From UHGV virus genome UHGV-0163196: a stretch of 42,561 bases of DNA, one strand, 5' to 3'. The translations under genes were made by a program, and so were the position numbers. Below, piece by piece: positions 1 through 42,561 of this stretch (positions are counted from its first letter, which is position 1; the number at the start of each line of letters is the position of its first letter). Under the pieces are notes generated by a model. That model ran no database searches, had not been told where the DNA came from, and was given only the letters and a program-made list of their open reading frames with translations. Source of the DNA: a virus.

Positions 1-485
1 GAGTAGAACCCTGCTTCTTTACAGGTATCACCAATTATCGCGTTGGTTAATCCAAGGTATGTGAGAATGTCAGCAATAGTATTTTTCCCAATAATGTCAC
101 GGCCAACAGAAGTTAAATCAGTCTGCGCTGCTGTATCATTTCCAGTGAAATATGGGAGTTTATTTGCACCTGTTGCGAGCCCAGCTAATGCCGACAGCGT
201 GGCATCAAGCGCCTGGAAATCTTTCCCGAAAGCGGTCCCCATTTTGGATATAAACCCGTTCATGTCTCCATCATCAAGCACATCCAGCCTGCTTTTGTTG
301 GCGGTGTACTGCGCCAACGCTGCCGCGATAAAGCTGGCTTGCCGAATAGCTTTGTTGACCTGTGCGCTGGATGCTTTACCTGCCGTAAACCCTGAAAGCA
401 GAGCCGGAAGTGCTTCCCAGTCAGCTTGTGAGGTGACGTTAGCGTTCGGATCAAGCGCGAAAGGTTTAAAGTTGTTTATTGCCAT
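1..485 (-). CDS. Tail fiber protein, N-terminal part (gene runs off the window start)
   Basis: Minus-strand ATG at 483-485 overlaps the stop of the upstream baseplate gene (TAATG). Hand translation begins MAINNFKPFALDPNANVTSQADWEALPALLSGF, which resembles phage tail fiber N-termini. Not in the ORF track because no stop lies inside the window. Confidence 0.45.
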   Translation of the reverse strand, partial: MAINNFKPFALDPNANVTSQADWEALPALLSGFTAGKASSAQVNKAIRQASFIAAALAQYTANKSRLDVLDDGDMNGFISKMGTAFGKDFQALDATLSALAGLATGANKLPYFTGNDTAAQTDLTSVGRDIIGKNTIADILTYLGLTNAIIGDTCKEAGFY

Positions 486-1165
486 TAGAGTATTGTCCCC
501 CATGCTCCAACATCGAACCCGCCGATGTATTCGTTATCCATATCAAACCCAAAGAATTTAGAGCCCTCGGATGGTGCTTCTACCGAAGGCGTTTCAACAT
601 CACCGGCCCATACGCCAGCTGCTTTAACGGTGAGATAGCCCTGTTTGATAGCGGCAATCAGTTCAAGAGACACATCAGAAATATCAGTCTCGGGGAATAC
701 CCAAACCGATATCGTCATGTCCTGGTTGTCGACAATTTGCATCCTCAGGCCTGAGCCTTCAGTCGCAGCGTCAAGGATGGGAGGCAGAGAGTCGTTACGA
801 CCGTCCCAGTTGTTGATAGCGATTTTCGCTTTCAGAATGATGCGGTACGTCTCATCGCTTAGCGTCGTATAGCCAGAATCAGGATCATATGGCCCTTGCC
901 AGATGCCCTGGTCATACCCAAGCCCGTCAGTGTCCCAGCTGAAATAAACTCCGCTAATTGGCTGGCTGACTATGCGACTGCGTCCGATCCACAGACCGAG
1001 GATGTCGAGCTGTACACCGACAGCAGTATCAATATCGAAGGCTGTTATAAGCCCTGACATAGTGCTGGACACATCAATCAGCGGGCGGGTGCTCAGATCT
1101 ATATGGTCAAAAAAGAGTGGCTTGGTAGCGTGGTAGTTAGTGATCAGTTCGGTGTATTTGCTCAT
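485..1165 (-). CDS. Baseplate protein (P2 gpI / Mu gp48-like)
   Basis: 226 aa ORF, tightly coupled to the flanking baseplate genes on the same strand; position after the J-like gene matches the P2/Mu baseplate order. Confidence 0.5.
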   Translation of the reverse strand: MSKYTELITNYHATKPLFFDHIDLSTRPLIDVSSTMSGLITAFDIDTAVGVQLDILGLWIGRSRIVSQPISGVYFSWDTDGLGYDQGIWQGPYDPDSGYTTLSDETYRIILKAKIAINNWDGRNDSLPPILDAATEGSGLRMQIVDNQDMTISVWVFPETDISDVSLELIAAIKQGYLTVKAAGVWAGDVETPSVEAPSEGSKFFGFDMDNEYIGGFDVGAWGTIL

Positions 1166-2361
1166 GAGGTCACCGTGATACTGATATTCGCGGTGCTACA
1201 GGACGCAGAAGCATCATAGGCAATATCAATGTTTGATGCCGATACGCTGCCAGACGACTTACCGATCAGCAGGTCGGTAATATCGTAATAGCGGGCATTC
1301 CCGCCGCTCACAACGCCGAGGTTTGCCGGGGAATAAATACGGCTCAGCAGAACGTCGTCGCCAATTGTTAGGCCATTTATATAATCGGCAACAGCCTGTT
1401 TAATCTGCTCGCCGATTTGAGAGGTATAGCCGGTAAAAACTTTCAGGGTAATGGCTACGAAAATTGGCACATCGGTAGAGCGCGAAAAACTGATGACGTG
1501 TGGATTACCGTAAGTATCCGGCACCGTGACAGAAGTTTTACCGTAAGTTGCGGTTCCCTGCCCTTTACTCCCCCGGATTGTTTGGGCTATCTCGGTAACA
1601 TCCCCTCCATCGACGATGGCGGAAATAGAGTGTGGCGGCAGCCCGTTGCTGTCGGTTGCCCCAGTGTCGTTCTCATATAGTTTGTGACGTGTCACGCCAG
1701 CAACATTAGCGATAGCACCGTCGACACCTTCAAACGGTGTGATCGATGGTAGCGCGACGCTTTGCCCCTGCCGAATGCGCAGCTCTGCGTCGGTTTCGGC
1801 TGGTGAACCGACAGTAGCCGCAACTGGATTGGTTACCGACACCCAACCTCGGGTCGGGGTGTTGATAGTGGTAATAGTCCCGGCCAGCGCCGCAACCGAA
1901 CCGCTATTCGCACATGTGGCCGTCACCAGCACAGTACCATCAACGCCGATCGCTACACTTGCGGGAAAATTCCAGATAATGCCGTTTTTATCCCGTGCGG
2001 AGCCATTCGTGATAGTCGTGCCTGCCGTACCGGTTAACAGAAGGTCAGCAGTAGAGTTTGTCGCTACTTTTCGCGTGATCCCGTTAATTTTCACATTGTT
2101 GCTAAGCGCTGCGGCCTGCGCTGTCGTCGGTGAAAACGAGTTGTAGATCTCGATAGCAGTATTGTTCGCGTCATGCACGGCAAGAGCCACCAGCGCGACC
2201 ATCTGCCCGTCTTTGCTGTCTGGTTCGAGGTAGGCATCACTACCGTAAATCTGCCTGAAATAGCTGGTCAGTGTATCAAGGATTGTCTGGTAATCAGGCG
2301 CACTAATCCCCTGGGCGGTTACCGTTGCCGATAGCCCCAGCGTGTCGAGGTTCAAAGCCAT
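1162..2361 (-). CDS. Baseplate J-like protein (P2 gpJ / Mu gp47 family)
   Basis: 399 aa ORF with overall resemblance to Baseplate_J family proteins; sits between the gpW-like and gpI-like genes. Confidence 0.65.
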   Translation of the reverse strand: MALNLDTLGLSATVTAQGISAPDYQTILDTLTSYFRQIYGSDAYLEPDSKDGQMVALVALAVHDANNTAIEIYNSFSPTTAQAAALSNNVKINGITRKVATNSTADLLLTGTAGTTITNGSARDKNGIIWNFPASVAIGVDGTVLVTATCANSGSVAALAGTITTINTPTRGWVSVTNPVAATVGSPAETDAELRIRQGQSVALPSITPFEGVDGAIANVAGVTRHKLYENDTGATDSNGLPPHSISAIVDGGDVTEIAQTIRGSKGQGTATYGKTSVTVPDTYGNPHVISFSRSTDVPIFVAITLKVFTGYTSQIGEQIKQAVADYINGLTIGDDVLLSRIYSPANLGVVSGGNARYYDITDLLIGKSSGSVSASNIDIAYDASASCSTANISITVTS

Positions 2362-2715
2362 TTATGCCTCGCTTGTTACAGTCGTCTGGCCGTAGATTGT
2401 GTCAATGGAGGAAGTGAAGGTGACGCGACGGCTGGTGCCGTCATAATTGGTATCGAAGGAAAGAATCGACAGAACGCCCGGTGTATCCTGTATGCGTTCG
2501 CGTATAGCCAGGATGTAGACATCTGATCGCTGCTTCCCAAGCACTGACTGAACATACGGCGTGCCTTCCGTCAGATCGAGAAACCACTGACCGCGCCACA
2601 GCTCGAAACGGGTTTTTACGGCCTGGGCGACACACTCCGGGCTGTCGATAAGGAAGGTGTCGTCACCCTGCCCGAAAGTGTAATCGCCGTCAGCATCTTC
2701 TCGTCGGTATCGCAT
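2362..2715 (-). CDS. Small baseplate wedge protein (gpW/gp25-like)
   Basis: 117 aa ORF between the spike and J-like genes; size and position fit gpW/gp25-like proteins. Confidence 0.45.
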   Translation of the reverse strand: MRYRREDADGDYTFGQGDDTFLIDSPECVAQAVKTRFELWRGQWFLDLTEGTPYVQSVLGKQRSDVYILAIRERIQDTPGVLSILSFDTNYDGTSRRVTFTSSIDTIYGQTTVTSEA

Positions 2716-3452
2716 CAGTTTACCCCACCAGAATTGCCGCTACCCGTCTGAACGCCTTTGTGGGTGTGCGTGTCATCAATAGATTTACCGTTAGATTTAA
2801 GCGTCCCAAAGAATTCAATCGCACCAGTAATTTTCGCCGCTGTTCCGCTGGCAAGACTGCCGACCATCCCCCCCATCCAGGTGAGTAGACCGGTAATCGT
2901 TACCTTCGCTGAGAATGTCGATTCAGGCGCGATAACATCCAGGCCGCCTGGCGCTACAATTTTAATTTTCTGCGTGGTGGGGTTGAGCTCAAAATACGTG
3001 CTCCCATCGTCGCTGCGCAGCTGCGTTGCTCCGGTACTGATTCCACCGATTTTTTGTGCTTGCGACTGCGGGCCAACGATGGCGAACGCATCCGATAAAT
3101 CATGCTGACGCGGGTCGACGGTCTCCTGAACGCCGCCGCTCTGCCACCAGAAATCGATGCAACGGTCGGCAAAGATCAGCAGGCACTCGTCGCCTTCTTT
3201 AACCGGAAAGGTCAGTGTGCAACCGCCACCGCGCGGGAAGATAACCGGCACATCCACCAGCGGTTTTAATTCGGTGGAGCCGTCGCCAACAATACCGCGT
3301 AGCGCCACCTCTACTGTGCAGGTAACAGTCTCAGGATCGAACGACTGAATGATGCCGGGCATCGCTACGCGCATCTGGGTCGACACCGAATCGGCAATGG
3401 CCTGCGCGGTCTGCTGCTCACCGCCGATCTGTGATTGAGTTGGAATTGGCAT
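2715..3452 (-). CDS. Baseplate spike/assembly protein V-like
   Basis: 245 aa; contains RQHDLSDAFAIVG and a C-terminal HTHKG...G-rich tip typical of gpV/gp5-like spikes. Confidence 0.6.
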   Translation of the reverse strand: MPIPTQSQIGGEQQTAQAIADSVSTQMRVAMPGIIQSFDPETVTCTVEVALRGIVGDGSTELKPLVDVPVIFPRGGGCTLTFPVKEGDECLLIFADRCIDFWWQSGGVQETVDPRQHDLSDAFAIVGPQSQAQKIGGISTGATQLRSDDGSTYFELNPTTQKIKIVAPGGLDVIAPESTFSAKVTITGLLTWMGGMVGSLASGTAAKITGAIEFFGTLKSNGKSIDDTHTHKGVQTGSGNSGGVN

Positions 3453-3462
3453 AAAAACCCCA

Positions 3463-3488
3463 TAAAAAAACCCGCTCGGCGGCGGGTT
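3463..3488 (-). terminator. Putative intrinsic terminator downstream of doc
   Basis: GC stem cccgc/gcggg at 3471-3486 with a run of A on the plus strand at 3463-3470, giving a U-run on the minus-strand transcript just after the doc stop. Confidence 0.4.
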
Positions 3489-3510
3489 GTGTACAATTTA
3501 CTTTTTGCTA

Positions 3511-3918
3511 TCAGTAGCCAGTTATCGTATCTGCCAGCAGCTCATTCTTATAATCTGACAAAAGTTTAAGCGCCAAAGCAGTGTTATCGCAGTCGGCCTC
3601 TCCCGTAGCAGCAAAGATGGTCAGCTTGACTAACTCCATTGAGGTATTCAGTTCATAGCCATTCAAAAGCAAAAACACGCTGGCGGCCTGGAAAGCCGTT
3701 CGCTTATTGGCGTCATTAAAAGCGTGAGACTTCGCTATCGCAACCATGTACATAGCTGCAAATTTAAATAAATCCTCACATCCTTCATACATGCGTAAGT
3801 TATCGACGCGATTGAGGGCACCTTCGAGTTTTCCCCGGTCTGGTTGTCCGCTATTTGGCAATGTGCTCTTCTGAATAGCGATGACCTCATCTACCGAAAG
3901 GAATGTAATCTCAGTCAT
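3511..3918 (-). CDS. doc: Doc (death-on-curing) family toxin
   Basis: 135 aa; Fic/Doc-like sequence (…AAMYMVAIAKSHAFNDANKRTAFQAASVFLLLNGYEL…); start overlaps the stop of the upstream antitoxin gene. Confidence 0.8.
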   Translation of the reverse strand: MTEITFLSVDEVIAIQKSTLPNSGQPDRGKLEGALNRVDNLRMYEGCEDLFKFAAMYMVAIAKSHAFNDANKRTAFQAASVFLLLNGYELNTSMELVKLTIFAATGEADCDNTALALKLLSDYKNELLADTITGY

Positions 3919-4331
3919 TACTTATCTTCCAGTTTTTTTATGATGTCCGCATGCTTGGTCTGAGTATGTTGCAGAGCTTTGATAAATGACTCAGACACGC
4001 CCTGCAAAGCAACTGCTGCATTAGTGGCCTTCATCATAGTCTGGCGAGCCTCATCAGACTGAAGAAGGGCATCCAATTGCTTAGTAAGCTTCATGACACC
4101 CTCCGTTATCTGTGGTGACAAATTCGATGCAATTAATTGCGCAAGATGCGTGTCTATTGTTTTCGCAGATGTTTTTACCTCATCTGCGGAAGCAATTTCA
4201 TCAACTGATTTTGCACTGATGACAAGGTCGGGCTTTCCGCGCTGCGTAACTGTGACGCTTTCACCAGAGCGTAAACAGTCCAGCGTTGCAGATAAATCCG
4301 ATCGCATTTGCGTGTAAGTAATGATTTTCAT
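3918..4331 (-). CDS. phd: Phd/YefM family antitoxin with C-terminal extension
   Basis: Probable start MKIITYTQMRSDLSATLD at 4331; the N-terminal ~75 aa look Phd-like, followed by a ~60 aa extension; sits immediately upstream of doc. Confidence 0.7.
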   Translation of the reverse strand: MKIITYTQMRSDLSATLDCLRSGESVTVTQRGKPDLVISAKSVDEIASADEVKTSAKTIDTHLAQLIASNLSPQITEGVMKLTKQLDALLQSDEARQTMMKATNAAVALQGVSESFIKALQHTQTKHADIIKKLEDK

Positions 4332-4341
4332 GGCACCCTCT

Positions 4342-4386
4342 CTGTACATGTACAGATTAGTGCATAATAAAAACGCGAGATCAACG
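4342..4386 (-). promoter_or_regulatory. Putative phd-doc promoter with palindromic operator
   Basis: Perfect 14-bp palindrome CTGTACATGTACAG at 4342-4355 directly upstream of the phd start; -10-like CATAAT (minus strand) at 4363-4368 and TTGATC at 4381-4386. Confidence 0.4.
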
Positions 4387-4413
4387 ATTATTGATGTTTA
4401 AGGATGCGGATCA

Positions 4414-4758
4414 TCATTTCACCTTCACGCAGTCGTATGTTGCATACTGACGCGGCGCGTTCATGCTGGCTTGCAACCACTGTGCGTTGAGAATGGCTTT
4501 GCCGTTTCGATTGATGTACTCAAGACCAACCCATCTTCCAGGCTGATCGGTAGCCATACGCCAATCCATCTTGATATTGTTATAATCGCCTTTGTTTTTC
4601 AGGAAGGTGATTTTTTGCATTTCTGGCTTTGCGCCATTGATTCTGGCTAAGCCATCATCTGCCCAATGGATTTTAAAATCACCACATTGCTGATCCGCAA
4701 AAGCGGGTGCTGATATAAGCACCGCGAACACGGTAACAGTGCAAAGTAAATGTCTCAC
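4414..4758 (-). CDS. Secreted/periplasmic protein of unknown function (moron)
   Basis: 114 aa ORF with GTG start preceded by GAGGTGGGG; N-terminus MRHLLCTVTVFAVLISAPAFA-DQQ looks like a Sec signal peptide; inserted between baseplate genes. Confidence 0.5.
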   Translation of the reverse strand: MRHLLCTVTVFAVLISAPAFADQQCGDFKIHWADDGLARINGAKPEMQKITFLKNKGDYNNIKMDWRMATDQPGRWVGLEYINRNGKAILNAQWLQASMNAPRQYATYDCVKVK

Positions 4759-4770
4759 GGCCCCACCTCA

Positions 4771-5865
4771 CTAATTCGTCGTCCCTTGCATTGCTTTCGG
4801 GCTATAAAGATCACGAGCGCCACGCGCAAAACACATCAAATCCATGTACCACGCCTGACCTCTGGTGTCGCCAGTATAGTCGATAGCTTTGACGATATAA
4901 ACGCCATCTGTCGCAATGCTTGCTGGTTGACTGACAGTGCCGTTAACGACGAGATTACCATTCATGTCGCTCTCTTGCAGCTTTGGTGAGGGTATGATAT
5001 TTCCATTCTCGTCGTATTTGACCGCACGAAGATCTTCATTGTTTAACTGCGTTCGGTACACCGAAGCCTGATCGAGCTGGATAAGACCATTGATGCGAAT
5101 GTTGGGGTTTATCAGGCACCGCACGTTTACGCCGCCGCCCATAGTCTGTTGCGGCATACCGATCAGGCCAGTATCAGCATTCAACACAATGGCTTCGTGA
5201 ATATATTTATCCTCCGGCACCATCTGGACCTGACCATCCACCAGTTGCCATGTCGCTTTGCACTGCGCAGCAATATTATCCATCACGTTGCGGCTGGATG
5301 AGTAAATCGCGCGGCCACGAGGAAACACGGTATCAGGAAAATCGCCGGTAATGCCCTGTGTCACGCCGAACGCGTTGAAATCCTGCATCGTCGCCCGGTG
5401 CAGATCCGCAACGGTATAGCCAGCGGCAAGCGTGGTGATGGTAGTCGCGTAGAGGAACGCTTCGTGGTTACTGATGGCCTGAATCAGCACCCAGGAATCC
5501 GTAATGTTGTCCTTCCCGGTGACGGTGAAGCGAATATCACCGTCAAATATCAGGCCGTAGTTCTGACCGTTCACCTGCCCTACCTGGTCTGGTGAAATCT
5601 CCCGGGCGACACCAACCTGGCTCGCATCAACATCCGGCGCAATACCGTCATACCCGGCAATGATGCGAATTTTTGCAAACTCCTGCCCCAGTATCTTGTT
5701 CGTGGTATCGGTCGAAAGGTTGTAAATTTTCACGTTCGCCACTCGCGGCCAGCGTGTATCTGCCCACTCGATCTGGAACGTGACCTTAAAATCAGACAGG
5801 GAAACGCCCTGCCCGTTCTGGTCCAACAGTTGCAGCTCAAAATGGCGCATCCAGTTAAGAGACAT
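4771..5865 (-). CDS. Baseplate hub / late control D-like protein
   Basis: 364 aa ORF positioned between the tape-measure-proximal genes and the spike gene, as in Mu (gp44) and P2 (gpD). Confidence 0.45.
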   Translation of the reverse strand: MSLNWMRHFELQLLDQNGQGVSLSDFKVTFQIEWADTRWPRVANVKIYNLSTDTTNKILGQEFAKIRIIAGYDGIAPDVDASQVGVAREISPDQVGQVNGQNYGLIFDGDIRFTVTGKDNITDSWVLIQAISNHEAFLYATTITTLAAGYTVADLHRATMQDFNAFGVTQGITGDFPDTVFPRGRAIYSSSRNVMDNIAAQCKATWQLVDGQVQMVPEDKYIHEAIVLNADTGLIGMPQQTMGGGVNVRCLINPNIRINGLIQLDQASVYRTQLNNEDLRAVKYDENGNIIPSPKLQESDMNGNLVVNGTVSQPASIATDGVYIVKAIDYTGDTRGQAWYMDLMCFARGARDLYSPKAMQGTTN

Positions 5866-5867
5866 TT

Positions 5868-6173
5868 CTACTCCTGCACGAAAATGAGGTGGCTGTATGT
5901 GCCGAGGTTGGTTTTGGTGGGCTCGTCCGGTGCGCCTACATCGCAGCCAACGAGCAGCGCCCCGTTAATACCTAGTTGAGGATATTGCTCAAGAAGATTT
6001 ACACCGGTTACCAGCGGCACGCCAGAAAGAAGCGGTTCGCCACTGCTATCTTGTACATCCAGAATCCAGCCAGCAGAATCACGCCAAATGACTCTCAGCG
6101 TGTATGTTGTCTCTGCTAACTGAATGCGAAATAGCTGGTTATCCGGCGATAAAGGGATTTCAGTTACATTCAT
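5868..6173 (-). CDS. Tail/baseplate assembly protein (unknown family)
   Basis: 101 aa ORF, translationally coupled within the tail operon. Confidence 0.35.
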   Translation of the reverse strand: MNVTEIPLSPDNQLFRIQLAETTYTLRVIWRDSAGWILDVQDSSGEPLLSGVPLVTGVNLLEQYPQLGINGALLVGCDVGAPDEPTKTNLGTYSHLIFVQE

Positions 6174-6796
6174 TGGATACCTATAGAGTTACCAAGACTG
6201 GTTCCTTTTAGTCCATCAAACCACCCTGTTGACTTAATTACCGATTCATTTACTGGGGTGGTGGATTTAGTCCCGGAATTCTGCACCGCAGATGTACTAA
6301 CCCCGTCCTGCATATCGGATTTATCAGCAACGGTGACATTTTTTGTATGCGTTATGATGACTTCACGCAGGGTAAGCGTGCAGTTCAGCACGTTCTCGCT
6401 GGTTTTATCGGTCGTCACCTCAATGGCTCGCACCAGCATATTGGTGTACACCCTCTTCCCGGTAACCACATCGAACGGTACGCGCTCAAGCTGCATATCC
6501 AGCAGCTTTTGGTATGTCTCCTTTGGGCTAAGCCCAGCGCTAAGACCGATTGAAGATGTATCAATGAAATCCAGCAACGAACCGCCACCAGCGAAGCCGC
6601 ATTCCATTGTGACTTCACTGGGGCGCTTGTACGCATGATCGGCGATGAAACCCGAGGCACTATTCGTTGTTGGCTTCTCCACCGGGTGCTCAGTAATTTC
6701 GAGCGCATCAGAATGCTTTTCGGAGACGACCACGCTGGGAATTAATATGCCAATTCGCCGGGATTGCTGGCGAAAAATCGCTGATAAAATATCCAT
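6170..6796 (-). CDS. Tail protein (unknown family)
   Basis: 208 aa ORF immediately after the tape measure gene, overlapping its neighbours. Confidence 0.35.
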   Translation of the reverse strand: MDILSAIFRQQSRRIGILIPSVVVSEKHSDALEITEHPVEKPTTNSASGFIADHAYKRPSEVTMECGFAGGGSLLDFIDTSSIGLSAGLSPKETYQKLLDMQLERVPFDVVTGKRVYTNMLVRAIEVTTDKTSENVLNCTLTLREVIITHTKNVTVADKSDMQDGVSTSAVQNSGTKSTTPVNESVIKSTGWFDGLKGTSLGNSIGIQ

Positions 6797-8811
6797 TATC
6801 TCGGTCCTGCGGGGAGTTGCTGGGTTAACTGTGAATTCACGCCCTTTTGACGGTCAACAGTCAAACGGGCAGCTTCGCGAGGATCGGAAACGCCGTGGAT
6901 GTTAATGTTCGTTTCCTGCTGAATCACCGGGGCGCTGGTGGGCATGTTGCTCATTACTTTCGGAATGTAGTTGCGCGTTTCCTGCGGCATTAGCCCCATT
7001 CCATAACGCTTAACATTCCCGATCCCCCAGTTATATGATGCCAGTGCTTTACTAAGGTCTCCGCCGTTCTGCCGCAATAGCTGGCTAAGGTACTTAGCGG
7101 CTGCCTGAGCTGACTTTTCCGGGTCGAACACATCGTTACCACGCAGGCCCATGTCTCGCGCCGTACCATCCATGAACTGGAACAGACCTTTAGCGCCAGC
7201 GCCTGAAACGGCGAACTGATTACCGCCAGATTCCGTTATGGCCACACTGCGCAATAACCCCTCCGGAAGCCGGTAGAGCTGTTCCAGGTTGGTAAGCATC
7301 GGCTGCATCCATCCCAGCAGTTCAGAGCCTGCTTTGGTTGGCTGTGGCCGCTTAACTGACTGGCCGAGCTGTTCAGGCTCATCATCACCGAACCAGCCGC
7401 GCACCGTTCGGCCCACGCTGCGAGGATCGAATCCCCAGTGCTCTTTAATCCAGTCGGCGGTACCGTTGGCGCTATCTGTTACCATCGGCATCGCTGACGG
7501 ATTTTCGCTGCCCTGATTTAGCAGCTGTTTGCCTATACTAGCGGCCTGCGCCCAGTTGCCATCTTTTATGGCATTCAGCAAATCAGCGATCATGTTCAGC
7601 ATCTTGCCGAACTCACCCATTTGCGAAATGAAGTTGCTAAAATCCCACTTTAGGGACCATGACTTGGGGTCAATACCGAGCAACTTAGCCAGCGCTTTTG
7701 TCAGGTCCGTAACAGTCTTTTTCAGGTCACCAATCATTTTGACGGCCTGATCAATTTCAGTCTTCCATTTCCCCCAGTCAATCAGGCTTTTGCCACCTTC
7801 TTTCCACGTCTGGTAATCATCCAAGAGCAGACCAAGTGCAATAATAAGCGTCGTTATCATGCCCAAGGGTGATGACATGAAAGCGGTATTTAGCAGCCGC
7901 CATGCAACCAACAGCCCACTGAACAATGCGATAAGCTGCTGCGTGGCTGGGTTCAGCTTTTTGAACCAGGCGATCACACCCTCAACAGCTTGCCCAGTTC
8001 GCCATAACACGCGGGTAATCGCGTCACCTGCCCAGAGAATTCCTTTGATGATCTTCGTGATGACCGCTTCAATCTTCGGCCAGTTGTCGAGTATCTGCCT
8101 GCGGAAGTTATCAATACTGCCAGCAAGGCCACCAGCTAGGTTAGAGCCAATCTTGTCTTTCGCCTGTCCAAGCGTCATCGTCAGATTACGCATGGAGGTC
8201 ATGAAAATATTGGACTGTTTAGCCGCTGACTCAGCATTAAAACCAATACGCTTTGCCGTCAACGCGTACTCAGAACTGAGCTGCCCCATCCCTCTGCGCA
8301 TCGCCATCAGCGTGTTTTCATCGATGCCAAGCATCTGCGCGTATTGTTTCGCGCGGTAATACGGCATGTTGTTGAGCTTTTGCCCAACGCCAGTAAAGAT
8401 GGCCGCAGTATCACGCATCTTTCCGCTGGCATCGCGGGTCTGTACGCCCAGACGGTTCAGGAACCCTTCCGCCCCCGGATTGCTACGCATGAAACCAGCC
8501 AACCCTTCAAGAGAGGACATGGCCGACTCGGCGCTGGCACCGGTTTGCGATGCGGCATAGCCCAGCGCTTTGATGCCCTGGACGCTGGCCCCCGTCCGCT
8601 GGGATGCCCAGTAAATTTTATCCAGACCATTCGCGATCTGGGTGGTAAATCCGACAATGCTAAGCGCTGAGCCTTTCACCACCGCGCCGACCTTCAGAAC
8701 GTTCGCGGTAACGCCTTTCAGCACGGCTTCAAACTTATTAGCGCCAGCCTGATCGATATCGAATCCCAGCGAAACAAGGAAATCTTTAATCGTATCTGCG
8801 TTACCGCTCAT
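6796..8811 (-). CDS. Tail tape measure protein with C-terminal lytic transglycosylase domain
   Basis: 671 aa; helical N-terminal region with a hydrophobic segment, and a C-terminal SLT-like motif (…ESGGNQFAVSGAGAKGLFQFMDGTARDMGL…YNWG…). Confidence 0.75.
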   Translation of the reverse strand: MSGNADTIKDFLVSLGFDIDQAGANKFEAVLKGVTANVLKVGAVVKGSALSIVGFTTQIANGLDKIYWASQRTGASVQGIKALGYAASQTGASAESAMSSLEGLAGFMRSNPGAEGFLNRLGVQTRDASGKMRDTAAIFTGVGQKLNNMPYYRAKQYAQMLGIDENTLMAMRRGMGQLSSEYALTAKRIGFNAESAAKQSNIFMTSMRNLTMTLGQAKDKIGSNLAGGLAGSIDNFRRQILDNWPKIEAVITKIIKGILWAGDAITRVLWRTGQAVEGVIAWFKKLNPATQQLIALFSGLLVAWRLLNTAFMSSPLGMITTLIIALGLLLDDYQTWKEGGKSLIDWGKWKTEIDQAVKMIGDLKKTVTDLTKALAKLLGIDPKSWSLKWDFSNFISQMGEFGKMLNMIADLLNAIKDGNWAQAASIGKQLLNQGSENPSAMPMVTDSANGTADWIKEHWGFDPRSVGRTVRGWFGDDEPEQLGQSVKRPQPTKAGSELLGWMQPMLTNLEQLYRLPEGLLRSVAITESGGNQFAVSGAGAKGLFQFMDGTARDMGLRGNDVFDPEKSAQAAAKYLSQLLRQNGGDLSKALASYNWGIGNVKRYGMGLMPQETRNYIPKVMSNMPTSAPVIQQETNINIHGVSDPREAARLTVDRQKGVNSQLTQQLPAGPR

Positions 8812-9041
8812 TGGCCGCTCTCCATTTATCTACCCGGGCGTCGTTATCCTCGCGCATGTCGAGGTAGTCATTGAGAAGCGCGATACGGCAGAGGTCTACC
8901 GCACCGCTGTTAAGGTCTTTCTGGTCAATATGGAAGGCAAGCGCCGGACGAAGAATAAAGTCTTCACCGCCCGGCAGGCTGTTGAAGGTTATTCCGCTGG
9001 CGGGGTGGGCGTCTCGCTGGTAGGGAGTCCTTGCAAAAAAT
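8801..9041 (-). CDS. -1 frameshift extension of the tail assembly chaperone (gpGT / E+E' analogue)
   Basis: The -1 frame is open from the slippery run GGGAAATTTTTTG (plus strand 9033-9041) near the chaperone 3' end to a TAA at 8801-8803, overlapping the tape measure start. Confidence 0.45.
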
Positions 9042-9414
9042 TTCCCAGCGAGTCGGCGACCACCCGCGCCACCAGTTGCAGCATGGTAAGCAGGTCGATA
9101 TCGTCAAACGCCATTTCGCCATGCTGGCAGACCGGCACCCAGCCTTTCATGTGCTCGCGTGAAACAACGGAAAGACAGGGGAACAGGATAGCGTCCACGT
9201 CGCCATCACTCAGATCGGACACAGCATTGGCAATCTTTGGCAGGATGGTAGCCATCGCGCCTTCGGTGTCTTTGCTGCTGATCTTCTCCTGAACGCTCCG
9301 GAAGTCCGAAACCATCCCGGCCAGAACCGGCAACAGCTTGCGGGACACCTTCAGCTGTTCGAAAACGCTGAGCTTTGCGGTGCGATATTTCACGCCTTTA
9401 ATTTCGAATTCCAT
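8989..9414 (-). CDS. Tail assembly chaperone
   Basis: 141 aa acidic protein between the tube and tape measure genes, with a downstream -1 frame extension. Confidence 0.5.
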   Translation of the reverse strand: MEFEIKGVKYRTAKLSVFEQLKVSRKLLPVLAGMVSDFRSVQEKISSKDTEGAMATILPKIANAVSDLSDGDVDAILFPCLSVVSREHMKGWVPVCQHGEMAFDDIDLLTMLQLVARVVADSLGNFLQGLPTSETPTPPAE

Positions 9415-9417
9415 GCG

Positions 9418-9858
9418 TTAAAACTCCCCGAGAAGCTGGTCAATCTTGCCGCAGTCGAATACCCAGGCGACGGTTCCGCCCTCTTTAGCGTTATTGAAAT
9501 CAGGCTGTTTCTGGAATGCACACGAACGCGCAGTAGAAATATCACCCGATGCCGTGTTGCGAATGACGATCACGTTATTGCCCCAGGTGGCAGAGGACTG
9601 GCTTTGCGCGTTATACGCCAGAGACAGCTTTTTATTCACCGGGGAGGTTTTGAGTAGCGTCACCGTAATGGTGCCTGACTTATCGGCGTGCAGGCTGTGC
9701 ATCACCTCGCCGTCGGCACCGATGGTCATGGTGTTTTTGTTGCCGCCCATGGTCTGGGTGATACCTTCCTCAGAGTTCGCAGAACCCTGACCAAGATCGA
9801 TAACGCCGGTCGGCCCGGTGAGCGACGCGGTTACATCGAGAAAAGAATAAGTTGCCAT
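9418..9858 (-). CDS. Tail tube protein (putative)
   Basis: 146 aa ORF immediately downstream of the sheath-like gene. Confidence 0.5.
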   Translation of the reverse strand: MATYSFLDVTASLTGPTGVIDLGQGSANSEEGITQTMGGNKNTMTIGADGEVMHSLHADKSGTITVTLLKTSPVNKKLSLAYNAQSQSSATWGNNVIVIRNTASGDISTARSCAFQKQPDFNNAKEGGTVAWVFDCGKIDQLLGEF

Positions 9859-9868
9859 TTATCGCTCC

Positions 9869-11029
9869 TTAGCGAACCACGTTGATCTGCACATCGGCGT
9901 AATGAACTGCGCCAGCCAGCTTACAAGCCACCTGGATTAACGGCGCTTTGCGTGCTTCTCGGTCAGCCTGTGCTTGCTCGGAAAGAGGTTGCGCATACAC
10001 GTAATAACCTTTTGTCAGCGTATCGCCGGAATTCAGTTGCCCGATAGGGCCACCATTCCACACGCCAGCCGCTACCAGACCGTTCGTGACGGACTGATCC
10101 ATGGACTGTTCAACGTTGGAAAGCAGACGGGTCACACCGGCATCAGTCTGCGGAATTTTGGTGGTGCTGGTGTAAAGCAGGTTATAGAGGTTGGTCTGAA
10201 CGTAGTTCTGCAACCAGTCGAGCCCGTGGCGCTCGTCGAAGAAGTCACCGTTCGCCATGACACCCTGTTGCAGGATCGCCGTGTCGTTGGCGTAGTACAC
10301 GAACACGTTCGCATTCTTCGCATCCACAGCCGCCGCCTGTCCTACCGTCAGCGTTTCGTAGGTTACGCTCGGTTCCTGTTTGAATTTCAGGGTAATGGTG
10401 GTATTGCTGCCGTTGAAATTGACAGTAAACGCGCGACCGAAAGCTGAAACCGCCGCATAAGGGCTGCTGGTGGAATATTGAATAAAGGTACGGGAATACT
10501 TACCGGCCTTTAATTTAGACGCAACATCGGTCGTCGAAGTCGTGCTGATGATCTCAGCGTCGGCTGACGTTACCCCGAAAATGCGGCTCAGGCTGGACGC
10601 TTCGATGAGTTTAGCAACCTCAATCACGTCGTCAGCATCAAGCACATCATCGCCATCAGCAACATCATCAGCGACAACCAGCCCATACCAGTTGGTATAC
10701 TGCAGGCAGGCATTAACAGCTTGCACGATGGTTTCCACGCTTCCACCTTCGGAAGAGGTCAGCGTCTTCGCCCAGCGGCCAACATAAACCTGCGTCGGCT
10801 TCGGCGACTGGCTGAAGAAAACCTGCGCCGCTTCATATTCCGGGCTGTCGACTCCGAAGTCCTCGCCAATGTCATCAACGGACGCATAAAGGCGAACGCG
10901 CTCCTGCACCGGAATGACAGTGGAAGAACCGAGGATCAGCAGTGCGCCGAAGTTACGACCAGTAGCCGCTTTCGGCGAGATGATCACATCAACGTTTACA
11001 ACGTTGGATACAGGTAAGCCCTGCGTCAT
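9869..11029 (-). CDS. Tail sheath protein (putative)
   Basis: 386 aa ORF upstream of tube, chaperone and tape measure genes; resembles short sheath-like proteins of P2/Mu-unrelated myovirus prophages. Confidence 0.55.
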
Positions 11030-11032
11030 AGT

Positions 11033-11638
11033 TTATTCTCCAAAAAAGGTGACTGGCGCTTCCACCAGCGATTTAATGCCGTACTCGCGCACGACCTTCC
11101 GGCGCAGGCGCACCGTCATGTCGTAGCGGCGAACCCATTGCTGGTTGATAAGTTCGGGGAAAGGGGTCAGACCGGTATAGTCGCCCAGAGACAAACCAAG
11201 CGCGTTCAGCTCAGCATTGTTTTGCGGGACAGATATGCCATCGCGAAAACGGGACGCATAAGACATACCAGCCGGGCCATAGAACGACGCCATGCACTCG
11301 AACGTTTCATGCCGCCAGAGCTGAGCGCCCTCGTCGGTCTGATTGGTGAATGCAGGACTGTTATCAATGGGCCACCCGGTAACGCCGAACGCACACCAGT
11401 TCGTTTCAACTGACGGTAGTGATGGCTGTTCTTTCTGCCAGCGCGGGCGAACCATCCCCGCAGGCAAGCCGGAAACATTGCGCATCCATCGGCTTAGCAG
11501 CCTGTCGAGCGCTTCGTCATAATCAGGATCGCCGCTGGTGGGTGTCAGCCAGCCGCGCTCTGTGCTGGTGTTATTGCTCAACGGGAGTTCCCCCATCAAA
11601 CGGCAGTAATTCGCAATGTGCCTGGACAAAGCCAGCAC
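11033..11638 (-). CDS. Structural protein (tail completion/neck; start uncertain)
   Basis: 201 aa ORF in the head-tail joining block; overlaps the upstream gene, so an internal start is likely. Confidence 0.35.
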   Translation of the reverse strand: MLALSRHIANYCRLMGELPLSNNTSTERGWLTPTSGDPDYDEALDRLLSRWMRNVSGLPAGMVRPRWQKEQPSLPSVETNWCAFGVTGWPIDNSPAFTNQTDEGAQLWRHETFECMASFYGPAGMSYASRFRDGISVPQNNAELNALGLSLGDYTGLTPFPELINQQWVRRYDMTVRLRRKVVREYGIKSLVEAPVTFFGE

Positions 11639-11960
11639 CGTAAGCCGTGTACGGGTCGACGAATGTCACACGATAATCACGGTTCTGGTACGTCACGATA
11701 TCGGCATCACGGCCAGTCTGCCCCTGCGTCAGCCGCTCAGTTGTCACGATGAGAATCGCGCCACTGATAACCTGGCCGGACTGCATACGTCGGTTTTCGA
11801 GAGAGCGGTCAACGGTAACAACTCCGGCAAACTGCGTTTTAACTTCGCTGTCGCTGCCGATCCCGTCCTCGTCCACCGTTTGCGCGCGACGCGTTACCCA
11901 CAGGTTGAAGTCGCAAAAATCGGGGTCAAAAAGTACGTCCGTCACATCAAGATTCGGCAT
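11571..11960 (-). CDS. Head-tail joining protein (putative)
   Basis: 129 aa ORF in the operon between capsid and sheath genes. Confidence 0.35.
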   Translation of the reverse strand: MPNLDVTDVLFDPDFCDFNLWVTRRAQTVDEDGIGSDSEVKTQFAGVVTVDRSLENRRMQSGQVISGAILIVTTERLTQGQTGRDADIVTYQNRDYRVTFVDPYTAYGAGFVQAHCELLPFDGGTPVEQ

Positions 11961-12501
11961 CTTTATCCCTCACAACATGGGTAATGGCTCTGCGATATTG
12001 CCCGGTGTCAATTAGCGGTTTCACCAGGTCGGTTCCGGGAGACTCGCCAGCAGCGCGCCGCGCAAGTTCCGCTTTTGCCCCTTTGCGGCCACGGCGTGCA
12101 CGGGCTTCAACGGTGCTATCAGCAAGCGGTGTAAAGCCGGTAATGGTCATGTAACTCCTGACGCCATTCGCGGCCAGCGTTCCGGCGCGGTTAAGCGCTC
12201 TTTCTGCACCCGCCGCATTTCCATCAAGCGCAGCCTGCGCCGCTGCTTTGAGCTGCGGCACCGTCTGTTCCTCTACGGATTTAACGCCGGGGATCAGGTG
12301 CGGGCGTGGGGGTATGTTTTGCGCTGGTGAGCCGTATTCGTTGACGTAACCGATCCCGGCATTACCAAACGGAACATCCTCACGCTCGCTGTCTTCTTCC
12401 GGGATGCCGACCAGCACATCCTTTTTGGTTAGCGACCTGAGCGCATCCAGAATGGCCTGAGCGTTATCCACCCTCGTTGTTACACCGCTTTTGAAACTCA
12501 T
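11947..12501 (-). CDS. Virion morphogenesis/head completion protein (putative)
   Basis: 184 aa ORF with Ala/Arg-rich C-terminus, within the structural operon. Confidence 0.35.
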
Positions 12502-12941
12502 AGCTGGCGACCGCCCGCACCGAACATCGTGATCAGCTGATAAAATTCAGCGCCGTATCGGGTGTTATTCCAGAAGCCAGCGTCAGGGTTTAGCGTCGCG
12601 CTGGTGTCATAGCTGACGCTTACCTTGTCAACGGACTTGGAGGACTGCACACCATTGGTTGAACCGCCCGGGCCGCCAACCAGCATTGCCCGGCTATCTG
12701 CCGCCCATAGCGTCATGTAGTGAGCCACGAACAACTCGGCAAAATACGGAAACAACTCTTTGCCGGTGGCGTTTTCGCTCAGCAGCACATCGGCCAGATT
12801 CAGACGAAACTGGATTTGTGCTTCGGGATATTTGGCAGGGTCAGCAAACTGCGGGAAGTCGCGGCGAAAATCACTTACTGTTGGCAGGCTTTGATTCTTT
12901 GGCATCTTTCGCCCCATTACCGCCAGTCTGGGCGGCAGCAA
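12498..12941 (-). CDS. Head-tail connector protein (putative; start probably internal)
   Basis: 147 aa ORF in the structural operon; the upstream overlap suggests a start at an internal Met. Confidence 0.35.
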
Positions 12942-13260
12942 TCTGCGCTTGCAGGCTGTCGTTCTGCTCTTGCAGCTTGAGCAGCGCTTCTTTCAGATCG
13001 GCAATCAGCTGATCTTTATCGACAATCTGCTTATCTTTGTCGGCAATCTGCGCTTGCAGGCTGTCGATAATGGGTTGCAGATCATCGGTGTCGCTAATCA
13101 CGCTTTCGGAAAGCTCAGAATGCGCCTGGGTGAACCAGTGCGACGCGACCTCTTCCGGTACGTTATGCCGTCCCCGGCCAAACTCCCTTTTTGACTGATC
13201 GCCGAGCGTCAGCGTAAACGGGGTGTGAACATGGATGGTAACCAGCTTTTCTTTCGCCAT
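12871..13260 (-). CDS. Coiled-coil structural protein (decoration/head fibre candidate)
   Basis: 129 aa; C-terminal repeats ([22 protein letters not shown]) encoded by DNA direct repeats; follows the major capsid gene. Confidence 0.4.
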
Positions 13261-13301
13261 TTTCAGTTCCCTTCTGGCCCCTTTCGGGGCCGTTCTGGTT
13301 A

Positions 13302-14243
13302 TCAGATACCGTCCACGTAGGACAGGGTTTCTTTGTACACTGGCTCAACCGCACCGAGCTTGCCGTAGTAGGTCGCAATCTGATACAGACCGCGATACTG
13401 GACAGGAACGCTTTGCAACGGCACCAGCGGATAGCGCACGTATTTCTTGTCGTTGGTGTAGGCGATCATACGGTCTTTACCGCCAACCCCACGCCCTTTC
13501 AGCCATTTGACCGCTTTGATTTCAAGCGGAACGCCGTTCTGGTGGAAAGCGATAGTGTTCACAGCCAGATAGGTCAGCAGTGACTGGTTACCCGCTTCGG
13601 AAACCTTACGGCTCGCCAGCAGTGAATACTGCTCTGGCGGAATGCGCAGATCAGAAGGCACGATGGAATAACCGGATGCTGCCCAGGCATTAGACAGAAT
13701 GCTGTTCACGCTATCGAGGATCTCGTCGTTGGTTGAGTTCGCCCAGATCTTCGGCGCGTTGTTCAGCGTCACACCGACGAGGTTTGCCAGACCTTTCAGG
13801 CCGAGTGCGTCATCACCGATGTAAACCTGCTCGTCGTTGTCCATCTGCCATTTGAGCTGCATCCCGTCGTACTTCTGGGTATCAATCGGGCGGCCTACCT
13901 GCTGAGCAGCTGCCAGCTCTACAACGGTCCAGCCCAGTTCCATACCCCAGAGGTTCAGTGGATTGCCGTCTTTGCTGATATCCACGTTCACGCCAGCAAT
14001 AGCGGTGGAGTCTTTGCCTACCCAGTTTTTACCGTTCGGATTTGCGCCAGTACCCGCAGCGCCAAAACTGGTGTTAGTCCAGCTGGAAATGTCATCTGCG
14101 ATAGAAACGTCTTCACGCAGCTGAATATCGCGGGTCCAGGTGTAACCCACCAGCGGCAGATTCAGCGTCTGGTCGAGTCGCTCCAGCTCCCCGATGAGAA
14201 AGGCACCAGAGCTATCAACGGTTGCCTGATCAAAAGTAATCAT
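13302..14243 (-). CDS. Major capsid protein (putative)
   Basis: 313 aa ORF, the largest in the head block, preceded by a 160 aa decoration/scaffold-like ORF. Confidence 0.6.
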   Translation of the reverse strand: MITFDQATVDSSGAFLIGELERLDQTLNLPLVGYTWTRDIQLREDVSIADDISSWTNTSFGAAGTGANPNGKNWVGKDSTAIAGVNVDISKDGNPLNLWGMELGWTVVELAAAQQVGRPIDTQKYDGMQLKWQMDNDEQVYIGDDALGLKGLANLVGVTLNNAPKIWANSTNDEILDSVNSILSNAWAASGYSIVPSDLRIPPEQYSLLASRKVSEAGNQSLLTYLAVNTIAFHQNGVPLEIKAVKWLKGRGVGGKDRMIAYTNDKKYVRYPLVPLQSVPVQYRGLYQIATYYGKLGAVEPVYKETLSYVDGI

Positions 14244-14254
14244 TCGTCTGTTCC

Positions 14255-14737
14255 TTAAATCTTCCAGGAGATTTCTGCATTGCCGTTAGCGTCACCGGCC
14301 CCTGTGAATTCGGCGTTGGTCAGCGCCACGTTTTTGCCACTGACGGACGTGGACATGAAGCCGCCCAGCGGCACTTTGATGGATTCATCAGTGGAGACGA
14401 CAACGTATACCGGGTCGCCTTTTTTGATGGTGCTGGCATCAAAATCAGAACCGAGATTAACGGTCATGTAGCCACGCTTCATGGCGTCACCCGGGAAGTT
14501 CTTATCCGTCCCCACCTGGCGAACCATGTCTGGCTGCGATGTGGTCGGATACGGACGAACGTAGATCCCCTTCACCTTGTCGGCGGTGTCACCGTCCGCC
14601 AGCGGCACGAAAAAGCCGTCAGCGTCATATTTGCCAGCCAGACCATAGGCAGCGAAGGCGTTAGCGGATTTAAGGATCACCGGTTCGACGGTTAAGTCCT
14701 GCGGGCGAGAGATAGCCCCGGCAATGCCAACAGGCAT
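14255..14737 (-). CDS. Head decoration or scaffold-like structural protein
   Basis: 160 aa ORF immediately upstream of the major capsid gene; first helper gene left of the inserted island. Confidence 0.45.
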   Translation of the reverse strand: MPVGIAGAISRPQDLTVEPVILKSANAFAAYGLAGKYDADGFFVPLADGDTADKVKGIYVRPYPTTSQPDMVRQVGTDKNFPGDAMKRGYMTVNLGSDFDASTIKKGDPVYVVVSTDESIKVPLGGFMSTSVSGKNVALTNAEFTGAGDANGNAEISWKI

Positions 14738-14969
14738 CCGGTACAGGAATGCAAGGCTATTATTTAATCACCTGAAATATAAGGGTTTATTTGCAGTCTG
14801 ATTTTGCGTGTAGTCCATAGGCTGCTCTGTGATGTATGTCGCTGAATGGGGTAAGTTACTCAATAACAGATCTGTAGGATTTACAGGGGATTTCAATATG
14901 CAAGCTGTGCCACCAGCCCATTAGCGAACGGCGCTATTTTCCGCGCGTGACGTGTCACGGCGCTGGTGG

Positions 14970-15443
14970 TTATCCCATGAATTTGCGGTATACCTCCCCG
15001 GCTTCTTCGGCGGTTAGGTTCGTTGTTTCCGTTCTGATCGGACCACCATCCTTACCCGTTGTTTCAACCTTTAATTTGTTGGTGTAAGCGTCCCCGCACT
15101 CTTTCGCGGCCTGTTCGATAAGCTGTGCTGTTAATGCGTAATTCTTGATTGCCTCTGCACGGTTCGCCATGCGATCGAGCATACGCAGCCGGTACGCTTT
15201 GTTAGCGATAGGGATATCGGATATTTCACTCTGGAAGCGGGCGCGAGTGTGATTAAAGAGTTCTACCCATTTTTGGCTAAGATTTTTAGCCATTGTATTT
15301 TCAGGGTTGTAGGCCGATATCTGTTGCCGGGTAACAACGATGCCAAAATCTTGTTTTACAAGTTCGACGATTCTGGAAGGGGGTTCATAGCAAGCTAATG
15401 ATTGAATAATCATAACCTTAGCCATTGTTGGTAATGCCGCCAT
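14970..15443 (-). CDS. Small terminase-like protein (Sf6 gp1-like; candidate packaging-redirection factor)
   Basis: 157 aa; C-terminus KLKVETTGKDGGPIRTETTNLTAEEA resembles the Sf6 gp1 terminus (…VGKDGGAIQIETSP…); lies far from terL, inside the island. Confidence 0.55.
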   Translation of the reverse strand: MAALPTMAKVMIIQSLACYEPPSRIVELVKQDFGIVVTRQQISAYNPENTMAKNLSQKWVELFNHTRARFQSEISDIPIANKAYRLRMLDRMANRAEAIKNYALTAQLIEQAAKECGDAYTNKLKVETTGKDGGPIRTETTNLTAEEAGEVYRKFMG

Positions 15444-15535
15444 TGTTCACCTTTTGACAAAGGAAATAAAAGTAGCGTGCTGAGTTCTGCCCCTGCACCG
15501 CTACTTAAAGTTACAGATCACGTCATGGGTAGCTA

Positions 15536-16108
15536 TCACTCGCTCTCCAGATCCTCAAGAGAGAAGCAAATATGCTGTGTTGAAACAAAATAGCTCAGCA
15601 TGCTGCTTACCTTGTTTGACGCGACGTAATTATAATGCTCGACCATCTTTGCTAACGCGATAATCTCCCACCAGTAATGCTTAACTAGCTTTAGCGAAAT
15701 TAAATAAGCCCGGCTATAGAGCTTGTCGCAATCATCTCCTGTTGCGCCTTGGTTCCTGTATTGCTCAAGCACTTTCCGAATATCGCTGGCGTCTCCTTTC
15801 CCTCCATTTTCCAGTAGTTTTTCAGGTGGTTCGCCTGAGTAAAGGTGTTGTGCCATTACGCCAGAAAAAGAGACGACCATCTGCGCCAGTTCATCTTTTC
15901 TGACGGGGAGATGTGAGCATACCGCCCGGCAATTATCGACCTCTTTGCCGTTAGCCAGTCGAGCAATACGAAACTCATCAGCAATAGATATCTCAATTTG
16001 CCTAGCACCCGTAAACCACGCAGCCATCGCGTGACCGGCTTCATGGATCGCGATATTTCTGTCCCACATAGGGCTTTTGCTGAATTCAACAATTACGCCA
16101 TCACTCAC
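15536..16108 (-). CDS. Standalone HExxH zinc metallopeptidase-like protein
   Basis: 190 aa with the motif IAIHEAGHAMAAW (HEAGH, as in FtsH/M41 and ImmA-like peptidases) and no ATPase domain. Confidence 0.5.
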   Translation of the reverse strand: MSDGVIVEFSKSPMWDRNIAIHEAGHAMAAWFTGARQIEISIADEFRIARLANGKEVDNCRAVCSHLPVRKDELAQMVVSFSGVMAQHLYSGEPPEKLLENGGKGDASDIRKVLEQYRNQGATGDDCDKLYSRAYLISLKLVKHYWWEIIALAKMVEHYNYVASNKVSSMLSYFVSTQHICFSLEDLESE

Positions 16109-16170
16109 GCTGCTTACTCTCCGTTAGATCTGTCATTTAGTTAAATTGAACTGCGTTGGGGGAGTCTCCA

Positions 16171-16350
16171 TCACACACTCCCTTCAACTGCTATTGATTC
16201 CAGCGCCTTAGCCACCAGCCCACGAGCAATTTGATGGACAGACGGCGCGACGCCAATATCGGAGCGCTGGCGTTCGCGCTCCTGGATCTTGCAGATTGCG
16301 GCGAACTGGTCGCCAGAGAGTAATACCGGCTTAACGTTTGGCTTTTTCAT
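16171..16350 (-). CDS. Small hypothetical protein (59 aa)
   Basis: Internal start MKKPNVKPVLLSG… of the 112 aa track ORF; the other reading would overlap the upstream 64 aa gene. Confidence 0.3.
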   Translation of the reverse strand: MKKPNVKPVLLSGDQFAAICKIQERERQRSDIGVAPSVHQIARGLVAKALESIAVEGSV

Positions 16351-16525
16351 CCTGTTCACTCCAGAACTTTGCATTCGCTTCGTTGACTTTTTCCAGATTG
16401 CGGCATTCGTTGTTGAAGTTGTTGCGCATCCGCAATTGCTCGGCCTGTTCACGGCCAAAGAGTTTACGCCCGGCGCTTTGCGGGTTTCCTGCAGCCAATT
16501 TCGGGTCATAAATAGCCATGCTCAT
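16331..16525 (-). CDS. Small basic hypothetical protein (64 aa)
   Basis: ATG preceded by AAGGAG with good spacing; lysine/glutamate-rich and probably helical. Confidence 0.4.
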   Translation of the reverse strand: MSMAIYDPKLAAGNPQSAGRKLFGREQAEQLRMRNNFNNECRNLEKVNEANAKFWSEQDEKAKR

Positions 16526-16531
16526 TGCTCC

Positions 16532-17095
16532 TTACTTCGTGCGATGCCAGAAACTGGCGTTATCGGTGTTAATGCTGCGAATGGCGTCGCCTGTGGAGAG
16601 AATCTTCGGTGAAACGTTGTTAACTCGCATGTAGTCGCCAACCTGCTCCAGAACGTCGATAGCCTGATCAAGCTGAATCTCTGATAGCGGGGTCGGATGT
16701 ACCGCACTGAATGCCTCAGCGGGTGCGTAACGCAGCACATCAAGCGCAACAAGGCGAGGATCGGTATCAGGAAGGGCGTTGTCATACTTTGGTGCTACAG
16801 CGCGTACCAGGCGCATAAATTCAGCGTCCATTGCCGTTGGTGCGGTAGAGGTGGGAGAAGCGCCGCTGCCACTACGTGTAATCATGTCACTATCGCGGGT
16901 GTACATCCGGCGCAAGCGGTCTCCGGTTGCAATGCGTGTTGCACGTTCCTGCTTAAGCGTCGTTGCAAGATTCGCAATGACGAGAGCCACAGGAAGCGAG
17001 CAGGTCAGCCTTTCGAACGTATCATCGGAGTAAGTCACCTCGACGGTACCACCAGCGTTATCACTTTCCAGATTAACATTGGTTATCTGTTTCAT
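16532..17095 (-). CDS. Hypothetical protein (187 aa), first gene of the island's left module
   Basis: ORF following a promoter-like AT-rich region at 17100-17250; no recognisable motif. Confidence 0.45.
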   Translation of the reverse strand: MKQITNVNLESDNAGGTVEVTYSDDTFERLTCSLPVALVIANLATTLKQERATRIATGDRLRRMYTRDSDMITRSGSGASPTSTAPTAMDAEFMRLVRAVAPKYDNALPDTDPRLVALDVLRYAPAEAFSAVHPTPLSEIQLDQAIDVLEQVGDYMRVNNVSPKILSTGDAIRSINTDNASFWHRTK

Positions 17096-17378
17096 TGTTC
17101 ATAACCTTTTGCGTTGTTTAAATTCTGATCATTGCATAAATTGCAACATTAGTAAATATCATTGCGCATATTGAAATGGCAAATCGACGTGATACTATGA
17201 CGGTGATCCACCATTGTGTGATTGCATAAACATGGTTATCAAAAGCCCTCGCCTCTCCAGCGCGGGCTTTTTCTTTTCCGCTCCGCAAAGTTGCCGTTTC
17301 CGCATACTTTCACTTAGGCGACGCCCCTCCAAATTCGTAATTACTCTCCGAAAAAACTCTATAGATAAGCAAAAACAT

Positions 17379-17675
17379 GTTGGTTCAGTTGGTTCAGTTG
17401 GTTCAATTTGTAAAGATTGTTGTTTTATAAGGATTATTTCTTTCAGAGTGAACCAACAAAGCCCCGTTTTGAACCAACAAACGCTATTTTCGTGTTGGTT
17501 CAGTGGGAAAGATTTACAGGCCAGCCAGAAAAAGGCGTTGGTTCAATAGCGGCATTTGTTGGTTCAAAATGGGCGTTTGTTGGTTCGGTGTTGGTTCACT
17601 TACAAGCATGTAAATGCATTAAATACATACACTTATATTAATTAAATAGTTACTGAACCAACTGAACCAACAAAA
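17379..17675. repeat. Iteron cluster: candidate satellite replication origin
   Basis: At least 12 copies of the core TTGGTTCA in both orientations (for example 17379-17405 tandem, 17449-17457, 17470-17478, 17494-17502, 17654-17670), interspersed with AT-rich DNA, immediately downstream of the primase-helicase gene. Confidence 0.7.
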
Positions 17676-17696
17676 AAACATCTCGTATGTGTGTTT

Positions 17697-20477
17697 TTAT
17701 TCTTCACCCTCCATCTCGTCGGGTCGTAGCTGGAGCACATAAACGTTTATCTGGCGTCCATCAATTCGCGGGGATTTACGCTGATACCCCCTTCCGCTGG
17801 CTGGCGGTTTCAGCACCCCAGCCCCGGCCAGCACACGGGCAAACTGTTTCGCGTTGAATCCCTTCGCAATCTCACCTTCGAATGCTGCCGGGAACGTGTA
17901 GAACACTATCGGATCAGCATCATGCGCCCCTTTCTGACGGTACCCGGCCAAATCCCGAATCGGCATGTCAGCCGGGTCATAAGGGTAAGGTGCAAATCGG
18001 CTCAGTCCGTATGCATTAAGAAACGCCTCTGCCTGCTCGATGATCTGCTTATGCTCACGGTTCCCCGTGCCAAACTCTTTCACCCAGGCGTTAAAGCCAT
18101 GCTGGATGGCGTCCCGGCTTTCCTGCTCCCCCCAGCCAGTGACAGGCATCCCAAGCACCAGCGCCGCCTCCAGAATGGCGAACCGCTCGCCTACACGATG
18201 AACCTGTTCGCCATAATCAGCGGGGATAAGACTGCGCCAGCGCTCTTGCGCCGCTCTGACAGCTTGTTTTGCCTCCTGCTGGTGGCCTGCAAGCCATTTA
18301 ATCCATTCACGGCCTGCGGCTCCGTGGTTCGTCTGGTAAGCCTCTTTGAGTGCGTCGGCGTGTTGCTTCCCGTTCTGGTACTCATGGTGCGTTACTGATT
18401 TCTCCATCGGTAAATTAAGCAGCCGCACCAGTTGTCCGGCCTTAACTTTCAGCCCACCAGCAGAAAGAAACGTCTCAATGTCCATTTCCCCGGTACTGAT
18501 CGCCACGGTACGCCAGCGCTTTAACTCGCGGTTGCCTCCCTCCTTCGCCCCCTGTAGCTTTCCGGCACCGTTAAACAGCGTGTAAGCTGACGTGGCAACG
18601 TCTTTGGCGCTACTGCCCTGCCCCACTTCGTCCAGCGGTAACAGGCTATCGTTATGCGCTTCCGCTTCGTTGGCGATACCCAGCGCAGTACCGTACCAGG
18701 TGAGGCGCAGGGCATCCGGTTCACCGTATAAACTGCTGGCAATGTTGGCGGTCGTTGTCTTCCCTGCGCTGGACTGTTCGAAAAGGTGAACACCGAAACC
18801 GTCAGCGCCAACAAGCCCGATCAGCGGTGCAGACAGCGCAGCCGCAACACCCAGCATCATTGACGGGTTTCCCAACGCAAGACGCGCCACCGAATCACGC
18901 CAGCTTTCCGGCGTTCCACTGACGGTATAGCCACCAGCCGCCGCACTGCGGCCACTGAATAAAAGCGGTATCTCTGGATCACCAATAACATCACCATCCG
19001 GCATGATGTACGCCCCGCTGTGCCAGCCTGTGGTGTGGCTGATCTGCCACTCCTTGCCGCTACCGGTTCGCTGTAGCCAGTCGGCCAGAATTGCCCGCAA
19101 CGATGGTTTGGTCGTCACACTGACACCGCCGTTTTTCAGAGTTCGCCATCCCTCGCGGTCGCCAATGTCCTCCCAAGGAAGCGCACGGGTAACTTGCCCC
19201 CGATTGCCGGGAACGTCCCAACGCAGGATCAGAAAGCGCTGTCTGGCGTTATCACTCCCCGCACCAGCAATCTCCAGCGGAGAGCATAGCCACGCCTCGG
19301 TATTGATAATTTCCCCTGTGTCTTTGTCCACTTTCGGGGTGATCCAGTGAATGCCATCCGAACGGCTCTCTACTCGCGGTTTAAGGTCGTCGTCGATACC
19401 AGGGCTTTTTTTGCCGCCGTCGATTGCTGTCAGTGTCGCACCCACTTTCTTACCCTCCGGTTGATACATTGAGTCGTTAAATGCTGCTGTGGCCGCTTCG
19501 AGGCCGTATTGCTGGTGGTAGTCGTTCCAGTCCGCTTTATAGTCCACTGGTGGCATGGAAACCCAGCCAGAAACGGCTTTCGCGGCTTTCTCTGCGGCCT
19601 CCTTGCCAGTGTTAACTTTCACTCCTTTAATTCCGTCACTTTCGCCCATCTGGTCGTTATCTGCGGCAATGATGATTTGTGCCTGTGGGTACTTCCGGCG
19701 CATCACTTCGGCAACGGGTAGCAGGTTGCCCGCGTCAATTGCTGCCACTGCCAGCGCGTCCGGGCGCATCAGGTGAACTGAAAGGGCCGTCGCCAGCCCC
19801 TCGGCAATTAAAACGCTCTGCGGCGATTCTGGCGCGTTTACGGCATGATATGCCCCGCGCTTTGCTGAACCTGTCAGGAGTCGCTTCTCTCCCTGCGGTG
19901 TAATGGTTTGCGCTGCTGCCACTGCGCCGGATTCGTCCACCAGCTCCAGCAATAACGAACCATCAGGCATAACCGGATAGTTAAACCCGGTCAGCCCTTT
20001 TGATTGCAGGTAATCAGATTCGCCCTGTGTGGCACTCTGGCGCATTCCGGCATACAGACGGGCAAACGTAGCCCTTCGCTGCTCTGCGTCCCCTGCTGCC
20101 TGTTTCTGGCGCTCCTGCTCACGCTGCTGGCGGTCAGCTTCCAGTTGCTCCCTTCTATGGCTCGCTGCCACCGGGTCGGATTGCGCTGCCAGGTAATCAA
20201 TACCCAGCACGTCAGCGGCAAGCTGTGCCGCCTCCGTAGTGTCGCAGTTGTTAACCCGCTTGATTAAATCCAGCCCGTCACCAGCGCCACACTGGTTGCA
20301 GATAAAGCTACCGCGCCCGTTGTCGTCGAATCTGAAACGGTCTTTTCCACCACATGCAGGGCATGGAGAATGGCGGCGCGATGAATCAGGCACGTCGATA
20401 GACAACCCAGCCAGCACATAAGGCCAGCGCCCTGCTGCGGCGCTGGTCACTTCGCGGATAAGGTCGATATTACGCAT
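17697..20477 (-). CDS. P4 alpha-like primase-helicase (zinc-ribbon, TOPRIM, D5-like helicase)
   Basis: Zinc ribbon CPACGG…CNQCG, TOPRIM-like IIIAADNDQ, Walker A SSAGKTTT; ~925 aa. Start taken at MRNIDLIRE. Confidence 0.85.
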   Translation of the reverse strand: MRNIDLIREVTSAAAGRWPYVLAGLSIDVPDSSRRHSPCPACGGKDRFRFDDNGRGSFICNQCGAGDGLDLIKRVNNCDTTEAAQLAADVLGIDYLAAQSDPVAASHRREQLEADRQQREQERQKQAAGDAEQRRATFARLYAGMRQSATQGESDYLQSKGLTGFNYPVMPDGSLLLELVDESGAVAAAQTITPQGEKRLLTGSAKRGAYHAVNAPESPQSVLIAEGLATALSVHLMRPDALAVAAIDAGNLLPVAEVMRRKYPQAQIIIAADNDQMGESDGIKGVKVNTGKEAAEKAAKAVSGWVSMPPVDYKADWNDYHQQYGLEAATAAFNDSMYQPEGKKVGATLTAIDGGKKSPGIDDDLKPRVESRSDGIHWITPKVDKDTGEIINTEAWLCSPLEIAGAGSDNARQRFLILRWDVPGNRGQVTRALPWEDIGDREGWRTLKNGGVSVTTKPSLRAILADWLQRTGSGKEWQISHTTGWHSGAYIMPDGDVIGDPEIPLLFSGRSAAAGGYTVSGTPESWRDSVARLALGNPSMMLGVAAALSAPLIGLVGADGFGVHLFEQSSAGKTTTANIASSLYGEPDALRLTWYGTALGIANEAEAHNDSLLPLDEVGQGSSAKDVATSAYTLFNGAGKLQGAKEGGNRELKRWRTVAISTGEMDIETFLSAGGLKVKAGQLVRLLNLPMEKSVTHHEYQNGKQHADALKEAYQTNHGAAGREWIKWLAGHQQEAKQAVRAAQERWRSLIPADYGEQVHRVGERFAILEAALVLGMPVTGWGEQESRDAIQHGFNAWVKEFGTGNREHKQIIEQAEAFLNAYGLSRFAPYPYDPADMPIRDLAGYRQKGAHDADPIVFYTFPAAFEGEIAKGFNAKQFARVLAGAGVLKPPASGRGYQRKSPRIDGRQINVYVLQLRPDEMEGEE

Positions 20478-20811
20478 GGTTGCCTCCTGCCACGGTCGCG
20501 CCCATATCATTAATCATGCTTTGCCATATCTCGCGCCCGACGTCAGTCAATCCGTCCTTAGTGACGCAACGATCAAGAAGCTCGATCCCCACGGTTTCCC
20601 ACTGCGGGTAGAACACTTTCATGGCTGCCAGTGTGTAGCTATCGATCAGGCTGCGAACGCCTTTTACTCCATTGACGATTTCCACACGGACGGCGAGGCC
20701 GTCCGCATCAACCATGAAATAGTCCCCGCCGCTGGTGGCGGTAATGTGGTTATACAGTGCCGACGCATACTTATTCGCCAGCGCATTCAGTCGGAAATTT
20801 TTAGTAATCAT
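20470..20811 (-). CDS. Hypothetical protein (113 aa)
   Basis: ORF coupled to the primase start; no recognisable motif. Confidence 0.45.
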   Translation of the reverse strand: MITKNFRLNALANKYASALYNHITATSGGDYFMVDADGLAVRVEIVNGVKGVRSLIDSYTLAAMKVFYPQWETVGIELLDRCVTKDGLTDVGREIWQSMINDMGATVAGGNHA

Positions 20812-20820
20812 GTCGCCCCC

Positions 20821-21447
20821 TCAGTGCGCCAGCGGCATTTCAGGCCAGCCGTTTTCATCCAGTTCAGCTATAAAGCTGTTGTGAAGTTCAGCAAGCGTTT
20901 CACGCCCGAACGGGGTCAACTCGCCGCGCTCCGTGTCCAGCATGGCCTGATAAAAAACAATGGCGTTCGCCGTTCCCTGCTCAATGCCGTAGCGCTCAAT
21001 CATTGCGCCCTCGATGTTGTTCGCCATCGCCAGCCGTTCAGCAAACGGGTAAACCACCATGCCCGCATTACCATTGGAGTAAATCGCCACCTGCGATGAT
21101 GTGCCGTCAGCCTCAGTAACCGTGGTGGTGCCGTTCTCGCGCTTCATCTCAGAAACGAACGTCGCAGCAATCAGCCAGCGCCACATAGTGACGTTATGCT
21201 GCGCGGTGAAGTCGAACCAGCCACGCGCCCCGCCATCAGCAACGGCAAAATGAATGGCGTAGCCGATATCGGGCGTATCGTCGTACTCTCCCGCATCCAG
21301 ACGGCTTACAGCGCTCTCATAGGTGATAATGGCTACATGCTCATACATCCCGGCATCGTTGCGGGTCATGATATTGACGCCGTGCGGTGTGGCTTCGGCG
21401 TGGAACAGGTCGGGATTTCCCGGTTTAATGGTCAGTATATTGCTCAT
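20821..21447 (-). CDS. Hypothetical protein (208 aa)
   Basis: ORF in the island's early operon; no recognisable motif. Confidence 0.45.
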   Translation of the reverse strand: MSNILTIKPGNPDLFHAEATPHGVNIMTRNDAGMYEHVAIITYESAVSRLDAGEYDDTPDIGYAIHFAVADGGARGWFDFTAQHNVTMWRWLIAATFVSEMKRENGTTTVTEADGTSSQVAIYSNGNAGMVVYPFAERLAMANNIEGAMIERYGIEQGTANAIVFYQAMLDTERGELTPFGRETLAELHNSFIAELDENGWPEMPLAH

Positions 21448-21665
21448 GCTTTGCCCTCCCGATATTCACGCATTACATGGTCAGCTAGCTTGCTTTCAGC
21501 CTCGCTCATTGCTTCGGGCACACCGTGTAACAGCGTCAGAATGGAACCTATAAGGCGTGGTAAATCGGGATCTGTTTTATTGGTGGTGCTCTCCAGCCAC
21601 ATGGACAAAACAGCCTGTGCCTGTTCAATCTGGCAGGCAGCATCAATCAGTTGTAACTGGCTCAT
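21444..21665 (-). CDS. Hypothetical protein (73 aa)
   Basis: Small ORF overlapping its neighbours by 4 nt. Confidence 0.35.
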   Translation of the reverse strand: MSQLQLIDAACQIEQAQAVLSMWLESTTNKTDPDLPRLIGSILTLLHGVPEAMSEAESKLADHVMREYREGKA

Positions 21666-21925
21666 GCGCTGCCCTCCGCATCAATTCTGGCTATATCGAC
21701 AATCGTCAGGACTTTACTAAGCCAGCAATACGCGATGGCTGCTTGCTCAACTTCGAGGAGTGGTAATAAATCGGTCATAACGTGAGCCAGCCCATTGCGG
21801 GCGCGGGTCATGCGTTCTGCGGTACGCTCTGCCAGCGTGAAAGAGTCAGGGTACGGCTGTTCGCGGGATAGCATCGCCTCGGCCTCAAGATCTGCAGGAT
21901 GGCGATAGATGGTATGAATGTTCAC
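21662..21925 (-). CDS. Hypothetical protein (87 aa; GTG start or internal Met)
   Basis: ORF in series with the neighbouring small genes; start codon uncertain. Confidence 0.35.
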   Translation of the reverse strand: MNIHTIYRHPADLEAEAMLSREQPYPDSFTLAERTAERMTRARNGLAHVMTDLLPLLEVEQAAIAYCWLSKVLTIVDIARIDAEGSA

Positions 21926-22101
21926 GCTGCCACCTCCTGAATACGAGTAATACGAACGTGCTTATAACCGCCTTTATTCGCCAGTAGTTGCGCAGTCGAT
22001 TTAGCTGTTTCTGGACTGGTGCTAGTCATGGTGTAGTGAATGCCGACGGTGTTACCGCGCTTGTTAACAGCGTATCCGTCGATCTGGAAGGTTTTACGCA
22101 T
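21922..22101 (-). CDS. Small hypothetical protein (59 aa)
   Basis: Hand-translated MRKTFQIDGYAVNKRGNTVGIHYTMTSTSPETAKSTAQLLANKGGYKHVRITRIQEVAA; below the ORF track length cut-off. Confidence 0.3.
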   Translation of the reverse strand: MRKTFQIDGYAVNKRGNTVGIHYTMTSTSPETAKSTAQLLANKGGYKHVRITRIQEVAA

Positions 22102-22972
22102 TTCCGACCTCCATTGCTAAACGGGACTGGATAGCTGCCGCTTTACTGCCTAATTGCAGGTAAGTACGAGTTATCGCAGGGTTGCTATGACCCAGCATTT
22201 CAGAGGCCACTAATAGGCCCTGTTCGCCACCTGCGGACATGAGGTTAAAGGCGGCTATTTTGCGGCTTGAGTAGGCGCTCAGGCGCAATTTAGCGTTAAT
22301 GAAACGGGTAAACCACGCCATGACGCCATGAAGTTTGCGCCAGATGGTTTGGCGAGTAACGCTACCTTCCAGACGTTGACAACGGTTACTTTCGATTTGA
22401 GAGCGGGAAAATACCAGGTCGTCCTCCACCAGATTCCGATCCTGACGGTCACGCAGCCGCTTGATAATGCCGGGGGGTAACTGTTTGGTGTCGTGCTTGA
22501 CGTCAGCCTTAGCCACCAGCCCGAACACAATCGCCTGTTCTTCGTCGTTCATATCGGCGGCCAGTTCATCACAGCCGATACTATCCCACTTCATGTAGGC
22601 GATATGGTCAGCGGCGAGCCGCGCGGCGTCCTTGCGCTGCTGGCGCACAATTTCAATACCTTTGCGGGTTGCCCGCGCTTCTGCGGCTTTGGTCTGTTTG
22701 GAAACGATAATTGTCGCCTGTCCAGTTTCCCAATTGATGCAGGAATAGCGCAGGTTGCAAACGTCGCTGGTACGCCAGCCGGTTACGGTCGCAATATCCC
22801 ACCAGAGCAACACCCAATCGGGCTGTGTCTGCTGGATGCGCTCGCGTAGCTTGCGCTGCTCGTCACGGTCATAGACAGGGGTCATGGTGCGACTGCCCTT
22901 TGTGCTCGCCGCTTTAACGACATTGCCGCGCAGCTCGCGGGCTTTGGCTGTCAGAGTCTGGAGGTTAAACAT
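22094..22972 (-). CDS. Second tyrosine recombinase (short phage-integrase family, no arm-binding N-domain)
   Basis: About 292 aa from MFNLQTLTAKAREL; C-terminal LGHSNPAITRTYLQ with a candidate catalytic Tyr and conserved Arg/His positions. Confidence 0.65.
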   Translation of the reverse strand: MFNLQTLTAKARELRGNVVKAASTKGSRTMTPVYDRDEQRKLRERIQQTQPDWVLLWWDIATVTGWRTSDVCNLRYSCINWETGQATIIVSKQTKAAEARATRKGIEIVRQQRKDAARLAADHIAYMKWDSIGCDELAADMNDEEQAIVFGLVAKADVKHDTKQLPPGIIKRLRDRQDRNLVEDDLVFSRSQIESNRCQRLEGSVTRQTIWRKLHGVMAWFTRFINAKLRLSAYSSRKIAAFNLMSAGGEQGLLVASEMLGHSNPAITRTYLQLGSKAAAIQSRLAMEVGNA

Positions 22973-23153
22973 GACGCACCTCCGGCACTGGCAGACGTGC
23001 GGCCAGAGACAAAATAAAGTGCGGCGCAAGGATGCGGCGGGCTTCGCGTTCGGTCGCAGCCTCAACGGACAGACGGCAAGGTTTGGCTTTTTTATCGTGG
23101 CGATTCAGCGCGAGAAAGCGCCAGGTGAATTTTGAGTGTGCGGATCTAGCCAT
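22965..23153 (-). CDS. Small protein (possibly Icd/Ash-like)
   Basis: 62 aa, MARSAHSKFTWRFLALNRHDKKAKPCRLSVEA…; recalled resemblance to small Icd-like prophage proteins only. Confidence 0.35.
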   Translation of the reverse strand: MARSAHSKFTWRFLALNRHDKKAKPCRLSVEAATEREARRILAPHFILSLAARLPVPEVRHV

Positions 23154-23473
23154 TTTTAGCGGCTCCTAGAACATATTGAAGGAGTCTCGCCAGATGCTGC
23201 TAAACATGGGTGGCGAGACGTGACGGGGTTAGCAGACTGGCGTTCTAGGAAACCAGCAGGCGTTAAGCCTCCCCACCACGCCCCGCCATAAATCGGGGGT
23301 ATGGTTGGTTTTCGGGCGTAAAAATACCGCTATACGGAAATCAGCGGCTACCCGCTAGAACGTTCAGGCTGCTAAACCCGGCACCCGTTTTGTGAGGTGC
23401 GAAATAATCATAACCACACTACCCCGTTAAGCGCAAGGGAAATATCCCCTGCGCCCACAATGCAAACTTGTGA
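23154..23473. promoter_or_regulatory. Repeat-rich intergenic region (candidate recombinase/regulator binding sites)
   Basis: Motifs CTAGAAC and GCTGCTAAAC recur in direct and inverted orientation at 23161-23205, 23227-23250 and 23353-23377. Confidence 0.4.
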
Positions 23474-24544
23474 TTAGTACCCGCGAGAAGCGTAAACTCG
23501 TGCCATGCCAGCCCAATGAGAGAAAAGAATTTCCCACTTAATTGGGTTGTAGGTAATACTTCCATCGACTGCGGCAGCATTCCATGCCCGATCAGAAATA
23601 GAGCTATCTTTAGCAGTTTTCCCCCATTCAACAATATCCCTTGCTAAAGCCTGTACACATGCTCGACTGACTACCTTTTCGTCAACGTACGCCCCAACAT
23701 CAGAGCATGACTCCATACTCATGTTCAGGCTATTTTTAAGGGACTCCAGCCCGGCCACTGACATAAAGCGACGACCATTAGCGTATGCAACACCGTCATT
23801 CCTGATAGTGAACTTAACAGTGTGGAATGCGTCAACAATCATCCGCTGCTCTGGCGTCGGGTTCTGCCATAGCACAAGGTTAATCTCTCTCTCAGAAGCT
23901 ATTGATTCTGCTTTCTCACGCTTAACTCGTGCATCCCGTTCTGCCTGGTATTGTTTTTGATTTTCATCATGAGCCTTTTGGTAACTAGAGGCTAATGCGT
24001 CTCTGTTTTTGGCAAATGCTGCAATGCTATTTTTGAAATCGCTTCTGCTAACCTTGTTTAACCCCATACTCCAGCGGTCATTTTCGTAATCATCATAAAT
24101 GGCATCAACTTTTGCCGGATTACTCAGCACAGTCGCCAGATTAACCGGAATTTTAGCCATCTCGTCACTGATTCTCGCTACATGTTCGAAAGTCGATATA
24201 GAGCCAACTTCATGACTCCCATACTCATGATAAGCGGCATAAAAAATTGGAATAGATTGAGGTTTTTCGTTCACTGACTTAATGATGCTTTTTTCATCAC
24301 ATGACTGTTCACCCCATTTGAAAACACTTTTCCCACCATTTTTGTATGTGTTGCAATCATCAATACCCAAACGAACCAGCGCATCCCATCCGGGCCGTTT
24401 CTTGTAATCCTCGCTCTTGACAACATGCATTGTGGTTAGGGCTTTCGCAGGATCTAACTTGCCAGCGGTACAAGACACGATAGGAAAGGCCAGAGAAGCG
24501 CAGGCTGCTATCCTGAAAAGGCTCGTCAATCTTTCTTTTTTCAT
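23474..24544 (-). CDS. Lipoprotein of unknown function (island cargo)
   Basis: 356 aa; N-terminus MKKERLTSLFRIAACASLAFPIVSC carries a signal peptide with lipobox-like Cys; AT-richer than its surroundings; flanked by ~0.3 and ~0.9 kb non-coding DNA. Confidence 0.6.
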   Translation of the reverse strand: MKKERLTSLFRIAACASLAFPIVSCTAGKLDPAKALTTMHVVKSEDYKKRPGWDALVRLGIDDCNTYKNGGKSVFKWGEQSCDEKSIIKSVNEKPQSIPIFYAAYHEYGSHEVGSISTFEHVARISDEMAKIPVNLATVLSNPAKVDAIYDDYENDRWSMGLNKVSRSDFKNSIAAFAKNRDALASSYQKAHDENQKQYQAERDARVKREKAESIASEREINLVLWQNPTPEQRMIVDAFHTVKFTIRNDGVAYANGRRFMSVAGLESLKNSLNMSMESCSDVGAYVDEKVVSRACVQALARDIVEWGKTAKDSSISDRAWNAAAVDGSITYNPIKWEILFSHWAGMARVYASRGY

Positions 24545-24708
24545 CGTCCTAATGCTCTTTCAAACCAAGAATGTAGGACATAGTAAATTGTGGTTAATGG
24601 CAAGTCGATATAAAGGCCGGGTTATTGGCTTCGGTGCCAATATCATTTCTCCGAAATTTCATAACGCCTGTAATCGCTCGTTTCCCCATCTTGGGGACAT
24701 TTCAAAAC

Positions 24709-24828
24709 TGCGAATCAAAGTGCGAATGGAACTGCGAATTCGCAAAGAGAGAGCGCCGCTCAAAGCAGGCCGGATAAGGCTTCGCGGACATATTGCGAAT
24801 GCGAATCCACCAGAAACGAAACGCGAAT
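24709..24828. repeat. GCGAAT repeat cluster including the palindrome TGCGAATTCGCA
   Basis: Six copies of (T)GCGAAT within 120 bp; the 12-bp palindrome at 24733-24744 also occurs twice in the helper terS gene. Confidence 0.55.
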
Positions 24829-25384
24829 CACCCATAAACAAAACCGATACGCAGGGAGCGTACTGCCCGTATTCAATCGGCCGAAAAGTCAGCCGATTAA
24901 AATCATGCCCGGCTATCCCCTGAAATTTCAGGAGATCGAGAGCCACCAGCAGAGAACCGTTCATGCCATCGGTAACTTGCAGCCCGAAGCTCAAATCTGA
25001 GCGTTGACCGCCAGCCAGAAGAAACCATTTTAAATCCCGCGCCTTCTCTTTGGATGAACAGGGTTACTCCCCGTAATGCTGTGAACTGCCACGATGATTC
25101 GGGGTTGTGTTGCGCTGGCCTTTGAGTCCCGCACAAACACTGACCCACAAAATTTTTGTAGGTGACTGGCCCTCTTGATGAGGTGCTGTTTTGCGTAACC
25201 CTTAATGAGTTGTGCAAAGGCTCAACCCTTCAAAAGGGTTGCCTAACCACCGGCGATAGTAATAACCGCCAACCTATGAACACTATGAACACCTTTGAGC
25301 ATTTTTCTATAAACATTCCACTACTGCCCTATTTGATGCCTTTCTCTGGCTGGCCTGTGTAAGTTACCGTTGCTGGGAACTGAC

Positions 25385-25420
25385 AATAAAAAAGGCTTGC
25401 CCCTCTCAGGTAACAAGCCT
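25385..25420 (-). terminator. Putative intrinsic terminator downstream of alpA
   Basis: Stem aggcttg/caagcct at 25393-25420 with a run of A on the plus strand at 25386-25392 (U-run on the minus transcript). Confidence 0.4.
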
Positions 25421-25438
25421 TGTCTATCGCTCTGGATC

Positions 25439-25651
25439 TCACTCACTACAGATTCCGCGCTTTTGGCTCTGTCTTCCGATCCACGCCTCCACCTCATCGC
25501 GATACCAGCAATTGCGGCCGCCAACTTTGAAGGGCATCGGAAAGCCGTTCCCCTCATCCTTCAGAAATTCATAGAACGCAGAATCAGAACGGTAGCGTAG
25601 ACGGGCTTTAACTTCGACTTTGAGCAAAATATCACTGTTAGATATGGACAT
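25439..25651 (-). CDS. alpA: AlpA-family transcriptional regulator/excisionase
   Basis: 70 aa with the typical AlpA pattern (…FPMPFKVGGRNCWYRDEVEAWI…), directly downstream of the integrase gene. Confidence 0.75.
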   Translation of the reverse strand: MSISNSDILLKVEVKARLRYRSDSAFYEFLKDEGNGFPMPFKVGGRNCWYRDEVEAWIGRQSQKRGICSE

Positions 25652-25793
25652 AAAAACCTCATTATATATTCGATATAATTATATATGATTTGAATAAAAA
25701 AAACGCATTCCGGTTAGCTTTGGGCATAAAAAAAGCTGGCTTAAAGCCAGCTATACCCGTTTGAAATCATGATTATCCAGAAATGGATGTGCC

Positions 25794-27023
25794 TTACACA
25801 ACCAGCCTCAAGCCCTTATCGCCGCTGGTCTCCAGTATTTCGCCACACTCTGCGGCCTCGATAAAGTCCCCCCACCATTGCATTAAAACCCGGCGTTTTT
25901 CCAGATAGTCGCTACGGTTATAAACATTTCGAATCGCATCGGCGCTTTTGTGAGCGAGTGCAGCCTCAATCACATCAGGGTTGAACCCCTCGTCATTTAA
26001 AACTGTAGATGCCAACGCCCTGAACCCATGAGGAACAATCAGCCCTTTAAACGACGTTTTGTGTATCCCGGCCTGAGTCGCACAGCGTGAGATCGGCTTA
26101 TTTTCTTTTCGCCATGAGGGGAAAACATAATCGCAGCGCTTCCACTTTTCGGCCTCTTTAAGCACGTTTATAGCCTGGCTCGATAATGGGACTACGTGGG
26201 GGCGCTTTCCTTTCATCCGGCTTGCAGGGATTTGCCAGATTGAGTTATCAAAATCAATCTCATTCCAGAGAGCGCCGCCAGCCTCCGAAGGCCGGACCAT
26301 CGTAATGATCTGGAATAATAATGCCAGCTTTGATGGCTCCCATAAGCTCAACTCGTTCCATGCGCTTAAAAATTCGGGCAACCGCTCTTTCTGTAAAGTC
26401 GCTCTTGGCTCGTTTTTTTCAGCCGGGAATGCTTTACCAATTTTCGATAGCGGGTTGTGCTCAATAACCCCAATGTTTACCGCATAATCCATTATGGCGT
26501 TGATGGTAATAACCATTTTCGTAAGCGTTGATGGCCTTTCCCTGAAAGGTTTAAAAGCCTGAATAGTATCGGCTGCGTTTATTTTATGTACCGTGGTATG
26601 CCTAAAAATCGTGGAAAGATGCTTCAACGTCACATTGTGCGATTCAAGCGTGTTGCTTCTCGCACCTTCTTTAATCTTGATTTTTAGCCATTCATCGGCA
26701 ACGGCCTGAAATGACTGCGCGTACATTTTACGCTGTTCATTCCTGGCATCTTTTTTGACTTCGTTCGGATCTATCCCTCGCGCTACCATACGGCGCAGTT
26801 TCGAACGTTCCTCCCTCGCTTCGGACAAAGTAAACTCCGGGTATCGTCCAATAGTATAGGTTTGTCTCTTCTTCGTTACCGGGTGTACATACCGAAAACG
26901 CCATGACTTACCGCCCCGGCTTGTGATGTAAAGCAACAAACCGAAACCATCGTGCAAACTGAAATCCTTGCCCTGTGCCTTCGCGCTTTTCACTTCGACG
27001 CTAGTTAGTGGCCTAACAATCAT
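25794..27023 (-). CDS. int: P4-type tyrosine integrase
   Basis: 409 aa; N-terminal arm-binding domain typical of P4-like integrases (…DGFGLLLYITSRGGKSWRFRY…) and a C-terminal catalytic domain. Confidence 0.85.
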   Translation of the reverse strand: MIVRPLTSVEVKSAKAQGKDFSLHDGFGLLLYITSRGGKSWRFRYVHPVTKKRQTYTIGRYPEFTLSEAREERSKLRRMVARGIDPNEVKKDARNEQRKMYAQSFQAVADEWLKIKIKEGARSNTLESHNVTLKHLSTIFRHTTVHKINAADTIQAFKPFRERPSTLTKMVITINAIMDYAVNIGVIEHNPLSKIGKAFPAEKNEPRATLQKERLPEFLSAWNELSLWEPSKLALLFQIITMVRPSEAGGALWNEIDFDNSIWQIPASRMKGKRPHVVPLSSQAINVLKEAEKWKRCDYVFPSWRKENKPISRCATQAGIHKTSFKGLIVPHGFRALASTVLNDEGFNPDVIEAALAHKSADAIRNVYNRSDYLEKRRVLMQWWGDFIEAAECGEILETSGDKGLRLVV

Positions 27024-27237
27024 TCAACACCTCTCTGGCTACCATGTAATGCAAACGGCGCATGATTCTCTTTCTAGTCCCTCATGTACCGAATCAAAGC
27101 GAAATCCGGCGAATAAATCCGCACATGTTCGGAGTGTCATTTTTATGGTTCAGGCCAGTAACGCCGTATGATTCCGAACGATAACGCACTGATTAATAGA
27201 TATTAGTTGCATAAGGTACAGATATGCAGTCATTGGA

Positions 27238-28458
27238 TTATCCTTTGCGGTTAGACCAGAAGTCGGCGTTTTGTTTGTTCAGGGAAGCGATGCTGGTCAT
27301 GCCCATATTTGGACGTTGTGCATCGCCCGTGGTGCTGCGGGTGTTTCGCCCTTTGGCAATCTCTGACACGGCGTTAAACGCCATATCTACCGATTGCTTG
27401 GGCAATTTGCGGATATCTGCATCACCGACAACCTGGCGAACCAGTGTTTTGTCAGCGGCGGACAGCACATCACGTTTGAACGCGGTCGGTTTCACCTTAC
27501 GGCTCAGATCGATACCCGGGACGATAACTTCGGCACGATAAGCAGCGTCACCAGTAATCGTGGTTTCTTCTTCATCGTCCTCGCCGTCACCGGTCGGATT
27601 ATCGTCAGGCTTATTGTCGTTATCGCCCGTCGCAGTTCCTTCGAGCTTAGCCAGCAGGGCTTTGAGCAAGGTTTTGATATCGTCCTCGCCGTCGCCGGTT
27701 GGCTCTCCGCCCATTTCCGGCTTTTTGTCCGGCAATGGTTGCTGCGGTGAAAGGTTAATGTTGAGGTTAACGCCGCTCGGCAGATCCCCTTCGTCACCCG
27801 TTACCGCCGCTGGCGCAGAGTCCAGCAGTTCGTTCATGGTGTCAGCGTCACCCGTTTTGATGGCCGTGCGCATGCGGGTCCACCAGCTTTTCTTTTGATT
27901 TGCCATTGTGTCTCTGTCTCCAATTGCACAACGATTTCCGGCTCTGCCTTTGGGGACAAGAGCCACATGGTTTCCGGTAATATCGACCTGCTCGGCTTTA
28001 CCTGGCTCGGTCTGCTCGTACTCCGCGTCATAGCCGCACGACACTTCACGCAGGCCATCTTCGATAAGCTGAATGGCGTTTTCGTCTTTGACGATAAGGT
28101 CAGCCAGCATCAAATCAGACTGATCACCAGTCCCGCGCCGAACGTTCTGAAGATGCCCGACCGCAAGCTCTTTCCAGTTCTCGGGGTTGACCAGCCGCAC
28201 ATTTCCGTTTTCATCTTCAGGATGCAGGATCGTGATGCTCATCCCTTCGAATGAGGCGAGCGTGGCCGGATGGAATACCTGCTCAGGAGAGCGCGTTACG
28301 ACTATTTCACCGAACTTATCGGGTTTCAGTTTTGGCAGGTCATCAGCACCATAGAGCTGCTTACCTGTTCGTCCTATCGGCACGTCTTTGCACAGCAGCG
28401 AGCCGTCAGCCAGCTGATAACGGGTTTCCCCCAGCCGGGTATTGAAAAAATATTTCAT
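27238..28458 (-). CDS. Capsid scaffold/maturation protein (putative), with acidic Gly/Asp-rich linker
   Basis: 406 aa ORF downstream of the head-morphogenesis gene; central low-complexity acidic region. Confidence 0.45.
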
Positions 28459-28472
28459 GGTTTACCTGCGAT

Positions 28473-29246
28473 TCAGGCGAGATAAGAATGAGGGTTGGGG
28501 AAGACGATTTCTTTGTAACAGCGGCAGTTCGGGAGCTCGCCAGCGTGACCGGTCATGCCGTCAAGCGTTGGAGGTCGGCCCCATTCGACAAACTTCCCTT
28601 CCATCTCTCGATGAGAATGCCGGACGTCGCCATCTTCGGCTGTACGCCAGATATAACCATTCGAGCCGATTGACAGCGCACGCGCCTGATCCAGTGCACC
28701 GGTTGCGCGCCCAAGCTCAGTCCGGGCGATAAGGTTCGCTCGTGAGCGTGACACGTCACCGGAAGCAGCTATCTCTTTCGCGAATGGCTCAGCGCGGCCA
28801 CCAGTTACTACAGCCTCGATGGCCTTGTTCTGAATGTCATACACCCGATCGGCGGCCTCAAGAGGCAGAGATTTGATGTACTTAATTTGCTCGGCGACGA
28901 TGGATTTCATCACCTGGCCTACCGGGGCGCGGTCAACCATGTTGCGCAGCTCTGCGCTGATGTTCCGGCTGTGCTGACGCCACTGCTTTTCATTCTGGCG
29001 CGCTATGTCTGCGGTGAAGTTCTCAGCAACCTTCGTCGCCCAGGGGGTGATGATTTCGCTGTAGCGCTCCAGCGCATCCATTATTTCGGTGACGCTATCG
29101 TTTGAACCATCGTAGCGCCCATTTACGATATCCCCGACCGCCCGCGCTATCTGCCGTAGGCTCGTTCGATATCGGATCTCCGCCTGGCGACTCTGGCGGT
29201 TTGTCGCCAAGTTCGCCGATGCCTGGCGGCGCTTCGTCTTCGGCAT
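28473..29246 (-). CDS. Head morphogenesis protein (Mu F / SPP1 gp7-like)
   Basis: 257 aa ORF immediately after the portal gene, with a conserved C-terminal region resembling Mu_F proteins. Confidence 0.65.
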   Translation of the reverse strand: MPKTKRRQASANLATNRQSRQAEIRYRTSLRQIARAVGDIVNGRYDGSNDSVTEIMDALERYSEIITPWATKVAENFTADIARQNEKQWRQHSRNISAELRNMVDRAPVGQVMKSIVAEQIKYIKSLPLEAADRVYDIQNKAIEAVVTGGRAEPFAKEIAASGDVSRSRANLIARTELGRATGALDQARALSIGSNGYIWRTAEDGDVRHSHREMEGKFVEWGRPPTLDGMTGHAGELPNCRCYKEIVFPNPHSYLA

Positions 29247-30564
29247 TCTCGATATCCTCGTCGGTAATGGATGCCCCGATGCCGGTGACGTCAGAGTTTT
29301 CGCGCAGGTCGGTCATCGCCGCCTTACGCGTCATCAATCCGTCGCCCAGCGCGGTACTGATCGCGTTGGTGGTGTTTACGGCCACCGTTGATCGGTCAAC
29401 GTCTGACATTTGCCATAGCGGGTTAAACTCAAACGTGAAATCGTCCGGCAGCGGCTTTCCGAGTTCCGAGCGGTGCATAATGTCCAGTATCCGGCGCATC
29501 GGCAGCCGTAAGCGGCGCTCCTGCAATGAGCTCACCCGGTCGTAATAGTTGGCGAGGTCTGCATCACCAGTAGAGAAGCCTTTCGGGGATTGACCGAACA
29601 GGCGTACCAGCGGGATACCAACGGCACCGCTGATCTGCTCAGCAAACTGCGAAAGAATGTCATCCAGACCGCTGAAGCTGTACTGGTGGGTTTCGAACTT
29701 ATCCCGCGAGTCCATGAGCGTCATGCCTTCATTGCTCTGGAACTGGCGGATCAGGTCGATGTTCTTCAGCAGCGCCTCGAACGCCGGGCCGCCAAGCGCG
29801 ATAAGCTCGCGCAGCTTCTCCACGCTGTAGGTACGCAGATGTGCTTTGTAGACCAGCTGCGCCGCGCCGACAGTGGCGCTGTCGAACGCAGTAAGCCGAT
29901 CCCAGATACGCTCTACAACCGACATTCCCCATTCGTTTTCGGTCATCTTCTGCTGGAATGGCAGCGTGACGCCATCAAAGCGGATCAGGCGGCTGTGATG
30001 GATGCGCCAGGCCGGAATGCCCGTTGCGGTGGTCACCACGTCGTAAAACTCAGGCTTGCCGAGGTCCGGCCCCATCTCTTTAATGCGGCGTGTCAGCACC
30101 GGGTTAATCATCCAGCGGTCGAGCGGGAGAATGCCCTTAAACTTGCCCTCGCCAATGGTTTCGAGTCGCAGCGGGGTCATTGGTGCTTGCCCCTCGATCA
30201 TGATGAAGCCGACCGCGCCGCCGTAGAGGCGCGACCATTTCAGCACGTCGTTCAGCGCATCCCAGATCTGCAACTCATCCAGTTGCGCTTCGAGGGTGCC
30301 ACGGTCTTTGGCGTCAATCTCCGAAGTGATGCGAATGCCCTTTCGGGTCATATCGTCCGGGATAGCGTCGACCGCTTCACCGATAACCCACGAACCGCGA
30401 TATGACCATTCCACCAGCATGCGGTTGCGGCTGGTGGAGTTCGCCCGGTAGGTCGATGCTGAATGCTGGTTAGGCGTCTGCATCCCAACGCGGGCGACGA
30501 AGTTCTCGTAGCTGTCAGCGGTGGGCTGTGCCGTTCGCTGAGAGGATTGCTTGTTTCGTGCCAT
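29095..30564 (-). CDS. Portal protein
   Basis: About 490 aa ORF directly downstream of terL; start probably at MARNKQS. Confidence 0.7.
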   Translation of the reverse strand: MARNKQSSQRTAQPTADSYENFVARVGMQTPNQHSASTYRANSTSRNRMLVEWSYRGSWVIGEAVDAIPDDMTRKGIRITSEIDAKDRGTLEAQLDELQIWDALNDVLKWSRLYGGAVGFIMIEGQAPMTPLRLETIGEGKFKGILPLDRWMINPVLTRRIKEMGPDLGKPEFYDVVTTATGIPAWRIHHSRLIRFDGVTLPFQQKMTENEWGMSVVERIWDRLTAFDSATVGAAQLVYKAHLRTYSVEKLRELIALGGPAFEALLKNIDLIRQFQSNEGMTLMDSRDKFETHQYSFSGLDDILSQFAEQISGAVGIPLVRLFGQSPKGFSTGDADLANYYDRVSSLQERRLRLPMRRILDIMHRSELGKPLPDDFTFEFNPLWQMSDVDRSTVAVNTTNAISTALGDGLMTRKAAMTDLRENSDVTGIGASITDEDIENAEDEAPPGIGELGDKPPESPGGDPISNEPTADSAGGRGYRKWALRWFKR

Positions 30565-31967
30565 CAGGCTTGCCTCCCGAGCAATTCCCAAATATCCATT
30601 GTTGTATCGGTCGGCGCGAACGCCATTATGAAAGCGTCGGCAATGTTAGGTGAGGGGATATCGCGCTTAGCCAAATCTTTCTTGCTTTCAACCATAACCC
30701 TACCGTTACGATCAAAGTCTCGGTGCGGGGTCGTCAGCTCAAGCTTTAGTTTCTCCAGGTGCGGGCACGATGAATCGATACTTATCAACTCATCAACAGG
30801 ATATTCCTCTCCATTTTTCACCGCGTTGAACGTATTACGAAAGCGATCAGCTACCAGCCACCATGCCTGGGCTTTCAGATTGGCAAAGAAGTCTTTATTC
30901 GGAATGCCGTTATATTCAGAATCTGGCTCGTTCACACCAGCGCCAGCATTGAAGCGTTGATAATTAACTGGTCGTGAATAAGGATTTTCACGTCGTCTGT
31001 CTTCGTTAATTTCCGAGAATTTAGCACCAGCAGAAGCGCCAACACCAATGGAGTCATAAACGATATCAGCACTTCTCTCTGTGGCTGCCTGATATGCCCG
31101 CTGGCAGCTTTTAAGAAGCTCGTCTTCTTTTGCCTTCCATTCATCAGCCCAATACACAACGGAGCCATGACGATAAACATTGGAGCACTTATCCGCACCG
31201 CTATCGGCAACGTCGAAGCCTATTCGCTTTCGTCCGTTTGGCTCAAAACCAAGCACCTTATGGGCATCTATTGCAGCCTCAATCCACGAAAGTTTAATAA
31301 TTGCCGCGTCATCATCAGATTCGGGAACCCCCATATAAACGTGGTCAAACCCCTCCGGATCACGACGCTTTGCAGCCGAGATAACCTTAAGCATGGTGTC
31401 TGAGAGGAATGGGTTTTCGTCGTAATTGATTTTTCTCACCAACGTATCTTCTGGTGGATCAACAACGAAATTACGCCATACAAAGTCAGTCACCAGACCA
31501 GGGTTAAAAATAAACCAGCATTCAGATCCGCTTTTACGAATGGTTGGTTCCAGTATCTTCCACTGGTATTCCGTTAGTGCATGGGCTTCTTCAAGCCACA
31601 AAACGCTGATACCTTCCAGGGATTTAATTTCTTCGATATTGCGCCATAAACCGTAAAACACGAATTCTGAGCCAGTGACCCGGTTGATAATTTTATTATT
31701 CAGAATTCGGAAGCGATGCCGCAGCCCAAACCGTTCAATCTGTATTTTGAGCAGGGTATAAACCGACTCTTCGATTTTGTTCTGAATTTGACGTGCGCAA
31801 CAGAAACGCAGGTTGTATTTATTTGCCAGAAAGACAGCAAACCCAGCAGCATCCCATGACTTTGACGATGAGCGCCCACCAAAAAGTACTTTATTTCGAG
31901 CCTGTGTCGTCCAGAAGTTCCTTAGGGCCGGATTCAGGGTCGGTTTGGATGTCAGAGTAGAAGTCAT
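30564..31967 (-). CDS. terL: Terminase large subunit (start uncertain)
   Basis: ATPase plus nuclease architecture (…VLFGGRSSSKSWDAAG…, …VLWLEEAH…); overlaps the 3' end of terS. Confidence 0.8.
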   Translation of the reverse strand: MTSTLTSKPTLNPALRNFWTTQARNKVLFGGRSSSKSWDAAGFAVFLANKYNLRFCCARQIQNKIEESVYTLLKIQIERFGLRHRFRILNNKIINRVTGSEFVFYGLWRNIEEIKSLEGISVLWLEEAHALTEYQWKILEPTIRKSGSECWFIFNPGLVTDFVWRNFVVDPPEDTLVRKINYDENPFLSDTMLKVISAAKRRDPEGFDHVYMGVPESDDDAAIIKLSWIEAAIDAHKVLGFEPNGRKRIGFDVADSGADKCSNVYRHGSVVYWADEWKAKEDELLKSCQRAYQAATERSADIVYDSIGVGASAGAKFSEINEDRRRENPYSRPVNYQRFNAGAGVNEPDSEYNGIPNKDFFANLKAQAWWLVADRFRNTFNAVKNGEEYPVDELISIDSSCPHLEKLKLELTTPHRDFDRNGRVMVESKKDLAKRDIPSPNIADAFIMAFAPTDTTMDIWELLGRQA

Positions 31968-32646
31968 TAAGGTCACGATCTCCATTACCGTCATCAACGC
32001 CAGCATCACGACGAAGGCGATCCGCTTCCAGAGACACTTTGTCAGTGGAGGCGAGCCGATGCTCTATAGATGCCTTTGTGAATTCCAGCGACTCAATGCG
32101 GGCCGTGTTACGGTGCATGGCTTTTTGCGCAGATGAAATTAGCTCGTGAAGATTATTGGCGGTATCGCCATCAGCTATTTCAAGCTCAGTCTGCCAGCGG
32201 CCAATATTTTCAGCAGCGGTAAGGTTCGCCGCACGCAACCAGAAAAGCTCATCATCAAGAGTGAGCGCCTGAGCATCCTCGGTAATGGCATCAGATAGAA
32301 GCATTCGGCGTCCATAGCCACCATGCTTCAATGCGTTCTGATTTCCGGGTCTGGAATTATAATGAGCGCGTTTCGTTTCTGGTGAGTTTGATGGTTTTGC
32401 GACTTCGCAGTTATCCACTAAGCCCGCTGGTGGCTTACTCTTTGCCACTTTCTCCTTTTGCGAATTCGCAGTTTTATTCGCACTTTTCTTTTGCGAATTC
32501 GCACTACCATTCGCAATTTTGATATAGCGCTTTGCAGTCGAGTAATTCAGTCCCTGCGCTTCACACCATTCTTTGGGGGAAATGCCGGTTTTGGCATGTT
32601 CGGACAGGAACCGTTGCTGAAGCTCGCCCCAGTCCGGCTTTGCCAT
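31891..32646 (-). CDS. terS: Terminase small subunit (HTH N-terminus)
   Basis: 251 aa directly upstream of terL; N-terminal HTH-like segment (ISPKEWCEAQGLNYSTAKRYI); contains palindromic DNA repeats. Confidence 0.55.
   Translation of the reverse strand: MAKPDWGELQQRFLSEHAKTGISPKEWCEAQGLNYSTAKRYIKIANGSANSQKKSANKTANSQKEKVAKSKPPAGLVDNCEVAKPSNSPETKRAHYNSRPGNQNALKHGGYGRRMLLSDAITEDAQALTLDDELFWLRAANLTAAENIGRWQTELEIADGDTANNLHELISSAQKAMHRNTARIESLEFTKASIEHRLASTDKVSLEADRLRRDAGVDDGNGDRDLNDFYSDIQTDPESGPKELLDDTGSK
32459..32516. repeat. Palindrome TGCGAATTCGCA x2 plus ATTCGCA half-sites inside terS (candidate pac/TerS recognition site)
   Basis: Full copies at 32459-32470 and 32492-32503, half-sites at 32476-32483 and 32508-32516; encodes the repeated peptide ANSQK. 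Confidence 0.4.
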
Positions 32647-32702
32647 GAATATTTCCTCTTAATGACATTATCGAAGCCCCTCAGTGAAGGGCTTCTGTAA
32701 TG

Positions 32703-32888
32703 TCAGTCCCGGACGAACGTAACCTTTGTGGTTATCATTCGCCGCACAAGGCGCGCTACTTCGCGTTGCATTTCATCAATTACTTTTGGCGTCAGTGGTT
32801 GATGCGCATATTTACGCTCAATCTCTGCAAAAATCCCGTTCAGCACCTCGCTGTCTGGTGGGATAACTTCAACGTTTAATCGTGCCAT
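32703..32888 (-). CDS. Small hypothetical protein (61 aa)
   Basis: Internal start MARLNVEVIPPDSEVLNG… of the 90 aa track ORF; lies between the spanin genes and terS. Confidence 0.3.
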   Translation of the reverse strand: MARLNVEVIPPDSEVLNGIFAEIERKYAHQPLTPKVIDEMQREVARLVRRMITTKVTFVRD

Positions 32889-33147
32889 CGGTTTGTCCTG
32901 CCCTGTTGTTCTCGAAAATCCTGATATCAGCCTTATCCCTGTTGCACTGCGCCAGCGCTGACAGCAATGCGACATTCAGGTCAAGACTTGCTCCCCACGT
33001 AAACGGGTCGGGTAAGTCTGGCTGGGGTGTTTCAGCCGTCAGGTTGGCTGGTAACGGAACCACCGGAACTGGAACGTAGACCGTTCGCGTAGTCGTGCAG
33101 CCGCTTAACTGCGCCAGAAGGCACAAAACGAACAGCACAATCATCAT
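32869..33147 (-). CDS. Rz1-like o-spanin lipoprotein (overlapping Rz in another frame)
   Basis: Internal start MMIVLFVLCLLAQLSGC with a lipobox, proline-rich mature region; begins inside Rz and extends past its stop. Confidence 0.5.
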   Translation of the reverse strand: MMIVLFVLCLLAQLSGCTTTRTVYVPVPVVPLPANLTAETPQPDLPDPFTWGASLDLNVALLSALAQCNRDKADIRIFENNRAGQTDGTIKR

Positions 33148-33424
33148 CCGCAACAGCAGCCTTGATATCGTTCTCGGTTCTCTGTGACTCCAGTGTGATC
33201 TGCTGTTTTGCATGCTGGTTAGCCTCCAGAACTGTATTGACGATTTGCAGTGATTGCAGGACGTTATTGGTAATGACAGTTGCCGATTTGGCATTTTGTA
33301 CAGCCTCATCAGCACGTTTCTTTTCGTGCTGATATTTGCTGTAGTAGTGGTTGGCAGACCAGATGAAAGAACCGATGACAGTAAAGAAGAATGCAGCGAT
33401 AACCAGCTTATATCTCAGCTTCAT
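33032..33424 (-). CDS. Rz-like i-spanin
   Basis: 130 aa with an N-terminal transmembrane segment ([17 protein letters not shown]) and helical periplasmic domain, directly after the endolysin gene. Confidence 0.6.
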   Translation of the reverse strand: MKLRYKLVIAAFFFTVIGSFIWSANHYYSKYQHEKKRADEAVQNAKSATVITNNVLQSLQIVNTVLEANQHAKQQITLESQRTENDIKAAVADDDCAVRFVPSGAVKRLHDYANGLRSSSGGSVTSQPDG

Positions 33425-33884
33425 TTACTACCCCACCAGCTTTTTTAAATCGGGCAATCAGGTCACCGATTTTATGTTCATACTGACCGTAACCTGCACC
33501 AGGTAACGACGCCCATATATTGCTGCAACGGTCGATTGCCTGACGAATATCACCGCGATCAATCATCGGTAAAGCGCCACGCTCTTTAATCTGCTGCAAT
33601 GCCACAGCGTCCTGGCTTTTGGGAGAGAAGTCTTTCAGGCCAAGCTGCTTGCGGTAGGCATCCCACCAACGGGAAAGAAGCTGGTAACGTCCTGCGGCTG
33701 TTGATTTGAGTTTGGTGTTTAGCGTGACAAGTTTGCGAGGGTGATCGGAGTAATCAGTGAATAGCTCTCCGCCTACAATGACGTCATAACCATGATTTCT
33801 GGTTTTCTGACGTCCGTTATCAGTTCCCTCTGACCACGCCAGCATATCGAGGAACGCCTTACGTTGATTATTGATTTCCACCAT
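33408..33884 (-). CDS. R: Endolysin (lambda R-type lytic transglycosylase)
   Basis: 158 aa, near-identical to lambda R over most of its length ([42 protein letters not shown]…). Confidence 0.9.
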
Positions 33885-34191
33885 CTTCTACTCCGGCTTT
33901 TTTAGCAGCGAAGCGTTTGATAAGCGAACCAATCGAGTCAGTACCGATGTAGCCGATGAACACGCTCGTTATATAAGCGAGATTGCTACTTAGTCCGGCG
34001 AAGTCGAGAAGGTCACGAATGAACCAGGCGATAATGGCGCACATCGTTGCGTCGATTACTGTTTTTGTAAACGCACCGCCATTATATCTGCCGCGAAGGT
34101 ACGCCATTGCAAACGCAAGGATTGCCCCGATGCCTTGTTCCTTTGCCGCGAGAATGGCGGCTAACAGGTCATGTTTTTCTGGCATCTTCAT
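33868..34191 (-). CDS. S: Holin (lambda S type, dual-start)
   Basis: 107 aa, essentially identical to lambda S107 including the Met1-Lys2-Met3 dual start. Confidence 0.9.
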
Positions 34192-34311
34192 GTCTTACCC
34201 CCAATAAGGGGACTTGCTCTATTTAATTAGGAATAAGGTCGATTACTGATAGAACAAATCCAGGCTACTGTGTTTAGTAATCAGATTTGTTCGTGACCGA
34301 TATGCACTGGC

Positions 34312-34346
34312 AAAACGGCAGGAGGTTGTTAGCGCAACCTCCTGCC
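34312..34346 (-). terminator. Perfect 12-bp-stem hairpin (possible weak terminator or RNA element)
   Basis: ggcaggaggttg/caacctcctgcc at 34317-34346 with a 6-nt loop, followed on the minus strand by GUUUUG. Confidence 0.3.
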
Positions 34347-34517
34347 ACCGCTTTCACGAAGGTCATATGTAGAAGGCCGCAGCATAACTATCACTGATGA
34401 ATTCAGGATAGCCAGTGGCTACGGCTCAGTTTGGGTTGTGGTGGTTGGTGCTGAACTCCAACTTGAGGCTACCCATCCTAGCCCGAAGCTAGGTGCTCAC
34501 CTCTGAGCGTTAGCGCA

Positions 34518-35027
34518 TCAGCCTGCGCATTCACCACAATTCTTGTTGTAACTTCCGAATATTTTTTCCCTTTCCGAAGTCACAAATTTTATAGCATCCT
34601 CTTTGCGTTTAAATGTCTTGAAGGCCGCAGTTTTTCTATTAACAAAAACACGAGCATGCCAAAGCCTATCTCTCGAGTGGAAACAAACACCACGACAACC
34701 AGACCGGTTCCTTTTCGAGGTTATTGTGTTCATGTTGTTTTGCGATCTGCTAACAAGCCTAAGATTTGATATCCTGTTGTCGTCTCTTATGCCATTCACA
34801 TGATCTATTTCTAAGCCGCTATTTATTTCGCCATTGCACAAAATCCACGCCAGACGATGAGCAAAGTATCTTTTACCTCCTAAAGATATTTGCCTGTAAC
34901 CGAACGAATTCAGCGAACCAGCAATCATGCCAGGCTTAGATCTTCCTGTTTTTACCTTCCACACGAAGATGCCGGTAGATGGATTAAATGACAAAGATTC
35001 TTTAATGCGTTCACTTGTTAAAAGCAT
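34518..35027 (-). CDS. HNH endonuclease with AP2-like DNA-binding domain
   Basis: 169 aa with HNH motif (…EIDHVNGIRDDNRISNLRLVSRSQNN…) and a C-terminal AP2-like region; AT-rich; sits in the Q-S cargo slot. Confidence 0.7.
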   Translation of the reverse strand: MLLTSERIKESLSFNPSTGIFVWKVKTGRSKPGMIAGSLNSFGYRQISLGGKRYFAHRLAWILCNGEINSGLEIDHVNGIRDDNRISNLRLVSRSQNNMNTITSKRNRSGCRGVCFHSRDRLWHARVFVNRKTAAFKTFKRKEDAIKFVTSEREKIFGSYNKNCGECAG

Positions 35028-35241
35028 TGCGTAAACCTTTTAGAAAGCGAGCCTGTCTCACAGAAAAGCCGCCCGAGAGAGGTCGCCACCTATAACGGCA
35101 TTTCTCAGGCTCGCTTACTGAAAGGATCTCGTTAATATGCGCGTGAGATGCGCTGGAGGGATAACAGGAAAGAGCACTGCATGGTTTTACCATTACATCC
35201 GAAGATTTATCTGGTGTAGTCAATGCTCTTACCTGTTGTGC

Positions 35242-35269
35242 AAATAAAAAAGCCCACAGGCGGTGGGCT
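35242..35269 (-). terminator. tR'-like intrinsic terminator downstream of pR'
   Basis: Stem agcccac/gtgggct at 35251-35269 with a run of A on the plus strand at 35246-35251 (U-run on the minus transcript), about 40-60 nt downstream of the putative pR' start. Confidence 0.55.
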
Positions 35270-35296
35270 TGTGATGGTTGCTGAATGCAAAAGCGG

Positions 35297-35340
35297 CAGC
35301 ATATGTGAATATTATGGCTAAATGGCTAATTGCATGTCAA
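35297..35340 (-). promoter_or_regulatory. Putative late promoter pR' (qut region)
   Basis: Minus-strand TTGACA (plus 35335-35340) and CATAAT (plus 35311-35316) with ~18-nt spacer, overlapping the 3' end of Q. Confidence 0.4.
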
Positions 35341-35836
35341 GGCTTTTAACAGCAACATGCTTAACTTTCTCAACACGTTTACGCATTTTGAAAGCATTTT
35401 GCATTGGTTGGTACAAAACAAATAACGACGATTTCAGGATGTCGTCAATTTCGTTTCTACAGGTTGCCAGTGAAGGTTTTCTCCATCCCTCGCCACCACG
35501 TCCACACATCTTGCGTGGCTTTGCAGTCGCGTGATAGTAGGATGCAATTGCTCGCTTTGATGAACCATGAGCGTAGTAGCTGAGGAGGATGCCAAAGGCT
35601 TTCTTGTCAATGTACATGACGGAATCGACGACCTGAGAAATCAACATTCCATCATCATCATTACACATTGGCCTTGTCATAACTCTTCCCGGCTCTACGC
35701 TCTCCATGAACTTAGCTATTACGCTGCTCATACGCTTTTCCAGACGACCTGAATAAACCCATGCGCCCCACAGTTCAAGCCAGCCATTCAGCCAATCGTG
35801 CTGTTCTTTGGTGAGGTTTAGTTCTCTTATGCTCAT
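35318..35836 (-). CDS. Q: Late antiterminator Q (QuuD-like family)
   Basis: 172 aa; WLELWGAWV…TRPMCNDDDGMLI resembles QuuD-type Q proteins (…ERWGAWA…RPQCCDDDAMII…); last gene of the nin block. Confidence 0.65.
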   Translation of the reverse strand: MSIRELNLTKEQHDWLNGWLELWGAWVYSGRLEKRMSSVIAKFMESVEPGRVMTRPMCNDDDGMLISQVVDSVMYIDKKAFGILLSYYAHGSSKRAIASYYHATAKPRKMCGRGGEGWRKPSLATCRNEIDDILKSSLFVLYQPMQNAFKMRKRVEKVKHVAVKSLDMQLAI

Positions 35837-36021
35837 CGTCTTCCCCTTTTGCCCTGTTTGACCATCAGGACGCCGTTAACTATTACGTGACGCTCGCCTT
35901 TGCTGTCTCGGTTGTACTTGAGCACTGTTCCTCTTGCGCAGGAAAGCATCCTTGCCACTTCGGTCTGATTGCCTCGTGTCTGGATAAGAAGCTCTGGTAT
36001 CGTTTGAATTGTGGCGTTCAT
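35833..36021 (-). CDS. ninH: NinH-like DNA-binding protein
   Basis: 62 aa; …YGNQTEVARMLSCARGTVLKY… matches the lambda NinH HTH region. Confidence 0.7.
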   Translation of the reverse strand: MNATIQTIPELLIQTRGNQTEVARMLSCARGTVLKYNRDSKGERHVIVNGVLMVKQGKRGRR

Positions 36022-36380
36022 GCGTTCTCCAGTTCGGTGATTTTTATTCCAAGCCGTCCGCCTGGTACTTTCACGCCACGAATTACGCGGATGTCATCGA
36101 ATTGCTCGTCATCTTCCGCAAATCCGGCGTGGATAAGGGAGTCGAGTAAACCTTTCAGGATGTTATCGAGGTCGCGGCGGCGGGAGTCTGGAACGTCTGC
36201 GATGACTTTGATGCGGAGTCGTGATTTGGTGAAAATGTCTAACTTAAGTTGGCGGATGATTTGCTGAACGTCTTTTCGGTATTTCTGGCCTTTATCGCTT
36301 ATGTAATATTGGCTTCCCCGTCTTCGCCAGTAGGTATTCACCGACGGCGGGTATGGAAGCACAAACTGATATTCGTTCAT
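36018..36380 (-). CDS. rusA: RusA Holliday-junction resolvase
   Basis: 120 aa with RusA hallmarks (…DVPDSRRRDLDNILKGLLDSL…GGRLGIKITE…). Confidence 0.85.
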   Translation of the reverse strand: MNEYQFVLPYPPSVNTYWRRRGSQYYISDKGQKYRKDVQQIIRQLKLDIFTKSRLRIKVIADVPDSRRRDLDNILKGLLDSLIHAGFAEDDEQFDDIRVIRGVKVPGGRLGIKITELENA

Positions 36381-36655
36381 TGGACAAACACCCTCCCATT
36401 GTTAACCAATTTTTTAAGGGTAAGCACAATGGCCCGATCCATTTCAGCCCTTCGCTCTTCCCTGCTCATATCTCTCCCATTATCAATTCTTGAATGACAA
36501 TCAACACATAGCGCAGCAGTAAGGCAATCATCTACTTTAATCCCAACCCCCTTCCCTTCATTTCTATGAGCGGCCTGAACTCCGTATCTTCCGCAAAGAA
36601 CGCAAAATTCAATATCCCTGACTGCCTGAAGCCATTTTTTGCTTCTAAACATCAA
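36377..36655 (-). CDS. Cys/His-rich zinc-ribbon nin-region protein (DUF1364-like)
   Basis: 92 aa with CVLCG…C…CVDCH spacing. Confidence 0.45.
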   Translation of the reverse strand: MMFRSKKWLQAVRDIEFCVLCGRYGVQAAHRNEGKGVGIKVDDCLTAALCVDCHSRIDNGRDMSREERRAEMDRAIVLTLKKLVNNGRVFVQ

Positions 36656-37154
36656 TCCCCTCCAAAAAACGTCGGTACGCTGATTTGTTTTTTATGTTGC
36701 ACACTGTCTGCGCACAAACACCAAATTCTTTGGCTATATCTCTGTATTTTCCTTTTGATTTATATATTGATTTCACTTGTTCTGGCGTTAGTTTGCAGAA
36801 GTGATGATTAAACCCATGAACAAGCAATCCGGAATCAAATCCATGTTTCGCATTTTCTGTTCGCGTTACCCACTCAAGATTTTCAACTTTATTATTAAGT
36901 TTATTTCCATCCTTGTGATTAACTTCCGGTTTGCCATCTGGGTTATCAATAAATACTTCTGCAACAATTCTGTGAACCATTTTATATGATGTTCTTTTCC
37001 CGCCACCTGGATACAGACCGACAAATGCATATCCTCCTGGTTTAATGCCATGAGATAATTTTTTTGATTTACGGCATGAAATGATGTCTCCATTTTCAGT
37101 TACTTTATATATACCCTCAAAGCCGGGGATATCTTTTTCTTTAACATCACTCAT
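36645..37154 (-). CDS. HNH homing endonuclease (NUMOD4-like N-terminus)
   Basis: 169 aa; GFEGIYKVTENGDII followed by an HNH core (…EVNHKDGNKLNNKVENLEWVTRTENAKH…); AT-rich relative to flanking nin genes. Confidence 0.75.
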   Translation of the reverse strand: MSDVKEKDIPGFEGIYKVTENGDIISCRKSKKLSHGIKPGGYAFVGLYPGGGKRTSYKMVHRIVAEVFIDNPDGKPEVNHKDGNKLNNKVENLEWVTRTENAKHGFDSGLLVHGFNHHFCKLTPEQVKSIYKSKGKYRDIAKEFGVCAQTVCNIKNKSAYRRFLEGIDV

Positions 37155-37317
37155 CGTCTTCTTCCTCGTACATTGAGCTATTCGGATCGCTCATCAGTTC
37201 TGCGCAGCAATCGGAGCACACGTGAACTTCCAGCACATGCAGCTTCTGACCGCAGTGAGCGCACGTTAAAGCCCGCTCGACACTTCCTTGTTCGTAACTT
37301 CGATTTGGGTCAATCAC
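37147..37317 (-). CDS. ninF: NinF
   Basis: Hand-translated 56 aa with GTG start ([56 protein letters not shown]), close to lambda NinF. Confidence 0.65.
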
Positions 37318-37496
37318 CTTGTTTTCCTCGCACGTTCTCTAAGCCACCGGATATCCCACAGGTGAGCCGTGTAGTTGAAGGTTTTTACGTCAGATTCTTT
37401 TGGGATTGGCTTGCGTTTATTTCTGGAGCGTTTCGTTGGAAGGTATTTGCAGTTTTCACAGATTATGTCGGTGATACTTCGTCGCTGTCGTCTCAT
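37314..37496 (-). CDS. ninE: NinE
   Basis: 60 aa from the internal Met of the 90 aa track ORF: [52 protein letters not shown]…, near-identical to lambda NinE. Confidence 0.75.
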
Positions 37497-38020
37497 GCCG
37501 CCCTCCTGACGCCCTGCCCGATCGCCATCAATGCCGCTTTGGATACGGTAGTAAACATCCGTCGAGGACTGATGAACGGTCGCCAAATCAGCAGCATGGA
37601 GCCTTTGCTGTTTCCCTTCTTCTCCAGCCCTGTCGATGGTTCGATAAAATTAATCCGTCCATCAGTGATAATGCGAACTTCGTCGACACTCTCCAGAGCC
37701 TTGCTGAACCATCCGACTGACATATCCTCTGGCACAAGCATCACTATCGTCTGTCGCTGTTGTATGCACTGCTCAGCGGCTTTTTCCACCCACGGCCTGA
37801 TATTGCTGTACGGTGGGTTATTCCAGATTGCACCGTGACTTACCCACTCAGAATTGAGCGCGTCGTCGGCCTCAGTTAGCCAGTGAGCGCACAGAGCATT
37901 TTTGTCGCTAGCAGCTGAATCCAGCCAGAATCCAAACTCAATATCCAGTGCATCAAAAAGCCAAAGCGGCGTTTGCCAGCAGTCCTTGTCGTGTGCTGCC
38001 GTATTTGATTTGATAGTCAT
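37493..38020 (-). CDS. Phage Dam-like N6-adenine DNA methyltransferase
   Basis: Start [18 protein letters not shown]; catalytic NPPY motif (…[14 protein letters not shown]…); no adjacent restriction gene. Confidence 0.75.
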
Positions 38021-38457
38021 GCAGCCCGATCTCCCCATCTCGCTTTCCACTCCAGAGCCAGTCTCGCTTCGTCTGACCACTTAACGCCACGCTCTGTACC
38101 GAATGCCTGTATAAGCTCTAATAGCTCCGCAAATTCGCCTACACGCATCCTGCTGGTTGACTGGCCTATTACCACAAAGCCATTCCCGGCAAGGTTAGGA
38201 ACAACATCCTGCTGCTTTAATGCTGCGGTAAACACACACTTCCAGCTTTCTGCATCCAGCCAGCGACCATGCCATTCAACCTGACGAGAGACGTCACCTA
38301 AGCAGGCCCATAGCTTCCTGTTTTGGTCTAAGCTGCGGTTGCGCTACTGAATGATCACTACGATTGGTTTGGTTGGGTCTGGAAGGATTTGCTGTACTGC
38401 GTGAATAGCGTTTTGCTGATGTGCTGGAGATCGAATTTCAAAGGTTAGTTTTTTCAT
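38017..38457 (-). pseudogene. ninB: ninB interrupted by an in-frame TAG (amber) at codon 39
   Basis: Frame from ATG 38457 reads MKKLTFEIRSPAHQQNAIHAVQQILPDPTKPIVVIIQ then TAG (plus 38344-38346); the same frame continues open and lambda-NinB-like to the stop at 38017 (…[73 protein letters not shown]). Confidence 0.6.
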
Positions 38458-38473
38458 GACTTCCCTCTCCCCC

Positions 38474-38504
38474 AAATAAAAAGGCCTGCGATTACCAGCA
38501 GGCC
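38474..38504 (-). terminator. tR2-like intrinsic terminator between replication and nin genes
   Basis: Stem ggcctgc/gcaggcc at 38483-38504 with a run of A on the plus strand at 38476-38482 (U-run on the minus transcript). Confidence 0.5.
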
Positions 38505-38533
38505 TGTTATTAGCTCAGTGATGTAGATGGTCA

Positions 38534-39985
38534 TCAGAATCCTCCTTTCTTCTTGGATTGCGGTTCCTCGCGTTCACGGCGGCGCATTTCAGCAGACTGT
38601 TGGTCTGTGTCATAAATAGCGCCATTTGCCTGAATGCAATACACCGTGCCGGTATTGCCATGACGATTGAGACGAAGGATTAGTTCGGTTTCACCAGGTG
38701 GAACACTGTCATCAAAAGCGCCTTCACGATGGATCCCGACCCAATAATCGCAATCCTGTTCAATCTGCCCTGTATCTCGTGAGTCACTTGGTAATGGGCG
38801 TTTATTGGTTCGGCTTTCCAGTGCGCGGTTAAGCTGTGTCAGAAGCACAACAACGCAATCAAGCTCTTTGGCAAGGTTCTTCAGTCCTTTGGTGATCATG
38901 CCGTAAGCAAGGTCGTTGCGATCGGCCTTCTCAGCGGTCATTAGTGTCAGGTAATCGACCAGAATCATGCCAACACATCCTTTTTCTCGCTTGATTCGAC
39001 GGCTTTCGCTGACGATTTGAGCCAGAGATAATCCCGGCGTGTCGTCGATGTAAAGCAGGTCGATTTCACTCAAGCGATTGGCTGTTTCGATCGCCCTGTT
39101 GAAGTCACCATCGTAATCACCCTGATAGCCGTCATCAGCGTCATTTGTCGCCGGAAGGTAAAAAATATTCGGGTTAACACCAGACTTCTGCCCTACCAGT
39201 TTTTCCAGTATCTGATCACCTGGCATTTCAAGGCTGAACATCAAAGCGGGCTTTTTCTCATGCACTGCGCAATTGATTGCCATCTGGCTGTATAGCGTCG
39301 TTTTCCCCATCTTAGGGCGAGCGCCAATGACAAACAGAGAGCCTTTCACCAGACCTTTCGGTGACAGCATCCTGTCCAGCGATGGGATACCTGTGCTCAT
39401 TCCCCGTTGTTCGCCTGATGGGTCAAATCGCTTCTCAAGGTCGCTAACCCAGTCTTCCATGACCTCACCAAATGAGCGAAGGCCGCGACGCGATCCGGTT
39501 TTTGCATGGTCTGTCAGTTGCGTGAAAATCGCCTGAATAGCTTCGTACTTCTGCGTCGCAGTCATTCCGTTGCGGGAATAGAGCAATTCCGTCGCTTCAG
39601 TCATGCGGTTGATGGCGTAGCGTTCCATTGCGGTTTCGCGAACCTGCATTGCATAGGCAACGATGTTTGCGGCGCTTGGCGTGTTCTTTGCGATCTCAGC
39701 GATATAAGCAAAACCGCCAACAGACGCCGTTAACGATTTACGCTCCAGTTCATCGAAAAGCGTCAGGCCATCTACTGGCTTTTGCTCCCGGTGCATTCTG
39801 GTTATTTCTTCGAAAAGGATTTTGTGTGGTCGGCTGTAAAATGAATCAGGCTTCAGCATCGCCAGAACTTTCTGGACGCGCTCACTGCTGTCATCATCCA
39901 GAAGCAATCCACCAATCACCGCCTGCTCTGCCTCGATGCTATGGGGCGGCGCATAAAAATTATCGGTCATCGTGTTCACCCTCAC
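38534..39985 (-). CDS. DnaB-like replicative helicase (P22 gene 12 type)
   Basis: 483 aa; DnaB N-terminal domain (…IEAEQAVIGGLLLD…), Walker A GARPKMGKTT, and later RecA-fold motifs. Confidence 0.85.
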   Translation of the reverse strand: MRVNTMTDNFYAPPHSIEAEQAVIGGLLLDDDSSERVQKVLAMLKPDSFYSRPHKILFEEITRMHREQKPVDGLTLFDELERKSLTASVGGFAYIAEIAKNTPSAANIVAYAMQVRETAMERYAINRMTEATELLYSRNGMTATQKYEAIQAIFTQLTDHAKTGSRRGLRSFGEVMEDWVSDLEKRFDPSGEQRGMSTGIPSLDRMLSPKGLVKGSLFVIGARPKMGKTTLYSQMAINCAVHEKKPALMFSLEMPGDQILEKLVGQKSGVNPNIFYLPATNDADDGYQGDYDGDFNRAIETANRLSEIDLLYIDDTPGLSLAQIVSESRRIKREKGCVGMILVDYLTLMTAEKADRNDLAYGMITKGLKNLAKELDCVVVLLTQLNRALESRTNKRPLPSDSRDTGQIEQDCDYWVGIHREGAFDDSVPPGETELILRLNRHGNTGTVYCIQANGAIYDTDQQSAEMRRREREEPQSKKKGGF

Positions 39986-40859
39986 GAACTTTCAGGTAGG
40001 TATTATCGTTAAGCAGGAAATCAAATCCCTTTTTGTGCCAGACAGTTCCGCGTTGATGGTTTGGACGCTCTTCGAACATCCATCGGCAATTTTCGCCTAC
40101 GTAGCTCAAATAATTTCTCCAGTCCTGCATCGTGAAACCATGCCCGTCAAGCTGTCGGGTTATCACTCCGGCTTTGCGCCAGAACGTTCGGATCTGGTTT
40201 TTACGCTTGTCATTCAGTGCGCGGATTCTTGGCGCTTCAGGAAGGATTTCGTGGTAAGCATCGACAACATCCTGACAGCTAACGGAAGGTTTTTTCTTGT
40301 CAGACTTTTTGTCTGCTGTGGCACTCTCTAATACGTCAGTATTAGAGATATTATTATTATATTCTTTATCTGTGGTAATTTGCTGGTAATCTGCTGGTAC
40401 AGTATTGCTTACAGGCATTGGTATTGCTGGCTTTGAGGTGGTAATTTGCTGGTAATCTGCTGGTACAAAATTTGACTGATAATCGTCATATTTCTCTACC
40501 GAGAAAACTGAGAATTTACCGTGTGAAACCCAGTCAATCATGCCGAGTTTTTTGAACTTTCTAAGCAGGTACTGAACGCGATCTGGTTTGAGTCCTGTTT
40601 CAAACGCCAGAGAGTTTCTACCGCCAAGTAGCTTCCCTCTGCCTACCAGAATTTCTCCTGCGTCAGTCATTACATACTCAGGCGTATGCTTTGCTTTGAG
40701 GATTAAGTGAACCCACAGATGCGCAGCTTCTGCGTCCTTGTAAAACGGCACATCCATAATTTTACGGTGCAGCAAGGCATACCCCTTACCGCTGCTTTGA
40801 TGCGGTTGTTGTAGCCTTCTGGCCTCTCTGGCTTCGGCTAGATTAGATATGTTACTCAT
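39960..40859 (-). CDS. Replication initiator (O-like) with internal origin
   Basis: 299 aa; the repeated peptide PADYQQITT is encoded by the iterons; C-terminal region adjacent to the helicase gene. Confidence 0.75.
40340..40466. repeat. Phage replication origin: iterons plus AT-rich tract inside the O-like gene
   Basis: Identical 27-bp repeats GGTAATTTGCTGGTAATCTGCTGGTAC at 40374-40400 and 40440-40466, partial copies between them, and an AT-rich tract at 40340-40372. Confidence 0.7.
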
Positions 40860-40998
40860 GACCTTTCTCCTTCTGCATCAGCTTCACTTTTTCCAACTCA
40901 GCCCGGAATCGACCAGGCTGCTTGAAGCTGGACAGGAAGCGATCACGTAGTATGTGTTTGTGAATTTTGTCCTGGTAAGGACTGAGTGGTTTTGTCAT
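40852..40998 (-). CDS. Small hypothetical protein (48 aa) translationally coupled to O
   Basis: AGGAG RBS 5 nt upstream of the ATG; hand translation [48 protein letters not shown]; the stop overlaps the O-like start (ATGAGTAA). Confidence 0.35.
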
Positions 40999-41030
40999 AA
41001 TGACTCCTGTGGATTGATCCAGTAATTACC

Positions 41031-41327
41031 TCAGAATTGCATATCAATTTGCTTAAAATCCTCGGTGGCGGCCGGGGATTTTTTCTTTGTGATTTCATCA
41101 AGCGCATACTTAAAAGCCCTGCTAATCGGACTGATGTCTGATGCCATTCCGAAAGCACACAAGACCGAAGCAATAAATCTCCAGTCCGTTCTGCTTATCT
41201 TCGATTCATGACAGCCAATCATCTTTGCCAGACCGCGCTGGGTAAGCGTTGACAGGTTGATGAGTAAATCTGTTTCTGCGCGATCAACGTCACGCTGGGA
41301 TAGTTTGCTGTAACTTGTTTGTTCCAT
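41031..41327 (-). CDS. cII: CII-like transcriptional activator
   Basis: 98 aa; C-terminus …ITKKKSPAATEDFKQIDMQF parallels lambda CII (…LTNKKRPAATERSEQIQMEF); HTH-like centre; position after cro. Confidence 0.55.
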   Translation of the reverse strand: MEQTSYSKLSQRDVDRAETDLLINLSTLTQRGLAKMIGCHESKISRTDWRFIASVLCAFGMASDISPISRAFKYALDEITKKKSPAATEDFKQIDMQF

Positions 41328-41366
41328 TTCTTATGATTTCCAATAGTGAATAGCTAGTTGAAAGGT

Positions 41367-41383
41367 ATGCGTGGAAACGCATA
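41367..41383 (-). promoter_or_regulatory. Candidate nutR boxB-like hairpin
   Basis: Stem atgcgt/acgcat with a 4-nt loop, between cro and the cII-like gene. Confidence 0.25.
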
Positions 41384-41465
41384 TGGCCTTAGTTGGTCAG
41401 ATATATTGGGACTCGCTTTGTCAGCGACGTAGGACGAATGTCCATTGTGAAAATAGCGGTGTTAC

Positions 41466-41675
<210 letters not shown>

Positions 41676-41692
41676 TTAGTACATGCAACCAT

Positions 41693-41756
41693 TATCACCG
41701 CTAGAGGTAAAATAGTCAACACGCACGGTGTTAGATATTTATCCCTTGCGGTGATA
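41693..41756. promoter_or_regulatory. OR1-OR2-OR3 operators with divergent PR/PRM promoters
   Basis: TATCACCGCTAGAGGTA at 41693-41709 (OR1, one mismatch to lambda), CAACACGCACGGTGTTA at 41717-41733 (OR2), TATCCCTTGCGGTGATA at 41740-41756 (OR3). Confidence 0.9.
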
Positions 41757-41763
41757 GATTTAA

Positions 41764-42480
<717 letters not shown>

Positions 42481-42561
42481 GGCCAGCAACGAATCACAAC
42501 AAACACATGGGGCGGCGGATTAAGGGTGATATGGAATAATGCAAGACAATTTCATCTTAAA

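Follow-up and report, generated by a model that had tools for sequence, protein, structure and literature searches.

What is a Phd-Doc toxin-antitoxin pair doing between the baseplate genes of a phage, and why is its antitoxin so much longer than the Phd protein of phage P1? The pair lies in the virus genome UHGV-0163196, the whole 42,561 nucleotides of which are called the window here. It had originally been predicted, from the DNA alone, to be a self-contained module with an antitoxin extended at its C terminus, a palindromic operator, promoter-like elements, and a terminator. We found that the locus is, as judged from its sequence, an intact two-gene Phd-Doc cassette with a candidate operator and a terminator-like hairpin (Table 1). 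It is very probably a functional type II operon, expressed in the lysogen as a moron within the tail/baseplate operon of a lambdoid-regulated, myovirus-type prophage. As such it is a fairly ordinary find, a previously uncharacterised member within the known Phd-Doc kind, and its sole unusual feature, the long antitoxin, is common to a whole enterobacterial clade. Identical proteins are already named Phd/YefM antitoxin and Doc toxin in RefSeq, and a full-text literature search with the RefSeq accessions of both proteins found no mention of them.

Table 1. Positions of the phd-doc cassette and its associated elements in the window, and of the segments of the antitoxin protein
Feature	Position	Strand	Basis
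Intrinsic-terminator-like hairpin, AACCCGC-CGCCGA-GCGGGTT followed by T7	3469-3488	-	terminator scan; RNA fold
Variable cargo slot holding phd-doc	3476-4413	-	homology breaks, GC
doc toxin gene, 135 aa, Fic-fold kinase of the Doc family	3511-3918	-	Pfam, TIGRFAM, PHROG, and PDB matches
Antitoxin gene, 137 aa	3918-4331	-	PF02604, hhalign, PDB profile, AF2
Shine-Dalgarno sequence GAGGG for the antitoxin start at 4331	4336-4340	-	read from sequence; conserved in homologous loci
16-bp perfect palindrome TCTGTACATGTACAGA, candidate antitoxin operator	4341-4356	.	two abutting TGTACA hexamers; conservation
-10-like hexamer TAATCT, last T being the first base of the TGTACA core	4354-4359	-	conserved position in 8/8 loci
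-35-like hexamer TTGATC, weak, 19 nt upstream of the -10-like hexamer	4379-4384	-	read from sequence
Phd/YefM-fold DNA-binding domain	antitoxin residues 1-45		
Predicted disordered segment	antitoxin residues 45-58		
Poorly conserved helical insert of variable length	antitoxin residues 56-109		
Near-invariant C-terminal helix (F116..K137)	antitoxin residues 114-137		

Both genes lie on the minus strand, the antitoxin gene first, and its stop codon overlaps the doc start codon in the sequence TAATG at 3918. The same order, with the two genes directly adjacent, was seen at all eight independent homologous loci, and P1 has both the order and the TAATG overlap. The Doc assignment proved sound. The protein scored above the curated cut-offs for the Pfam Fic family PF02661 (45.4 bits, 1.5e-11; cut-off 24) and for TIGR01550 DOC_P1 (81.3 bits, 6e-23; cut-off 38.65), and it also matched phrog_577, "Doc-like toxin" (1.5e-33), and P1 Doc in the PDB (3k33, E=7e-20), to which it is 41% identical. 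Its catalytic motif is intact: residues 65 to 73 read HAFNDANKR, in agreement with the Doc-type Fic motif HxFx(D/N)(A/G)NKR (H65-A-F-N-D-A-N-K-R73), and are invariant across the clade. P1 Doc has the identical HxFNDANKR motif, including the whole F-N-D-A-N-K-R stretch. An alignment with P1 Doc and clade members showed that the C terminus of the window's Doc is about 14 residues longer than that of P1 Doc. No close copy of doc was found in deposited phage genomes, where the best match was 43% identical, and the comparisons were therefore drawn from bacterial genomes.

The correct start of the antitoxin gene, on the evidence of its homologues, is the ATG at 4331. An alternative reading of 143 aa, from an ATG at 4349 that sits inside the palindrome, was rejected because in the Serratia and Xenorhabdus homologues that ATG is out of frame or its frame is terminated by a stop codon. 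The extra length, about 64 residues more than P1 Phd, is no artefact of a start or stop call: RefSeq makes the same 137-aa call, 506 contigs carry exactly this sequence, and the homologues are 109 to 157 aa long. The description of the long antitoxin as atypical holds relative to the Phd proteins of P1 and Salmonella Typhimurium (73 aa), but lengths of 109 to 157 aa are normal for this Doc clade and the rule across Enterobacterales, where the clade is widespread.

By profile and model, the N-terminal 45 residues of the antitoxin are a Phd/YefM-fold DNA-binding domain. Taken singly, the protein falls just below the cut-offs of PF02604 (28.5 bits; cut-off 29.8) and TIGR01552 (20.2 bits; cut-off 20.8). 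PF02604 was matched by 17 of 17 members of the antitoxin family, the best at 1.3e-9. Residues 1 to 45 aligned with those of P1 Phd in hhalign (92.5% probability), and the family profile matched Phd in the PDB at 7e-5. In the AF2 model, this domain has a pLDDT of ~89 and superposes on P1 Phd at 1.7 to 2.2 Å over 38 to 43 residues, consistent with a shared fold.

The additional sequence in the antitoxin is real, but it is not the C-terminal add-on of the original prediction; it is a helical insert of ~60 to 65 aa between the N-domain and a near-invariant C-terminal helix. The N-domain and the C-terminal tail are the most conserved parts and the middle the least, and the AF2 pLDDT is 75 to 80 for the C-terminal helix (residues 114 to 136) and 56 to 63 for the middle helices. 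The invariant residues of the tail (F116, A119, L120, T123, H127, and I130) follow the register i, +3, +4, +7, +11, +14. The neutralisation helix of Salmonella Phd has six hot-spot residues in the same register, likewise with Phe first (PMC9207808), although an i+3/i+4/i+7 register would be common to any amphipathic helix. MAFFT placed F56 of P1 Phd opposite F116. The proposed alignment of the extension with the C terminus of P1 Phd detected no similarity: local alignments of antitoxin residues 46 to 137 with P1 Phd residues 46 to 73 scored 17 at best, less than the mean of 20.8 for shuffled sequences, and the C-terminal helix had no detectable sequence similarity to P1 Phd residues 52 to 73. 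We accordingly do not treat the tail as a homologue of the Phd-C element. By analogy, the helix probably neutralises Doc, and we infer that the tail would be the equivalent of Phd-C. Precedent exists for a Phd-C neutralising module joined to domains of unrelated kinds (Ernits et al. 2023, PMC10440598). In PanA-type antitoxins, as here, a short helical element at the C terminus is the proposed Doc neutraliser and the remainder would have another role; the accessory part is Panacea (DUF4065) in PanA, whereas here it combines a DNA-binding domain of the Phd fold with a helical insert of uncharacterised type.

Known domains were represented in the extension by chance-level matches only, both in a Pfam scan of the 17 family members and in a PDB search with the family profile; HTH_40 (E=0.005) was below the cut-off and was rejected. 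An exhaustive HMMER search with residues 45 to 137 alone returned 10 representative clusters, every one of the same architecture, and no fusion of the extension to other domains. When the AF2 model was submitted to Foldseek, the N-domain alone was informative, and matches of the low-confidence helical part were disregarded. We also rejected a chaperone-addiction extension of the TAC type, since no third or SecB-like gene stands beside the pair in any locus.

The baseplate-gene context was confirmed. The cassette resides in an E. coli-type prophage and extends from about 3476/3493 to 4413, in a slot between a phrog_3443 gene, whose stop codon at 4414 forms one border, and the baseplate spike gene V, whose ribosome-binding site forms the other and whose start codon is at 3452. 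In comparisons with prophages that carry other cargo, homology stops at 3475/3492 and resumes at 4414/4416, and a like break was found with Citrobacter phage Omnitron, which shares the flanking genes and has different cargo in the slot. Among relatives, the slot is filled by phd-doc, a DUF4236 gene, a gene for a 181-aa hypothetical protein, or a 434-bp filler. At 44.2%, the GC content of the cassette is below that of gene V (55.7%), the hub gene (52.1%), and the tail module (53.2%). Its genes run in the same direction as the late operon, and a Q antiterminator gene lies at 35318-35836.

The terminator predicted after doc was found on the minus strand (3488-3469) as a hairpin with a stem of seven pairs in the terminator scan, five of them G-C. 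The hairpin is separated by 22 nt from the doc stop codon on one side and by 16 nt from the gene V start codon on the other. Terminator-like hairpins also lie 3' of doc in the Serratia, Xenorhabdus, and Pectobacterium loci, and a terminator closed the cassette in all the genomic contexts that were examined. A hairpin with a different stem sequence occupies the same position under other cargo too, and the terminator may be part of the slot itself rather than of the phd-doc cassette. Phage morons are extra genes with their own promoter and terminator between conserved late genes, in lambdoid phages such as HK97 and lambda. The cassette resembles them in being a variable filling between fixed neighbours, in its deviant GC content and 3' terminator, and in its co-orientation with a Q-antiterminated late operon; it differs in that its promoter is a predicted one and its terminator may be the slot's. 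The polymorphic slot, the lower GC content, and the downstream terminator, together with a conserved palindrome, support the view of the pair as a self-contained module in a moron layout.

The palindrome upstream of the antitoxin gene had been described as 14 bp long (4342-4355). It is real and a candidate operator, but it is 16 bp long (4341-4356), ending 9 nt before the antitoxin start codon (the distance from its 3' GTAC to the ATG is 16 nt). It is the only perfect palindrome of 16 bp in the window; perfect 14-bp palindromes number 2 there, against ~2.5 expected by chance, so its significance rests on its conservation. The 12-bp core TGTACATGTACA is present upstream of each of the eight independent homologous cassettes, whose antitoxin identities go down to 41 to 45%, and in these loci the core region forms 14 invariant columns in a row amid otherwise diverged DNA. 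In Klebsiella the outer palindromic bases are altered symmetrically (CTTGTACATGTACAAG).

The core hexamer 5'-TGTACA-3' is that of the YefM-YoeB and Axe-Txe operators, where the upstream palindrome overlaps the -10 element (PMC1802561, PMC4803016), and for YefM it is an experimentally defined, footprinted operator core (PMC1802561). These systems of E. coli and Enterococcus share with the cassette the DNA-binding fold of the antitoxin as well as the operator core; their toxin is a RelE-fold RNase, whereas the partner here is a Doc kinase. At P1 Pphd a palindrome, GTGTACAC, directly follows the annotated -10 element, and a GTAC-centred palindrome directly after the -10 is common to P1 and the cassette. 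On these grounds we infer that the palindrome is a candidate operator for the antitoxin. Its geometry is different, however. The P1 operator consists of two sites 13 bp apart and the hexamer centres of yefM-yoeB are 12 bp apart, whereas here the TGTACA cores abut within one palindrome, 6 bp from centre to centre, and binding stoichiometry and conditional cooperativity are therefore not simply transferable from YefM and P1.

The promoter-like elements attributed to the module are weakly supported. Hexamers of the form [T/A]A(N3)T occur at the same -10-like position in all eight loci (TAATCT, TATTCT, TAACTT, TAATAT, and AAATAT), each with A at position 2 and T at position 6. The -35-like hexamer is weak and its 19-nt spacer non-optimal; the corresponding hexamers in homologues are TTGCTC at 19 nt, TTGCCT at 17 nt, and TTGACT at 16 nt. 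A strict sigma-70 consensus scan, by contrast, found nothing upstream of the antitoxin gene here or at three homologous loci. The conserved -10-like hexamer, with the TTGATC before it, points weakly to a promoter belonging to the cassette.

By analogy with P1, Salmonella, and YefM, antitoxin dimers would occupy the palindrome, occlude the -10 element and the transcription start, and in this way repress transcription, with Doc probably acting as a co-repressor. The near-invariant C-terminal helix, F116 to K137, would fold onto Doc and block its active site. The variable helical segment (residues ~56 to 109) would be a spacer or an accessory element rather than the neutralising part, because a 109-aa Klebsiella homologue lacks most of it and yet keeps both conserved ends. 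Doc toxins phosphorylate EF-Tu at Thr382. If the labile antitoxin were no longer replenished, free Doc would, as in the known systems, phosphorylate EF-Tu and arrest translation. In the lysogen the terminator would shield baseplate gene V from cassette transcripts, and during lytic growth Q-antiterminated late transcription would read through it. What the phage gains is most likely to be retention of the prophage (addiction), the exclusion of competing phages, or both. P1 and the window's element are alike in being temperate-phage carriers of phd-doc, but P1 is a plasmid prophage and this one is integrated, and so classical post-segregational killing is not directly applicable.

The same observations bear on other readings of the locus. 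It is scarcely credible that the pair is an inactive remnant, either decaying or reduced to an orphaned antitoxin beside a disabled toxin. The cassette is rare in E. coli (6 of 5,426 complete genomes), and one Xenorhabdus copy of Doc is truncated to 79 aa; here, however, both reading frames are intact, Doc is 70 to 94% identical across genera with its catalytic motif invariant, the ends of the antitoxin are near invariant, and the 506 contigs carry an identical antitoxin sequence. We consider it highly improbable that the cassette lacks a promoter of its own and is transcribed solely within the late tail operon, the palindrome acting as an RNA 5' hairpin near the Shine-Dalgarno sequence or binding another protein. 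The blank sigma-70 scan at 4 of the 4 loci scanned would fit such an arrangement, as would the orientation of the cassette, and the 16-nt palindrome could indeed form a hairpin in mRNA. Yet the palindrome and the abutting -10-like hexamer accompany the cassette into unrelated contexts, including a chromosomal site outside any prophage; one homologous site has its own terminator upstream of the cassette; Phd/YefM antitoxins are known to have this motif as their DNA operator core; and a toxin-antitoxin pair expressed in lytic growth alone would have no obvious selectable role.

The insert is the subject of the remaining alternatives. It might be a functional domain in itself, one that could sense a trigger from phage or host, offer Doc a second binding site, or serve as an arm for oligomerisation, in a module that acts primarily in abortive infection or exclusion and is regulated unlike that of P1. 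Most members of the clade, whose Doc has its own C-terminal extension of ~14 aa, keep the insert, with differences in its length; the homologous modules lie nearly always in prophage cargo slots; Doc has weak matches to PADLOC candidate defence families (PDC-M59B, 1.9e-6); accessory "sensor" domains on a Phd-C element have been proposed for PanA antitoxins (PMC10440598); and the 6-bp operator geometry is unlike known cases. We nevertheless regard this reading as unlikely. No part of the protein is less conserved than the insert, which AF2 modelled with low confidence and which has no Pfam or PDB relatives; it is mostly missing from the 109-aa Klebsiella homologue; the Morganella cassette is chromosomal, with no surrounding prophage; and the antitoxin matched no defence family. 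Quite unlikely, too, is the further idea that the long antitoxin and the unusual operator are linked in a distinct regulatory architecture, in which Doc would bridge abutting cores on nearly opposite faces of the DNA by way of long helical arms and the arm might sense a trigger, in which case the cassette would serve phage exclusion (abortive infection) rather than addiction.

If the lysogeny-expressed Phd-Doc operon that we favour is functional, it is another case of temperate-phage toxin-antitoxin cargo in exchangeable late-operon slots, cargo that may stabilise the prophage or exclude rival phages. It would leave current understanding in place. The antitoxins of this Doc clade, 109 to 157 aa long, are tripartite, with a variable insert that links the DNA-binding domain of the Phd fold to an invariant tail, and the predicted operator of the clade is a single composite TGTACATGTACA site. 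The natural length series of the antitoxins could be used to read the linker tolerance of neutralisation and of conditional cooperativity in Phd-Doc. The same series could define a minimal Doc-neutralising peptide, which bears on Doc-inhibitor work in Salmonella.

Elsewhere in the window, a 12.5-kb helper-embedded satellite at 14754-27208 splits a head gene.

Two minus-strand open reading frames in the same orientation occupy the interval from 3463 to 4413, with the antitoxin stop codon overlapping the doc start codon in a TAATG at 3918. The second frame had been proposed to encode a Doc toxin, and it does so convincingly. Its product scored above the cutoffs for Pfam Fic (45.4 bits; cutoff, 24) and TIGR01550 DOC_P1 (81.3 bits; cutoff, 38.65), matched the PHROG 577 "Doc-like toxin" family (1.5e-33) and P1 Doc in the PDB (E = 7e-20), and carries the complete H-A-F-N-D-A-N-K-R signature, so the active-site motif is intact. 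Members of its 135-aa Doc clade, which is broad across Enterobacterales, have about 14 additional C-terminal residues relative to P1 Doc.

Similarity of the antitoxin to Phd/YefM was confined to its first 38 to 46 residues. On its own, the protein scored 28.5 bits against PF02604, slightly below the 29.8 cutoff, and matched P1 Phd in the PDB over residues 2 to 46 with E = 0.015. The family profile raised the PDB Phd match to E = 7e-5, hhalign aligned the family with P1 Phd over residues 1 to 45 at 92.5% probability, and all 17 aligned relatives matched PF02604. In the AlphaFold2 (AF2) model, residues 1 to 40, the confident part (pLDDT of ~89), superposed on the P1 Phd N-domain at 1.7 to 2.2 Å. 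Because profile and fold evidence agree, we consider the predicted Phd/YefM identity of the N-domain solid. At the sequence level, the locus passes as a Doc joined to a Phd/YefM N-domain, and in molecular identity the cassette is very probably a type II Phd-Doc operon. The identical proteins are already named antitoxin and toxin in RefSeq; we found no paper on either of them.

The unusual length of the antitoxin is not an artifact of a miscalled start or stop. RefSeq makes the same 137-aa call (WP_001515093.1) next to an identical Doc (WP_001515094.1) in E. coli ECONIH5, the exact antitoxin sequence occurs on 506 contigs, and a GAGGG Shine-Dalgarno sequence serves the ATG at 4331. We rejected the ATG at 4349 as the start; it lies within the palindrome described below, and in the Serratia and Xenorhabdus homologues this ATG is out of frame or has stops after it.

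Alignment of the 17 relatives (128 to 157 aa, down to 37% identity) revealed three zones: a near-invariant N-domain (residues 1 to 38), a poorly conserved middle of variable length, and a near-invariant tail, F116-x-x-A-L-x-H-T-Q-T-K-H-A-D-I-I-K-K-L-E-D-K137. AF2 predicted disorder at residues 45 to 58, low-confidence helices at 56 to 70, 73 to 91, and 93 to 109 (pLDDT of 56 to 63), and a C-terminal helix at 114 to 136 (pLDDT of 75 to 80). Residues 45 to 137 alone, searched against 1.84 billion representative proteins, retrieved only 10 clusters, all of the same architecture, and no relatives of this region were found in Pfam or the PDB. We also surveyed partners starting from Doc, collecting antitoxins as neighbors of 135-aa clade members. 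These included Phd-domain antitoxins of 109 aa in a Klebsiella prophage, 150 aa at a Morganella chromosomal site outside any prophage, and 155 aa beside baseplate genes in a Proteus prophage. The N-domain and the ...KHA.II..LEDK tail were kept in all of them, while the middle ranged from ~25 to ~95 residues. The extra length is real, but what had been described as a C-terminal extension is therefore better called a variable internal insert. Likewise, only a comparison with the 73-aa Phd proteins of P1 and Salmonella makes the antitoxin look atypical; within its Doc clade, long is typical.

The tail is the most constrained antitoxin segment, whereas the middle evolves freely; Doc identity is 70 to 94% among the same loci whose antitoxins share 44 to 83%. 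By analogy and from its conservation, the tail is probably the part that neutralizes Doc. Its invariant residues F116, A119, L120, T123, H127, and I130 follow the register i, +3, +4, +7, +11, +14. Six hot spots defined by experiment in Salmonella Phd (F56, I59, M60, H63, L67, and L70), the first being a "gatekeeper" Phe, share this register (PMC9207808), although any amphipathic helix would as well. MAFFT placed P1 Phd F56 on F116, but a search for similarity between the antitoxin and the P1 Phd C terminus detected none that was statistically significant.

The perfect 14-bp palindrome (4342-4355) of the original prediction is real but falls short of the full extent, 16 bp. The sequence, TCTGTACATGTACAGA, contains two TGTACA hexamers end to end. 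Perfect 14-bp palindromes occur in the window about as often as expected (2 observed; ~2.5 expected), and the 16-mer is unique; it is significant because of its TGTACA content and its conservation. In YefM-YoeB, footprinting identified TGTACA as the operator core, and the long palindrome there overlaps the −10 element (PMC1802561, PMC4803016). In P1 Pphd, the palindrome TGTGTACACA comes immediately after the annotated −10 element, and a second, GAGTACAC, lies 13 bp downstream. All eight independent loci compared (two E. coli lineages, Pectobacterium, Serratia, Xenorhabdus, Klebsiella, Morganella, and Proteus) have the 12-bp core TGTACATGTACA at 14 to 27 nt before the antitoxin ATG, where it forms part of 14 consecutive invariant columns amid diverged DNA. 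The Klebsiella palindrome has symmetrical changes in its outer bases, giving CTTGTACATGTACAAG. The arrangement differs from the characterized YefM and P1 operators in spacing: their core centers are 12 to 13 bp apart, and those in the window are 6 bp apart.

Abutting the core in all eight loci is a hexamer in which position 2 is A and position 6 is T, this last T also being the first base of the core. Its −10-like versions (TAATCT in the window and TATTCT, TAACTT, TAATAT, and AAATAT) make it a plausible weak −10 element, and a TTGnnn hexamer lies 16 to 19 nt upstream of it (19 nt in the window). The promoter-like elements claimed for the cassette thus survive as conserved hexamers, but a strict consensus scan found no promoter in any scanned locus, and for that reason we only infer one here. 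By analogy with P1 and YefM, binding of a repressor to the palindrome would occlude both the −10 element and the transcription start. Following the P1, Salmonella, and YefM paradigms, the operon is likely to be autoregulated: antitoxin dimers bound at the palindrome would act as repressors, Doc would be masked by the invariant C-terminal helix, and upon antitoxin decay Doc would phosphorylate EF-Tu. Both the putative neutralizing segment and the predicted autorepression would fit the family. The features that set this variant apart are modest: the antitoxin is long and modular, the operator is composite, and Doc is extended at its C terminus.

Coordinates of the cassette, its slot, and other elements discussed
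Feature	Coordinates	Strand	Remarks
doc ORF	3511-3918	minus	135 aa
Antitoxin ORF	3918-4331 or 3918-4349	minus	137 or 143 aa; alternative starts
Candidate operator palindrome	4341-4356		16 bp, TCTGTACATGTACAGA
Terminator-like hairpin	3488-3469	minus	canonical, T7 tail; 22 nt after doc stop
Spike gene V	2715-3452		other flank of cassette
phrog_3443 small secreted-protein gene	4414-4758	minus	flanks cassette together with baseplate hub-like gene
Alternative cargo, related prophage locus L003	3376-3666
Alternative cargo, related prophage locus L004	3197-3742
Alternative cargo, L013 (Omnitron)	35545-35977
Q antiterminator gene	35318-35836		window phage
Satellite DUF2280 gene	14970-15443
Satellite P4-type primase	17697-20510		Toprim/DUF927, 937 aa
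Satellite integrase-like fragment	22094-23065
C4 antisense RNA	23206-23293	minus	Rfam RF01695; 75 bits, gathering score 45
Satellite integrase	25794-27023
HNH_3 homing-endonuclease-like genes	34518-35027, 36645-37154	minus	one with NUMOD4 motif

As proposed, the cassette sits between baseplate genes and is followed by a terminator-like hairpin with a T tail. Homology to slot relatives ends at 3475/3492 and restarts at 4414/4416. The flanks occur in 45 complete E. coli genomes, only 6 of which have phd-doc; alternative cargoes are an oppositely oriented DUF4236 gene or a gene for a 181-aa hypothetical protein, and Citrobacter phage Omnitron has a 434-bp filler. Similar hairpins lie 3′ of doc in the Serratia, Xenorhabdus, and Pectobacterium loci. 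One also occurs at the slot position under other cargoes (L003 and L004), just before gene V, and the terminator may therefore belong to the slot itself; in one slot variant the stem sequence differs and the T tail and ribosome-binding site are kept. The GC content is 44.2% in the cassette versus 53.2% in the tail module, and Q antitermination would carry late transcription through the terminator. The moron layout is upheld by slot polymorphism, deviant GC, the terminator, and this read-through route; two of three moron tests were passed (the first two of these), and the third, an own promoter, we only infer. In the integrated prophage, the cassette could serve to retain the prophage or to exclude other phages; weak PADLOC matches of Doc to candidate defense families are only a hint of a defense role.

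Immediately upstream of the slot and kept in all its variants, the phrog_3443 gene encodes a 114-aa product with an N-terminal signal peptide and no function assigned in PHROG. At 46% GC, this is another low-GC gene within the baseplate operon that does not look structural.

Taken as a whole, the window is a prophage with lambdoid regulation (cI, cII, DnaB, Dam, RusA, Q, lysis genes, terminase, portal, and then head and tail genes) whose head operon is broken at 14754-27208 by a 12.5-kb integrative element, matching the published helper-embedded satellite class (HE-PICI; PMC10111431). This satellite is inserted at a CTGTACC crossover core and divides the cement-protein gene after its sixth codon (MTAYLY|RMPVG); the site is uninterrupted in Omnitron, and ECONIH5 has the same nested arrangement. 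Its C4 RNA is a P1/P4-type immunity RNA and adjoins genes that ECONIH5 annotates as Icd-like and ash family. At least six copies of an iteron-like repeat, GTTGGTTCA, lie at 17378-17620, just 3′ of the primase gene, and are probably the satellite replication origin.

TGCGAA/TTCGCA hexamers cluster at two places only: in the satellite, a region poor in ORFs (24709-24805), and in the helper, the 5′ portion of the ORF that directly precedes TerL (32398-32515). The clusters hold the 12-bp palindrome TGCGAATTCGCA in three exact copies (4 matches versus 0.2 expected with one mismatch allowed) and may be a pac or regulator-binding site common to both elements, copied by the satellite from its helper. 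In the ~900 bp of the satellite at 24545-25440, which is unannotated in related genomes, we found no convincing ORF, and Rfam gave nothing above noise. ECONIH5 has a TumE-family toxin-antitoxin pair at the equivalent place, which suggests a variable cargo or defense hotspot. Two HNH_3 genes lie in the early/late-regulatory region of the prophage.

Follow-up and report, generated by a model that had tools for sequence, protein, structure and literature searches.

A 12,475-bp element (positions 14747–27221) interrupts the late operon of a prophage, a temperate myovirus of the Brunovirus/SEN34-like type. It is very probably a phage satellite residing inside the phage that presumably serves as its helper, with the life cycle proposed below. 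Positions refer to the window, that is, the whole 42,561-nucleotide stretch of DNA analysed (UHGV virus genome UHGV-0163196). The block encodes two tyrosine recombinases, the first of them the primary integrase, together with AlpA-like and Icd-like proteins, a primase-helicase, and a DUF2280 protein; it also carries immunity RNAs of the C4/isrK type and an iteron origin (Table 1). [quoted passage not shown] The initial annotation had described such a co-oriented block of about 12.5 kb, and Pfam searches agree with it for the integrase, the second recombinase, the primase, DUF2280, and the flanks.

Table 1. Features of the satellite block and the flanking helper prophage, by window position.
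Feature	Position	Strand	Evidence or remark
Helper major capsid protein	13302–14243		Downstream flank of the block
Helper cement/decoration gene, severed from start codon and ribosome-binding site	14255–14737	-	Pfam XM1_gp53_minor_capsid and Phage_cement
CTGTACC overlap, downstream copy	14740–14746	-	Junction AGCCT-TGCATTC-CTGTACC-GGATGC-CTGTTGG
DUF2280 protein, last satellite gene, candidate satellite TerS	14970–15443	-	Pfam DUF2280 6.6e-39
190-aa protein with HEAGH zinc-metalloprotease motif	15536–16108	-	Homologues in variants named peptidase M41 family
187-aa conserved late-zone protein	16532–17095	-	EC2001 homologue (98% identity) named XRE-family regulator by RefSeq
Iteron field, candidate replication origin	17379–17671	.	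11 exact TGAACCAAC copies, both orientations
Primase-helicase	17697–20510	-	Pfam Zn_Ribbon_Prim 1.4e-15, Toprim_3 7.1e-14, DUF927 3.4e-45
Five small co-oriented ORFs upstream of primase	20470–22101	-	PHROG 1515 and PHROG 37628, both function unknown
Second tyrosine-recombinase-like protein	22094–22972	-	Pfam Phage_integrase 4.9e-11 (match in 22094–23065 ORF)
Icd-like protein, first ORF past C4 RNA	22965–23153	-	NCBIfam phage_ICD_like 1.2e-22
C4-type antisense immunity RNA (P1 c4/P4 CI class)	23206–23293	-	Rfam RF01695 full-length, 75 bits vs gathering score 45
isrK-like leader RNA, candidate target region of C4 RNA	23320–23400	-	Rfam isrK 44.6 bits, E 4.7e-07, under gathering score 50
356-aa protein, lipoprotein-like N-terminus, accessory cargo	23474–24544	-	No family match
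GCGAAT/ATTCGC hexamer cluster, non-coding stretch	24710–24828	.	7 copies; conserved in 8 related satellites
AlpA-like small helix-turn-helix protein, candidate excisionase/activator	25439–25651	-	70 aa; Pfam Phage_AlpA 16.8 bits
Intrinsic terminator-like hairpin directly after integrase gene	25734–25752	-	8-bp stem, 5 G-C pairs, then TTTTTTT
Primary tyrosine integrase, first gene past junction, co-oriented with helper late operon	25794–27023	-	Pfam Arm-DNA-bind_3 1.3e-23, Phage_integrase 1.1e-22
CTGTACC crossover overlap, upstream copy	27215–27221	-	Junction ATGAC-TGCATAT-CTGTACC-TTATGC-AACTAAT; identical in 5 occupied alleles
Orphaned 5′ end of helper cement gene (ribosome-binding site, ATG 27233–27231, codons 1–6)	27215–27233	-	Direct sequence reading
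Helper DUF2213 (Pa193_gp24 family) head-assembly gene	27238–28458	-	Stop codon 4 nt before cement start codon
Helper large terminase subunit	30564–32009	-	Pfam Terminase_3 8.4e-38
Helper small terminase subunit	31891–32646	-	PHROG 370 'terminase small subunit' 1.7e-75
Helper Q-type late antiterminator	35318–35836	-	Pfam Phage_antitermQ 1.3e-25

Insertion Site

The length of the element follows from its true boundaries, the two CTGTACC copies, from which the coordinates of the initial annotation differ by 2–16 bp. That annotation placed the insertion precisely between the scaffold and the decoration/capsid genes; instead, the insertion point is not intergenic but falls in codons 5–7 of the cement gene, at the 7-bp overlap. 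The native start codon and first six codons of this gene stay at the upstream junction, where they now run into a dead-end ORF of 27 codons, and the cement ORF as called begins at the internal Met8, with both Pfam profiles matching from profile position 8–9 onwards. An uninterrupted cement gene is present in L001 and Omnitron.

Both attL and attR are definable, and the satellite attP reads TGCATTC-CTGTACC-TTATGCA against an attB in the helper cement gene of TGCATAT-CTGTACC-GGATGCC. Comparison of the sequences shows that the tyrosine integrase recombined attP with the cement-gene attB, which left the bulk of the gene without a start codon or ribosome-binding site of its own.

Empty Sites, Occupied Alleles, and Excision

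Phages Omnitron and SEN34 have contiguous flanks with no insertion, and the same is true of most E. coli prophages that match. Empty sites number in the dozens among prophages of this species. The 96-nt product of in silico excision is matched at 100% in at least 15 listed genomes (71 records at ≥99%), and its 33-nt core occurs verbatim in Omnitron. Occupied sites are also found elsewhere: four complete E. coli chromosomes carry divergent variants of the satellite at junctions identical to those of the window, as do four further contigs in IMG/VR. Across five occupied alleles the junctions are identical, yet the satellites have only 62%–88% of their sequence in common.

With its junctions recurring in four complete chromosomes of E. 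coli and with many sites uninterrupted, the insertion is neither a chance event nor a chimera. That the block is native to the phage or arose in assembly as a chimera, either of which would have undone the initial annotation, has next to no probability: the window is apparently metagenome-derived, and nothing else speaks for such an origin, whereas empty sites in isolated phages and many prophages, together with the same structure in four finished chromosomes, refute it.

Excision also takes place in nature. The attP joint—the circular junction that the initial annotation had proposed to look for—was found in two metagenome contigs, OGVK01015064.1 and IMG/VR 3300045988_113726, the latter matching the window at 99.98% identity across 9.8 kb; one of the two attP contigs (L111) has only 135 bp in common with the satellite, and its flanks are unrelated. 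The checks that the annotation had proposed all speak for a mobile satellite: empty sites exist, attL and attR can be defined, and circular junctions occur. It is very unlikely that the insertion is instead an accidental, off-target, or decayed one that has lost mobility. Occupied sites are rare, being present in 4 of 5426 complete E. coli genomes, whereas 86 records have the full-length site intact, and off-target events are known among helper-embedded PICIs, but divergent variants have identical junctions, attP joints exist, the satellite ORFs are all intact, and the integrase cluster holds 106 member sequences from 77 contigs.

A Distinct Integrase Lineage

Satellites within helper late genes have been described as helper-embedded PICIs (HE-PICIs), of which 491 are known at 14 late-gene sites, the founder being Eco567.11capE of E. 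coli NRG857c (Tommasini, Mageeney & Williams 2023, PMC10111431); residence in a prophage structural operon, which the initial annotation took to be unusual, is therefore not without precedent. Membership of the published HE-PICI integrase clade was defined as ≥400 bits by TBLASTN against the 11capE integrase, and its second marker is a doubled TGTATTGC motif ~81 bp upstream and ~132 bp downstream of the attP centre (PMC10111431).

The element carries neither marker. Its integrase scores 68.6 bits against that of 11capE (21% identity), and its closest 120 homologues all score ≤119 bits. The doubled TGTATTGC motif is absent near its att sites: the window has just two matches, at 15757 and 38636, both away from the att sites and together no more than chance would give, while the attP arms have other repeats. 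The att sequence and the accessions were not found in the available supplements of PMC10111431. That the element is simply an ordinary, and hence fully known, member of the clade published in 2023 is thus highly improbable, even though its configuration, its orientation, and the order of its zones (integration, immunity RNAs, replication, late genes) are the same.

Among 12 integrase clusters sampled from the element's own lineage (41%–99% identity), 11 come immediately after phage genes for packaging, head, or tail and are co-oriented with them, which suggests that a second integrase lineage, apart from the published one, has prophage late genes as its targets.

Early Genes, Replication Module, and Late Zone

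The AlpA assignment of the initial annotation is less firm: the 70-aa ORF scores under the 21-bit Phage_AlpA cut-off, but it aligns closely over its whole length with an ET791 protein that RefSeq names as AlpA family. The only other GCGAAT/ATTCGC cluster in the window lies inside the helper terS gene (32460–32514). The 356-aa lipoprotein-like protein is missing from the EC2001 variant. The start codon of the second recombinase is probably the ATG at 22972, and five relatives (L098, L099, L103, L107, and L110) carry proteins of ~290–295 aa with a weak or faint Phage_integrase match in its position.

The replication module is common to hundreds of chromosomal P4-family primase islands, with ~90% DNA identity to many of them over 20470–22101. 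The iteron origin of the initial annotation was confirmed, as the 11 TGAACCAAC copies found all lie within 17379–17671 against 0.36 expected, a count reached in none of 100 shuffles. In the late zone, the 187-aa protein has no Pfam, PHROG, or PADLOC match, and no similarity was detected between the 190-aa HEAGH protein and the PhageMetallopep gene found ahead of DUF2280 in phages. In the EC2001 variant, five syntenic baseplate genes show 30%–59% identity to those of the helper, which links the satellite to the SEN34-like helper family.

No satellite protein is similar to any helper protein within the window. Pfam, PHROG, and NCBIfam profile searches of the satellite returned no virion-structural or lysis family, and a PADLOC search returned no defence match.

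DUF2280 as a Candidate Small Terminase Subunit

A DUF2280 homologue is the conserved last gene in the satellite variants. In all 10 phage contigs examined, DUF2280 homologues (59%–69% identity) directly precede an ORF of 415–570 aa; four of the six such ORFs scanned match large-terminase domains (Terminase_6C or Terminase_3/3C), and one of the remaining two is 92% identical to an annotated TerL. By gene position, DUF2280 is thus a candidate small terminase subunit. The order of the predicted secondary-structure elements in its AlphaFold model, a weak one (pLDDT 63.7, pTM 0.30), fits that of a TerS, in which an N-terminal helix-turn-helix is followed by a helical core for oligomerisation and a C-terminal beta segment, and its best Foldseek match is phage G20c TerS (TM 0.30–0.35), though at a non-significant E of 1.6. 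The sequence matched no solved structure, and it has no similarity to the helper small terminase subunit. The helper terminase modules vary among occupied prophages, and therefore a fixed TerS–TerL partnership is not evident.

The element could alternatively be an integrative island—carrying host cargo, for example—to which the prophage is a mere landing pad, with packaging and transfer independent of the phage. This is unlikely. The shared replication module and accessory genes such as those for the lipoprotein-like and metalloprotease-like proteins would suit it, as would the absence of any detected capsid-redirecting domain and of Psu or Ogr/Delta Pfam domains in the 15 satellite ORFs scanned, but the target is phage-specific, most of the related integrase clusters sampled sit behind phage late genes, the conserved last gene is a TerS-position homologue, one variant carries helper-type baseplate genes, and no defence system was matched. 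A satellite within its helper remains the preferred reading.

Proposed Life Cycle

Beyond integration and excision, we infer the steps of the satellite life cycle, including induction, helper read-through, and packaging. Upon SOS induction, the composite prophage would excise and replicate. Late transcription modified by Q would then pass through the terS, terL, portal, MuF, and DUF2213 genes straight into the co-oriented satellite, overriding the terminator after the integrase and the C4-RNA-controlled block, and thereby yielding the integrase and the AlpA-like protein. Excision of the satellite would rebuild the cement gene exactly and bring the helper back to a size that can be packaged. 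With its own primase-helicase and iteron origin, the satellite would replicate by itself. It would be packaged in helper-made particles, most likely by its own DUF2280 small terminase acting together with a large terminase from a helper, and on reaching a new lysogen of a related phage would integrate into the cement gene again.

This reading of late-operon read-through draws on the co-orientation of the satellite genes, the lack of promoter-like and terminator-like sites at its ends, and the helper Q gene, which makes antiterminated read-through plausible, as the initial annotation had proposed. From the junction to the integrase gene the scan showed nothing promoter-like, a weak result since the promoter scan was crude and gave fewer sites than shuffled controls; from DUF2280 to the cement gene it showed nothing terminator-like. 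For the HE-PICI founder, excision of the satellite was observed after that of the composite, once composite replication was substantial (PMC10111431).

Comparison with Known Satellites

The label 'P4/PICI-like' of the initial annotation describes a resemblance and no more, since searches for Psu and Ogr/Delta domains gave no match. Like satellite P4, the element has a DUF4102-type integrase, a CI/C4-class immunity RNA upstream of the replication operon, and a zinc-ribbon/Toprim primase-helicase, and it is about one third the size of its helper (12.5 kb, ~0.30 of the 41.9-kb Omnitron genome). Unlike P4, its helicase part is DUF927 rather than D5_N/DUF5906, its helper is not P2-like, and it integrates in a phage rather than in a tRNA gene.

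Gram-negative PICIs such as EcCICFT073 share with it a size of ~10–15 kb, a start with int and then alpA (for which the element has a candidate), unidirectional genes, and a replication module in which the element's own primase/replicase adjoins an origin, and likewise carry no virion or lysis genes. These PICIs, however, occupy chromosomal sites and contact their helpers only in trans, whereas the element lies inside its helper; EcCICFT073 is without terS, whereas the element carries a TerS-position gene; and their induction and packaging have been demonstrated, whereas for the element both are proposed. The candidate small terminase that the satellite encodes could, as in SaPIs, steer a large terminase of the helper towards satellite DNA, which would then be packaged by the headful mechanism. 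The TerS of a SaPI is a homologue of its helper's TerS, whereas DUF2280, whose function is putative, is unrelated to the helper PHROG-370 TerS.

The closest likeness is to the HE-PICIs, in which the integrase also comes first and is followed by an AlpA-type gene, C4/isrK-type RNAs, a primase with origin, and a variable late zone able to capture helper late genes. In both, the disrupted gene end has no substitute in attP, so the element is a case of 'regulated gene integrity' serving the satellite. The helper here is a myovirus whose head module is Mu-like, in contrast to the lambdoid siphovirus of the founder, and the element has a TerS-position gene, which 11capE, presumed to be cos-packaged, does not. 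The published target sites are terminase, portal, protease, capsid E, and tail L/T/V cognates (12 of 14 site names; PMC10111431), and neither cement, DUF2213, nor the att sequence appears in the text and supplements available, in which those 12 names were compared; the 5′ end of the cement gene lies outside them. The element has the helper-embedded configuration as defined in PMC10111431, and a satellite in a helper late gene is thus an arrangement already published in 2023; what is new here, relative to the published material compared, is that the integrase belongs to an unrelated lineage and that neither the type of helper nor the target gene (cement) had been described.

Helper prophage and embedded block

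Nearly all genes in the window lie on the minus strand. Its backbone, a temperate myovirus, is regulated in the lambda style and combines a Mu-like head/packaging module with tail genes for sheath, tape-measure/transglycosylase, and baseplate. The closest phage records are Citrobacter phage Omnitron, at 97% identity across the flanks, and, at 90%, Salmonella phage SEN34 of the genus Brunovirus. The space between the DUF2213 and cement genes of this helper is occupied by a co-oriented gene block, the satellite.

Features of the helper prophage and the embedded satellite, by position in the window
Feature	Element	Position	Strand	Remarks
S24/HTH repressor	helper	41767-42480		regulation
DnaB-type helicase	helper			replication
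Q antiterminator	helper	35318-35836
HNH_3 endonuclease gene	helper	34518-35027	minus	between Q antiterminator and lysis cassette
TerS	helper	31891-32646		PHROG 370; Mu-like head/packaging module
TerL	helper	30564-32009		Terminase_3; same module
Portal	helper			Phage_portal_3; same module
MuF-like protein	helper			same module
DUF2213 protein	helper	27238-28458		same module
Cement protein	helper	14255-14737		same module
Major capsid protein	helper	13302-14243		same module
Doc (Fic/DOC) toxin and Phd/YefM antitoxin pair	helper	3511-4349	minus	moron within baseplate cluster
GCGAAT cluster, 6 copies	helper	32460-32514		5' part of terS
Integrase	satellite	25794-27023		arm-type DNA-binding domain
Terminator-like hairpin	satellite	25752-25734		directly 3' of integrase gene
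AlpA-like protein	satellite	25439-25651		70 aa
GCGAAT cluster, 7 copies	satellite	24710-24828		non-coding
356-aa protein	satellite	23474-24544	minus
C4 antisense RNA	satellite	23206-23293		75 bits, above Rfam gathering score; isrK-like leader before it
Icd-like protein	satellite
Second tyrosine-recombinase-like protein	satellite	22094-22972	minus
Five small ORFs	satellite
Primase-helicase	satellite	17697-20510		zinc-ribbon/Toprim/DUF927
Iteron field	satellite	17379-17671		11 exact TGAACCAAC; chance expectation 0.36
HEAGH metalloprotease-like protein	satellite	15536-16108	minus	190 aa; late zone
DUF2280 protein	satellite	14970-15443		end of late zone

Insertion site and target gene

The initial annotation had proposed that a satellite was inserted in the head-gene operon of the prophage. 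Comparison of a 17-kb region with 5426 complete E. coli genomes found the flanks directly joined (about 4.54 kb) in most matching prophages and an insert at the same place in four genomes (ABWA45, ET791, ECONIH5, and EC2001); the arrangement is uninterrupted in Omnitron and SEN34, too. Empty-site alleles thus exist and attL and attR can be defined, which bears out the proposed insertion.

The junctions are identical in all five occupied alleles. In gene orientation, the upstream junction reads ...AAGGATAATCCA-ATGAC-TGCATAT-CTGTACC-TTATGC-AACTAAT..., and the downstream junction reads ...AATAGCCT-TGCATTC-CTGTACC-GGATGC-CTGTTGG.... Joining the window flanks in silico at CTGTACC yields ATGACTGCATATCTGTACCGGATGCCTGTTGGC, which in its 96-nt context occurs at 100% identity in at least 15 of the E. 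coli prophages listed, with 71 records at 99% or more; Omnitron carries the 33-nt core of the joined site verbatim. A crossover in the last 4 bp (ATGC) of a 20-bp imperfect repeat was also considered, and is rejected by the attP joint of the circular form and by empty sites of the GG type. The attP joint and the empty-site matches place the crossover in the 7-bp overlap CTGTACC, between inverted TGCAT/ATGCA arms; a 7-bp overlap between inverted arms is the classical layout for tyrosine integrases. The satellite spans 14747-27221 (12,475 bp), and no tRNA gene that might serve as an integration target was found in the window.

The cement gene start codon (27233-27231) lies 4 nt past the DUF2213 stop and is preceded by an AAGGA ribosome-binding site, and the CTGTACC overlap corresponds to cement codons 5-7. 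The insertion therefore does separate the DUF2213 and cement ORFs, as initially annotated, but it is not intergenic. In the occupied site, the start codon and six cement codons stay at the upstream junction and open a 27-codon dead end, while the gene body is left with satellite sequence in front, which contains a TGA in frame and, ahead of Met8, nothing resembling a Shine-Dalgarno motif. In the ORF that remains, both cement Pfam profiles are matched only from their position 8-9 onward, which suggests that the missing residues belong to the cement family. Integration probably silences or weakens cement production.

Directly 3' of the overlap, attB carries a two-base polymorphism (window 14738-14739; about position 3240 of the empty-site sequence L001), reading either GG (Arg7) or TT (Leu7). 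In what is a very small sample, all five aligned occupied alleles are of the GG type and the sole TT allele examined (L001) is empty; the change might affect integrase binding and so act as a phage escape.

Evidence for natural excision

A circular junction is present in IMG/VR contig 3300045988_113726, which reads ...AATAGCCT-TGCATTC-CTGTACC-TTATGC-AACTAAT.... This contig is 99.98% identical to window 24511-14734, continues for 42 nt across the attP joint, and then ends; its extent fits exactly a run from the right end of the window through the satellite (27,870 - 9,820 = 42,561 - 24,511). The assembler presumably met both integrated and circular or tandem continuations in this sample. Since an identity of 7 bp is too short to create the joint, an assembly artefact is not the explanation.

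A second contig, OGVK01015064.1 (1050 bp), contains a 135-bp attP core, of which 105 bp agree with the IMG/VR joint at 100% identity. It holds no integrase ORF, and none of the satellites retrieved for comparison matches its flanks; because the 135 bp alone are shared with the satellite and the flanks are unrelated, it lends weak support to excision. It may represent a divergent or integrase-less element with the same attP, or a chimeric contig.

Satellite gene content

Satellite proteins showed no similarity to the six-frame translation of the helper, and ten of them gave no matches to PADLOC defence models. The second recombinase-like protein, inspected by eye, keeps the arginine in box I (GWRTSD) and a GH...Y motif, with SSRK at the expected HxxR; a protein resembling it, about 290-295 aa long, is conserved in this position throughout the satellite lineage and could act in multimer resolution or regulation. 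The 356-aa protein, found in three of the four E. coli variants, has a signal-peptide/lipobox-like N terminus (...LAFPIVSC...) and no family match, and may be a surface or exclusion factor made by the resident satellite. For the HEAGH protein, a sequence search of solved structures returned nothing significant. Its identification with the PhageMetallopep gene that precedes DUF2280 in phages was rejected for lack of homology, so the HEAGH and DUF2280 genes were not captured together as a pair.

Across the 42.5-kb window, the hexamer GCGAAT/ATTCGC, with the palindrome GCGAATTCGC among its occurrences, is clustered in only two places, one in each element. The satellite cluster is kept in eight related satellites, EC2001 among them, though no such cluster was found in the part of the EC2001 helper terS/terL region that was examined (L097). 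These clusters could be a mimic of the helper packaging site (pac), a decoy, or a regulator-binding array.

DUF2280 as a candidate small terminase

Homologues of the DUF2280 protein (59-69% identity) occur in phage contigs of 40-55 kb, and in 10 of 10 contigs examined, the gene lies directly 5' of, and often overlaps, an ORF of 415-570 aa. Six of these ORFs were scanned against Pfam: two match Terminase_6C and one Terminase_3/3C, two have no match, and the last matches an unrelated domain weakly, below the threshold. The TerL annotated in the EC2001 helper shares 92% identity with one of the two unmatched ORFs, and both of the next downstream ORFs scanned are portal genes. Homology to the helper TerS was rejected, the two proteins being unrelated and without similarity, and a sequence search of solved structures found nothing significant for DUF2280. 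Its predicted secondary structure (three short helices, long helices, two strands, and a terminal helix) follows the usual TerS order; the AlphaFold model is weak (pLDDT 63.7), and its best Foldseek matches, the G20c and P74-26 TerS proteins, are non-significant. On gene position, a candidate TerS is the best reading of DUF2280.

Variants and modularity

The four E. coli copies span 62-88% of the window satellite at 92-97% identity. Conserved among them are the genes for the integrase and the AlpA-like protein, the RNA/Icd/recombinase segment, the genes for the primase and a 187-aa protein, and DUF2280 in last place; the stretch from the AlpA-like gene to the C4 RNA and the late zone are both variable. 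In these zones, ET791 and ECONIH5 have a pair of genes in the opposite orientation, the first of which is assigned by RefSeq to the DUF6516 family (ET791) or the toxin-antitoxin system TumE family (ECONIH5); ECONIH5 also carries an IS5. The late zone of the EC2001 satellite (4267-7502 of the variant sequence, L006) holds five syntenic baseplate/plug/spike genes with 30-59% protein identity to helper window 2727-6796. The EC2001 satellite has thus taken up helper tail genes, which ties the satellite family to SEN34-like helpers; late-gene capture in published helper-embedded phage-inducible chromosomal islands (HE-PICIs) parallels this. A segment of the replication module, at about 19.5-22.0 kb of the window, is also present, with about 90% identity, in hundreds of chromosomal islands that carry the annotation 'phage/plasmid primase, P4 family'.

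Proposed induction cycle

Judged from sequence comparison, integration is shown to be site-specific at CTGTACC in the cement gene, the gene being exactly restorable, attP joints existing, and the event recurring across divergent satellites. The satellite genes all point the same way as the late operon, and upon induction, Q-modified late transcription would run into them. A crude scan found nothing promoter-like from the junction to the integrase gene and nothing terminator-like from DUF2280 to the cement gene, which, given the crudeness of the scan, is weak evidence for read-through. Late transcription would then pass the hairpin 3' of the integrase gene and the C4-controlled region, yielding integrase and AlpA-like protein; the satellite would excise, rebuilding the cement gene and returning the helper from about 54 kb to about 42 kb, and would replicate from its own iterons and be packaged with the aid of DUF2280. 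The embedded position itself could be the induction switch, with Q-antiterminated transcription overriding terminator-based C4-RNA immunity in cis and no dedicated anti-repressor. The satellite is 0.30 of the helper length, as is typical for satellites packaged in small capsids; none of its genes was recognised as size-redirecting. In the founder HE-PICI, Eco567.11capE, satellite excision was detected later than composite excision and after substantial composite replication (PMC10111431), an order that matches the one proposed here.

A possible second integrase lineage in prophage late genes

The window integrase has 2646 homologues at E <= 1e-30. Genomic context was viewed in 12 clusters (41-99% identity), a sample rather than a survey, and in 11 of these, the integrase gene is co-oriented and directly behind phage late genes.

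Upstream context of sampled integrase clusters
Cluster	Identity to window integrase	Upstream context
P0001	99%	window cement-gene site
P0003	63%	sheath-initiator gene, SEN34-like tail cluster
P0007	56%	major capsid gene of SEN34-like phage, cut at 153 aa
P0010, P0021	56%, 51%	Terminase_2 protein, gap before integrase gene
P0033	50%	GpA-type TerL, cut at 333 aa
P0043	50%	DUF1441 protein, gap about 1.1 kb
P0037	51%	head-tail region, lambda-like late operon
P0055	44%	Phage_portal_2 gene running into integrase start
P0013, P0085	55%, 41%	MuF-like or DUF6651 genes downstream of DUF4055-type portals
P0044	47%	chromosomal genes; sole exception

The top 120 homologues score at most 119 bits against the 11capE integrase, and members of the sampled set share 39-76% identity with one another and 19-23% with the 11capE integrase. 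No integrase in deposited phage genomes is more than 39% identical to that of the window. Individual loci of integrase relatives (L098-L110; 41-63%) lie next to or inside sheath-initiator, major capsid, TerS/TerL, portal, MuF-like, and lambda-like head-tail genes, and many share the Icd-like region, the recombinase-like protein of about 290 aa, and a DUF4222 protein upstream of the primase.

The sample suggests that a second integrase lineage behaves in the same way. The helper modules it covers may be of three kinds or more, found in SEN34-like myoviruses, in lambda-like phages, and in phages with DUF4055-type portals. The joint reading—a lineage separate from the published one and aimed habitually at prophage late genes, embedding that is widespread, and position serving as the induction switch—is given about an even chance. 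If it is true, satellites embed in helpers widely, possibly by convergence, and the strategy is not peculiar to one clade; a second, unrelated lineage would make nested satellites commoner and more diverse than the single published clade indicates. Prophage and satellite finders that bar nested elements will misread such loci as oversized prophages or broken head operons. With four finished E. coli strains occupied and an isolated phage, Omnitron, bearing the empty site, the system is compact and tractable, and could inform how helper late transcription times satellite excision, how a satellite small terminase of a foreign family might work with differing helper large terminases, and whether the two-base attB polymorphism gives phages escape from invasion.

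Comparison with published helper-embedded satellites

The initial annotation was essentially right that a real satellite sits in the head operon, but its residence there is not the oddity it was taken for, since the general phenomenon was published in 2023. Tommasini, Mageeney, and Williams described 491 HE-PICIs, which occupy 14 sites in lambdoid late genes and were all identified via similarity to one integrase (PMC10111431). The HE-PICI attP motif TGTATTGC is absent near the window att sites, and neither the helper type nor the target gene was found in the text of that paper or in the available part of its supplements. The searchable literature, which leaves most subscription journals outside its coverage, holds no description of the window satellite; by that measure, the integrase lineage, the myovirus helper with a Mu-like head, the cement 5'-end target, and the foreign-family TerS candidate are new. 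The window satellite shares with HE-PICIs the configuration, orientation, zone order, and C4/isrK RNAs, whereas its integrase scores 68.6 bits (21% identity) against the founder integrase, compared with an HE-PICI cut-off of 400 bits, and it falls outside the molecular definitions of the published clade. The 2023 survey took in only close relatives of the founder integrase, and according to its authors, more such elements probably exist (PMC10111431).

Follow-up and report, generated by a model that had tools for sequence, protein, structure and literature searches.

Five minus-strand genes in a 42,561-nt virus genome (UHGV-0163196; the whole stretch is called the window below) probably form the late operon of a ~12.5-kb P4/PICI-type satellite that is embedded in its helper. 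The last gene very probably encodes a small terminase (TerS) carrying a C-terminal tail of a type that, wherever it was found next to a TerL, accompanies a TerL family absent from the resident helper, and the operon also encodes a stand-alone protease domain of the FtsH (M41) type.

A satellite within the late operon of its helper

The sequence-only reading took this region for the end module of a satellite, and its surroundings agree. The island, of which the module is the late zone, lies between the helper genes for the scaffold/protease (DUF2213) and the cement protein; its att sites, which share a 7-bp crossover core (Table 1), were defined against Citrobacter phage Omnitron, where the site is empty. 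Four E. coli genomes, all complete, and several additional assemblies have an island at the same site. All 11 copies of the TGAACCAAC iteron in the window, against 0.36 expected, fall within the replication origin, and the island further carries a C4 RNA and an AlpA gene, the latter with a weak Pfam match (0.0065) and with RefSeq siblings named AlpA.

The embedding of the island in the helper's own late operon, which the sequence-only reading had missed, is a configuration published in 2023 as the 'helper-embedded PICI' (HE-PICI; PMC10111431). [quoted passage not shown] The present island has the same four zones and is co-oriented with the helper late operon, but its site is intergenic (DUF2213 stop | cement start), whereas published sites lie inside a late gene, and its helper differs in having E217/SEN34-type myovirus structural genes. 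The arm motif of published HE-PICIs, a doubled TGTATTGC that flanks the attP centre, ~81 bp away on the upstream side and 132 bp away on the downstream side (PMC10111431), is absent near the att sites here; the window holds two copies of TGTATTGC, neither of them near an att site.

Table 1 Positions of the late-zone genes, other satellite features and the resident helper terminase genes in the window
Feature	Position	Strand	Description
attL	14734..14753	.	Core GGTACAG 14740-14746; 2 nt upstream of helper cement start codon (14735-14737)
157-aa gene	14970-15443	-	Satellite TerS (very probable), DUF2280 family
190-aa gene	15536-16108	-	GTG start; HEAGH at residues 22-26; stand-alone FtsH-type (M41) zinc-protease domain by sequence
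59-aa gene	16171-16350	-	Conserved; 20-nt overlap with upstream gene
62-aa gene	16331-16519	-	Conserved; ORF opens at 16525 (64 aa)
187-aa gene	16532-17095	-	Conserved satellite protein
Module control region	17100..17271	-	Terminator-like hairpin 17271-17241, then TTTTG, promoter-like hexamers and TTATGCAAT repeats, upstream of 187-aa gene
Satellite replication origin	17379..17671	.	11 exact TGAACCAAC iterons, both orientations
Primase gene	17697-20510		TOPRIM+DUF927; adjoins iteron origin
Putative pac mimic	24709..24825	+	Six TGCGAAT repeats and CACCAGAAACGAAACGCG; collinear with array inside resident helper terS
attR	27209..27228	.	Core GGTACAG 27215-27221; 16 nt downstream of helper DUF2213 scaffold/protease stop codon
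Resident helper TerL	30564..32009	-	PBSX-type; 481-aa ORF, 467 aa in RefSeq siblings
Resident helper TerS	31891..32646	-	251 aa, 933W-type; phrog_370 1.7e-75; tblastn to annotated Stx-phage terS

Five coding genes in a plausible single transcript

The module proposed earlier at 14970-17095 consists of five real genes and its limits are exact, 14970 being the final stop-codon base of the 157-aa ORF and 17095 the first start-codon base of the 187-aa ORF. Against 10-11 sibling islands, pN/pS is 0.03-0.06 for the 187-aa gene, 0.05-0.12 for the 62/64-aa gene, 0.04-0.22 for the 59-aa gene and 0.02-0.05 for the 157-aa gene, and because all these values lie within 0.02-0.22 the four are real coding genes. 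The 190-aa gene has no DNA match among the same 10-11 islands; at the protein level it has 11 homologues with 50-98% identity. A Shine-Dalgarno-like motif precedes each of the five genes, including an AAGGAG 8 nt before the ATG at 16519, a spacing that, with RefSeq sibling annotation, favours this start of the 62-aa gene over 16525. RefSeq genomes of siblings list the 59-aa gene as a CDS of 58 aa, and it is the in-frame 3' part of a 112-aa ORF (16171-16509) that we regard as spurious.

Co-transcription, which the sequence-only reading had assumed, is plausible: gaps between the genes range from -20 to 92 nt, the module contains no minus-strand terminator that we found convincing, and the 187-aa gene is closely preceded by a hairpin with a T-run and by promoter-like hexamers. 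The TTATGCAAT repeats in that region are not statistically enriched and were rejected as a common operator.

Searches for relatives of known kind were largely empty. The PDB was queried with each of the five proteins as a single sequence and with profiles built from the DUF2280, 187-aa and peptidase alignments, and its sole match was that of the peptidase profile to FtsH; NCBIfam gave nothing above cut-off for the module proteins, and PADLOC-DB 2.0 gave no match at E<=0.01 for any of them.

A very probable small terminase of the DUF2280 family

The 157-aa protein had been called TerS-like, and synteny, a tail in common with TerL-associated proteins and the predicted domain plan uphold that view, making it very probably a small terminase. 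Pfam DUF2280 (PF10045) matches it over model positions 1-102 of 103 (6.6e-39; 132.6 bits versus a cut-off of 24), and homologues occur in 328 phage records. A DUF2280 homologue with 62-67% identity stands directly upstream of terL in nine loci from phages and prophages (ENT47670, two E. coli and three Klebsiella prophages, the ECONIH5 helper, a Dickeya prophage and a metagenomic phage contig); the satellite gene itself has no adjoining terL, as expected for a satellite. A moderately confident AF2 model (pLDDT 67, pTM 0.33) predicts an HTH-like N-domain (~1-50), a helical hairpin core (53-98), a stalk helix (102-117), a disordered stretch (119-144) and a C-terminal helix (145-156). At that level of confidence, the predicted secondary-structure plan would agree with the four regions of TerS, a 15-21-kDa protomer with an N-terminal HTH, a helical-hairpin oligomerisation core, a stalk and a flexible C-terminal moiety (PMC9611059). 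No solved TerS structure matched the protein in sequence.

Identity to helper-type DUF2280 TerS proteins climbs from the N to the C terminus (HTH 44-52%, core 63-69%, tail 72-82%), the N-terminal DNA-binding part being the most diverged region. Overall, the protein is 65.6% identical to the TerS of the ECONIH5 helper, and the two tails are near-identical. No repeat array in or near the satellite terS was convincing as a candidate satellite pac, and a 14-mer common to terS and int was rejected as a signal, being within chance.

Tail type follows the TerL family

TerS proteins of lambda and P22 bind TerL via their C-termini, and residues 119-157 of the satellite TerS (39 residues, here tail A) form a predicted TerL-docking module. 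Tail A is 61.5% identical (E 5e-15) to the tail of a Terminase_2-type TerS and occurs on three unrelated TerS bodies, namely Terminase_2, the 205-aa phrog_51 type and DUF2280. In five of five cases the partner TerLs belong to one family of 537-540 aa, with mutual identities of 82-98%, and different TerLs go with tails B, C and D. This co-variation of tail type with TerL family over three body families points to a TerS C-terminal region that is specific for its partner TerL.

The helper, as the sequence-only reading had recognised, has a terS and a terL of its own (Table 1). Its TerS is without tail A, and tail A matched neither the resident TerS nor the resident TerL, so that tail kinship with the resident TerS was rejected. 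The resident TerL is related to the 537-540-aa family in its C-terminal half only, at 34% identity. Redirection of the resident helper's terminase, as proposed earlier, is thus doubtful in this genome because the satellite tail fits a TerL family that this helper does not have.

A repeat array common to the island and the helper terS

The gene for the resident TerS contains a TGCGAAT array at 32457-32515, and the island carries an array that, together with an 18-mer, is collinear with it; these are the only two clusters of this 7-mer in the window. The array is kept in the terS of phage RothD, a more distant terS has a different repeat at the same place, and the island copy is conserved in sibling islands. 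Taken together, the different resident TerS/TerL and the island copy of the terS array suggest two packaging routes, and mimicry of a pac site by PLE offers a precedent (PMC11417361). A plus-strand ORF at 24417-24923 was considered as a terS remnant and rejected (protein match E 0.13, with the matched pieces in different frames).

A stand-alone FtsH-type protease domain

The second protein from the island end had been described as an HExxH metallopeptidase; it is one, and its sequence places it more specifically in a rare FtsH-type (M41) family whose protease domains stand alone. The family profile covers the whole FtsH protease domain of 2di4 (E 2.8e-20, positions 9-172), and 31 of 50 family representatives match Pfam Peptidase_M41 (PF01434), although the protein in the window, taken alone, scores below the Pfam cut-off (15.5 versus 29.9 bits). 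The HEAGH residues H22, E23 and H26, the putative third ligand D106 and G83 are invariant in the 50 representatives. Like FtsH, the protein has the zinc site, the conserved Asp in G-x-x-D and the helical C-terminal portion of the protease domain, but at 190 aa versus ~640 aa it is filled by that domain and has neither the AAA+ unfoldase module nor the N-terminal membrane anchor of FtsH proper. The family is small and consists of short proteins only (70 representative clusters, every one of 54-293 aa), and no match to it was found in the phage genomes searched. Kinship with PhageMetallopep (PF18894), whose gene precedes the DUF2280 terS in eight of nine phage loci, was rejected, there being no BLAST similarity and a HELYH rather than a HEAGH motif.

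A conserved trio and a variable slot

The two proteins of about 60 aa and the 187-aa protein had been left without a function, and they are indeed conserved proteins with no relatives of known kind found. The 62-aa protein gave no significant family match and the 59-aa protein no match in Pfam, PHROG, PADLOC, NCBIfam or the PDB. The 187-aa protein, which has 39 homologues, all in Enterobacterales and some of them named 'XRE family transcriptional regulator' by NCBI, gave no fold, sequence or phage match and no HTH model in Pfam or NCBIfam. Its AF2 model (pLDDT 68) predicts a variable N-domain of three strands and a long helix, a disordered linker (62-90) and a conserved helical C-domain (91-183), and in most related islands examined its gene is the first after the primase and origin.

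The earlier idea that the five genes make up one system does not hold, as sibling islands keep the 187-62-59 trio and differ in the rest. The slot between the 59-aa gene and terS contains, in different siblings, a 21%-identical peptidase allele, an added Neck1 paralogue or six baseplate/spike paralogues in place of the peptidase. One sibling island, ABWA45, has been kept although it has lost terS, and in another sibling a gene for a 114-aa secreted protein stands in the place of terS. EC2001 and Klebsiella islands retain the 187-aa homologue and have no peptidase, and the late zone of the Klebsiella relatives also ends with a TerS-like gene. The peptidase is present in islands as diverged as 51-55% identity and is at times translationally coupled to the trio; in L024 the coupling is tight.

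Comparison with other satellites

In SaPIs, a satellite TerS homologue pairs with the helper TerL and confers new DNA specificity, and its gene lies at the end of the late operon. The present satellite likewise encodes its own TerS at the late-operon end, but it does so in a Gram-negative host, with a DUF2280 TerS whose tail fits a TerL absent from the resident helper, and from an island embedded in that helper. No homologue of Ppi or CpmA/B, of a capsid-size protein or of a helper-TerS inhibitor was recognised.

Rpp of EcCICFT073-type PICIs is an adaptor that binds the helper TerS and blocks helper packaging (PMC6739421), and PLE combines Gpi, which inhibits TerL, and GpsAB proteins with pac mimicry (PMC11417361). 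Those systems resemble the one proposed here in that satellite late genes re-aim the helper packaging machinery through proteins and pac mimicry; unlike Rpp and Gpi, the satellite protein here is a complete TerS, and no solved Rpp structure was matched in sequence. With P4, the island has in common a C4/CI-type antisense immunity RNA, an Icd-like gene, AlpA, an alpha-type primase with an adjoining iteron origin and an arm-type tyrosine integrase. It differs in having a pac-type TerS rather than using the helper cos and in integrating in a prophage rather than a tRNA gene, and none of the module proteins was recognised as a sid, psu or delta homologue (Pfam, PHROG, NCBIfam).

Proposed mechanism and alternatives

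In the account that we consider probable, the DUF2280 body would assemble into a ring of the usual TerS kind and recognise the packaging site of the satellite itself, and tail A would engage the 537-540-aa TerL of helpers with the same head module. Satellite concatemers would then be driven by the helper motors into helper capsids, each ~42-kb head taking up some three to four 12.5-kb copies by the headful mechanism. In this genome, the satellite more likely relies on the copied terS-internal array, and it would use its own TerS with helpers that have the other terminase. The 190-aa protease, encoded in a variable cargo slot, is catalytically intact by sequence and, having no unfoldase, probably cleaves flexible stretches of a protein from the helper or the host, and the 187-62-59 trio, the invariant satellite-specific head of the operon, most likely provides regulators or adaptors.

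It is possible, though rather less likely than this account, that with the resident helper the island is packaged solely through the mimicked array as seen by the 251-aa TerS, the satellite TerS mattering only with other helpers. The missing tail A and TerL family in the resident helper, the collinearity and exclusiveness of the two arrays, the conservation pattern in RothD, the distant terS and the sibling islands, and the PLE precedent (PMC11417361) are all consistent with this. However, the terS-internal array is itself only a putative pac site, the island array may be what decay has left of a captured terS, and strong purifying selection acts on the satellite TerS in islands within this very helper type. 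A decoy is an unlikely alternative role for the protein, which would then titrate helper TerL via tail A or form mixed rings with a helper DUF2280 TerS and so block helper packaging. The close resemblance to the ECONIH5 TerS, above all in the tail, and the known blocking of helper packaging by Rpp (PMC6739421) and Gpi (PMC11417361) would suit such a role, but the HTH, though diverged, is intact and purifying selection acts on it, a pattern more in keeping with altered DNA specificity than with lost DNA binding, and the recurrence of a TerS-like gene at the end of the Klebsiella late zones also speaks against it.

For the peptidase, the sequence-only reading had raised defence or abortive infection. 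Satellites are known to carry defence hotspots, and Lit is an example of an HExxH protease with a role in abortive infection; the slot is variable, its two peptidase alleles are only 21% identical, and the family is rare and was not found in phage genomes. We nevertheless consider an anti-phage effector, acting alone or with its neighbours, improbable, because no PADLOC model matches any module protein, the neck, baseplate and spike paralogues in the sibling slot argue for morphogenetic cargo, and the peptidase recurs in widely diverged islands, sometimes coupled to the trio. Least likely of these is an ImmA/ImmR-like switch of the late operon through cleavage of the disordered linker of the 187-aa protein: the two-domain architecture, the XRE-family labels of homologues and the common operon, tightly coupled in L024, would allow it, but the 187-aa homologue occurs without a peptidase in EC2001 and Klebsiella islands, no HTH model matches that protein, and M41 differs from the ImmA family (M78). 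Returning to packaging, a joint and speculative reading, to which we give a low probability, is that the satellite hedges between helpers with a common head module and exchangeable terminases, using its own tailed TerS where the TerL is of the 537-540-aa family and the pac-array mimic where the TerS is the 251-aa one, while the stand-alone protease would be a new hijack effector. The protease would cleave a flexible part of a protein for helper packaging or assembly, or of a host FtsH substrate (for example, a helper CII-like regulator), with the trio as its specifiers.

Implications

If the tail/TerL rule holds, the helper motor that a satellite can recruit would be readable from a 39-residue tag, which would aid the prediction of satellite-helper pairs and transduction routes in Enterobacterales and the engineering of packaging specificity. 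The apparent double provision of an own TerS and a pac mimic would show a satellite coping with mosaic helpers, and the stand-alone FtsH-type protease, with a catalytic site that is intact by sequence, is a tractable new candidate for a part in satellite-helper or satellite-host conflict.

A satellite inserted in the head operon of its helper

The window is a prophage combining two kinds of module, a lambdoid early region (CI-like repressor, CII-like, O-like, DnaB-like, RusA, Q-like antiterminator, holin and endolysin) and structural genes of an E217/SEN34-type myovirus (terS, terL, portal, MuF, DUF2213 scaffold/protease, cement, major capsid and tail genes). Two HNH endonuclease genes (34518-35027 and 36645-37154, minus strand) flank the RusA and Q-like genes at the helper early/late junction. 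Homology to related phages ends at 14753 and restarts at 27209, and the empty site of Citrobacter phage Omnitron (attB, ...GCATCC GGTACAG ATATGC...) served as the reference for locating the att sites. These delimit an element of ~12.5 kb within the helper head operon, lying between the DUF2213 gene, whose stop codon is at 27238, and the cement gene, whose start codon is at 14737. Integration has left sequence derived from the satellite immediately 5' of that start codon.

The element reads, in order, integrase, AlpA-like gene, C4 RNA, Icd-like and second recombinase-like genes, primase, origin and the five genes of the module at 14970-17095, with its core genes co-oriented with the helper late operon. 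The presumed origin adjoins the primase gene and contains long inverted repeats, and its iterons compare with 0.36 copies expected. The C4 antisense RNA lies just upstream of the Icd-like ORF, and the internal recombinase-like gene is kept in all related islands, besides the terminal integrase. A 356-aa protein (23474-24544, minus strand) with a lipoprotein-type signal peptide (…LAFPIVSC…) is present in many sibling islands and had no family match; it is possibly an accessory or surface-exclusion gene.

Features of the satellite and of comparison loci (L-numbers)
Feature	Position	Strand	Remarks
attL	14734-14753		7-bp core GGTACAG at 14740-14746
157-aa gene	14970-15443	minus	
190-aa gene	15536-16108	minus	GTG start
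59-aa gene	16171-16350	minus	
62-aa gene	16331-16519	minus	ORF opening at 16525
187-aa gene	16532-17095	minus	
Presumed satellite origin	17379-17671		11 exact TGAACCAAC iterons, both orientations
TOPRIM+DUF927 primase	17697-20510		
Internal tyrosine-recombinase-like gene	22094-23065	minus	~291 aa in siblings
Icd-like ORF	22965-23153		
C4/CI-type antisense RNA	23206-23293	minus	Rfam RF01695, 75 bits; P4/P1-type immunity RNA
AlpA-like gene			after integrase in element order
Arm-type tyrosine integrase	25794-27023		first in element
attR	27209-27228		7-bp core GGTACAG at 27215-27221
Slot paralogues	L006 7537-8130; L030 7928-8512; L019 19767-23002; L020 9761-12944		
PhageMetallopep gene	L014 6349-6969; L016 6335-6970; L023 6848-7468; L028 3383-3970		

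This is the configuration of a helper-embedded PICI (HE-PICI) with the four zones (integration, immunity/Bro, replication and late) described by Tommasini, Mageeney and Williams (PMC10111431), and the module is its 'late zone'. The present case differs in having an intergenic insertion site and a helper with structural genes of a different type, and the published arm motif TGTATTGC was not found near att; neither its accessions nor its family names were found in the available part of the PMC10111431 supplement text. Of 5,426 complete E. coli genomes, 4 have the same island at the same site, as do several other assemblies; relatives were found at a chromosomal site and, in Klebsiella, directly after the cement gene. 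Two Klebsiella pneumoniae loci (L021 and L022) have related islands with a 409-aa integrase immediately after the helper cement gene; no major capsid gene was called at the insertion site, and these islands may interrupt it.

The sequence-only reading had delimited the module correctly, in both coordinates and gene sizes: all five genes are preceded by a Shine-Dalgarno-like motif, and pN/pS of 0.02-0.22 for the 187-, 62/64-, 59- and 157-aa genes (against 10-11 sibling islands) shows that these proteins are under purifying selection. A 112-aa ORF (16171-16509) that encloses the 59-aa gene was rejected as an artefact. A hairpin with a T-run (17271-17241) separates origin and module and is followed, on the module side, by promoter-like hexamers; no convincing terminator was found inside the module or beyond its end, and the helper encodes a Q-like antiterminator. 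We infer that the module is readable from its own promoter and via antiterminated helper late transcription, and its transcripts may run on into the helper cement and capsid genes.

A probable small terminase with an exchangeable tail

The 157-aa protein matches Pfam DUF2280 (6.6e-39), a family listed as unknown in PHROGs, and is very probably a small terminase (TerS), as judged from position, a shared tail and predicted domain plan. Homologues occur in 328 phage records, and in every locus inspected (Cronobacter phage ENT47670, two E. coli and three Klebsiella prophages, the helper in E. coli ECONIH5, a Dickeya prophage and a metagenomic phage contig) the DUF2280 gene has the lysis cassette on one side and terL-portal-MuF-scaffold-cement-MCP on the other. 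Residues 119-157 (tail A, ...TGKDGGPI.TE...L..EAAE.Y.K.MG) share 61.5% identity (E 5e-15) with the C-terminal end of the TerS from phage vB_EcoM-606R2, which is of the Terminase_2 type, and the same tail terminates three kinds of TerS: Terminase_2-type (190 aa, vB_EcoM-606R2), phrog_51 (205 aa, helper of E. coli EC2001) and DUF2280 (ECONIH5 helper and E. coli and Klebsiella prophages). In 5/5 cases, a TerS with tail A is paired with a TerL of 537-540 aa starting MPLPFPFDF... (mutual identity 82-98%), and DUF2280 proteins with other C-termini (tails B, C or D) are paired with unrelated TerLs of 499, 546 and 519 aa; thus, the tail tracks TerL and not the TerS body. The TerS proteins of lambda and P22 bind TerL through the C-terminus (PMC9611059), and the co-variation seen here fits such a role for a candidate docking tail.

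In an AlphaFold2 model built from 35 homologues, three short helices (6-43) are followed by a long hairpin of helices (53-98), a helix (102-117), disorder (119-144) and a terminal helix (145-156); this predicted layout resembles the four-part TerS plan of HTH, oligomerisation core, stalk and flexible C-terminal moiety (PMC9611059). The TerS-like call of the sequence-only reading is strengthened by terL-side position, tail and predicted plan, and refined to include a probable tail-encoded TerL specificity and a mismatch with the resident helper. Identity to helper-type DUF2280 TerS rises from 44-52% (residues 1-50) through 63-69% (51-118) to 72-82% in the tail, the pattern expected if the satellite TerS reads other DNA yet recruits the same motor.

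A PhageMetallopep gene (PF18894, HELYH; 'transposase' in PHROGs) stands immediately before the DUF2280 terS in eight of nine phage or prophage loci (L014-L018, L023, L028 and, by homology, ENT47670/L004); the ninth, L029, begins at terS. As a relative of the island peptidase it was rejected, the sequences being unrelated.

Mismatch with the resident helper and a candidate pac mimic

The resident helper has its own terS and terL, as the sequence-only reading had stated, with a 251-aa, 933W-type TerS and a PBSX-type TerL, both outside the set defined by tail A and the 540-aa TerL. No tail similarity was found between satellite and resident TerS, and the resident TerL is related to the 540-aa TerL in its C-terminal half alone (34% identity). 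Among the complete genomes and the window, a matching 540-aa-type TerL is present in the EC2001 and ECONIH5 helpers and absent from the window and from E. coli ET791 and ABWA45, the last of which has lost the satellite terS.

An island-versus-helper search revealed, outside the module, six TGCGAAT repeats (24709-24825), including TGCGAAT-N5-TGCGAATTCGCAAAG, with the 18-mer CACCAGAAACGAAACGCG 62 nt beyond the array in a probably non-coding stretch. The helper terS gene carries, within 32367-32515, the same array (32515-32457), followed 73 nt later by the same 18-mer, and these are the only two TGCGAAT clusters in the window. Since the reading frames of the two arrays differ, what is shared is a DNA motif. 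The terS of Klebsiella phage RothD (65% protein identity) retains the array, and that of phage P12620-1 (48%) has, in the same place, 5-6 copies of another heptamer, GTACGCA; an array varying together with TerS is what a terS-internal TerS-binding (pac) site would look like. The island array is kept in sibling islands, including that of EC2001, whose helper has the other terminase. The island may carry two packaging devices, a candidate pac mimic for helpers with the 251-aa TerS and its own TerS for helpers with the 540-aa TerL, in likeness to PLE, which combines pac mimicry with dedicated proteins (PMC11417361).

A stand-alone M41 protease in a variable slot

Searched alone, the 190-aa protein gave sub-threshold Pfam matches around its HExxH motif only, and 11 close homologues; a profile run exhaustively against 1.84 billion representatives yielded a family of 70 clusters, all of 54-293 aa. 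H22, E23, H26, G83 and D106 are invariant across 50 family representatives, 31 of which match Pfam Peptidase_M41 (best 4.7e-27), and in the PDB the profile of the family picks out FtsH protease domains, over nearly the whole domain (E 2.8e-20). The metallopeptidase of the sequence-only reading is therefore assigned to M41; its sequence is that of a stand-alone FtsH-type domain with a predicted intact zinc site but, in contrast to FtsH, with neither AAA+ unfoldase nor membrane anchor. The family was not found in 50,697 phage genomes. Two subtypes occur in the island family (~190 and ~235 aa, 21-23% identical), with identity of 51-55% inside one subtype across diverged islands.

The 187-aa protein has 39 homologues, in Enterobacterales only, in which the N-domain varies and the C-domain is conserved, and its gene is the first past primase and origin in most related islands examined, including those of Klebsiella. 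NCBI names some homologues XRE-family regulators; the protein matched neither an HTH model nor any solved structure or fold, and it was not found in phage genomes. The 62- and 59-aa proteins had no matches in family or structure searches.

Content of the slot between the 59-aa gene and terS
Islands	Content
Window, L025	short peptidase
ET791, ABWA45	long peptidase
L006-L013, L030	Neck1 paralogue (72-74% identical to the helper's own) and long peptidase; in L030, additionally a 112-aa secreted protein
EC2001	six baseplate/spike paralogues, without peptidase
L024	short peptidase; 114-aa secreted protein in place of terS

The sequence-only interpretation is thus borne out in part. The proposal that the five genes form a single redirection or defence system is not supported: the 187-, 62- and 59-aa genes, and usually terS, are constant among islands and the slot between them varies, like the published 'dynamic late zone' of HE-PICIs (PMC10111431); no defence-system model matched the module. 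In sibling islands the slot holds diverged paralogues of Neck1, baseplate, plug and spike genes, which share 31-77% identity with those of the helper, hinting at satellite-specific virion or host-range changes. On L024, a 13.5 kb metagenomic contig with a divergent island, a 184-61-57-peptidase quartet is translationally coupled, with the integrase directly upstream and an HTH_3+Peptidase_M78 (ImmA-like) gene on the opposite strand; this contig is possibly an excised form, circularly permuted.

Satellite-encoded TerS and helper-embedded PICIs are kinds already known. New here are the swappable tail on a DUF2280 TerS, the site of embedding and the type of helper, the recurrence of a stand-alone M41 protease as cargo and, possibly, a second packaging route.

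Follow-up and report, generated by a model that had tools for sequence, protein, structure and literature searches.

FtsH-type proteases are thought to need an AAA+ unfoldase that feeds substrates into their buried active site. In FtsH, the AAA+ ring feeds the M41 active sites, and crystal structures have identified the Asp of the TGAEND motif as the third zinc ligand. Small HExxH peptidases of another kind are paired with repressors, as in ImmA/ImmR and IrrE/DdrO. In phage-inducible satellites (PICIs), immune systems are located at both ends (5′ and 3′) and beside pri, among them the single-gene system Tai, which was missed by both PADLOC and DefenseFinder (He et al., 2024; PMC11364771). In the helper-embedded class, the satellite shows a four-zone organization inside the late operon of its helper (Tommasini, Mageeney & Williams, 2023; PMC10111431). 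Papers on HE-PICI, Tai, PICMI, EcCIMP1, and PLE mention no M41-type protease, and literature searches on M41 or peptidases in connection with satellites, PICIs, or defence turned up nothing relevant and no functional study of a stand-alone M41 protein.

Here, we analyzed a 42,561-nucleotide stretch of viral DNA (UHGV virus genome UHGV-0163196; hereafter, the window). Judged from its sequence, one of its genes encodes a complete M41 protease domain alone, predicted to be soluble, with the catalytic set H22/E23/H26/D106 intact. The features of this gene are as follows.

15536–16108, minus strand: GTG-initiated coding sequence for the stand-alone M41-like zinc peptidase of 190 aa, from the ORF listing of the window
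16117–16122, minus strand: Shine-Dalgarno sequence GGAGAG, 8 nt 5′ of the peptidase GTG, read from the sequence
16031–16045, minus strand: HExxH zinc-binding/catalytic motif, codons H22-E23-A24-G25-H26, with H22, E23, and H26 invariant in 41 stand-alone homologues
15791–15793, minus strand: codon of D106, the predicted third zinc ligand, at least 90% conserved and aligned to the 'TGAEND' Asp of FtsH (2di4, 2dhr)

Residues 19–31 of the peptidase read IAIHEAGHAMAAW, with HEAGH at positions 22–26. The motif is preceded by 21 residues and followed by 164, so that neither an AAA+ module nor a membrane anchor could fit, and the length of the protein (190 aa) is close to that of the Pfam M41 model (191 positions). 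A Pfam search gave no match to PF00004 (AAA+) and no other domain, and in the AF2 model the residues ahead of position 17 form no long hydrophobic helix that could serve as a transmembrane anchor. Compared with the full architecture of FtsH, both the AAA+ module and the N-terminal transmembrane anchor are missing, and every close relative is likewise short, at 160–290 aa. An earlier sequence-only reading of the window had described a 190-aa HEAGH protein with no ATPase domain; the ORF, the motif, and the absence of AAA+ were all confirmed. The GC content of the gene is approximately 0.44–0.49, slightly lower than that of the neighbouring genes.

In a single-sequence Pfam search, the peptidase matched M50B at E = 4.5e-4 and M41 at E = 0.016, both at the level of the motif and below threshold; the M41 score was 15.5 bits against a gathering cutoff of 29.9 and covered the motif region only. 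Single-sequence searches of PHROGs, PADLOC, and NCBIfam returned zero matches, and phmmer against the PDB returned noise only. A search of 5.8 billion proteins revealed only 11 relatives, nine full-length (186–197 aa, sharing 50–98% identity) and two partial. Their alignment contains 60 invariant columns, among them H22, E23, H26, and D106. With this alignment as the query, HMMER was run exhaustively over 1.84 billion representatives and yielded 70 proteins, all of which were short (54–293 aa) and none of which contained an ATPase. Alignment of 41 stand-alone proteins showed that H22, E23, H26, and G83 were invariant and that A20, A24, G25, A27, A86, D106, W146, and A153 were conserved in at least 90% of the members.

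Searched against the PDB, the 41-member profile aligned with the protease domains of FtsH over profile positions 8–185 (E = 1e-16 to 1e-15), and it recovered authentic AAA+-M41 FtsH proteins at E of about 1e-16. PF01434 was matched individually by 29 of the 41 members and M78 by none. In the profile alignment, the third-zinc-ligand Asp of FtsH (TGAEND motif, 2di4 and 2dhr) pairs with D106, and, by analogy with the FtsH crystal structures, D106 would therefore act as a zinc ligand here. The AF2 model generated from the close-homologue alignment had a mean pLDDT of 80 and a pTM of 0.81. A Foldseek search of the PDB with this model retrieved only FtsH, AFG3L2, YME1, and FtsHi chains, with TM scores of about 0.6 on the query, and the best match in a viral structure library was a 214-aa 'Peptidase M41 domain-containing protein' from an uncultured phage. 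As H22, E23, and H26 are invariant in the 11 homologues and the profile matches FtsH at E = 1e-16, the HExxH motif is not a chance occurrence, and we assign the peptidase to M41 with high confidence. The sequence-only reading had named two outcomes that would overturn it, a predicted structure with no metalloprotease fold and HExxH residues not conserved in homologues; neither held, the fold being that of M41 and the motif residues invariant. The same reading had likened the motif to both M41/FtsH and ImmA-like peptidases. The first likeness is borne out by the profile match (E = 1e-16) and the fold; the second fell away, and membership in ImmA/IrrE (M78) was rejected because none of the 41 members matched PF06114, no structural match was obtained, and the fold is that of M41. 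Membership in M50/M50B was likewise rejected, the match being a 24-residue stretch around the motif (E = 4.5e-4, below the cutoff) in a protein with the M41 fold.

The peptidase profile matched FtsH of thermophiles at 1e-16 and that of Escherichia coli (7vhp) at 2.9e-10, and sequence identity is only about 15%. Furthermore, when set against the family profile, FtsH carries an insertion of approximately 33 residues that the stand-alone proteins do not have. On these sequence comparisons, the peptidase is not a recent fragment of host ftsH. Residues 44–60 (E45-F46-R47-I48-A49, C60) are strongly conserved in the close family and modelled by AF2 with low confidence; in FtsH, the corresponding position beside the active site is taken by a beta-hairpin, and these residues may set specificity. 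A scan of genome contigs was swamped by true FtsH and yielded only four distant loci, three of them much longer ORFs (591–804 aa).

The window is an enterobacterial prophage by annotation of the flanking genes in E. coli relatives, which encode tail, head-tail adaptor, DUF2184 major capsid, cement Gp24, DUF2213, minor head, DUF1073 portal, and terminase proteins. The peptidase gene lies within a second element embedded in this prophage, whose features are listed below.

14747–27214, minus strand: helper-embedded PICI-type satellite carrying the peptidase gene, with an empty site in the relative L003
14740–14746 and 27215–27221, unstranded: 7-bp core GGTACAG, 12,475 bp core to core
25794–27023, minus strand: tyrosine integrase (Pfam)
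25439–25651, minus strand: AlpA-like ORF, homologous to the annotated AlpA of L001
23206–23293: C4-type antisense immunity RNA, adjoining an Icd-like ORF
17697–20510, minus strand: satellite primase with Zn-ribbon, Toprim, and DUF927 (Pfam)
17378–17620, unstranded: iteron-like GTTGGTTCA repeats (repeat families D2, D5, and D11) between the primase and p187, a putative satellite origin
16532–17095, minus strand: p187, first gene past the putative origin, whose homologues are PGAP-named 'XRE family transcriptional regulator'
16331–16519, minus strand: p62, a small conserved operon partner
16171–16350, minus strand: p59, a small RHH-like protein directly upstream of the peptidase gene
14970–15443, minus strand: DUF2280 protein (small-terminase-like; PF10045, E = 6.6e-39), the island's final gene, located 3′ of the peptidase gene

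The satellite also encodes a lipoprotein, p356, and a second recombinase-like protein. In the island-free relative L003 (CP063503), the DUF2213 and Gp24 genes adjoin. A blastn comparison with L003 showed that window positions 9000–14753 and 27209–30593 meet at the empty site with a 20-bp overlap. The satellite junctions read GCATCC-GGTACAG-GAATGCA (14734–14753) and GCATAA-GGTACAG-ATATGCA (27209–27228), and the empty site of L003 equals their outer arms combined. The insertion point thus lies in the head module of the prophage, between the stop codon of the DUF2213 gene and the start codon of the Gp24 (cement) gene, and all satellite genes are on the minus strand, in the same direction as the flanking head and late genes of the helper. 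Taken as a PICI, the element has an integrase and AlpA, a primase replication module, an empty site, and co-orientation with its helper, and it has no full structural gene set.

Downstream of the putative origin, the co-oriented genes are arranged in the order p187, p62, p59, peptidase (fourth), and DUF2280, and the peptidase gene is probably co-transcribed with the other four. A promoter and terminator scan yielded no more sites than expected by chance, and this included the promoter-like sites upstream of p187. The AF2 model of p59 consists of an extended N-terminus and two helices, which suggests a ribbon-helix-helix protein. In L003, a DUF2280 gene lies immediately 5′ of TerL, in the small-terminase position. 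No Pfam or PHROG annotation was obtained for p187, p62, p59, or the proteins encoded 3′ of the peptidase gene in other islands.

Comparison with closely related islands showed that the peptidase gene occupies an exchangeable slot.

15527–16192, unstranded: swappable cassette, the sole non-homologous stretch relative to 92–97% identical islands (blastn against L001 and L002)

The islands of E. coli ET791 (L001) and ABWA45 (L002) match the window island at 92–97% identity on either side of this slot. Homology ends at 15526 in L001; in L002, the replacement takes in the DUF2280 gene too, and homology ends at 14918. It restarts at 16193 in both islands, and the break in L001 brackets the peptidase gene and a few flanking bases. 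In both islands, the slot encodes a 239-aa protein with HEAGHA, PGAP-named 'peptidase M41 family protein', which shares 21% identity (BLASTP) or 25% identity (global alignment) with the window peptidase. Between the window and L001, the partners p187, p62, and p59 are 96, 97, and 91% identical and the peptidases 25%. Across the five islands compared, the operon partners are 52–97% identical and the peptidases 25–55% in most pairs.

M41-like alleles are also present in the slots of L012, Klebsiella pneumoniae L032 (222 aa), and L019, where a disrupted 239-type allele lies with an IS5. Captured baseplate, plug, or spike genes occupy the slot in L018, L020, Klebsiella L031, L033, and L034, and Enterobacter L035–37. 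The peptidase gene is thus exchangeable cargo, carried in the accessory or 'late' zone that directly follows the replication module. The 190-aa allele itself gave no blastn match in 5,426 complete E. coli genomes and was found in one draft E. coli genome, an IMG/VR contig, and metagenomes.

Beyond this slot, all stand-alone M41-like relatives with readable context lie in PICI-like elements or phage replication modules. At least eight PICI-like backbones, including those in Salmonella, Klebsiella, and enteropathogenic E. coli (EPEC) E2348/69, carry an M41-like gene adjoining a primase, SSB, or integrase gene. The gene orders are given below.

L004: int, p184, p61, p57, M41, 114-aa secreted protein; elsewhere in the island, an HTH-M78 fusion, AlpA, and a DUF927 primase
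Salmonella L021/L022: int, p183, p62, p58, Q-like antiterminator, M41 (223 aa), 351-aa lipoprotein
EPEC E2348/69, joined by about 20 further complete E. coli genomes: int-proximal module of the same kind, at yicC
L009, L010, and L011: primase, SSB, M41 (213–239 aa)
L023/L024: primase, p55, M41, 110-aa secreted protein
L028: AEP/DnaB primase, 199-aa protein, M41, AlpA
L029: AlpA, 497-aa protein, M41
Metagenomic phages L025–L027: trigger-factor homologue, two small genes, M41 (216–221 aa), Pol III alpha

In Salmonella L021/L022, the 351-aa lipoprotein is followed by AlpA and a D5_N/DUF5906 primase, with overlapping stops and starts. The EPEC E2348/69 protein (243 aa; 'hypothetical protein' WP_000500882.1) reads VAFHEAGHAVAAW. 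Two locations can be told apart: beside pri/ori, as in the window type, and at the int-proximal 5′ end, as in the E2348/69 and Salmonella type. Homologues of p59 precede the M41-like genes in L004, L021, L023, and L030. A tblastn search with the 190-, 213-, and 239-aa alleles found no match in 50,697 deposited phage records, and one with the 190-aa allele found none in 72,556 PLSDB plasmid records. By this distribution, the enterobacterial clade looks satellite-specific rather than captured from known helpers, and the reading of the gene as a captured helper late gene, with all three alleles unmatched in the phage records, is unsupported.

Taken together, we propose that the peptidase would work as an ATP-independent endopeptidase, cleaving one specific protein within an exposed or disordered segment. 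Its target would most likely be a protein of the helper phage or of a competitor phage, with phage interference or immunity as the outcome, and the diverged alleles would reflect target-specific co-evolution. The location in hotspots and an allelic pattern that resembles an arms race favour a phage protein as the target, and co-orientation with the helper late operon together with alternation with tail-tip genes fits such a target. M41 sites are AAA+-fed in FtsH, so a lone domain might be a poor protease. The PADLOC-DB 2.0 defence models gave no match to the peptidase at E ≤ 1, and, as the protein has no sensor domain, a role in defence would need target specificity built into the enzyme. We consider the full reading (M41-only satellite cargo acting as an ATP-independent endopeptidase on a phage protein in interference or immunity) evenly poised between right and wrong. 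A narrower version, in which stand-alone M41 proteins are an unrecognised single-gene satellite weapon with each allele tuned to one protein of a helper or competitor, for example in virion assembly or packaging, is put forward tentatively. The repeated association of the peptidase gene with p187-p62-p59 and with replication genes might instead mean a regulatory or replication-linked role.

Among the alternatives, the one that survives best, unlikely though we judge it, is a regulatory protease acting like ImmA/IrrE, which would cut p59, p187, a helper repressor, or a host regulator and thereby switch the satellite or helper programme. Small HExxH peptidase/repressor pairs are a known theme. 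In the window, p59 directly precedes the peptidase gene; in L004, L023, and L030, the peptidase is translationally coupled to the p59 homologue by a stop/start overlap, and in Salmonella L021 to the Q-like antiterminator. Moreover, p187 homologues bear the PGAP name 'XRE family regulator'. However, both candidate cognate repressors upstream of the peptidase gene, p187 and the RHH-like p59, are kept without a peptidase: the trio p187-p62-p59 stays in place when baseplate genes replace the peptidase gene in L018 and L020, suggesting that it may be no dedicated partner. L004 and L022 already hold a separate HTH-Peptidase_M78 fusion in their regulatory region, and the fold of the peptidase is M41, not M78. 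In addition, an enzyme at 25% identity beside regulators at 91–97% is the reverse of what a co-evolving enzyme–substrate pair would show.

A protease for host takeover or anti-defence, which would degrade a host defence, replication, or stress factor in favour of satellite or phage replication, is decidedly unlikely. It draws on the recurrence of the gene beside primase and SSB genes and, in metagenomic phages L025–L027, beside Pol III alpha; the distant stand-alone M41 proteins in phage genomes also speak against a purely host-protective role of the wider family. A conserved host target, however, would not predict alleles of 21–25% identity in near-identical islands of one species.

The small RHH-like gene that overlaps the peptidase start in several islands, in a module located at mobile-element hotspots, could instead make p59 the antitoxin and the peptidase the toxin of a toxin–antitoxin or abortive-infection pair. 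We regard this as very improbable, since p59 is present without the peptidase, L019 pairs a disrupted peptidase allele with an intact p59, and PADLOC gave no match; in the window, p59 and the peptidase gene are separated by 62 nt and the latter has its own ribosome-binding site.

FtsH governs lambdoid lysis–lysogeny proteins and the helper is a temperate prophage, and the peptidase shares the fold of the FtsH protease ring. It might thus co-assemble with host FtsH or titrate its partners and alter the stability of CII/CIII-type substrates, in which case catalysis need not be its main activity. The sequence relationship argues against a recent copy with a preserved interface (2.9e-10 for E. coli FtsH versus 1e-16 for thermophile FtsH; approximately 15% identity), the FtsH insertion of about 33 residues is missing from the stand-alone proteins, and the invariant catalytic residues favour catalysis, which makes this mimicry or modulation of FtsH highly improbable. 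Finally, a chance ORF or a decaying, functionless remnant, as the sub-threshold single-sequence Pfam scores and the rarity of an allele missing from 5,426 complete E. coli genomes might suggest, is effectively refuted by the ribosome-binding site, the full-length homologues at 50–98% identity with 60 invariant columns, the catalytic residues kept across 41 relatives, the confident AF2 model, and the FtsH profile match.

A family with the full catalytic set but neither motor nor anchor raises the question of how a lone M41 domain finds and cuts its substrates. Carriage as hotspot cargo, alternation with tail-tip genes, and faster divergence than the operon partners are the signature of a gene at the phage–satellite–host interface. 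If phage proteins are cleaved, a simple proteolytic mechanism would be added to the satellite repertoire of interference and immunity; if the single-gene weapon is real, it would represent a new class of proteolytic anti-phage or helper-manipulating systems in known PICI hotspots. Should the protein be a housekeeping accessory only, the gain would be a modest one in annotation, from 'hypothetical protein' to 'stand-alone M41 peptidase'. The copy in the reference strain EPEC E2348/69 makes these possibilities directly testable.

Among known proteins, the closest in fold, motif, and profile similarity are the M41 domains of FtsH from T. maritima (2CE7), A. aeolicus (2DI4), and T. thermophilus (2DHR), from which the peptidase differs in lacking the transmembrane anchor, the AAA+ module, and a segment of about 33 residues, in its length of 190 aa, and in being borne on a mobile element. 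PDB entry 5IQJ, an uncharacterised 131-aa protein from Vibrio cholerae, has the fold but is shorter, and no function or relevant publication was found for it in the literature. Stand-alone M41 proteins have already been named by pipelines, the 239-aa allele by PGAP and proteins of uncultured phages by UniProt. The PGAP 'peptidase M41 family proteins' WP_157698515.1 and WP_370613498.1 (Enterobacteriaceae, 239 aa) are stand-alone M41-like proteins in the same satellite slot; they have extra insertions and are 21–25% identical to the window peptidase. The E2348/69 protein WP_000500882.1, annotated 'hypothetical', is related and follows a trio of the p187-p62-p59 type. The 190-aa subfamily is unannotated, the NCBI name of the homologue P0001 being 'hypothetical protein'.

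ImmA/IrrE proteins (M78, COG2856) are likewise small cytoplasmic HExxH metallopeptidases of mobile elements, often beside DNA-binding proteins, but they differ from the peptidase in family and fold, and the M78 fusion of L004/L022 is a separate protein encoded elsewhere in the island. Tai (He et al., 2024; PMC11364771) occupies a similar niche, that of single accessory genes beside a PICI primase; a tblastn search with three M41-like alleles against the phage collection gave no sign of a sequence relationship, and the words protease, peptidase, and zinc never occur in that paper. In the paper on helper-embedded PICIs (Tommasini, Mageeney & Williams, 2023; PMC10111431), the terms peptidase and protease do not appear, and the DUF2213/cement-gene integration site was not found under those names in its supplements. 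The carrier island fits this class: it lies co-oriented within a helper late operon, its late zone is dynamic, and it encodes a primase, an integrase with AlpA, and, beside an Icd-like gene, a C4-type immunity RNA. What is new here relative to these systems is a motor-less, satellite-borne M41 protease, its identity unsurprising once profiled, that is recurrent and fast-evolving in PICI hotspots.

The M41 (FtsH-type) peptidase gene lies in a helper-embedded satellite of the PICI type, whose insertion point in the head module of the prophage falls between the stop codon of the DUF2213 gene and the start codon of the gene for the Gp24 cement protein:

~14747-27214: PICI-type satellite, 12,475 bp, with core repeats at 14740-14746 and 27215-27221

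Both ends carry imperfect 20-bp repeats with the common core GGTACAG, and the unoccupied site is present in E. coli CP063503 (L003). Fourteen integration sites have been listed for helper-embedded PICIs (HE-PICIs) (PMC10111431). Because the DUF2213/Gp24 site had no match among these 14 under the names searched, this junction may be an additional HE-PICI target.

Four distinct island backbones, those of the window and of the PICI-like islands L004, L021, and L030, combine the M41-like gene with a conserved set of three genes:

16171-17095 (-): trio p187-p62-p59

The trio was found in 26 of 5,426 complete E. coli genomes. None of its members matched a Pfam or PHROG family; p187 is named "XRE family regulator" by PGAP in some cases, and modelling predicts an RHH-like topology for p59.

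Within the peptidase, one segment was modelled with low confidence (pLDDT ~52-55):

~15929-15979 (-): peptidase residues 44-60

E45-F46-R47-I48-A49 and C60 are invariant throughout the 190-aa subfamily, and the segment is positioned like the beta-hairpin that flanks the active site in FtsH. Such a segment might serve in specificity or as a metal/Cys element.

Proteins encoded next to the M41-like gene in other islands, one of them with a counterpart elsewhere in the window island, were as follows:

L004 3370-3714, L011 8624-8974, L023 3483-3815: small signal-peptide protein
Window 23474-24544 (-), L021 9750-10805, L010 8674-9780: predicted lipoprotein, 351-368 aa (lipobox ...SC/GC-TAGK)
L021 8549-9001: Q-like antiterminator (Phage_antitermQ, 150 aa)

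In its three islands, the signal-peptide protein (~110-116 aa; 51-65% mutual identity) shows translational coupling to the 3' end of the M41-like gene; the window has no copy of it. The predicted lipoproteins share 66-71% identity. Their genes directly follow the M41-like gene in Salmonella L021 and in L010, and the window copy lies in the regulatory zone of the island. In the Salmonella PICI, the antiterminator gene separates p58 from the M41-like gene, with stop and start codons that overlap.

In sister islands of E. coli, Klebsiella, and Enterobacter, the peptidase slot is occupied by a cluster encoding a baseplate, a plug, and a membrane-puncturing spike:

L018 2770-6005, L020 3693-5985, L031 5761-8944, also L033-L037: captured tail-tip gene cluster

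The capture of these genes in the slot points to some satellites having a tail-tip module of their own.

Features bearing on replication and packaging were also located:

17378-17620: clustered direct repeats containing GTTGGTTCA, between the primase gene and p187
14970-15443 (-): DUF2280 protein, last gene of the island

The GTTGGTTCA cluster is likely an iteron-type replication origin of the satellite. In island-free relatives, a DUF2280 gene lies immediately upstream of TerL, the small-terminase position (cf. L003 10727-10754); in the window's own helper (cf. window 30564-32646), TerL is of the PBSX type and a different protein, of 251 aa, comes before it. Through DUF2280, the satellite may have its own TerS-like packaging specificity.

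Three further features of the island are:

22094-23065 (-): second, divergent tyrosine-recombinase-like gene (PF00589, E=4.9e-11)
22965-23153 (-): 62-aa ORF adjoining the C4 RNA
23206-23293 (-): C4 antisense RNA of P1/P4-type immunity (Rfam RF01695, 75 bits)

The recombinase-like gene is present besides the terminal integrase and is kept in all related islands. At the position of the 62-aa ORF, relatives are annotated with an Icd-like cell-division inhibitor. HE-PICIs have been described with a "Bro/immunity zone," with which the C4 RNA and the 62-aa ORF are in agreement.

Follow-up and report, generated by a model that had tools for sequence, protein, structure and literature searches.

What is the function of a dense array of short repeats that lies just past the stop codon of a primase-helicase gene? 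The question is raised by virus genome UHGV-0163196, a stretch of 42,561 nucleotides that was analysed at its full length and is referred to below as the window. The window corresponds to a prophage of the E. coli type, whose structural module is SEN34/Omnitron-like, and both the gene (pri-rep, product Pri-Rep or Rep) and the array reside in a 12.5-kb island that interrupts this prophage. A first-pass annotation had proposed the array as a candidate satellite origin recognised by the adjacent primase-helicase. Here we examine this proposal in the array itself, in the island and protein to which it belongs, and in related loci.

The Repeat Array

The 9-mer GTTGGTTCA is present as 11 exact copies and a single variant, GTTGGTTCG, at 17579. 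Eight copies are on the + strand (starting at 17379, 17388, 17397, 17494, 17537, 17558, 17579 and 17590) and four on the − strand (17449, 17470, 17654 and 17663), giving start-to-start spacings, in order, of 9, 9, 52, 21, 24, 43, 21, 21, 11, 64 and 9 bp. Exactly 12 copies agree with the earlier count of at least 12 occurrences of an 8-9 bp core in both orientations. The start at 17379 held as well, but the end at 17675 did not, the final copy stopping at 17671, directly downstream of the primase-helicase gene as described, at a distance of 25 nt from its stop codon. Upon alignment of the 12 copies, positions 1-8 were identical in 12 of 12 and the flanks were essentially random, indicating that the repeat unit is a sharply bounded 9-mer.

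The 8-mer TTGGTTCA has 11 exact matches in the 42.5-kb window, all of them within 17380-17670, versus 1.76 expected from 100 dinucleotide-preserving shuffles of the whole window, none of which reached 11. No exact copy of TTGGTTCA or GTTGGTTCA was found outside the array, either in the island or in the remaining window, and the 12 one-mismatch matches to GTTGGTTCA outside the array are near the shuffle background (9.9 expected, whole window).

The arrangement of the copies is palindromic. Alignment of the left half with the reverse complement of the right half scored 130.5, versus 90.5 for the direct alignment of the two halves and 70.3 ± 5.4 for shuffles. Read from outside to inside, each half consists of tandem iterons with a 9-bp period, an AT-rich spacer, and inverted iterons at 11- or 21-bp spacing. 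In the Rep-proximal half these are the tandem iterons at 17654-17671, the spacer and the inverted iterons at 17537, 17558, 17579 and 17590 (spacing 21, 21 and 11), while the Rep-distal half contains three tandem iterons at 17379-17405, its spacer, and the iterons at 17449 and 17470 (21-bp spacing) and 17494. The two spacers, whose composition is given in Table 1, account for the earlier description of repeats interspersed with AT-rich DNA. When 40-bp stretches of the island are ranked by nearest-neighbour stability, the spacers come second and third among the least stable, and the iterons on opposite sides of each spacer point in opposite orientation.

The array contains no DnaA, IHF or Fis consensus and no GATC sites, a promoter and terminator scan of it yielded nothing above background, and an Rfam search of it returned no RNA family. 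A sub-threshold Rfam match to OrzO-P falls on a hairpin at 17193-17271. Within this stretch, the GC-rich hairpin listed in Table 1 could possibly be the terminator of the rep transcript, a tentative assignment given that the terminator scan did not call it. Two open reading frames over the array, 17214-17549(+) and 17417-17641(+), were rejected as genes: both have TTG starts and extend across the repeats, and in L003, a close relative, the AT spacer differs by an indel of 1 nt (spacing 51 vs 52).

Table 1. Positions of the array, the adjacent gene and other features of the island and its borders in the window
Feature	Position	Strand	Remarks
Cement/minor-capsid gene	14255-14737		insertion at gene start
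Left att core (GCATCCGGTACAGGAATGCA)	14734-14753		homology to Omnitron breaks and resumes, 20-nt overlap
DUF2280 protein, small-terminase-like	14970-15443		in island
187-aa protein	16532-17095		next co-oriented gene past array
GC-rich hairpin, T-runs on both sides	17241-17271		inverted repeat just beyond array
Whole iteron array, 12 x GTTGGTTCA	17379-17671		imperfect ~290-bp palindrome, centre near 17520
Rep-distal half (putative half-origin)	17379-17502		mirror image of Rep-proximal half
Rep-proximal half (putative half-origin)	17537-17671		tandem pair, AT spacer, four inverted iterons
AT-rich spacers	17406-17448; 17599-17653		77% AT; 78% AT
Central spacer	17503-17536		34 bp, 50% AT; dyad centre
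Pri-Rep gene, 937 aa	17697-20510	−	Zn-ribbon primase, Toprim and DUF927 domains; stop codon 17697-17699
Zn-ribbon	20271-20378	−	Pri-Rep domain
Toprim	19503-19814	−	Pri-Rep domain
DUF927 helicase	18519-19358	−	Pri-Rep domain
Winged-helix-like C-terminal domain	17727-17909	−	residues 868-928; structure model
Part co-varying with iteron word (...PPASGRGYQRKSPRIDGRQINVYVL)	17730-17819	−	residues 898-927; covariation
C4 antisense RNA	23206-23293	−	Rfam
isrK-like element	23320-23400	−	Rfam
Satellite integrase	25794-27023	−	arm-type DNA-binding domain
Right att core (GCATAAGGTACAGATATGCA)	27209-27228		comparison with uninterrupted phage Omnitron
DUF2213 head gene	27238-28458		borders island

The Island and Its Helper Prophage

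The island (about 14754-27208) is flanked in the prophage by the DUF2213 head gene on one side and the cement/minor-capsid gene on the other. Comparison with the uninterrupted phage Omnitron revealed the att core as an imperfect 20-nt repeat that overlaps the start codon of the cement/minor-capsid gene; no long direct repeats, of 10 nt or more, were found at the island ends. The island genes are all co-oriented, also with the prophage late operon. In addition to the integrase and Pri-Rep, they include an AlpA-like ORF of 70 aa that scores below the Pfam threshold and whose equivalent in a second copy of the island, in E. coli EC2001 (L001), is annotated AlpA in RefSeq. A C4 antisense RNA (RF01695) was detected above threshold at 75 bits and its isrK-like neighbour just below threshold at 44.6 bits, the pair resembling an RNA immunity module of the P4 type within the island. 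When rep plus array were compared with the phage collection by Megablast, no match was obtained, suggesting that the element is a satellite and not a catalogued phage. Judged from sequence, the island is a helper-embedded PICI satellite, and the satellite context that had been presumed for the array is borne out by a PICI-type island inside a prophage, with int, an AlpA-like gene and pri-rep, and with att sites placed against Omnitron.

Helper-embedded PICIs were described by Mageeney et al. 2023 (PMC10111431), who listed 14 insertion sites, grouped DUF927 primases in a 'Primase' family and noted an ori downstream of pri; the origin sequence was not analysed. Like those elements, the window island combines int, an AlpA-like gene and a primase, and sits within a prophage late operon whose orientation it shares; the prophage is SEN34-like, and the insertion is at the start of its cement/minor-capsid gene. 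The island of E. coli EC2001 (15181-27013) occupies the same prophage site and has an origin region 97% identical to that of the window. Its cargo differs: additional genes for baseplate, baseplate plug and spike mirror tail genes that the helper itself carries, suggesting the capture of helper late genes.

A Chimeric Primase-Helicase

Homologues of the protein begin at M12, so that the true start of Pri-Rep is probably at 20477, giving 926 aa. The protein matches PHROG 1139 'DNA primase'. Residues 18-351 are 35% identical to the primase domain of P4 alpha (E 1e-45), and the DUF927 domain was detected with a Pfam E of 3e-45. A phmmer search against PDB aligned residues 436-833 with the SaPIbov1 Rep 8tch (E 1.5e-15) and also returned the Cch helicase 5dgk. 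The first-pass annotation had called this primase alpha-like; the term applies to the N-terminal primase domain but not to the helicase and origin-binding part, which is DUF927/SaPI-Rep-like and not D5-type. On these similarities, the predicted Pri-Rep is a chimera in which a P4-alpha-type primase is joined to a SaPI-Rep-type helicase.

A sub-family of Rep (L003, L055, L059, L060, L063, L085 and L091) has an unrelated N-terminus of about 150 aa and no zinc-ribbon/Toprim primase, and its origin layout is unchanged. In these satellites, primase domains of the P4-alpha type and helicase domains of the D5 or DUF927 type appear, from the sequences compared, to be shuffled commonly. At the other end of the protein, a structure model of moderate confidence (pLDDT 77) places the last ~30 residues in the beta-hairpin of a winged-helix-like domain; with Foldseek, no known structure matched the modelled C-terminal fragment significantly over its whole length (best E 0.03).

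Conservation of the Array Among Relatives

A scan with one genome per species identified 80 loci, nearly all in Enterobacterales, that encode Pri-Rep relatives with 49-81% identity. The first-pass annotation had regarded absence of the repeats from related islands as evidence against an origin; a like-built array is kept 3' of the homologous gene in about 74 of these 80 loci. Within the 450 nt past the stop codon, most of them have a 7-9-mer in about 10-13 copies, the number being 5-6 in half arrays. The array is also retained in three loci where the Rep gene is frameshifted, while in five of the 80 (L035, L052, L070, L077 and L084) none was found within 2.5 kb of the intact gene.

The sequence that is repeated, here called the iteron word, varies, with at least 13 different words among the 80 loci. 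GTTGGTTCA is used at 39, GTTGTCTCA at nine, GTCGGTTCA at five and ACGGGTTA at four, and GTTGTACCA, AGTGTGTCA, GTCGGGTMA, CGTGGTTCA, GTGGGTTA, GTTGTCCCA, GGTCGGTTT, ATGGGTTTC and CCGGTTCA are found at one or two loci each. The layout is common to 11 word classes: two to three tandem copies, an AT spacer and three to four inverted copies at 11 or 21 bp, followed by the mirror image. It remains constant though words and spacer sequences change completely, and the commonest total is 12 copies. The portion that adjoins the gene in nearly all relatives is the Rep-proximal half, and at about half of the GTTGGTTCA loci it is the only half within 2.5 kb. A query with a single GTTGGTTCA half-array matched in about 500 of 5426 complete E. 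coli genomes.

One relative, L041 (Yersinia pekkanenii), seemingly has the 3' end of rep with its iteron array in triplicate, as well as an ORF for an HNH endonuclease with a match to the Rep C-terminus (P0193), and may represent tandem satellites or a mobile insertion in rep.

The distribution of the array bears on its possible use in packaging. Satellites often redirect packaging, and the presence of the DUF2280 gene in the island would fit an array that serves as the pac site for this small-terminase-like protein. The array, however, is always tied to the rep stop codon, and occurs in L003 and L090, whose annotated gene sets have neither DUF2280 nor a terminase, making a pac site a most improbable reading.

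Covariation of the Iteron Word with the Rep C-Terminus

The last 600 residues of 71 proteins were aligned, and identity in 20-residue windows was compared between pairs with the same word and pairs with different words. The difference peaked at residues 903-922, where same-word pairs share 0.84 identity and different-word pairs 0.39, a difference of 0.45. Up to roughly residue 890 it was at most about 0.2 (median 0.11), and with shuffled word labels it never rose above 0.14. The same trend is visible in the residues themselves: all 39 proteins associated with GTTGGTTCA, whose bodies are 57-98% identical to that of the window protein, contain G-R-G-[YF]-Q-R-K-S-P-R, and the corresponding motif is QGRV-RE in the closest GTTGTCTCA relatives and QRKTPR in one GTCGGTTCA protein. 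Several independent word switches are visible among near-identical Reps with different words (body and tail identities of 96% and 63% for L007/L018, 90% and 47% for L015/L024, 89% and 33% for L003/L085, and 86% and 37% for L046/L066). These results lend computational support to the claim that the array is recognised by the adjacent primase-helicase, the word co-varying with the C-terminal ~30 residues.

The motif QQKSPR is found with GTTGGTTCA in L091 and with CGTGGTTCA in L059, the two proteins differing just upstream of it (GRGY and GQRF, respectively), which indicates that any recognition 'code' does not lie in one residue.

The wing codons lie within about 120 bp of the array, and linkage therefore contributes to the covariation signal. 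The acidic tail (residues 928-937) is nearer still to the array yet poorly conserved within a word class, arguing for selection on the wing. Linkage is also what would lend plausibility to non-functional or selfish repeats travelling with the 3' end of the gene, as physical proximity alone gives some covariation with neighbouring coding sequence. Such repeats would hardly be expected to keep copy number, spacing, orientation and AT spacers constant across 11 word classes, or an invariant 9-mer between random flanks, and we give this explanation very little credence.

Comparison with the genes on the other side of the array addressed a regulatory role, in which the repeats would be operators for a regulator, for example the 187-aa protein or AlpA, controlling the downstream genes. 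The position of the array between rep and the next co-oriented gene, whose L001 equivalent is annotated in RefSeq as an XRE-family regulator, is compatible with this idea. The first downstream gene, however, belongs to 24 different families among the 39 GTTGGTTCA loci and shows no covariation with the word, one family co-occurring with five different iterons, whereas the word tracks the Rep C-terminus. Moreover, a layout of twelve sites across 290 bp, with AT-rich spacers in two places, is not that of an operator. We consider an operator function very unlikely.

Circular Records and Split Arrays

Two complete circular records filed as plasmids, of 12,152 bp (E. coli) and 15,995 bp (K. pneumoniae), each encode int and a Pri-Rep relative and contain 12 and 11 copies of GTTGGTTCA, respectively; AlpA is annotated in one of them. 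The annotation of neither circle includes a plasmid replication protein. From their gene content, both are evidently excised satellites of the Pri-Rep family, and they give indirect support to an origin in the array.

In relatives, 0.17 to 7.5 kb of extra DNA is found at the dyad centre, between the halves. In the 12-kb circle (L090), the halves are located at 6540-6650 and 8436-8556, and the mirror half is thus 1.8 kb off. The array is also split in L002, L004 and L005, representing a dinD-adjacent island of E. coli 042 that is present in ~450 other complete genomes, where P22-like ejection-protein genes lie between the halves. One half remains beside rep in these cases and the mirror half, 1.8 kb (L090) or about 7.5 kb distant, adjoins a PerC-family gene. 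Since the splits occur at the dyad centre, the centre seems to be a permissive or preferred site for cargo.

Comparison with Known Origins

The array resembles origins described for other satellites. In SaPIs and Gram-negative PICIs, the origin is immediately 3' of rep and has two iteron sets around an AT-rich region (PMC6092414), and the C-terminal winged helix of SaPI Rep binds 6-12 iterons (PMC9371898). The array in the window likewise lies 3' of rep, with two iteron sets around AT-rich DNA, and its neighbour is a SaPI-Rep-homologous, putatively hexameric helicase. The island itself has the int, AlpA-like and pri-rep genes and the unidirectional gene order of a PICI/SaPI element, and is presumably inducible. 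The origins of SaPIbov1, SaPI1 and SaPI5, with their Rep/PriRep initiator-helicases, are the Gram-positive counterpart of the window array, whose island has a Gram-negative host. They differ from it in iteron length (5-6 bp in SaPIs versus 9 bp), and the window array has in addition two AT-rich regions, a palindromic two-half layout, and a P4-alpha-type primase fused to Rep.

A match in gene order is EcCICFT073, which shares the order int, alpA-like, Icd-like, DUF4222, pri-rep and ori. Its origin, too, directly follows the stop codon of rep and has AT-rich DNA surrounded by iterons in tandem and inverted arrangement. A pri-ori plasmid derived from EcCICFT073 was maintained only when it carried both parts (Fillol-Salom et al. 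2018, PMC6092414). The two systems differ in the iteron, CTGTCTACC in EcCICFT073, and in Rep, which there is of the D5_N/DUF5906/Pox_D5 type with no significant similarity to the Pri-Rep of the window. Four Pri-Rep variants in E. coli PICIs are mentioned in the same study, the supplements of which contain neither the iteron word nor DUF927; a full-text literature search for the iteron word returned unrelated papers only.

Satellite P4 offers a second comparison. Its crr is immediately 3' of alpha and, like the window array, has 8-bp repeats in both orientations, 9-bp tandem pairs and A/T-rich stretches. The C-terminal domain of P4 alpha reportedly binds the crr repeats (structure 1KA8), a finding credited to Ziegelin et al. 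in 1993-95. Unlike the inverted, dyad-symmetric pair in the window, crr consists of two direct 120-bp repeats, each with five type-I iterons, and the D5/SF3-type helicase of alpha (D5_N/DUF5906/Pox_D5) contrasts with the DUF927 domain of the window protein. The two initiators are thus homologous in the primase domain only.

In P4, the annotated ori is a second iteron cluster, 4.5 kb from crr. This arrangement, together with halves that lie 1.8-7.5 kb apart in some relatives of the window island, raises the alternative that the array is a crr-like cis element that Rep needs and binds, and that synthesis starts elsewhere or at one half. The window, however, has a single iteron cluster, with inverted halves, so that ori and crr functions, if any, would both be inside 17379-17671, and in PICIs the region 3' of rep is the origin itself (PMC6092414). 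A purely crr-like role is accordingly an improbable reading, if the least improbable of the alternatives to an origin.

Iteron plasmids (pPS10, R6K, RK2, F and P1) and the lambda origin use direct repeats of 17-22 bp and a Rep or O protein without helicase, and need DnaA boxes and host DnaB. They are similar to the window array in placing repeated initiator sites beside an AT-rich unwinding element. The array, in contrast, has 9-bp sites in both orientations and no DnaA box, and its putative initiator is itself a helicase-primase.

A Candidate Satellite Origin and Its Implications

The proposal that the array is a satellite origin was supported on every available computational test, and the array very probably serves a PICI-type satellite, located inside the prophage late operon, as its origin of vegetative replication.

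The steps of binding, melting, self-loading and initiation at the array are inferred from work on SaPIs and EcCICFT073. In such a mechanism, Pri-Rep of the satellite would be made after induction, and its C-terminal domain, chiefly the beta-hairpin 'wing' (GRGYQRKSPRIDGRQ), would bind the 9-bp iterons, which, within the 290-bp palindrome, flank the two easily melted AT-rich spacers in opposite orientation. Rep hexamers would assemble on both halves and melt the AT-rich DNA without host DnaA. Rep would then load itself as the replicative helicase, and its own primase domain would prime synthesis. We infer that the 12 sites correspond to two Rep hexamers.

The origin design has already been published for PICIs (PMC6092414), and the picture of how such origins work is unchanged. 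The palindromic 2 x 6 layout, the separable halves, and the covariation of wing and iteron across at least 13 words may go beyond published text descriptions, figures aside. A more specific and tentative model can be built on these features. The array could be a dyad-symmetric pad on which two Rep hexamers land, with 2 x 6 sites and separable halves, as in the variants with 0.17-7.5 kb of cargo, the P4 ori/crr pair possibly being an extreme split; the last ~30 residues of Rep and the iterons could together form a swappable cassette, with at least 13 mutually exclusive specificities. If this cassette model is true, several satellites would share one cell without firing each other's origins.

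The analysis pins down the probable origin used by a family of phage satellites that is very widespread in enterobacteria. It also provides candidate recognition pairs, the wing motif QRKSPR with GTTGGTTCA and, in the closest relatives, QGRV-RE with GTTGTCTCA, which may be used for predicting whether satellite replicons are compatible, for constructing small orthogonal replicons, and for marking the origins of satellites when genomes are annotated.

Follow-up and report, generated by a model that had tools for sequence, protein, structure and literature searches.

In satellite phage P4 the early left operon has the gene order icd/cI, epsilon, orf151, cnr, alpha. Its copy-number regulator Cnr (ORF106; PF17345; phrog_5991) is reported to bind the DNA-binding domain of alpha and to stimulate the binding of alpha to ori and crr. 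In the immI region of P1/P7, c4 RNA, icd and ant follow each other. In 90% of P4-like elements (PMC8628076) epsilon and alpha have a gene of the cnr family between them. Satellites of another type, the helper-embedded PICIs (HE-PICIs), for which 14 insertion sites are listed, were described by Tommasini, Mageeney and Williams 2023 (PMC10111431). This description makes no mention of Cnr or DUF5375, and the small genes between Bro zone and primase are not described there.

We analysed a stretch of 42,561 nucleotides (virus genome UHGV-0163196), referred to as the window. It contains a satellite, a 12.5-kb element inside its own helper prophage, and helper head genes flank it on both sides (Table 1). 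The att cores form a 14-bp imperfect repeat, the empty site is present in the related phage Omnitron, and the disrupted helper gene belongs to Pfam Phage_cement/XM1_gp53. The satellite has int, an AlpA-like gene (E = 0.0065, under the Pfam threshold) and, at its far end, a DUF2280 gene. With the HE-PICIs (PMC10111431) it shares the tyrosine integrase of P4 type and the AlpA-like gene. Its zones also correspond to theirs, a variable one that contains C4/isrK-type RNAs, one for replication with the primase, and a late one, and the two agree in insertion into a helper late gene, co-orientation and the empty site in a related phage. Att repeats were found and virion structural genes were not. The element is a helper-embedded PICI of the known kind (Tommasini 2023); it lacks sid, delta and psu of P4 and is a PICI by its organisation. 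The initial annotation had attributed the primase to a satellite, and the att repeats together with the empty site bear this out. A LexA-type CI repressor gene of the helper is located at 41767-42480.

Table 1 Features of the satellite in the window (strand "." where none applies)
Feature	Position	Strand	Evidence and properties
att core copy, integrase side (GGTACAGATATGCA)	27215..27228	.	junction mapping versus uninterrupted site, Citrobacter phage Omnitron
Integrase, tyrosine, P4-type	25794-27023		
isrK-like RNA element (tentative)	23320..23400	-	Rfam RF01394, 44.6 bits, E=4.9e-7; gathering score 50 not reached
C4/CI-type antisense immunity RNA	23206..23293	-	Rfam RF01695 C4, 75 bits (gathering score 45), E=1.7e-13, full-length 1-87/87
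icd-like gene, 62 aa, first in chain	22965..23153	-	NCBIfam NF033153 phage_ICD_like, E=1.2e-22
Tyrosine-recombinase-like gene, 292 aa	22094..22972	-	Pfam Phage_integrase 4.9e-11; PHROG 216 integrase 2.8e-20
Gene A, 59 aa, basic (pI 10.2)	21922..22101	-	SD GGAGG; dN/dS 0.17
Gene B, 87 aa, acidic	21662..21925	-	GTG start with GGAGG; dN/dS 0.23
Gene C, 73 aa, acidic	21444..21665	-	phrog_20558 1.7e-10, phrog_2196 2.6e-6; dN/dS 0.07
Gene D, 208 aa, acidic, net charge -18	20821..21447	-	phrog_1515 3e-47; dN/dS 0.20
Gene E, 113 aa	20470..20811	-	stop overlaps primase start; dN/dS 0.17
Primase-helicase, 926 aa, last in chain	17697..20477	-	Pfam Zn_Ribbon_Prim 1.4e-15, Toprim_3 7e-14, DUF927 3.4e-45; phrog_1139 1e-184
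Iteron origin-like region	17379..17671	.	11 exact GTTGGTTCA repeats, both orientations, directly 3' of primase gene
att core copy, distal side (GGTACAGGAATGCA)	14741..14754	.	Omnitron junction mapping; 5' end of helper cement/minor-capsid gene

The five co-oriented genes A–E, which the ORF listing places on the minus strand at 20470-22101, are the central part of a single early operon of this satellite, in which translation is coupled. All were present with the lengths given before, and the annotation of a 98%-identical E. coli chromosome, ABWA45, contains these five CDSs as well. A GGAGG/GAGG ribosome-binding site precedes each of them by 6–9 nt, and the junctions are ATGA, GTGA or ATGCGTAA overlaps (4–8 bp) or a 9-nt gap, which confirms the operon suggested earlier from tight overlaps. 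The dN/dS values of A–E in Table 1 refer to homologues from other genera; the N-terminus of the primase gave 0.19. The chain is longer than the initial annotation had it and consists of eight genes (icd-like, recombinase-like, A, B, C, D, E, primase-helicase). It starts at the icd-like gene (23153), whose stop overlaps the start of the recombinase-like gene, which in turn overlaps gene A by ATGCGTAA. A primase start at 20510 was rejected in favour of the one at 20477.

Polarity and both ends of the operon are those of the P4 left operon, with immunity RNA and icd-like gene on the 5' side and Cnr-like gene, Toprim primase-helicase and iterons on the 3' side. The middle differs, since the recombinase-like gene and A, B and C replace epsilon (PF25738) and orf151. 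No match to A–E was found by tblastn in 80 P4-like loci. As expected for immunity of the C4/CI type, a C4-family RNA lies 5' of the icd-like gene, and the cnr operon of P4 likewise begins with an RNA of CI/C4 type and an icd-like gene. RF01394 (isrK) is the Rfam family that picks up P4 seqA-type relatives. P1/P7 immI, too, has a C4-family RNA and directly after it an icd-like gene whose translation is coupled to that of its neighbour. Here, however, the gene after icd is tyrosine-recombinase-like and stands in the slot of ant, and the operon runs on into replication genes. The primase-helicase combines Zn-ribbon, Toprim and DUF927 domains, and of the proteins in the phage collection P4 alpha comes closest to it (35% identity). 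The 11 matches to GTTGGTTCA all fall within a 293-bp stretch (expected 0.33; 0/100 shuffles reach 11).

Profile comparisons show the C-terminal half of D to be homologous to P4 Cnr (DUF5375/phrog_5991) at the superfamily level. D is composed of an N-terminal beta-rich domain and a C-terminal Cnr-like domain (~residues 82-208), and its AlphaFold2 model has a pLDDT of 83. The protein matched phrog_5991 with 6.7e-4 over residues 139-196; P4 Cnr itself matches this family over its full length with 2.4e-55, which identifies phrog_5991 as P4 Cnr. Four bridging proteins (P0498, P0514, P0519, P0512), obtained with the D profile from a search space of 1.84 billion representatives, matched phrog_5991 at 3e-14 to 5e-9 and the D family phrog_1515 at 4e-10 to 7.5e-6. 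Alignment of Cnr with the family of the D C-terminal domain by hhalign covered 92 columns (prob 94.8%, P=5e-8). A WRW/YRR helix, an (N/E)(I/L)EG..(Y/H)G motif and a terminal PxxH are common to Cnr (ending APVLH) and D (ending MPLAH), and the terminal PxxH is invariant across the D family and the bridging proteins. DUF5375 is the Pfam family matched by the largest number of D-family members (5/150 representatives, best E=0.0075). Neither D nor E matched it (PF17345; gathering score 30 bits) even at E<=10, and by this profile they are not members of DUF5375 in the Pfam sense. Compared to Cnr, D is twice as long and has an extra N-terminal domain, and it lies one gene farther 5' than E, so that it agrees with Cnr in size and position only in part.

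Gene E probably encodes a divergent member of the Cnr superfamily, and the sequence link is moderate (prob 25-40%; the comparison at prob 40% has P=2.9e-4, controls 0.054 or worse). The predicted order of helices and strands in E matches that of the Cnr/D superfamily, the AlphaFold2 model has a pLDDT of 92, and a D-E fusion protein exists among the relatives. E is a small single-domain protein (113 versus 106 aa in Cnr) encoded in the same operon directly 5' of the primase gene, which is the position of cnr in P4. In contrast to Cnr, it ends with GGNHA (His at position -2), not with ..xH; its paralogue E' ends with ..AKH. While P4 has a single Cnr, two tandem paralogues are present here and three (D, E, E') elsewhere.

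No informative match was obtained for A, B and C. For A this applies to Pfam, PHROGs (best only 0.018), the PDB profile search and the phage collection; for B no family, PDB or phage match was found, and neither has a homologue among 50,697 phage records. The two families matched by C, phrog_20558 and phrog_2196, are without assigned function; the latter is also matched by f13, a gene that occupies the slot of C as an alternative. One phage relative of C is in the collection; it is encoded by Fels-1, in the early-left operon. Co-transcription is the sole tie that A, B and C have with replication. We tentatively regard them as small optional proteins that also modulate this early/replication programme and not as helper-directed effectors. 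The initial annotation saw no recognisable motifs in any of the five genes. At their thresholds Pfam, NCBIfam and PADLOC indeed gave nothing, but D has a homologue in Cnr, as E probably has, and the statement holds only in part.

Among 79 related satellites A is found in 35, B in 40, C in 42, D in 57 and E in 38, and 12 have none of the five. The distribution is mosaic, both in presence and absence and in gene-by-gene jumps of identity. The gene directly 5' of the primase is D, E or E' in ~61/79 (hand tally). Primases of either C-terminal class accompany D and E. Some satellites whose primases are 98-100% identical to the one here over residues 351-830 are entirely without D and E, which are therefore dispensable for that helicase/DNA-binding part. 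Homologues of C, D and E are also found in phiP27, ASU11, Stx phages, AsXd-1, CharmingMan, EKP1, phi467 and Fels-1. In these phages they are part of the leftward early operon, which leads from the side of the cI-like repressor to xis/int; the corresponding region of lambda holds gam, kil, ral and the like. The phage proteins of phrog_1515 and phrog_37628 (e.g. phiP27 L06, ASU11 gp53, phi467, EKP1), all annotated as hypothetical, comprise direct homologues of D (32-38% identity) and of E (61-64%). Unlike P4 cnr, their genes lie away from replication genes, often beside a gene of the ORF6N/antirepressor type. EKP1 and phi467, the two phage records with E, both also encode a Zn-ribbon/Toprim primase. 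phiP27 and Stx2_95, whose D homologues belong to the leftward operon and are remote from the replication genes, possess O/P or DnaB/DnaC-type replication genes and no alpha-type primase.

In our best reading, to which we give an even chance, D and E modulate replication of the satellite, with A–C outside this assignment. Once the block by the immunity RNA is lifted, D and E would be made in step with the primase-helicase-initiator. They would bind this protein and change its engagement with the 11 GTTGGTTCA iterons, and replication of the satellite would be restrained or timed as a result. This reading is supported by the anatomy of the operon, the homology of D to Cnr, the adjacency of D, E or E' to the primase gene in most related satellites and in P4 of cnr to alpha, and the Zn-ribbon/Toprim primases of the phages with E. 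Against control of replication, D stays under the DUF5375 threshold, the sequence link of E is moderate, D occurs in phages without an alpha-type primase, satellites with primases near-identical over residues 351-830 lack D and E, and D and E are found with primases of both C-terminal classes.

It is rather unlikely that A–E are general early accessory genes of temperate phages and satellites which are directed at the host, in takeover or counter-defence (e.g. acidic DNA-mimic or nuclease-inhibitor types), and adjoin the primase gene only because the early operon ends there. The acidic nature of B, C and D, the leftward early location of the phage homologues of C, D and E, the strongly mosaic distribution and the presence of D in phages without alpha-type primase fit such a role. 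Nevertheless, the only known role of the protein to which D is homologous is copy-number control via alpha, and in satellites D, E and E' almost always abut the primase gene.

Manipulation of the helper by some or all of A–E, through derepression, antirepression or interference with late functions in the manner of P4 epsilon, was the role first proposed, and we consider it improbable. The proposal relied on position, and the P4 interval from immunity RNA/icd to alpha does hold epsilon. This interval also holds cnr, however, and with D and probably E being Cnr-like, two of the five genes are better read as replication-control genes. A and B seem to be satellite-specific, A–C are without an assignable function, and related PICIs carry antirepressor-type genes just upstream, all of which would suit a helper-directed role. 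Against it, none of A–E matched PF25738 ('Derepression') at E<=10, while P4 epsilon itself matched at 9e-51. Ant/AntA-AntB, Bro-N, KilA-N and ORF6N domains were not found in A–E with Pfam and PHROGs, and PADLOC returned a single chance-level match (E to DrmMII, 0.023). Ordinary temperate phages have relatives of C, D and E, which are thus not satellite-specific genes for helper exploitation, and 12 of the satellites do without all five. Moreover, this satellite lies in the late operon of its helper, and once the helper is induced such elements undergo passive excision and replication (PMC10111431), so that a derepressor is not needed. It is more likely that D and E tune the satellite's own replication than that they manipulate the helper. 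As a finding that would speak against its proposal, the initial annotation had named confident assignment of all five genes to replication accessory families; D and probably E can be so assigned, but A, B and C cannot.

We regard as a long shot that the Cnr-like domain, which makes up Cnr, E, E' and the C-terminal half of D, is a mobile module used against replication initiators in conflicts between elements. Helper-type lambdoid phages such as phiP27 and Stx phages, which lack an alpha-type primase, could then use their D homologues as a defence against satellites, by jamming the primase-initiator of resident ones. D, E and E' could be stacked in satellites to control their own initiator or to hit rival satellites, and A–C, which have hardly any relatives in phages or none, would be candidates for new effectors against helper or host. 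That A–E are chance or decaying frames without function has virtually no probability left, for although deletion fusions among database members (C-D, D-E and D-primase chimeras: P0396, P0425, P0427) point to decay in some copies, it is already contradicted: the SD sites are strong, stops are coupled to starts, dN/dS lies at 0.07-0.23, many genera conserve the genes, and the structure models are confident.

With D, and probably E, linked to P4 Cnr, a first testable function is available for the genes directly 5' of the primase in about three-quarters of this PICI lineage. How copy number is controlled in helper-embedded satellites has a bearing on the transfer of the satellites and of any cargo. 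The replication module of the PICI is tied to that of P4 through immunity RNA and icd on one side and Cnr-like gene, primase and iterons on the other. The Cnr fold also extends beyond P4-like satellites, since temperate phages, Stx phages among them, have it within a protein of two domains, and its occurrence in phages without alpha-type primase raises the question of its target there. In hundreds of Enterobacterales genomes A–E are listed as hypothetical or bear the wrong name nicotinic acetylcholine receptor subunit beta, a RefSeq label that is sometimes attached to gene B.

The five small genes A-E, which lie upstream of the satellite primase-helicase gene on the minus strand (20470-22101), have exactly the sizes given in the initial annotation, and the operon proposed there is correct. 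A GGAGG or GAGG box is found 6-9 nt 5' of the start of each gene, and the junctions along the chain, counted from A, are GTGA, ATGA, ATGA, a 9-nt gap and ATGCGTAA. The last is an overlap between the stop of E and the start of the primase gene, correctly placed at 20477 (MRNIDL..., 926 aa) in place of a 937-aa ORF from 20510. The chain exceeds the five genes, with an icd-like and a tyrosine-recombinase-like gene upstream and the primase at its end. The same genes are annotated by RefSeq in an E. coli chromosome that is 98% identical. Comparison with homologues from other genera gave dN/dS values of 0.17 (A), 0.23 (B), 0.07 (C), 0.20 (D) and 0.17 (E), next to 0.19 for the primase N-terminus; A-E are real genes under purifying selection. 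The recombinase-like gene is the second of its kind in the satellite, is translationally coupled to icd and occupies the slot of P1 ant. Its product keeps an LGHS...T..Y motif at the C-terminus and may be either a recombinase or a DNA-binding regulator.

Features of the satellite in and around the A-E operon
Feature	Position	Strand	Remarks
att repeat copies	14741-14754 and 27215-27228		imperfect 14-bp GGTACAG(G/A)(A/T)ATGCA; junctions relative to uninterrupted site
iterons	17379-17671	both orientations	11 exact GTTGGTTCA repeats within 293 bp, directly after primase stop
gene E	20811..20470	minus	113 aa
gene D	21447..20821	minus	208 aa
gene C	21665..21444	minus	73 aa
gene B	21925..21662	minus	87 aa, GTG start
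gene A	22101..21922	minus	59 aa
tyrosine-recombinase-like gene	22972..22094	minus	292 aa; overlaps gene A by ATGCGTAA
icd-like gene	23153..22965	minus	NF033153, 1.2e-22; overlaps recombinase-like gene
C4/CI-type antisense RNA	within 23206-23400	minus	RF01695, 75 bits (gathering score 45); directly upstream of icd-like gene
isrK-like element	within 23206-23400	minus	44.6 bits, below threshold of 50; precedes C4/CI-type RNA
P4-type integrase gene	27023..25794	minus	satellite gene

The C4/CI-type RNA and the icd-like gene have the same layout as P1 immI and P4 immunity, and with 23206-23400 the PICI carries an RNA immunity module in the style of P1 and P4. From this anatomy, a continuous gene chain with the C4/CI-type RNA upstream, we infer that A-E are expressed along with the replication protein and that an RNA-based immunity switch controls both.

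The A-E region is located inside a 12.5-kb satellite (about 14755-27214). In addition to this operon, the iteron region and the integrase gene, the satellite contains an AlpA-like ORF and a lipoprotein-like cargo gene, and a DUF2280 gene is the last of its short late zone. The satellite is inserted in a lambdoid prophage, its helper, between a DUF2213 gene and the cement/minor-capsid gene, and everything is in the same orientation. The att junctions were placed by alignment to Citrobacter phage Omnitron (CP115737; 97% identity), in which the site is uninterrupted. They fall at the first codons of the cement/minor-capsid gene, which directly follows the DUF2213 gene. A search of the window for exact repeats did not reveal att because its core is imperfect. 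Products of the late zone (14970-16108, minus) are the DUF2280 protein (157 aa, 6.6e-39), presumably akin to the small subunits of terminases, and a protein of 190 aa that has an HEAGH zinc-protease motif and relatives named 'peptidase M41 family' by RefSeq. The cargo gene (23474-24544, minus, 356 aa) has the AlpA-like ORF on one side and the immunity RNA on the other; its product has a signal-peptide and lipobox-like N-terminus (..PIVSC), is without any family match and may serve in surface exclusion or defence. A Phd/YefM-Doc (Fic/DOC) toxin-antitoxin pair is present at 3511-4349 (minus) among the helper baseplate and tail genes. The arrangement is that of a helper-embedded PICI, a setting already described by Tommasini et al. 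2023 (PMC10111431), where neither A-E-type genes nor Cnr are discussed.

D belongs to phrog_1515, a PHROG family of uncharacterised function. The D family is small, with 735 clusters in a set of 5.8 billion sequences and, in the set of 1.84 billion representatives, 163 clusters at 50% identity; its members all come from Enterobacterales and Aeromonas. A secondary match (E=6.7e-4) places residues 139-196 of D on positions 42-103 of the 106 in phrog_5991, the profile that the copy-number regulator Cnr of satellite P4 (ORF106, Pfam DUF5375) matches over its full length at 2.4e-55. Four short, standalone proteins (P0498, P0514, P0519, P0512), found by the D profile in the 1.84-billion library with E-values from 1.7e-7 to 7.7e-5, bridge both families, matching phrog_5991 at 3.4e-14 to 4.6e-9 and phrog_1515 at 4e-10 to 7.5e-6. 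When Cnr was aligned by hhalign with the D C-terminal family, from which it had been excluded, a probability of 94.8% was obtained (P=5e-8, 92 columns). Common motifs are a WRW/YRR helix, (N/E)(I/L)EG..(Y/H)G..G and a carboxy-terminal PxxH, the proteins ending in APVLH (Cnr) and MPLAH (D). DUF5375 was also the commonest Pfam match among 150 D-family representatives (5/150, best 0.0075); D itself stays below the DUF5375 threshold and is not a member in the Pfam sense. On these profile comparisons, homology of the D C-terminal domain with Cnr at the superfamily level can be regarded as established. The five ORFs had been described as motif-less, and indeed no usable match to A-E came from Pfam, NCBIfam or PADLOC; for the C-terminal domain of D this description no longer holds. 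Foldseek of D against BFVD gave 0 matches at E<=0.001, and no solved structural relative of Cnr was found. An IMG/VR search with P4 Cnr yielded 76 identical copies, three sequences of 99% and one of 93% identity; a set as uniform as this could not support a Cnr-family profile.

E is assigned to phrog_37628, likewise uncharacterised in PHROGs, and its family, also small (136 clusters), occurs in Enterobacterales only. Many related loci carry E', a 123-aa tandem paralogue ending in ..AKH, which is clearly homologous to E (P=4e-11). Compared with the D-C/Cnr alignment, in runs without fusion proteins, E alone gave P=8e-4 over 100 co-linear columns, and E together with E' gave P=2.9e-4 (probability 40%). 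All controls, namely 20 column shuffles, the reversed alignment and the unrelated A, B and C profiles, were weaker (P>=0.054). On shallow alignments, hhalign of D against E recovered the LTxxGRE motif only (probability 3.5%). A D-E fusion protein of 336 aa (P0385) is present in the database. Because of the profile scores relative to controls, the fusion, the matching fold order and the position, E is a probable, not a proven, member of the Cnr superfamily. What appears to be new is a two-domain Cnr-like protein and diverged, probably Cnr-like tandem paralogues, in PICIs and temperate phages. E' varies between 123 and 124 aa, ends in ..KH or ..IH and follows the order E, E', primase (L048-L053, L057, L061, L043, L047, L082, L083, L093). 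Several database proteins are C-D, D-E or D-primase deletion chimeras.

The P4 early operon has the order vis, cI/icd region, epsilon (95 aa), orf151, cnr (106 aa) and alpha, the primase-helicase gene. In 80 P4-like loci, which contain icd-like, epsilon, orf151, cnr and alpha genes, nothing similar to A-E was found by BLAST. By gene order and this BLAST result, the two operons are alike at their ends but not in between: each opens with immunity RNA and icd and closes with a Cnr-like gene followed by a Toprim primase-helicase and iterons. In 90% of P4-like elements, according to Moura de Sousa and Rocha (PMC8628076), a cnr-family gene has its place between epsilon and alpha; these authors state that plasmid copy number is under cnr control. 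The GTTGGTTCA repeats of the satellite (11 observed, 0.33 expected by chance) correspond in position to P4 crr, which comes right after alpha, and they are likely an origin or crr-like region. Ziegelin et al. (1997) reportedly showed that alpha is bound by Cnr at its C-terminal DNA-binding domain, with ori/crr binding stimulated as a result; Cnr-resistant mutations reportedly map in the same domain. We consider it the best explanation, with about an even chance of being right, that D and E are Cnr-superfamily proteins which would modulate the satellite primase-initiator at the iteron origin.

The distribution of the genes was followed in 79 IMG/VR loci picked by similarity of the primase N-terminus alone. 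D is present in 57/79, C in 42/79, B in 40/79, E in 38/79 and A in 35/79, and 12/79 lack all five. The slot order f8, B, (C/f10/f11/f13), D, E, (E'), primase is kept; single genes are freely present or absent, and identity jumps gene by gene. By our tally of the listing, D, E or E' abuts the primase in about 61/79 loci; elsewhere a DUF4222-like 72-aa gene or a 73-81-aa gene takes this place. Seven loci without A-E (L071-L073, L077, L078, L084, L087; compared with 17697-20477) encode primases that are 98-100% identical to that of the window over residues 351-830, with L084 at 80% over residues 351-500, and 32-36% identical over residues 1-120. This shows that recombination breaks within the primase gene, and it points to a breakpoint by which the small genes upstream would be exchanged along with the Zn-ribbon end. 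As residues 351-830 are near-identical in loci without A-E, D and E are dispensable for this part of the primase, which is compatible with a non-essential negative regulator. Coupling of the D or E type to the primase C-terminus was looked for and not found: both C-terminal classes occur with D and E, and the D type tracks only the adjacent primase N-terminus, owing to linkage.

The main rival, in which the genes code for early accessory proteins that phages and satellites have in common and that are directed at the host or its defences, draws on the occurrence of homologues in true phages. Those of D (32-38% identity) are found in phiP27 (L06), ASU11, many Stx phages, Klebsiella phages, AsXd-1, CharmingMan, EKP1 and phi467, those of E (61-64%) in EKP1 and phi467, and one of C in Fels-1. 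Outside the Klebsiella phages, all of these homologues sit in the leftward early operon, on whichever side of the cI-like repressor leads to xis/int, often beside an ORF6N/antirepressor-type gene. Primase content was judged genome by genome. EKP1, phi467 and Fels-1, which carry E or C, and CharmingMan encode P4-like Zn-ribbon/Toprim primases, yet phiP27 and Stx2_95 carry D and replicate with DnaC/DnaB-like or O/P-type genes. The latter two phages speak most strongly against D acting on primases alone; D may have a host-directed or inter-element role. On balance we regard this rival as unlikely. Manipulation of the helper, proposed initially from a position where satellites encode helper-derepression, anti-repressor or interference functions, is a quite improbable reading of A-E: the positional argument is fair, but the five show no match to the epsilon family PF25738 and none to an antirepressor domain, and the reading lacks support for D, as a Cnr homologue, and for E, as a probable one.

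No more can be said firmly of A, B and C than that they are conserved and optional and are translated together with the replication module. Two of the products, B and C, are acidic, and A has a basic pI of 10.2. Searches with profiles of the three in PDB sequences, PHROGs and Pfam gave nothing informative, and their hhalign scores against the D, E and Cnr profiles did not rise above background. Neither A nor B has a relative among the 50,697 phage records searched. The literature library searched contains no description of genes A-E. C belongs to the uncharacterised families phrog_20558/2196, the second of which it has in common with the alternative slot gene f13. In many GenBank/RefSeq records gene B (21662-21925, 87 aa) is labelled 'nicotinic acetylcholine receptor subunit beta' and a neighbouring gene in related islands 'ubiquinol-cytochrome C reductase'; both labels look like propagated mis-annotations.
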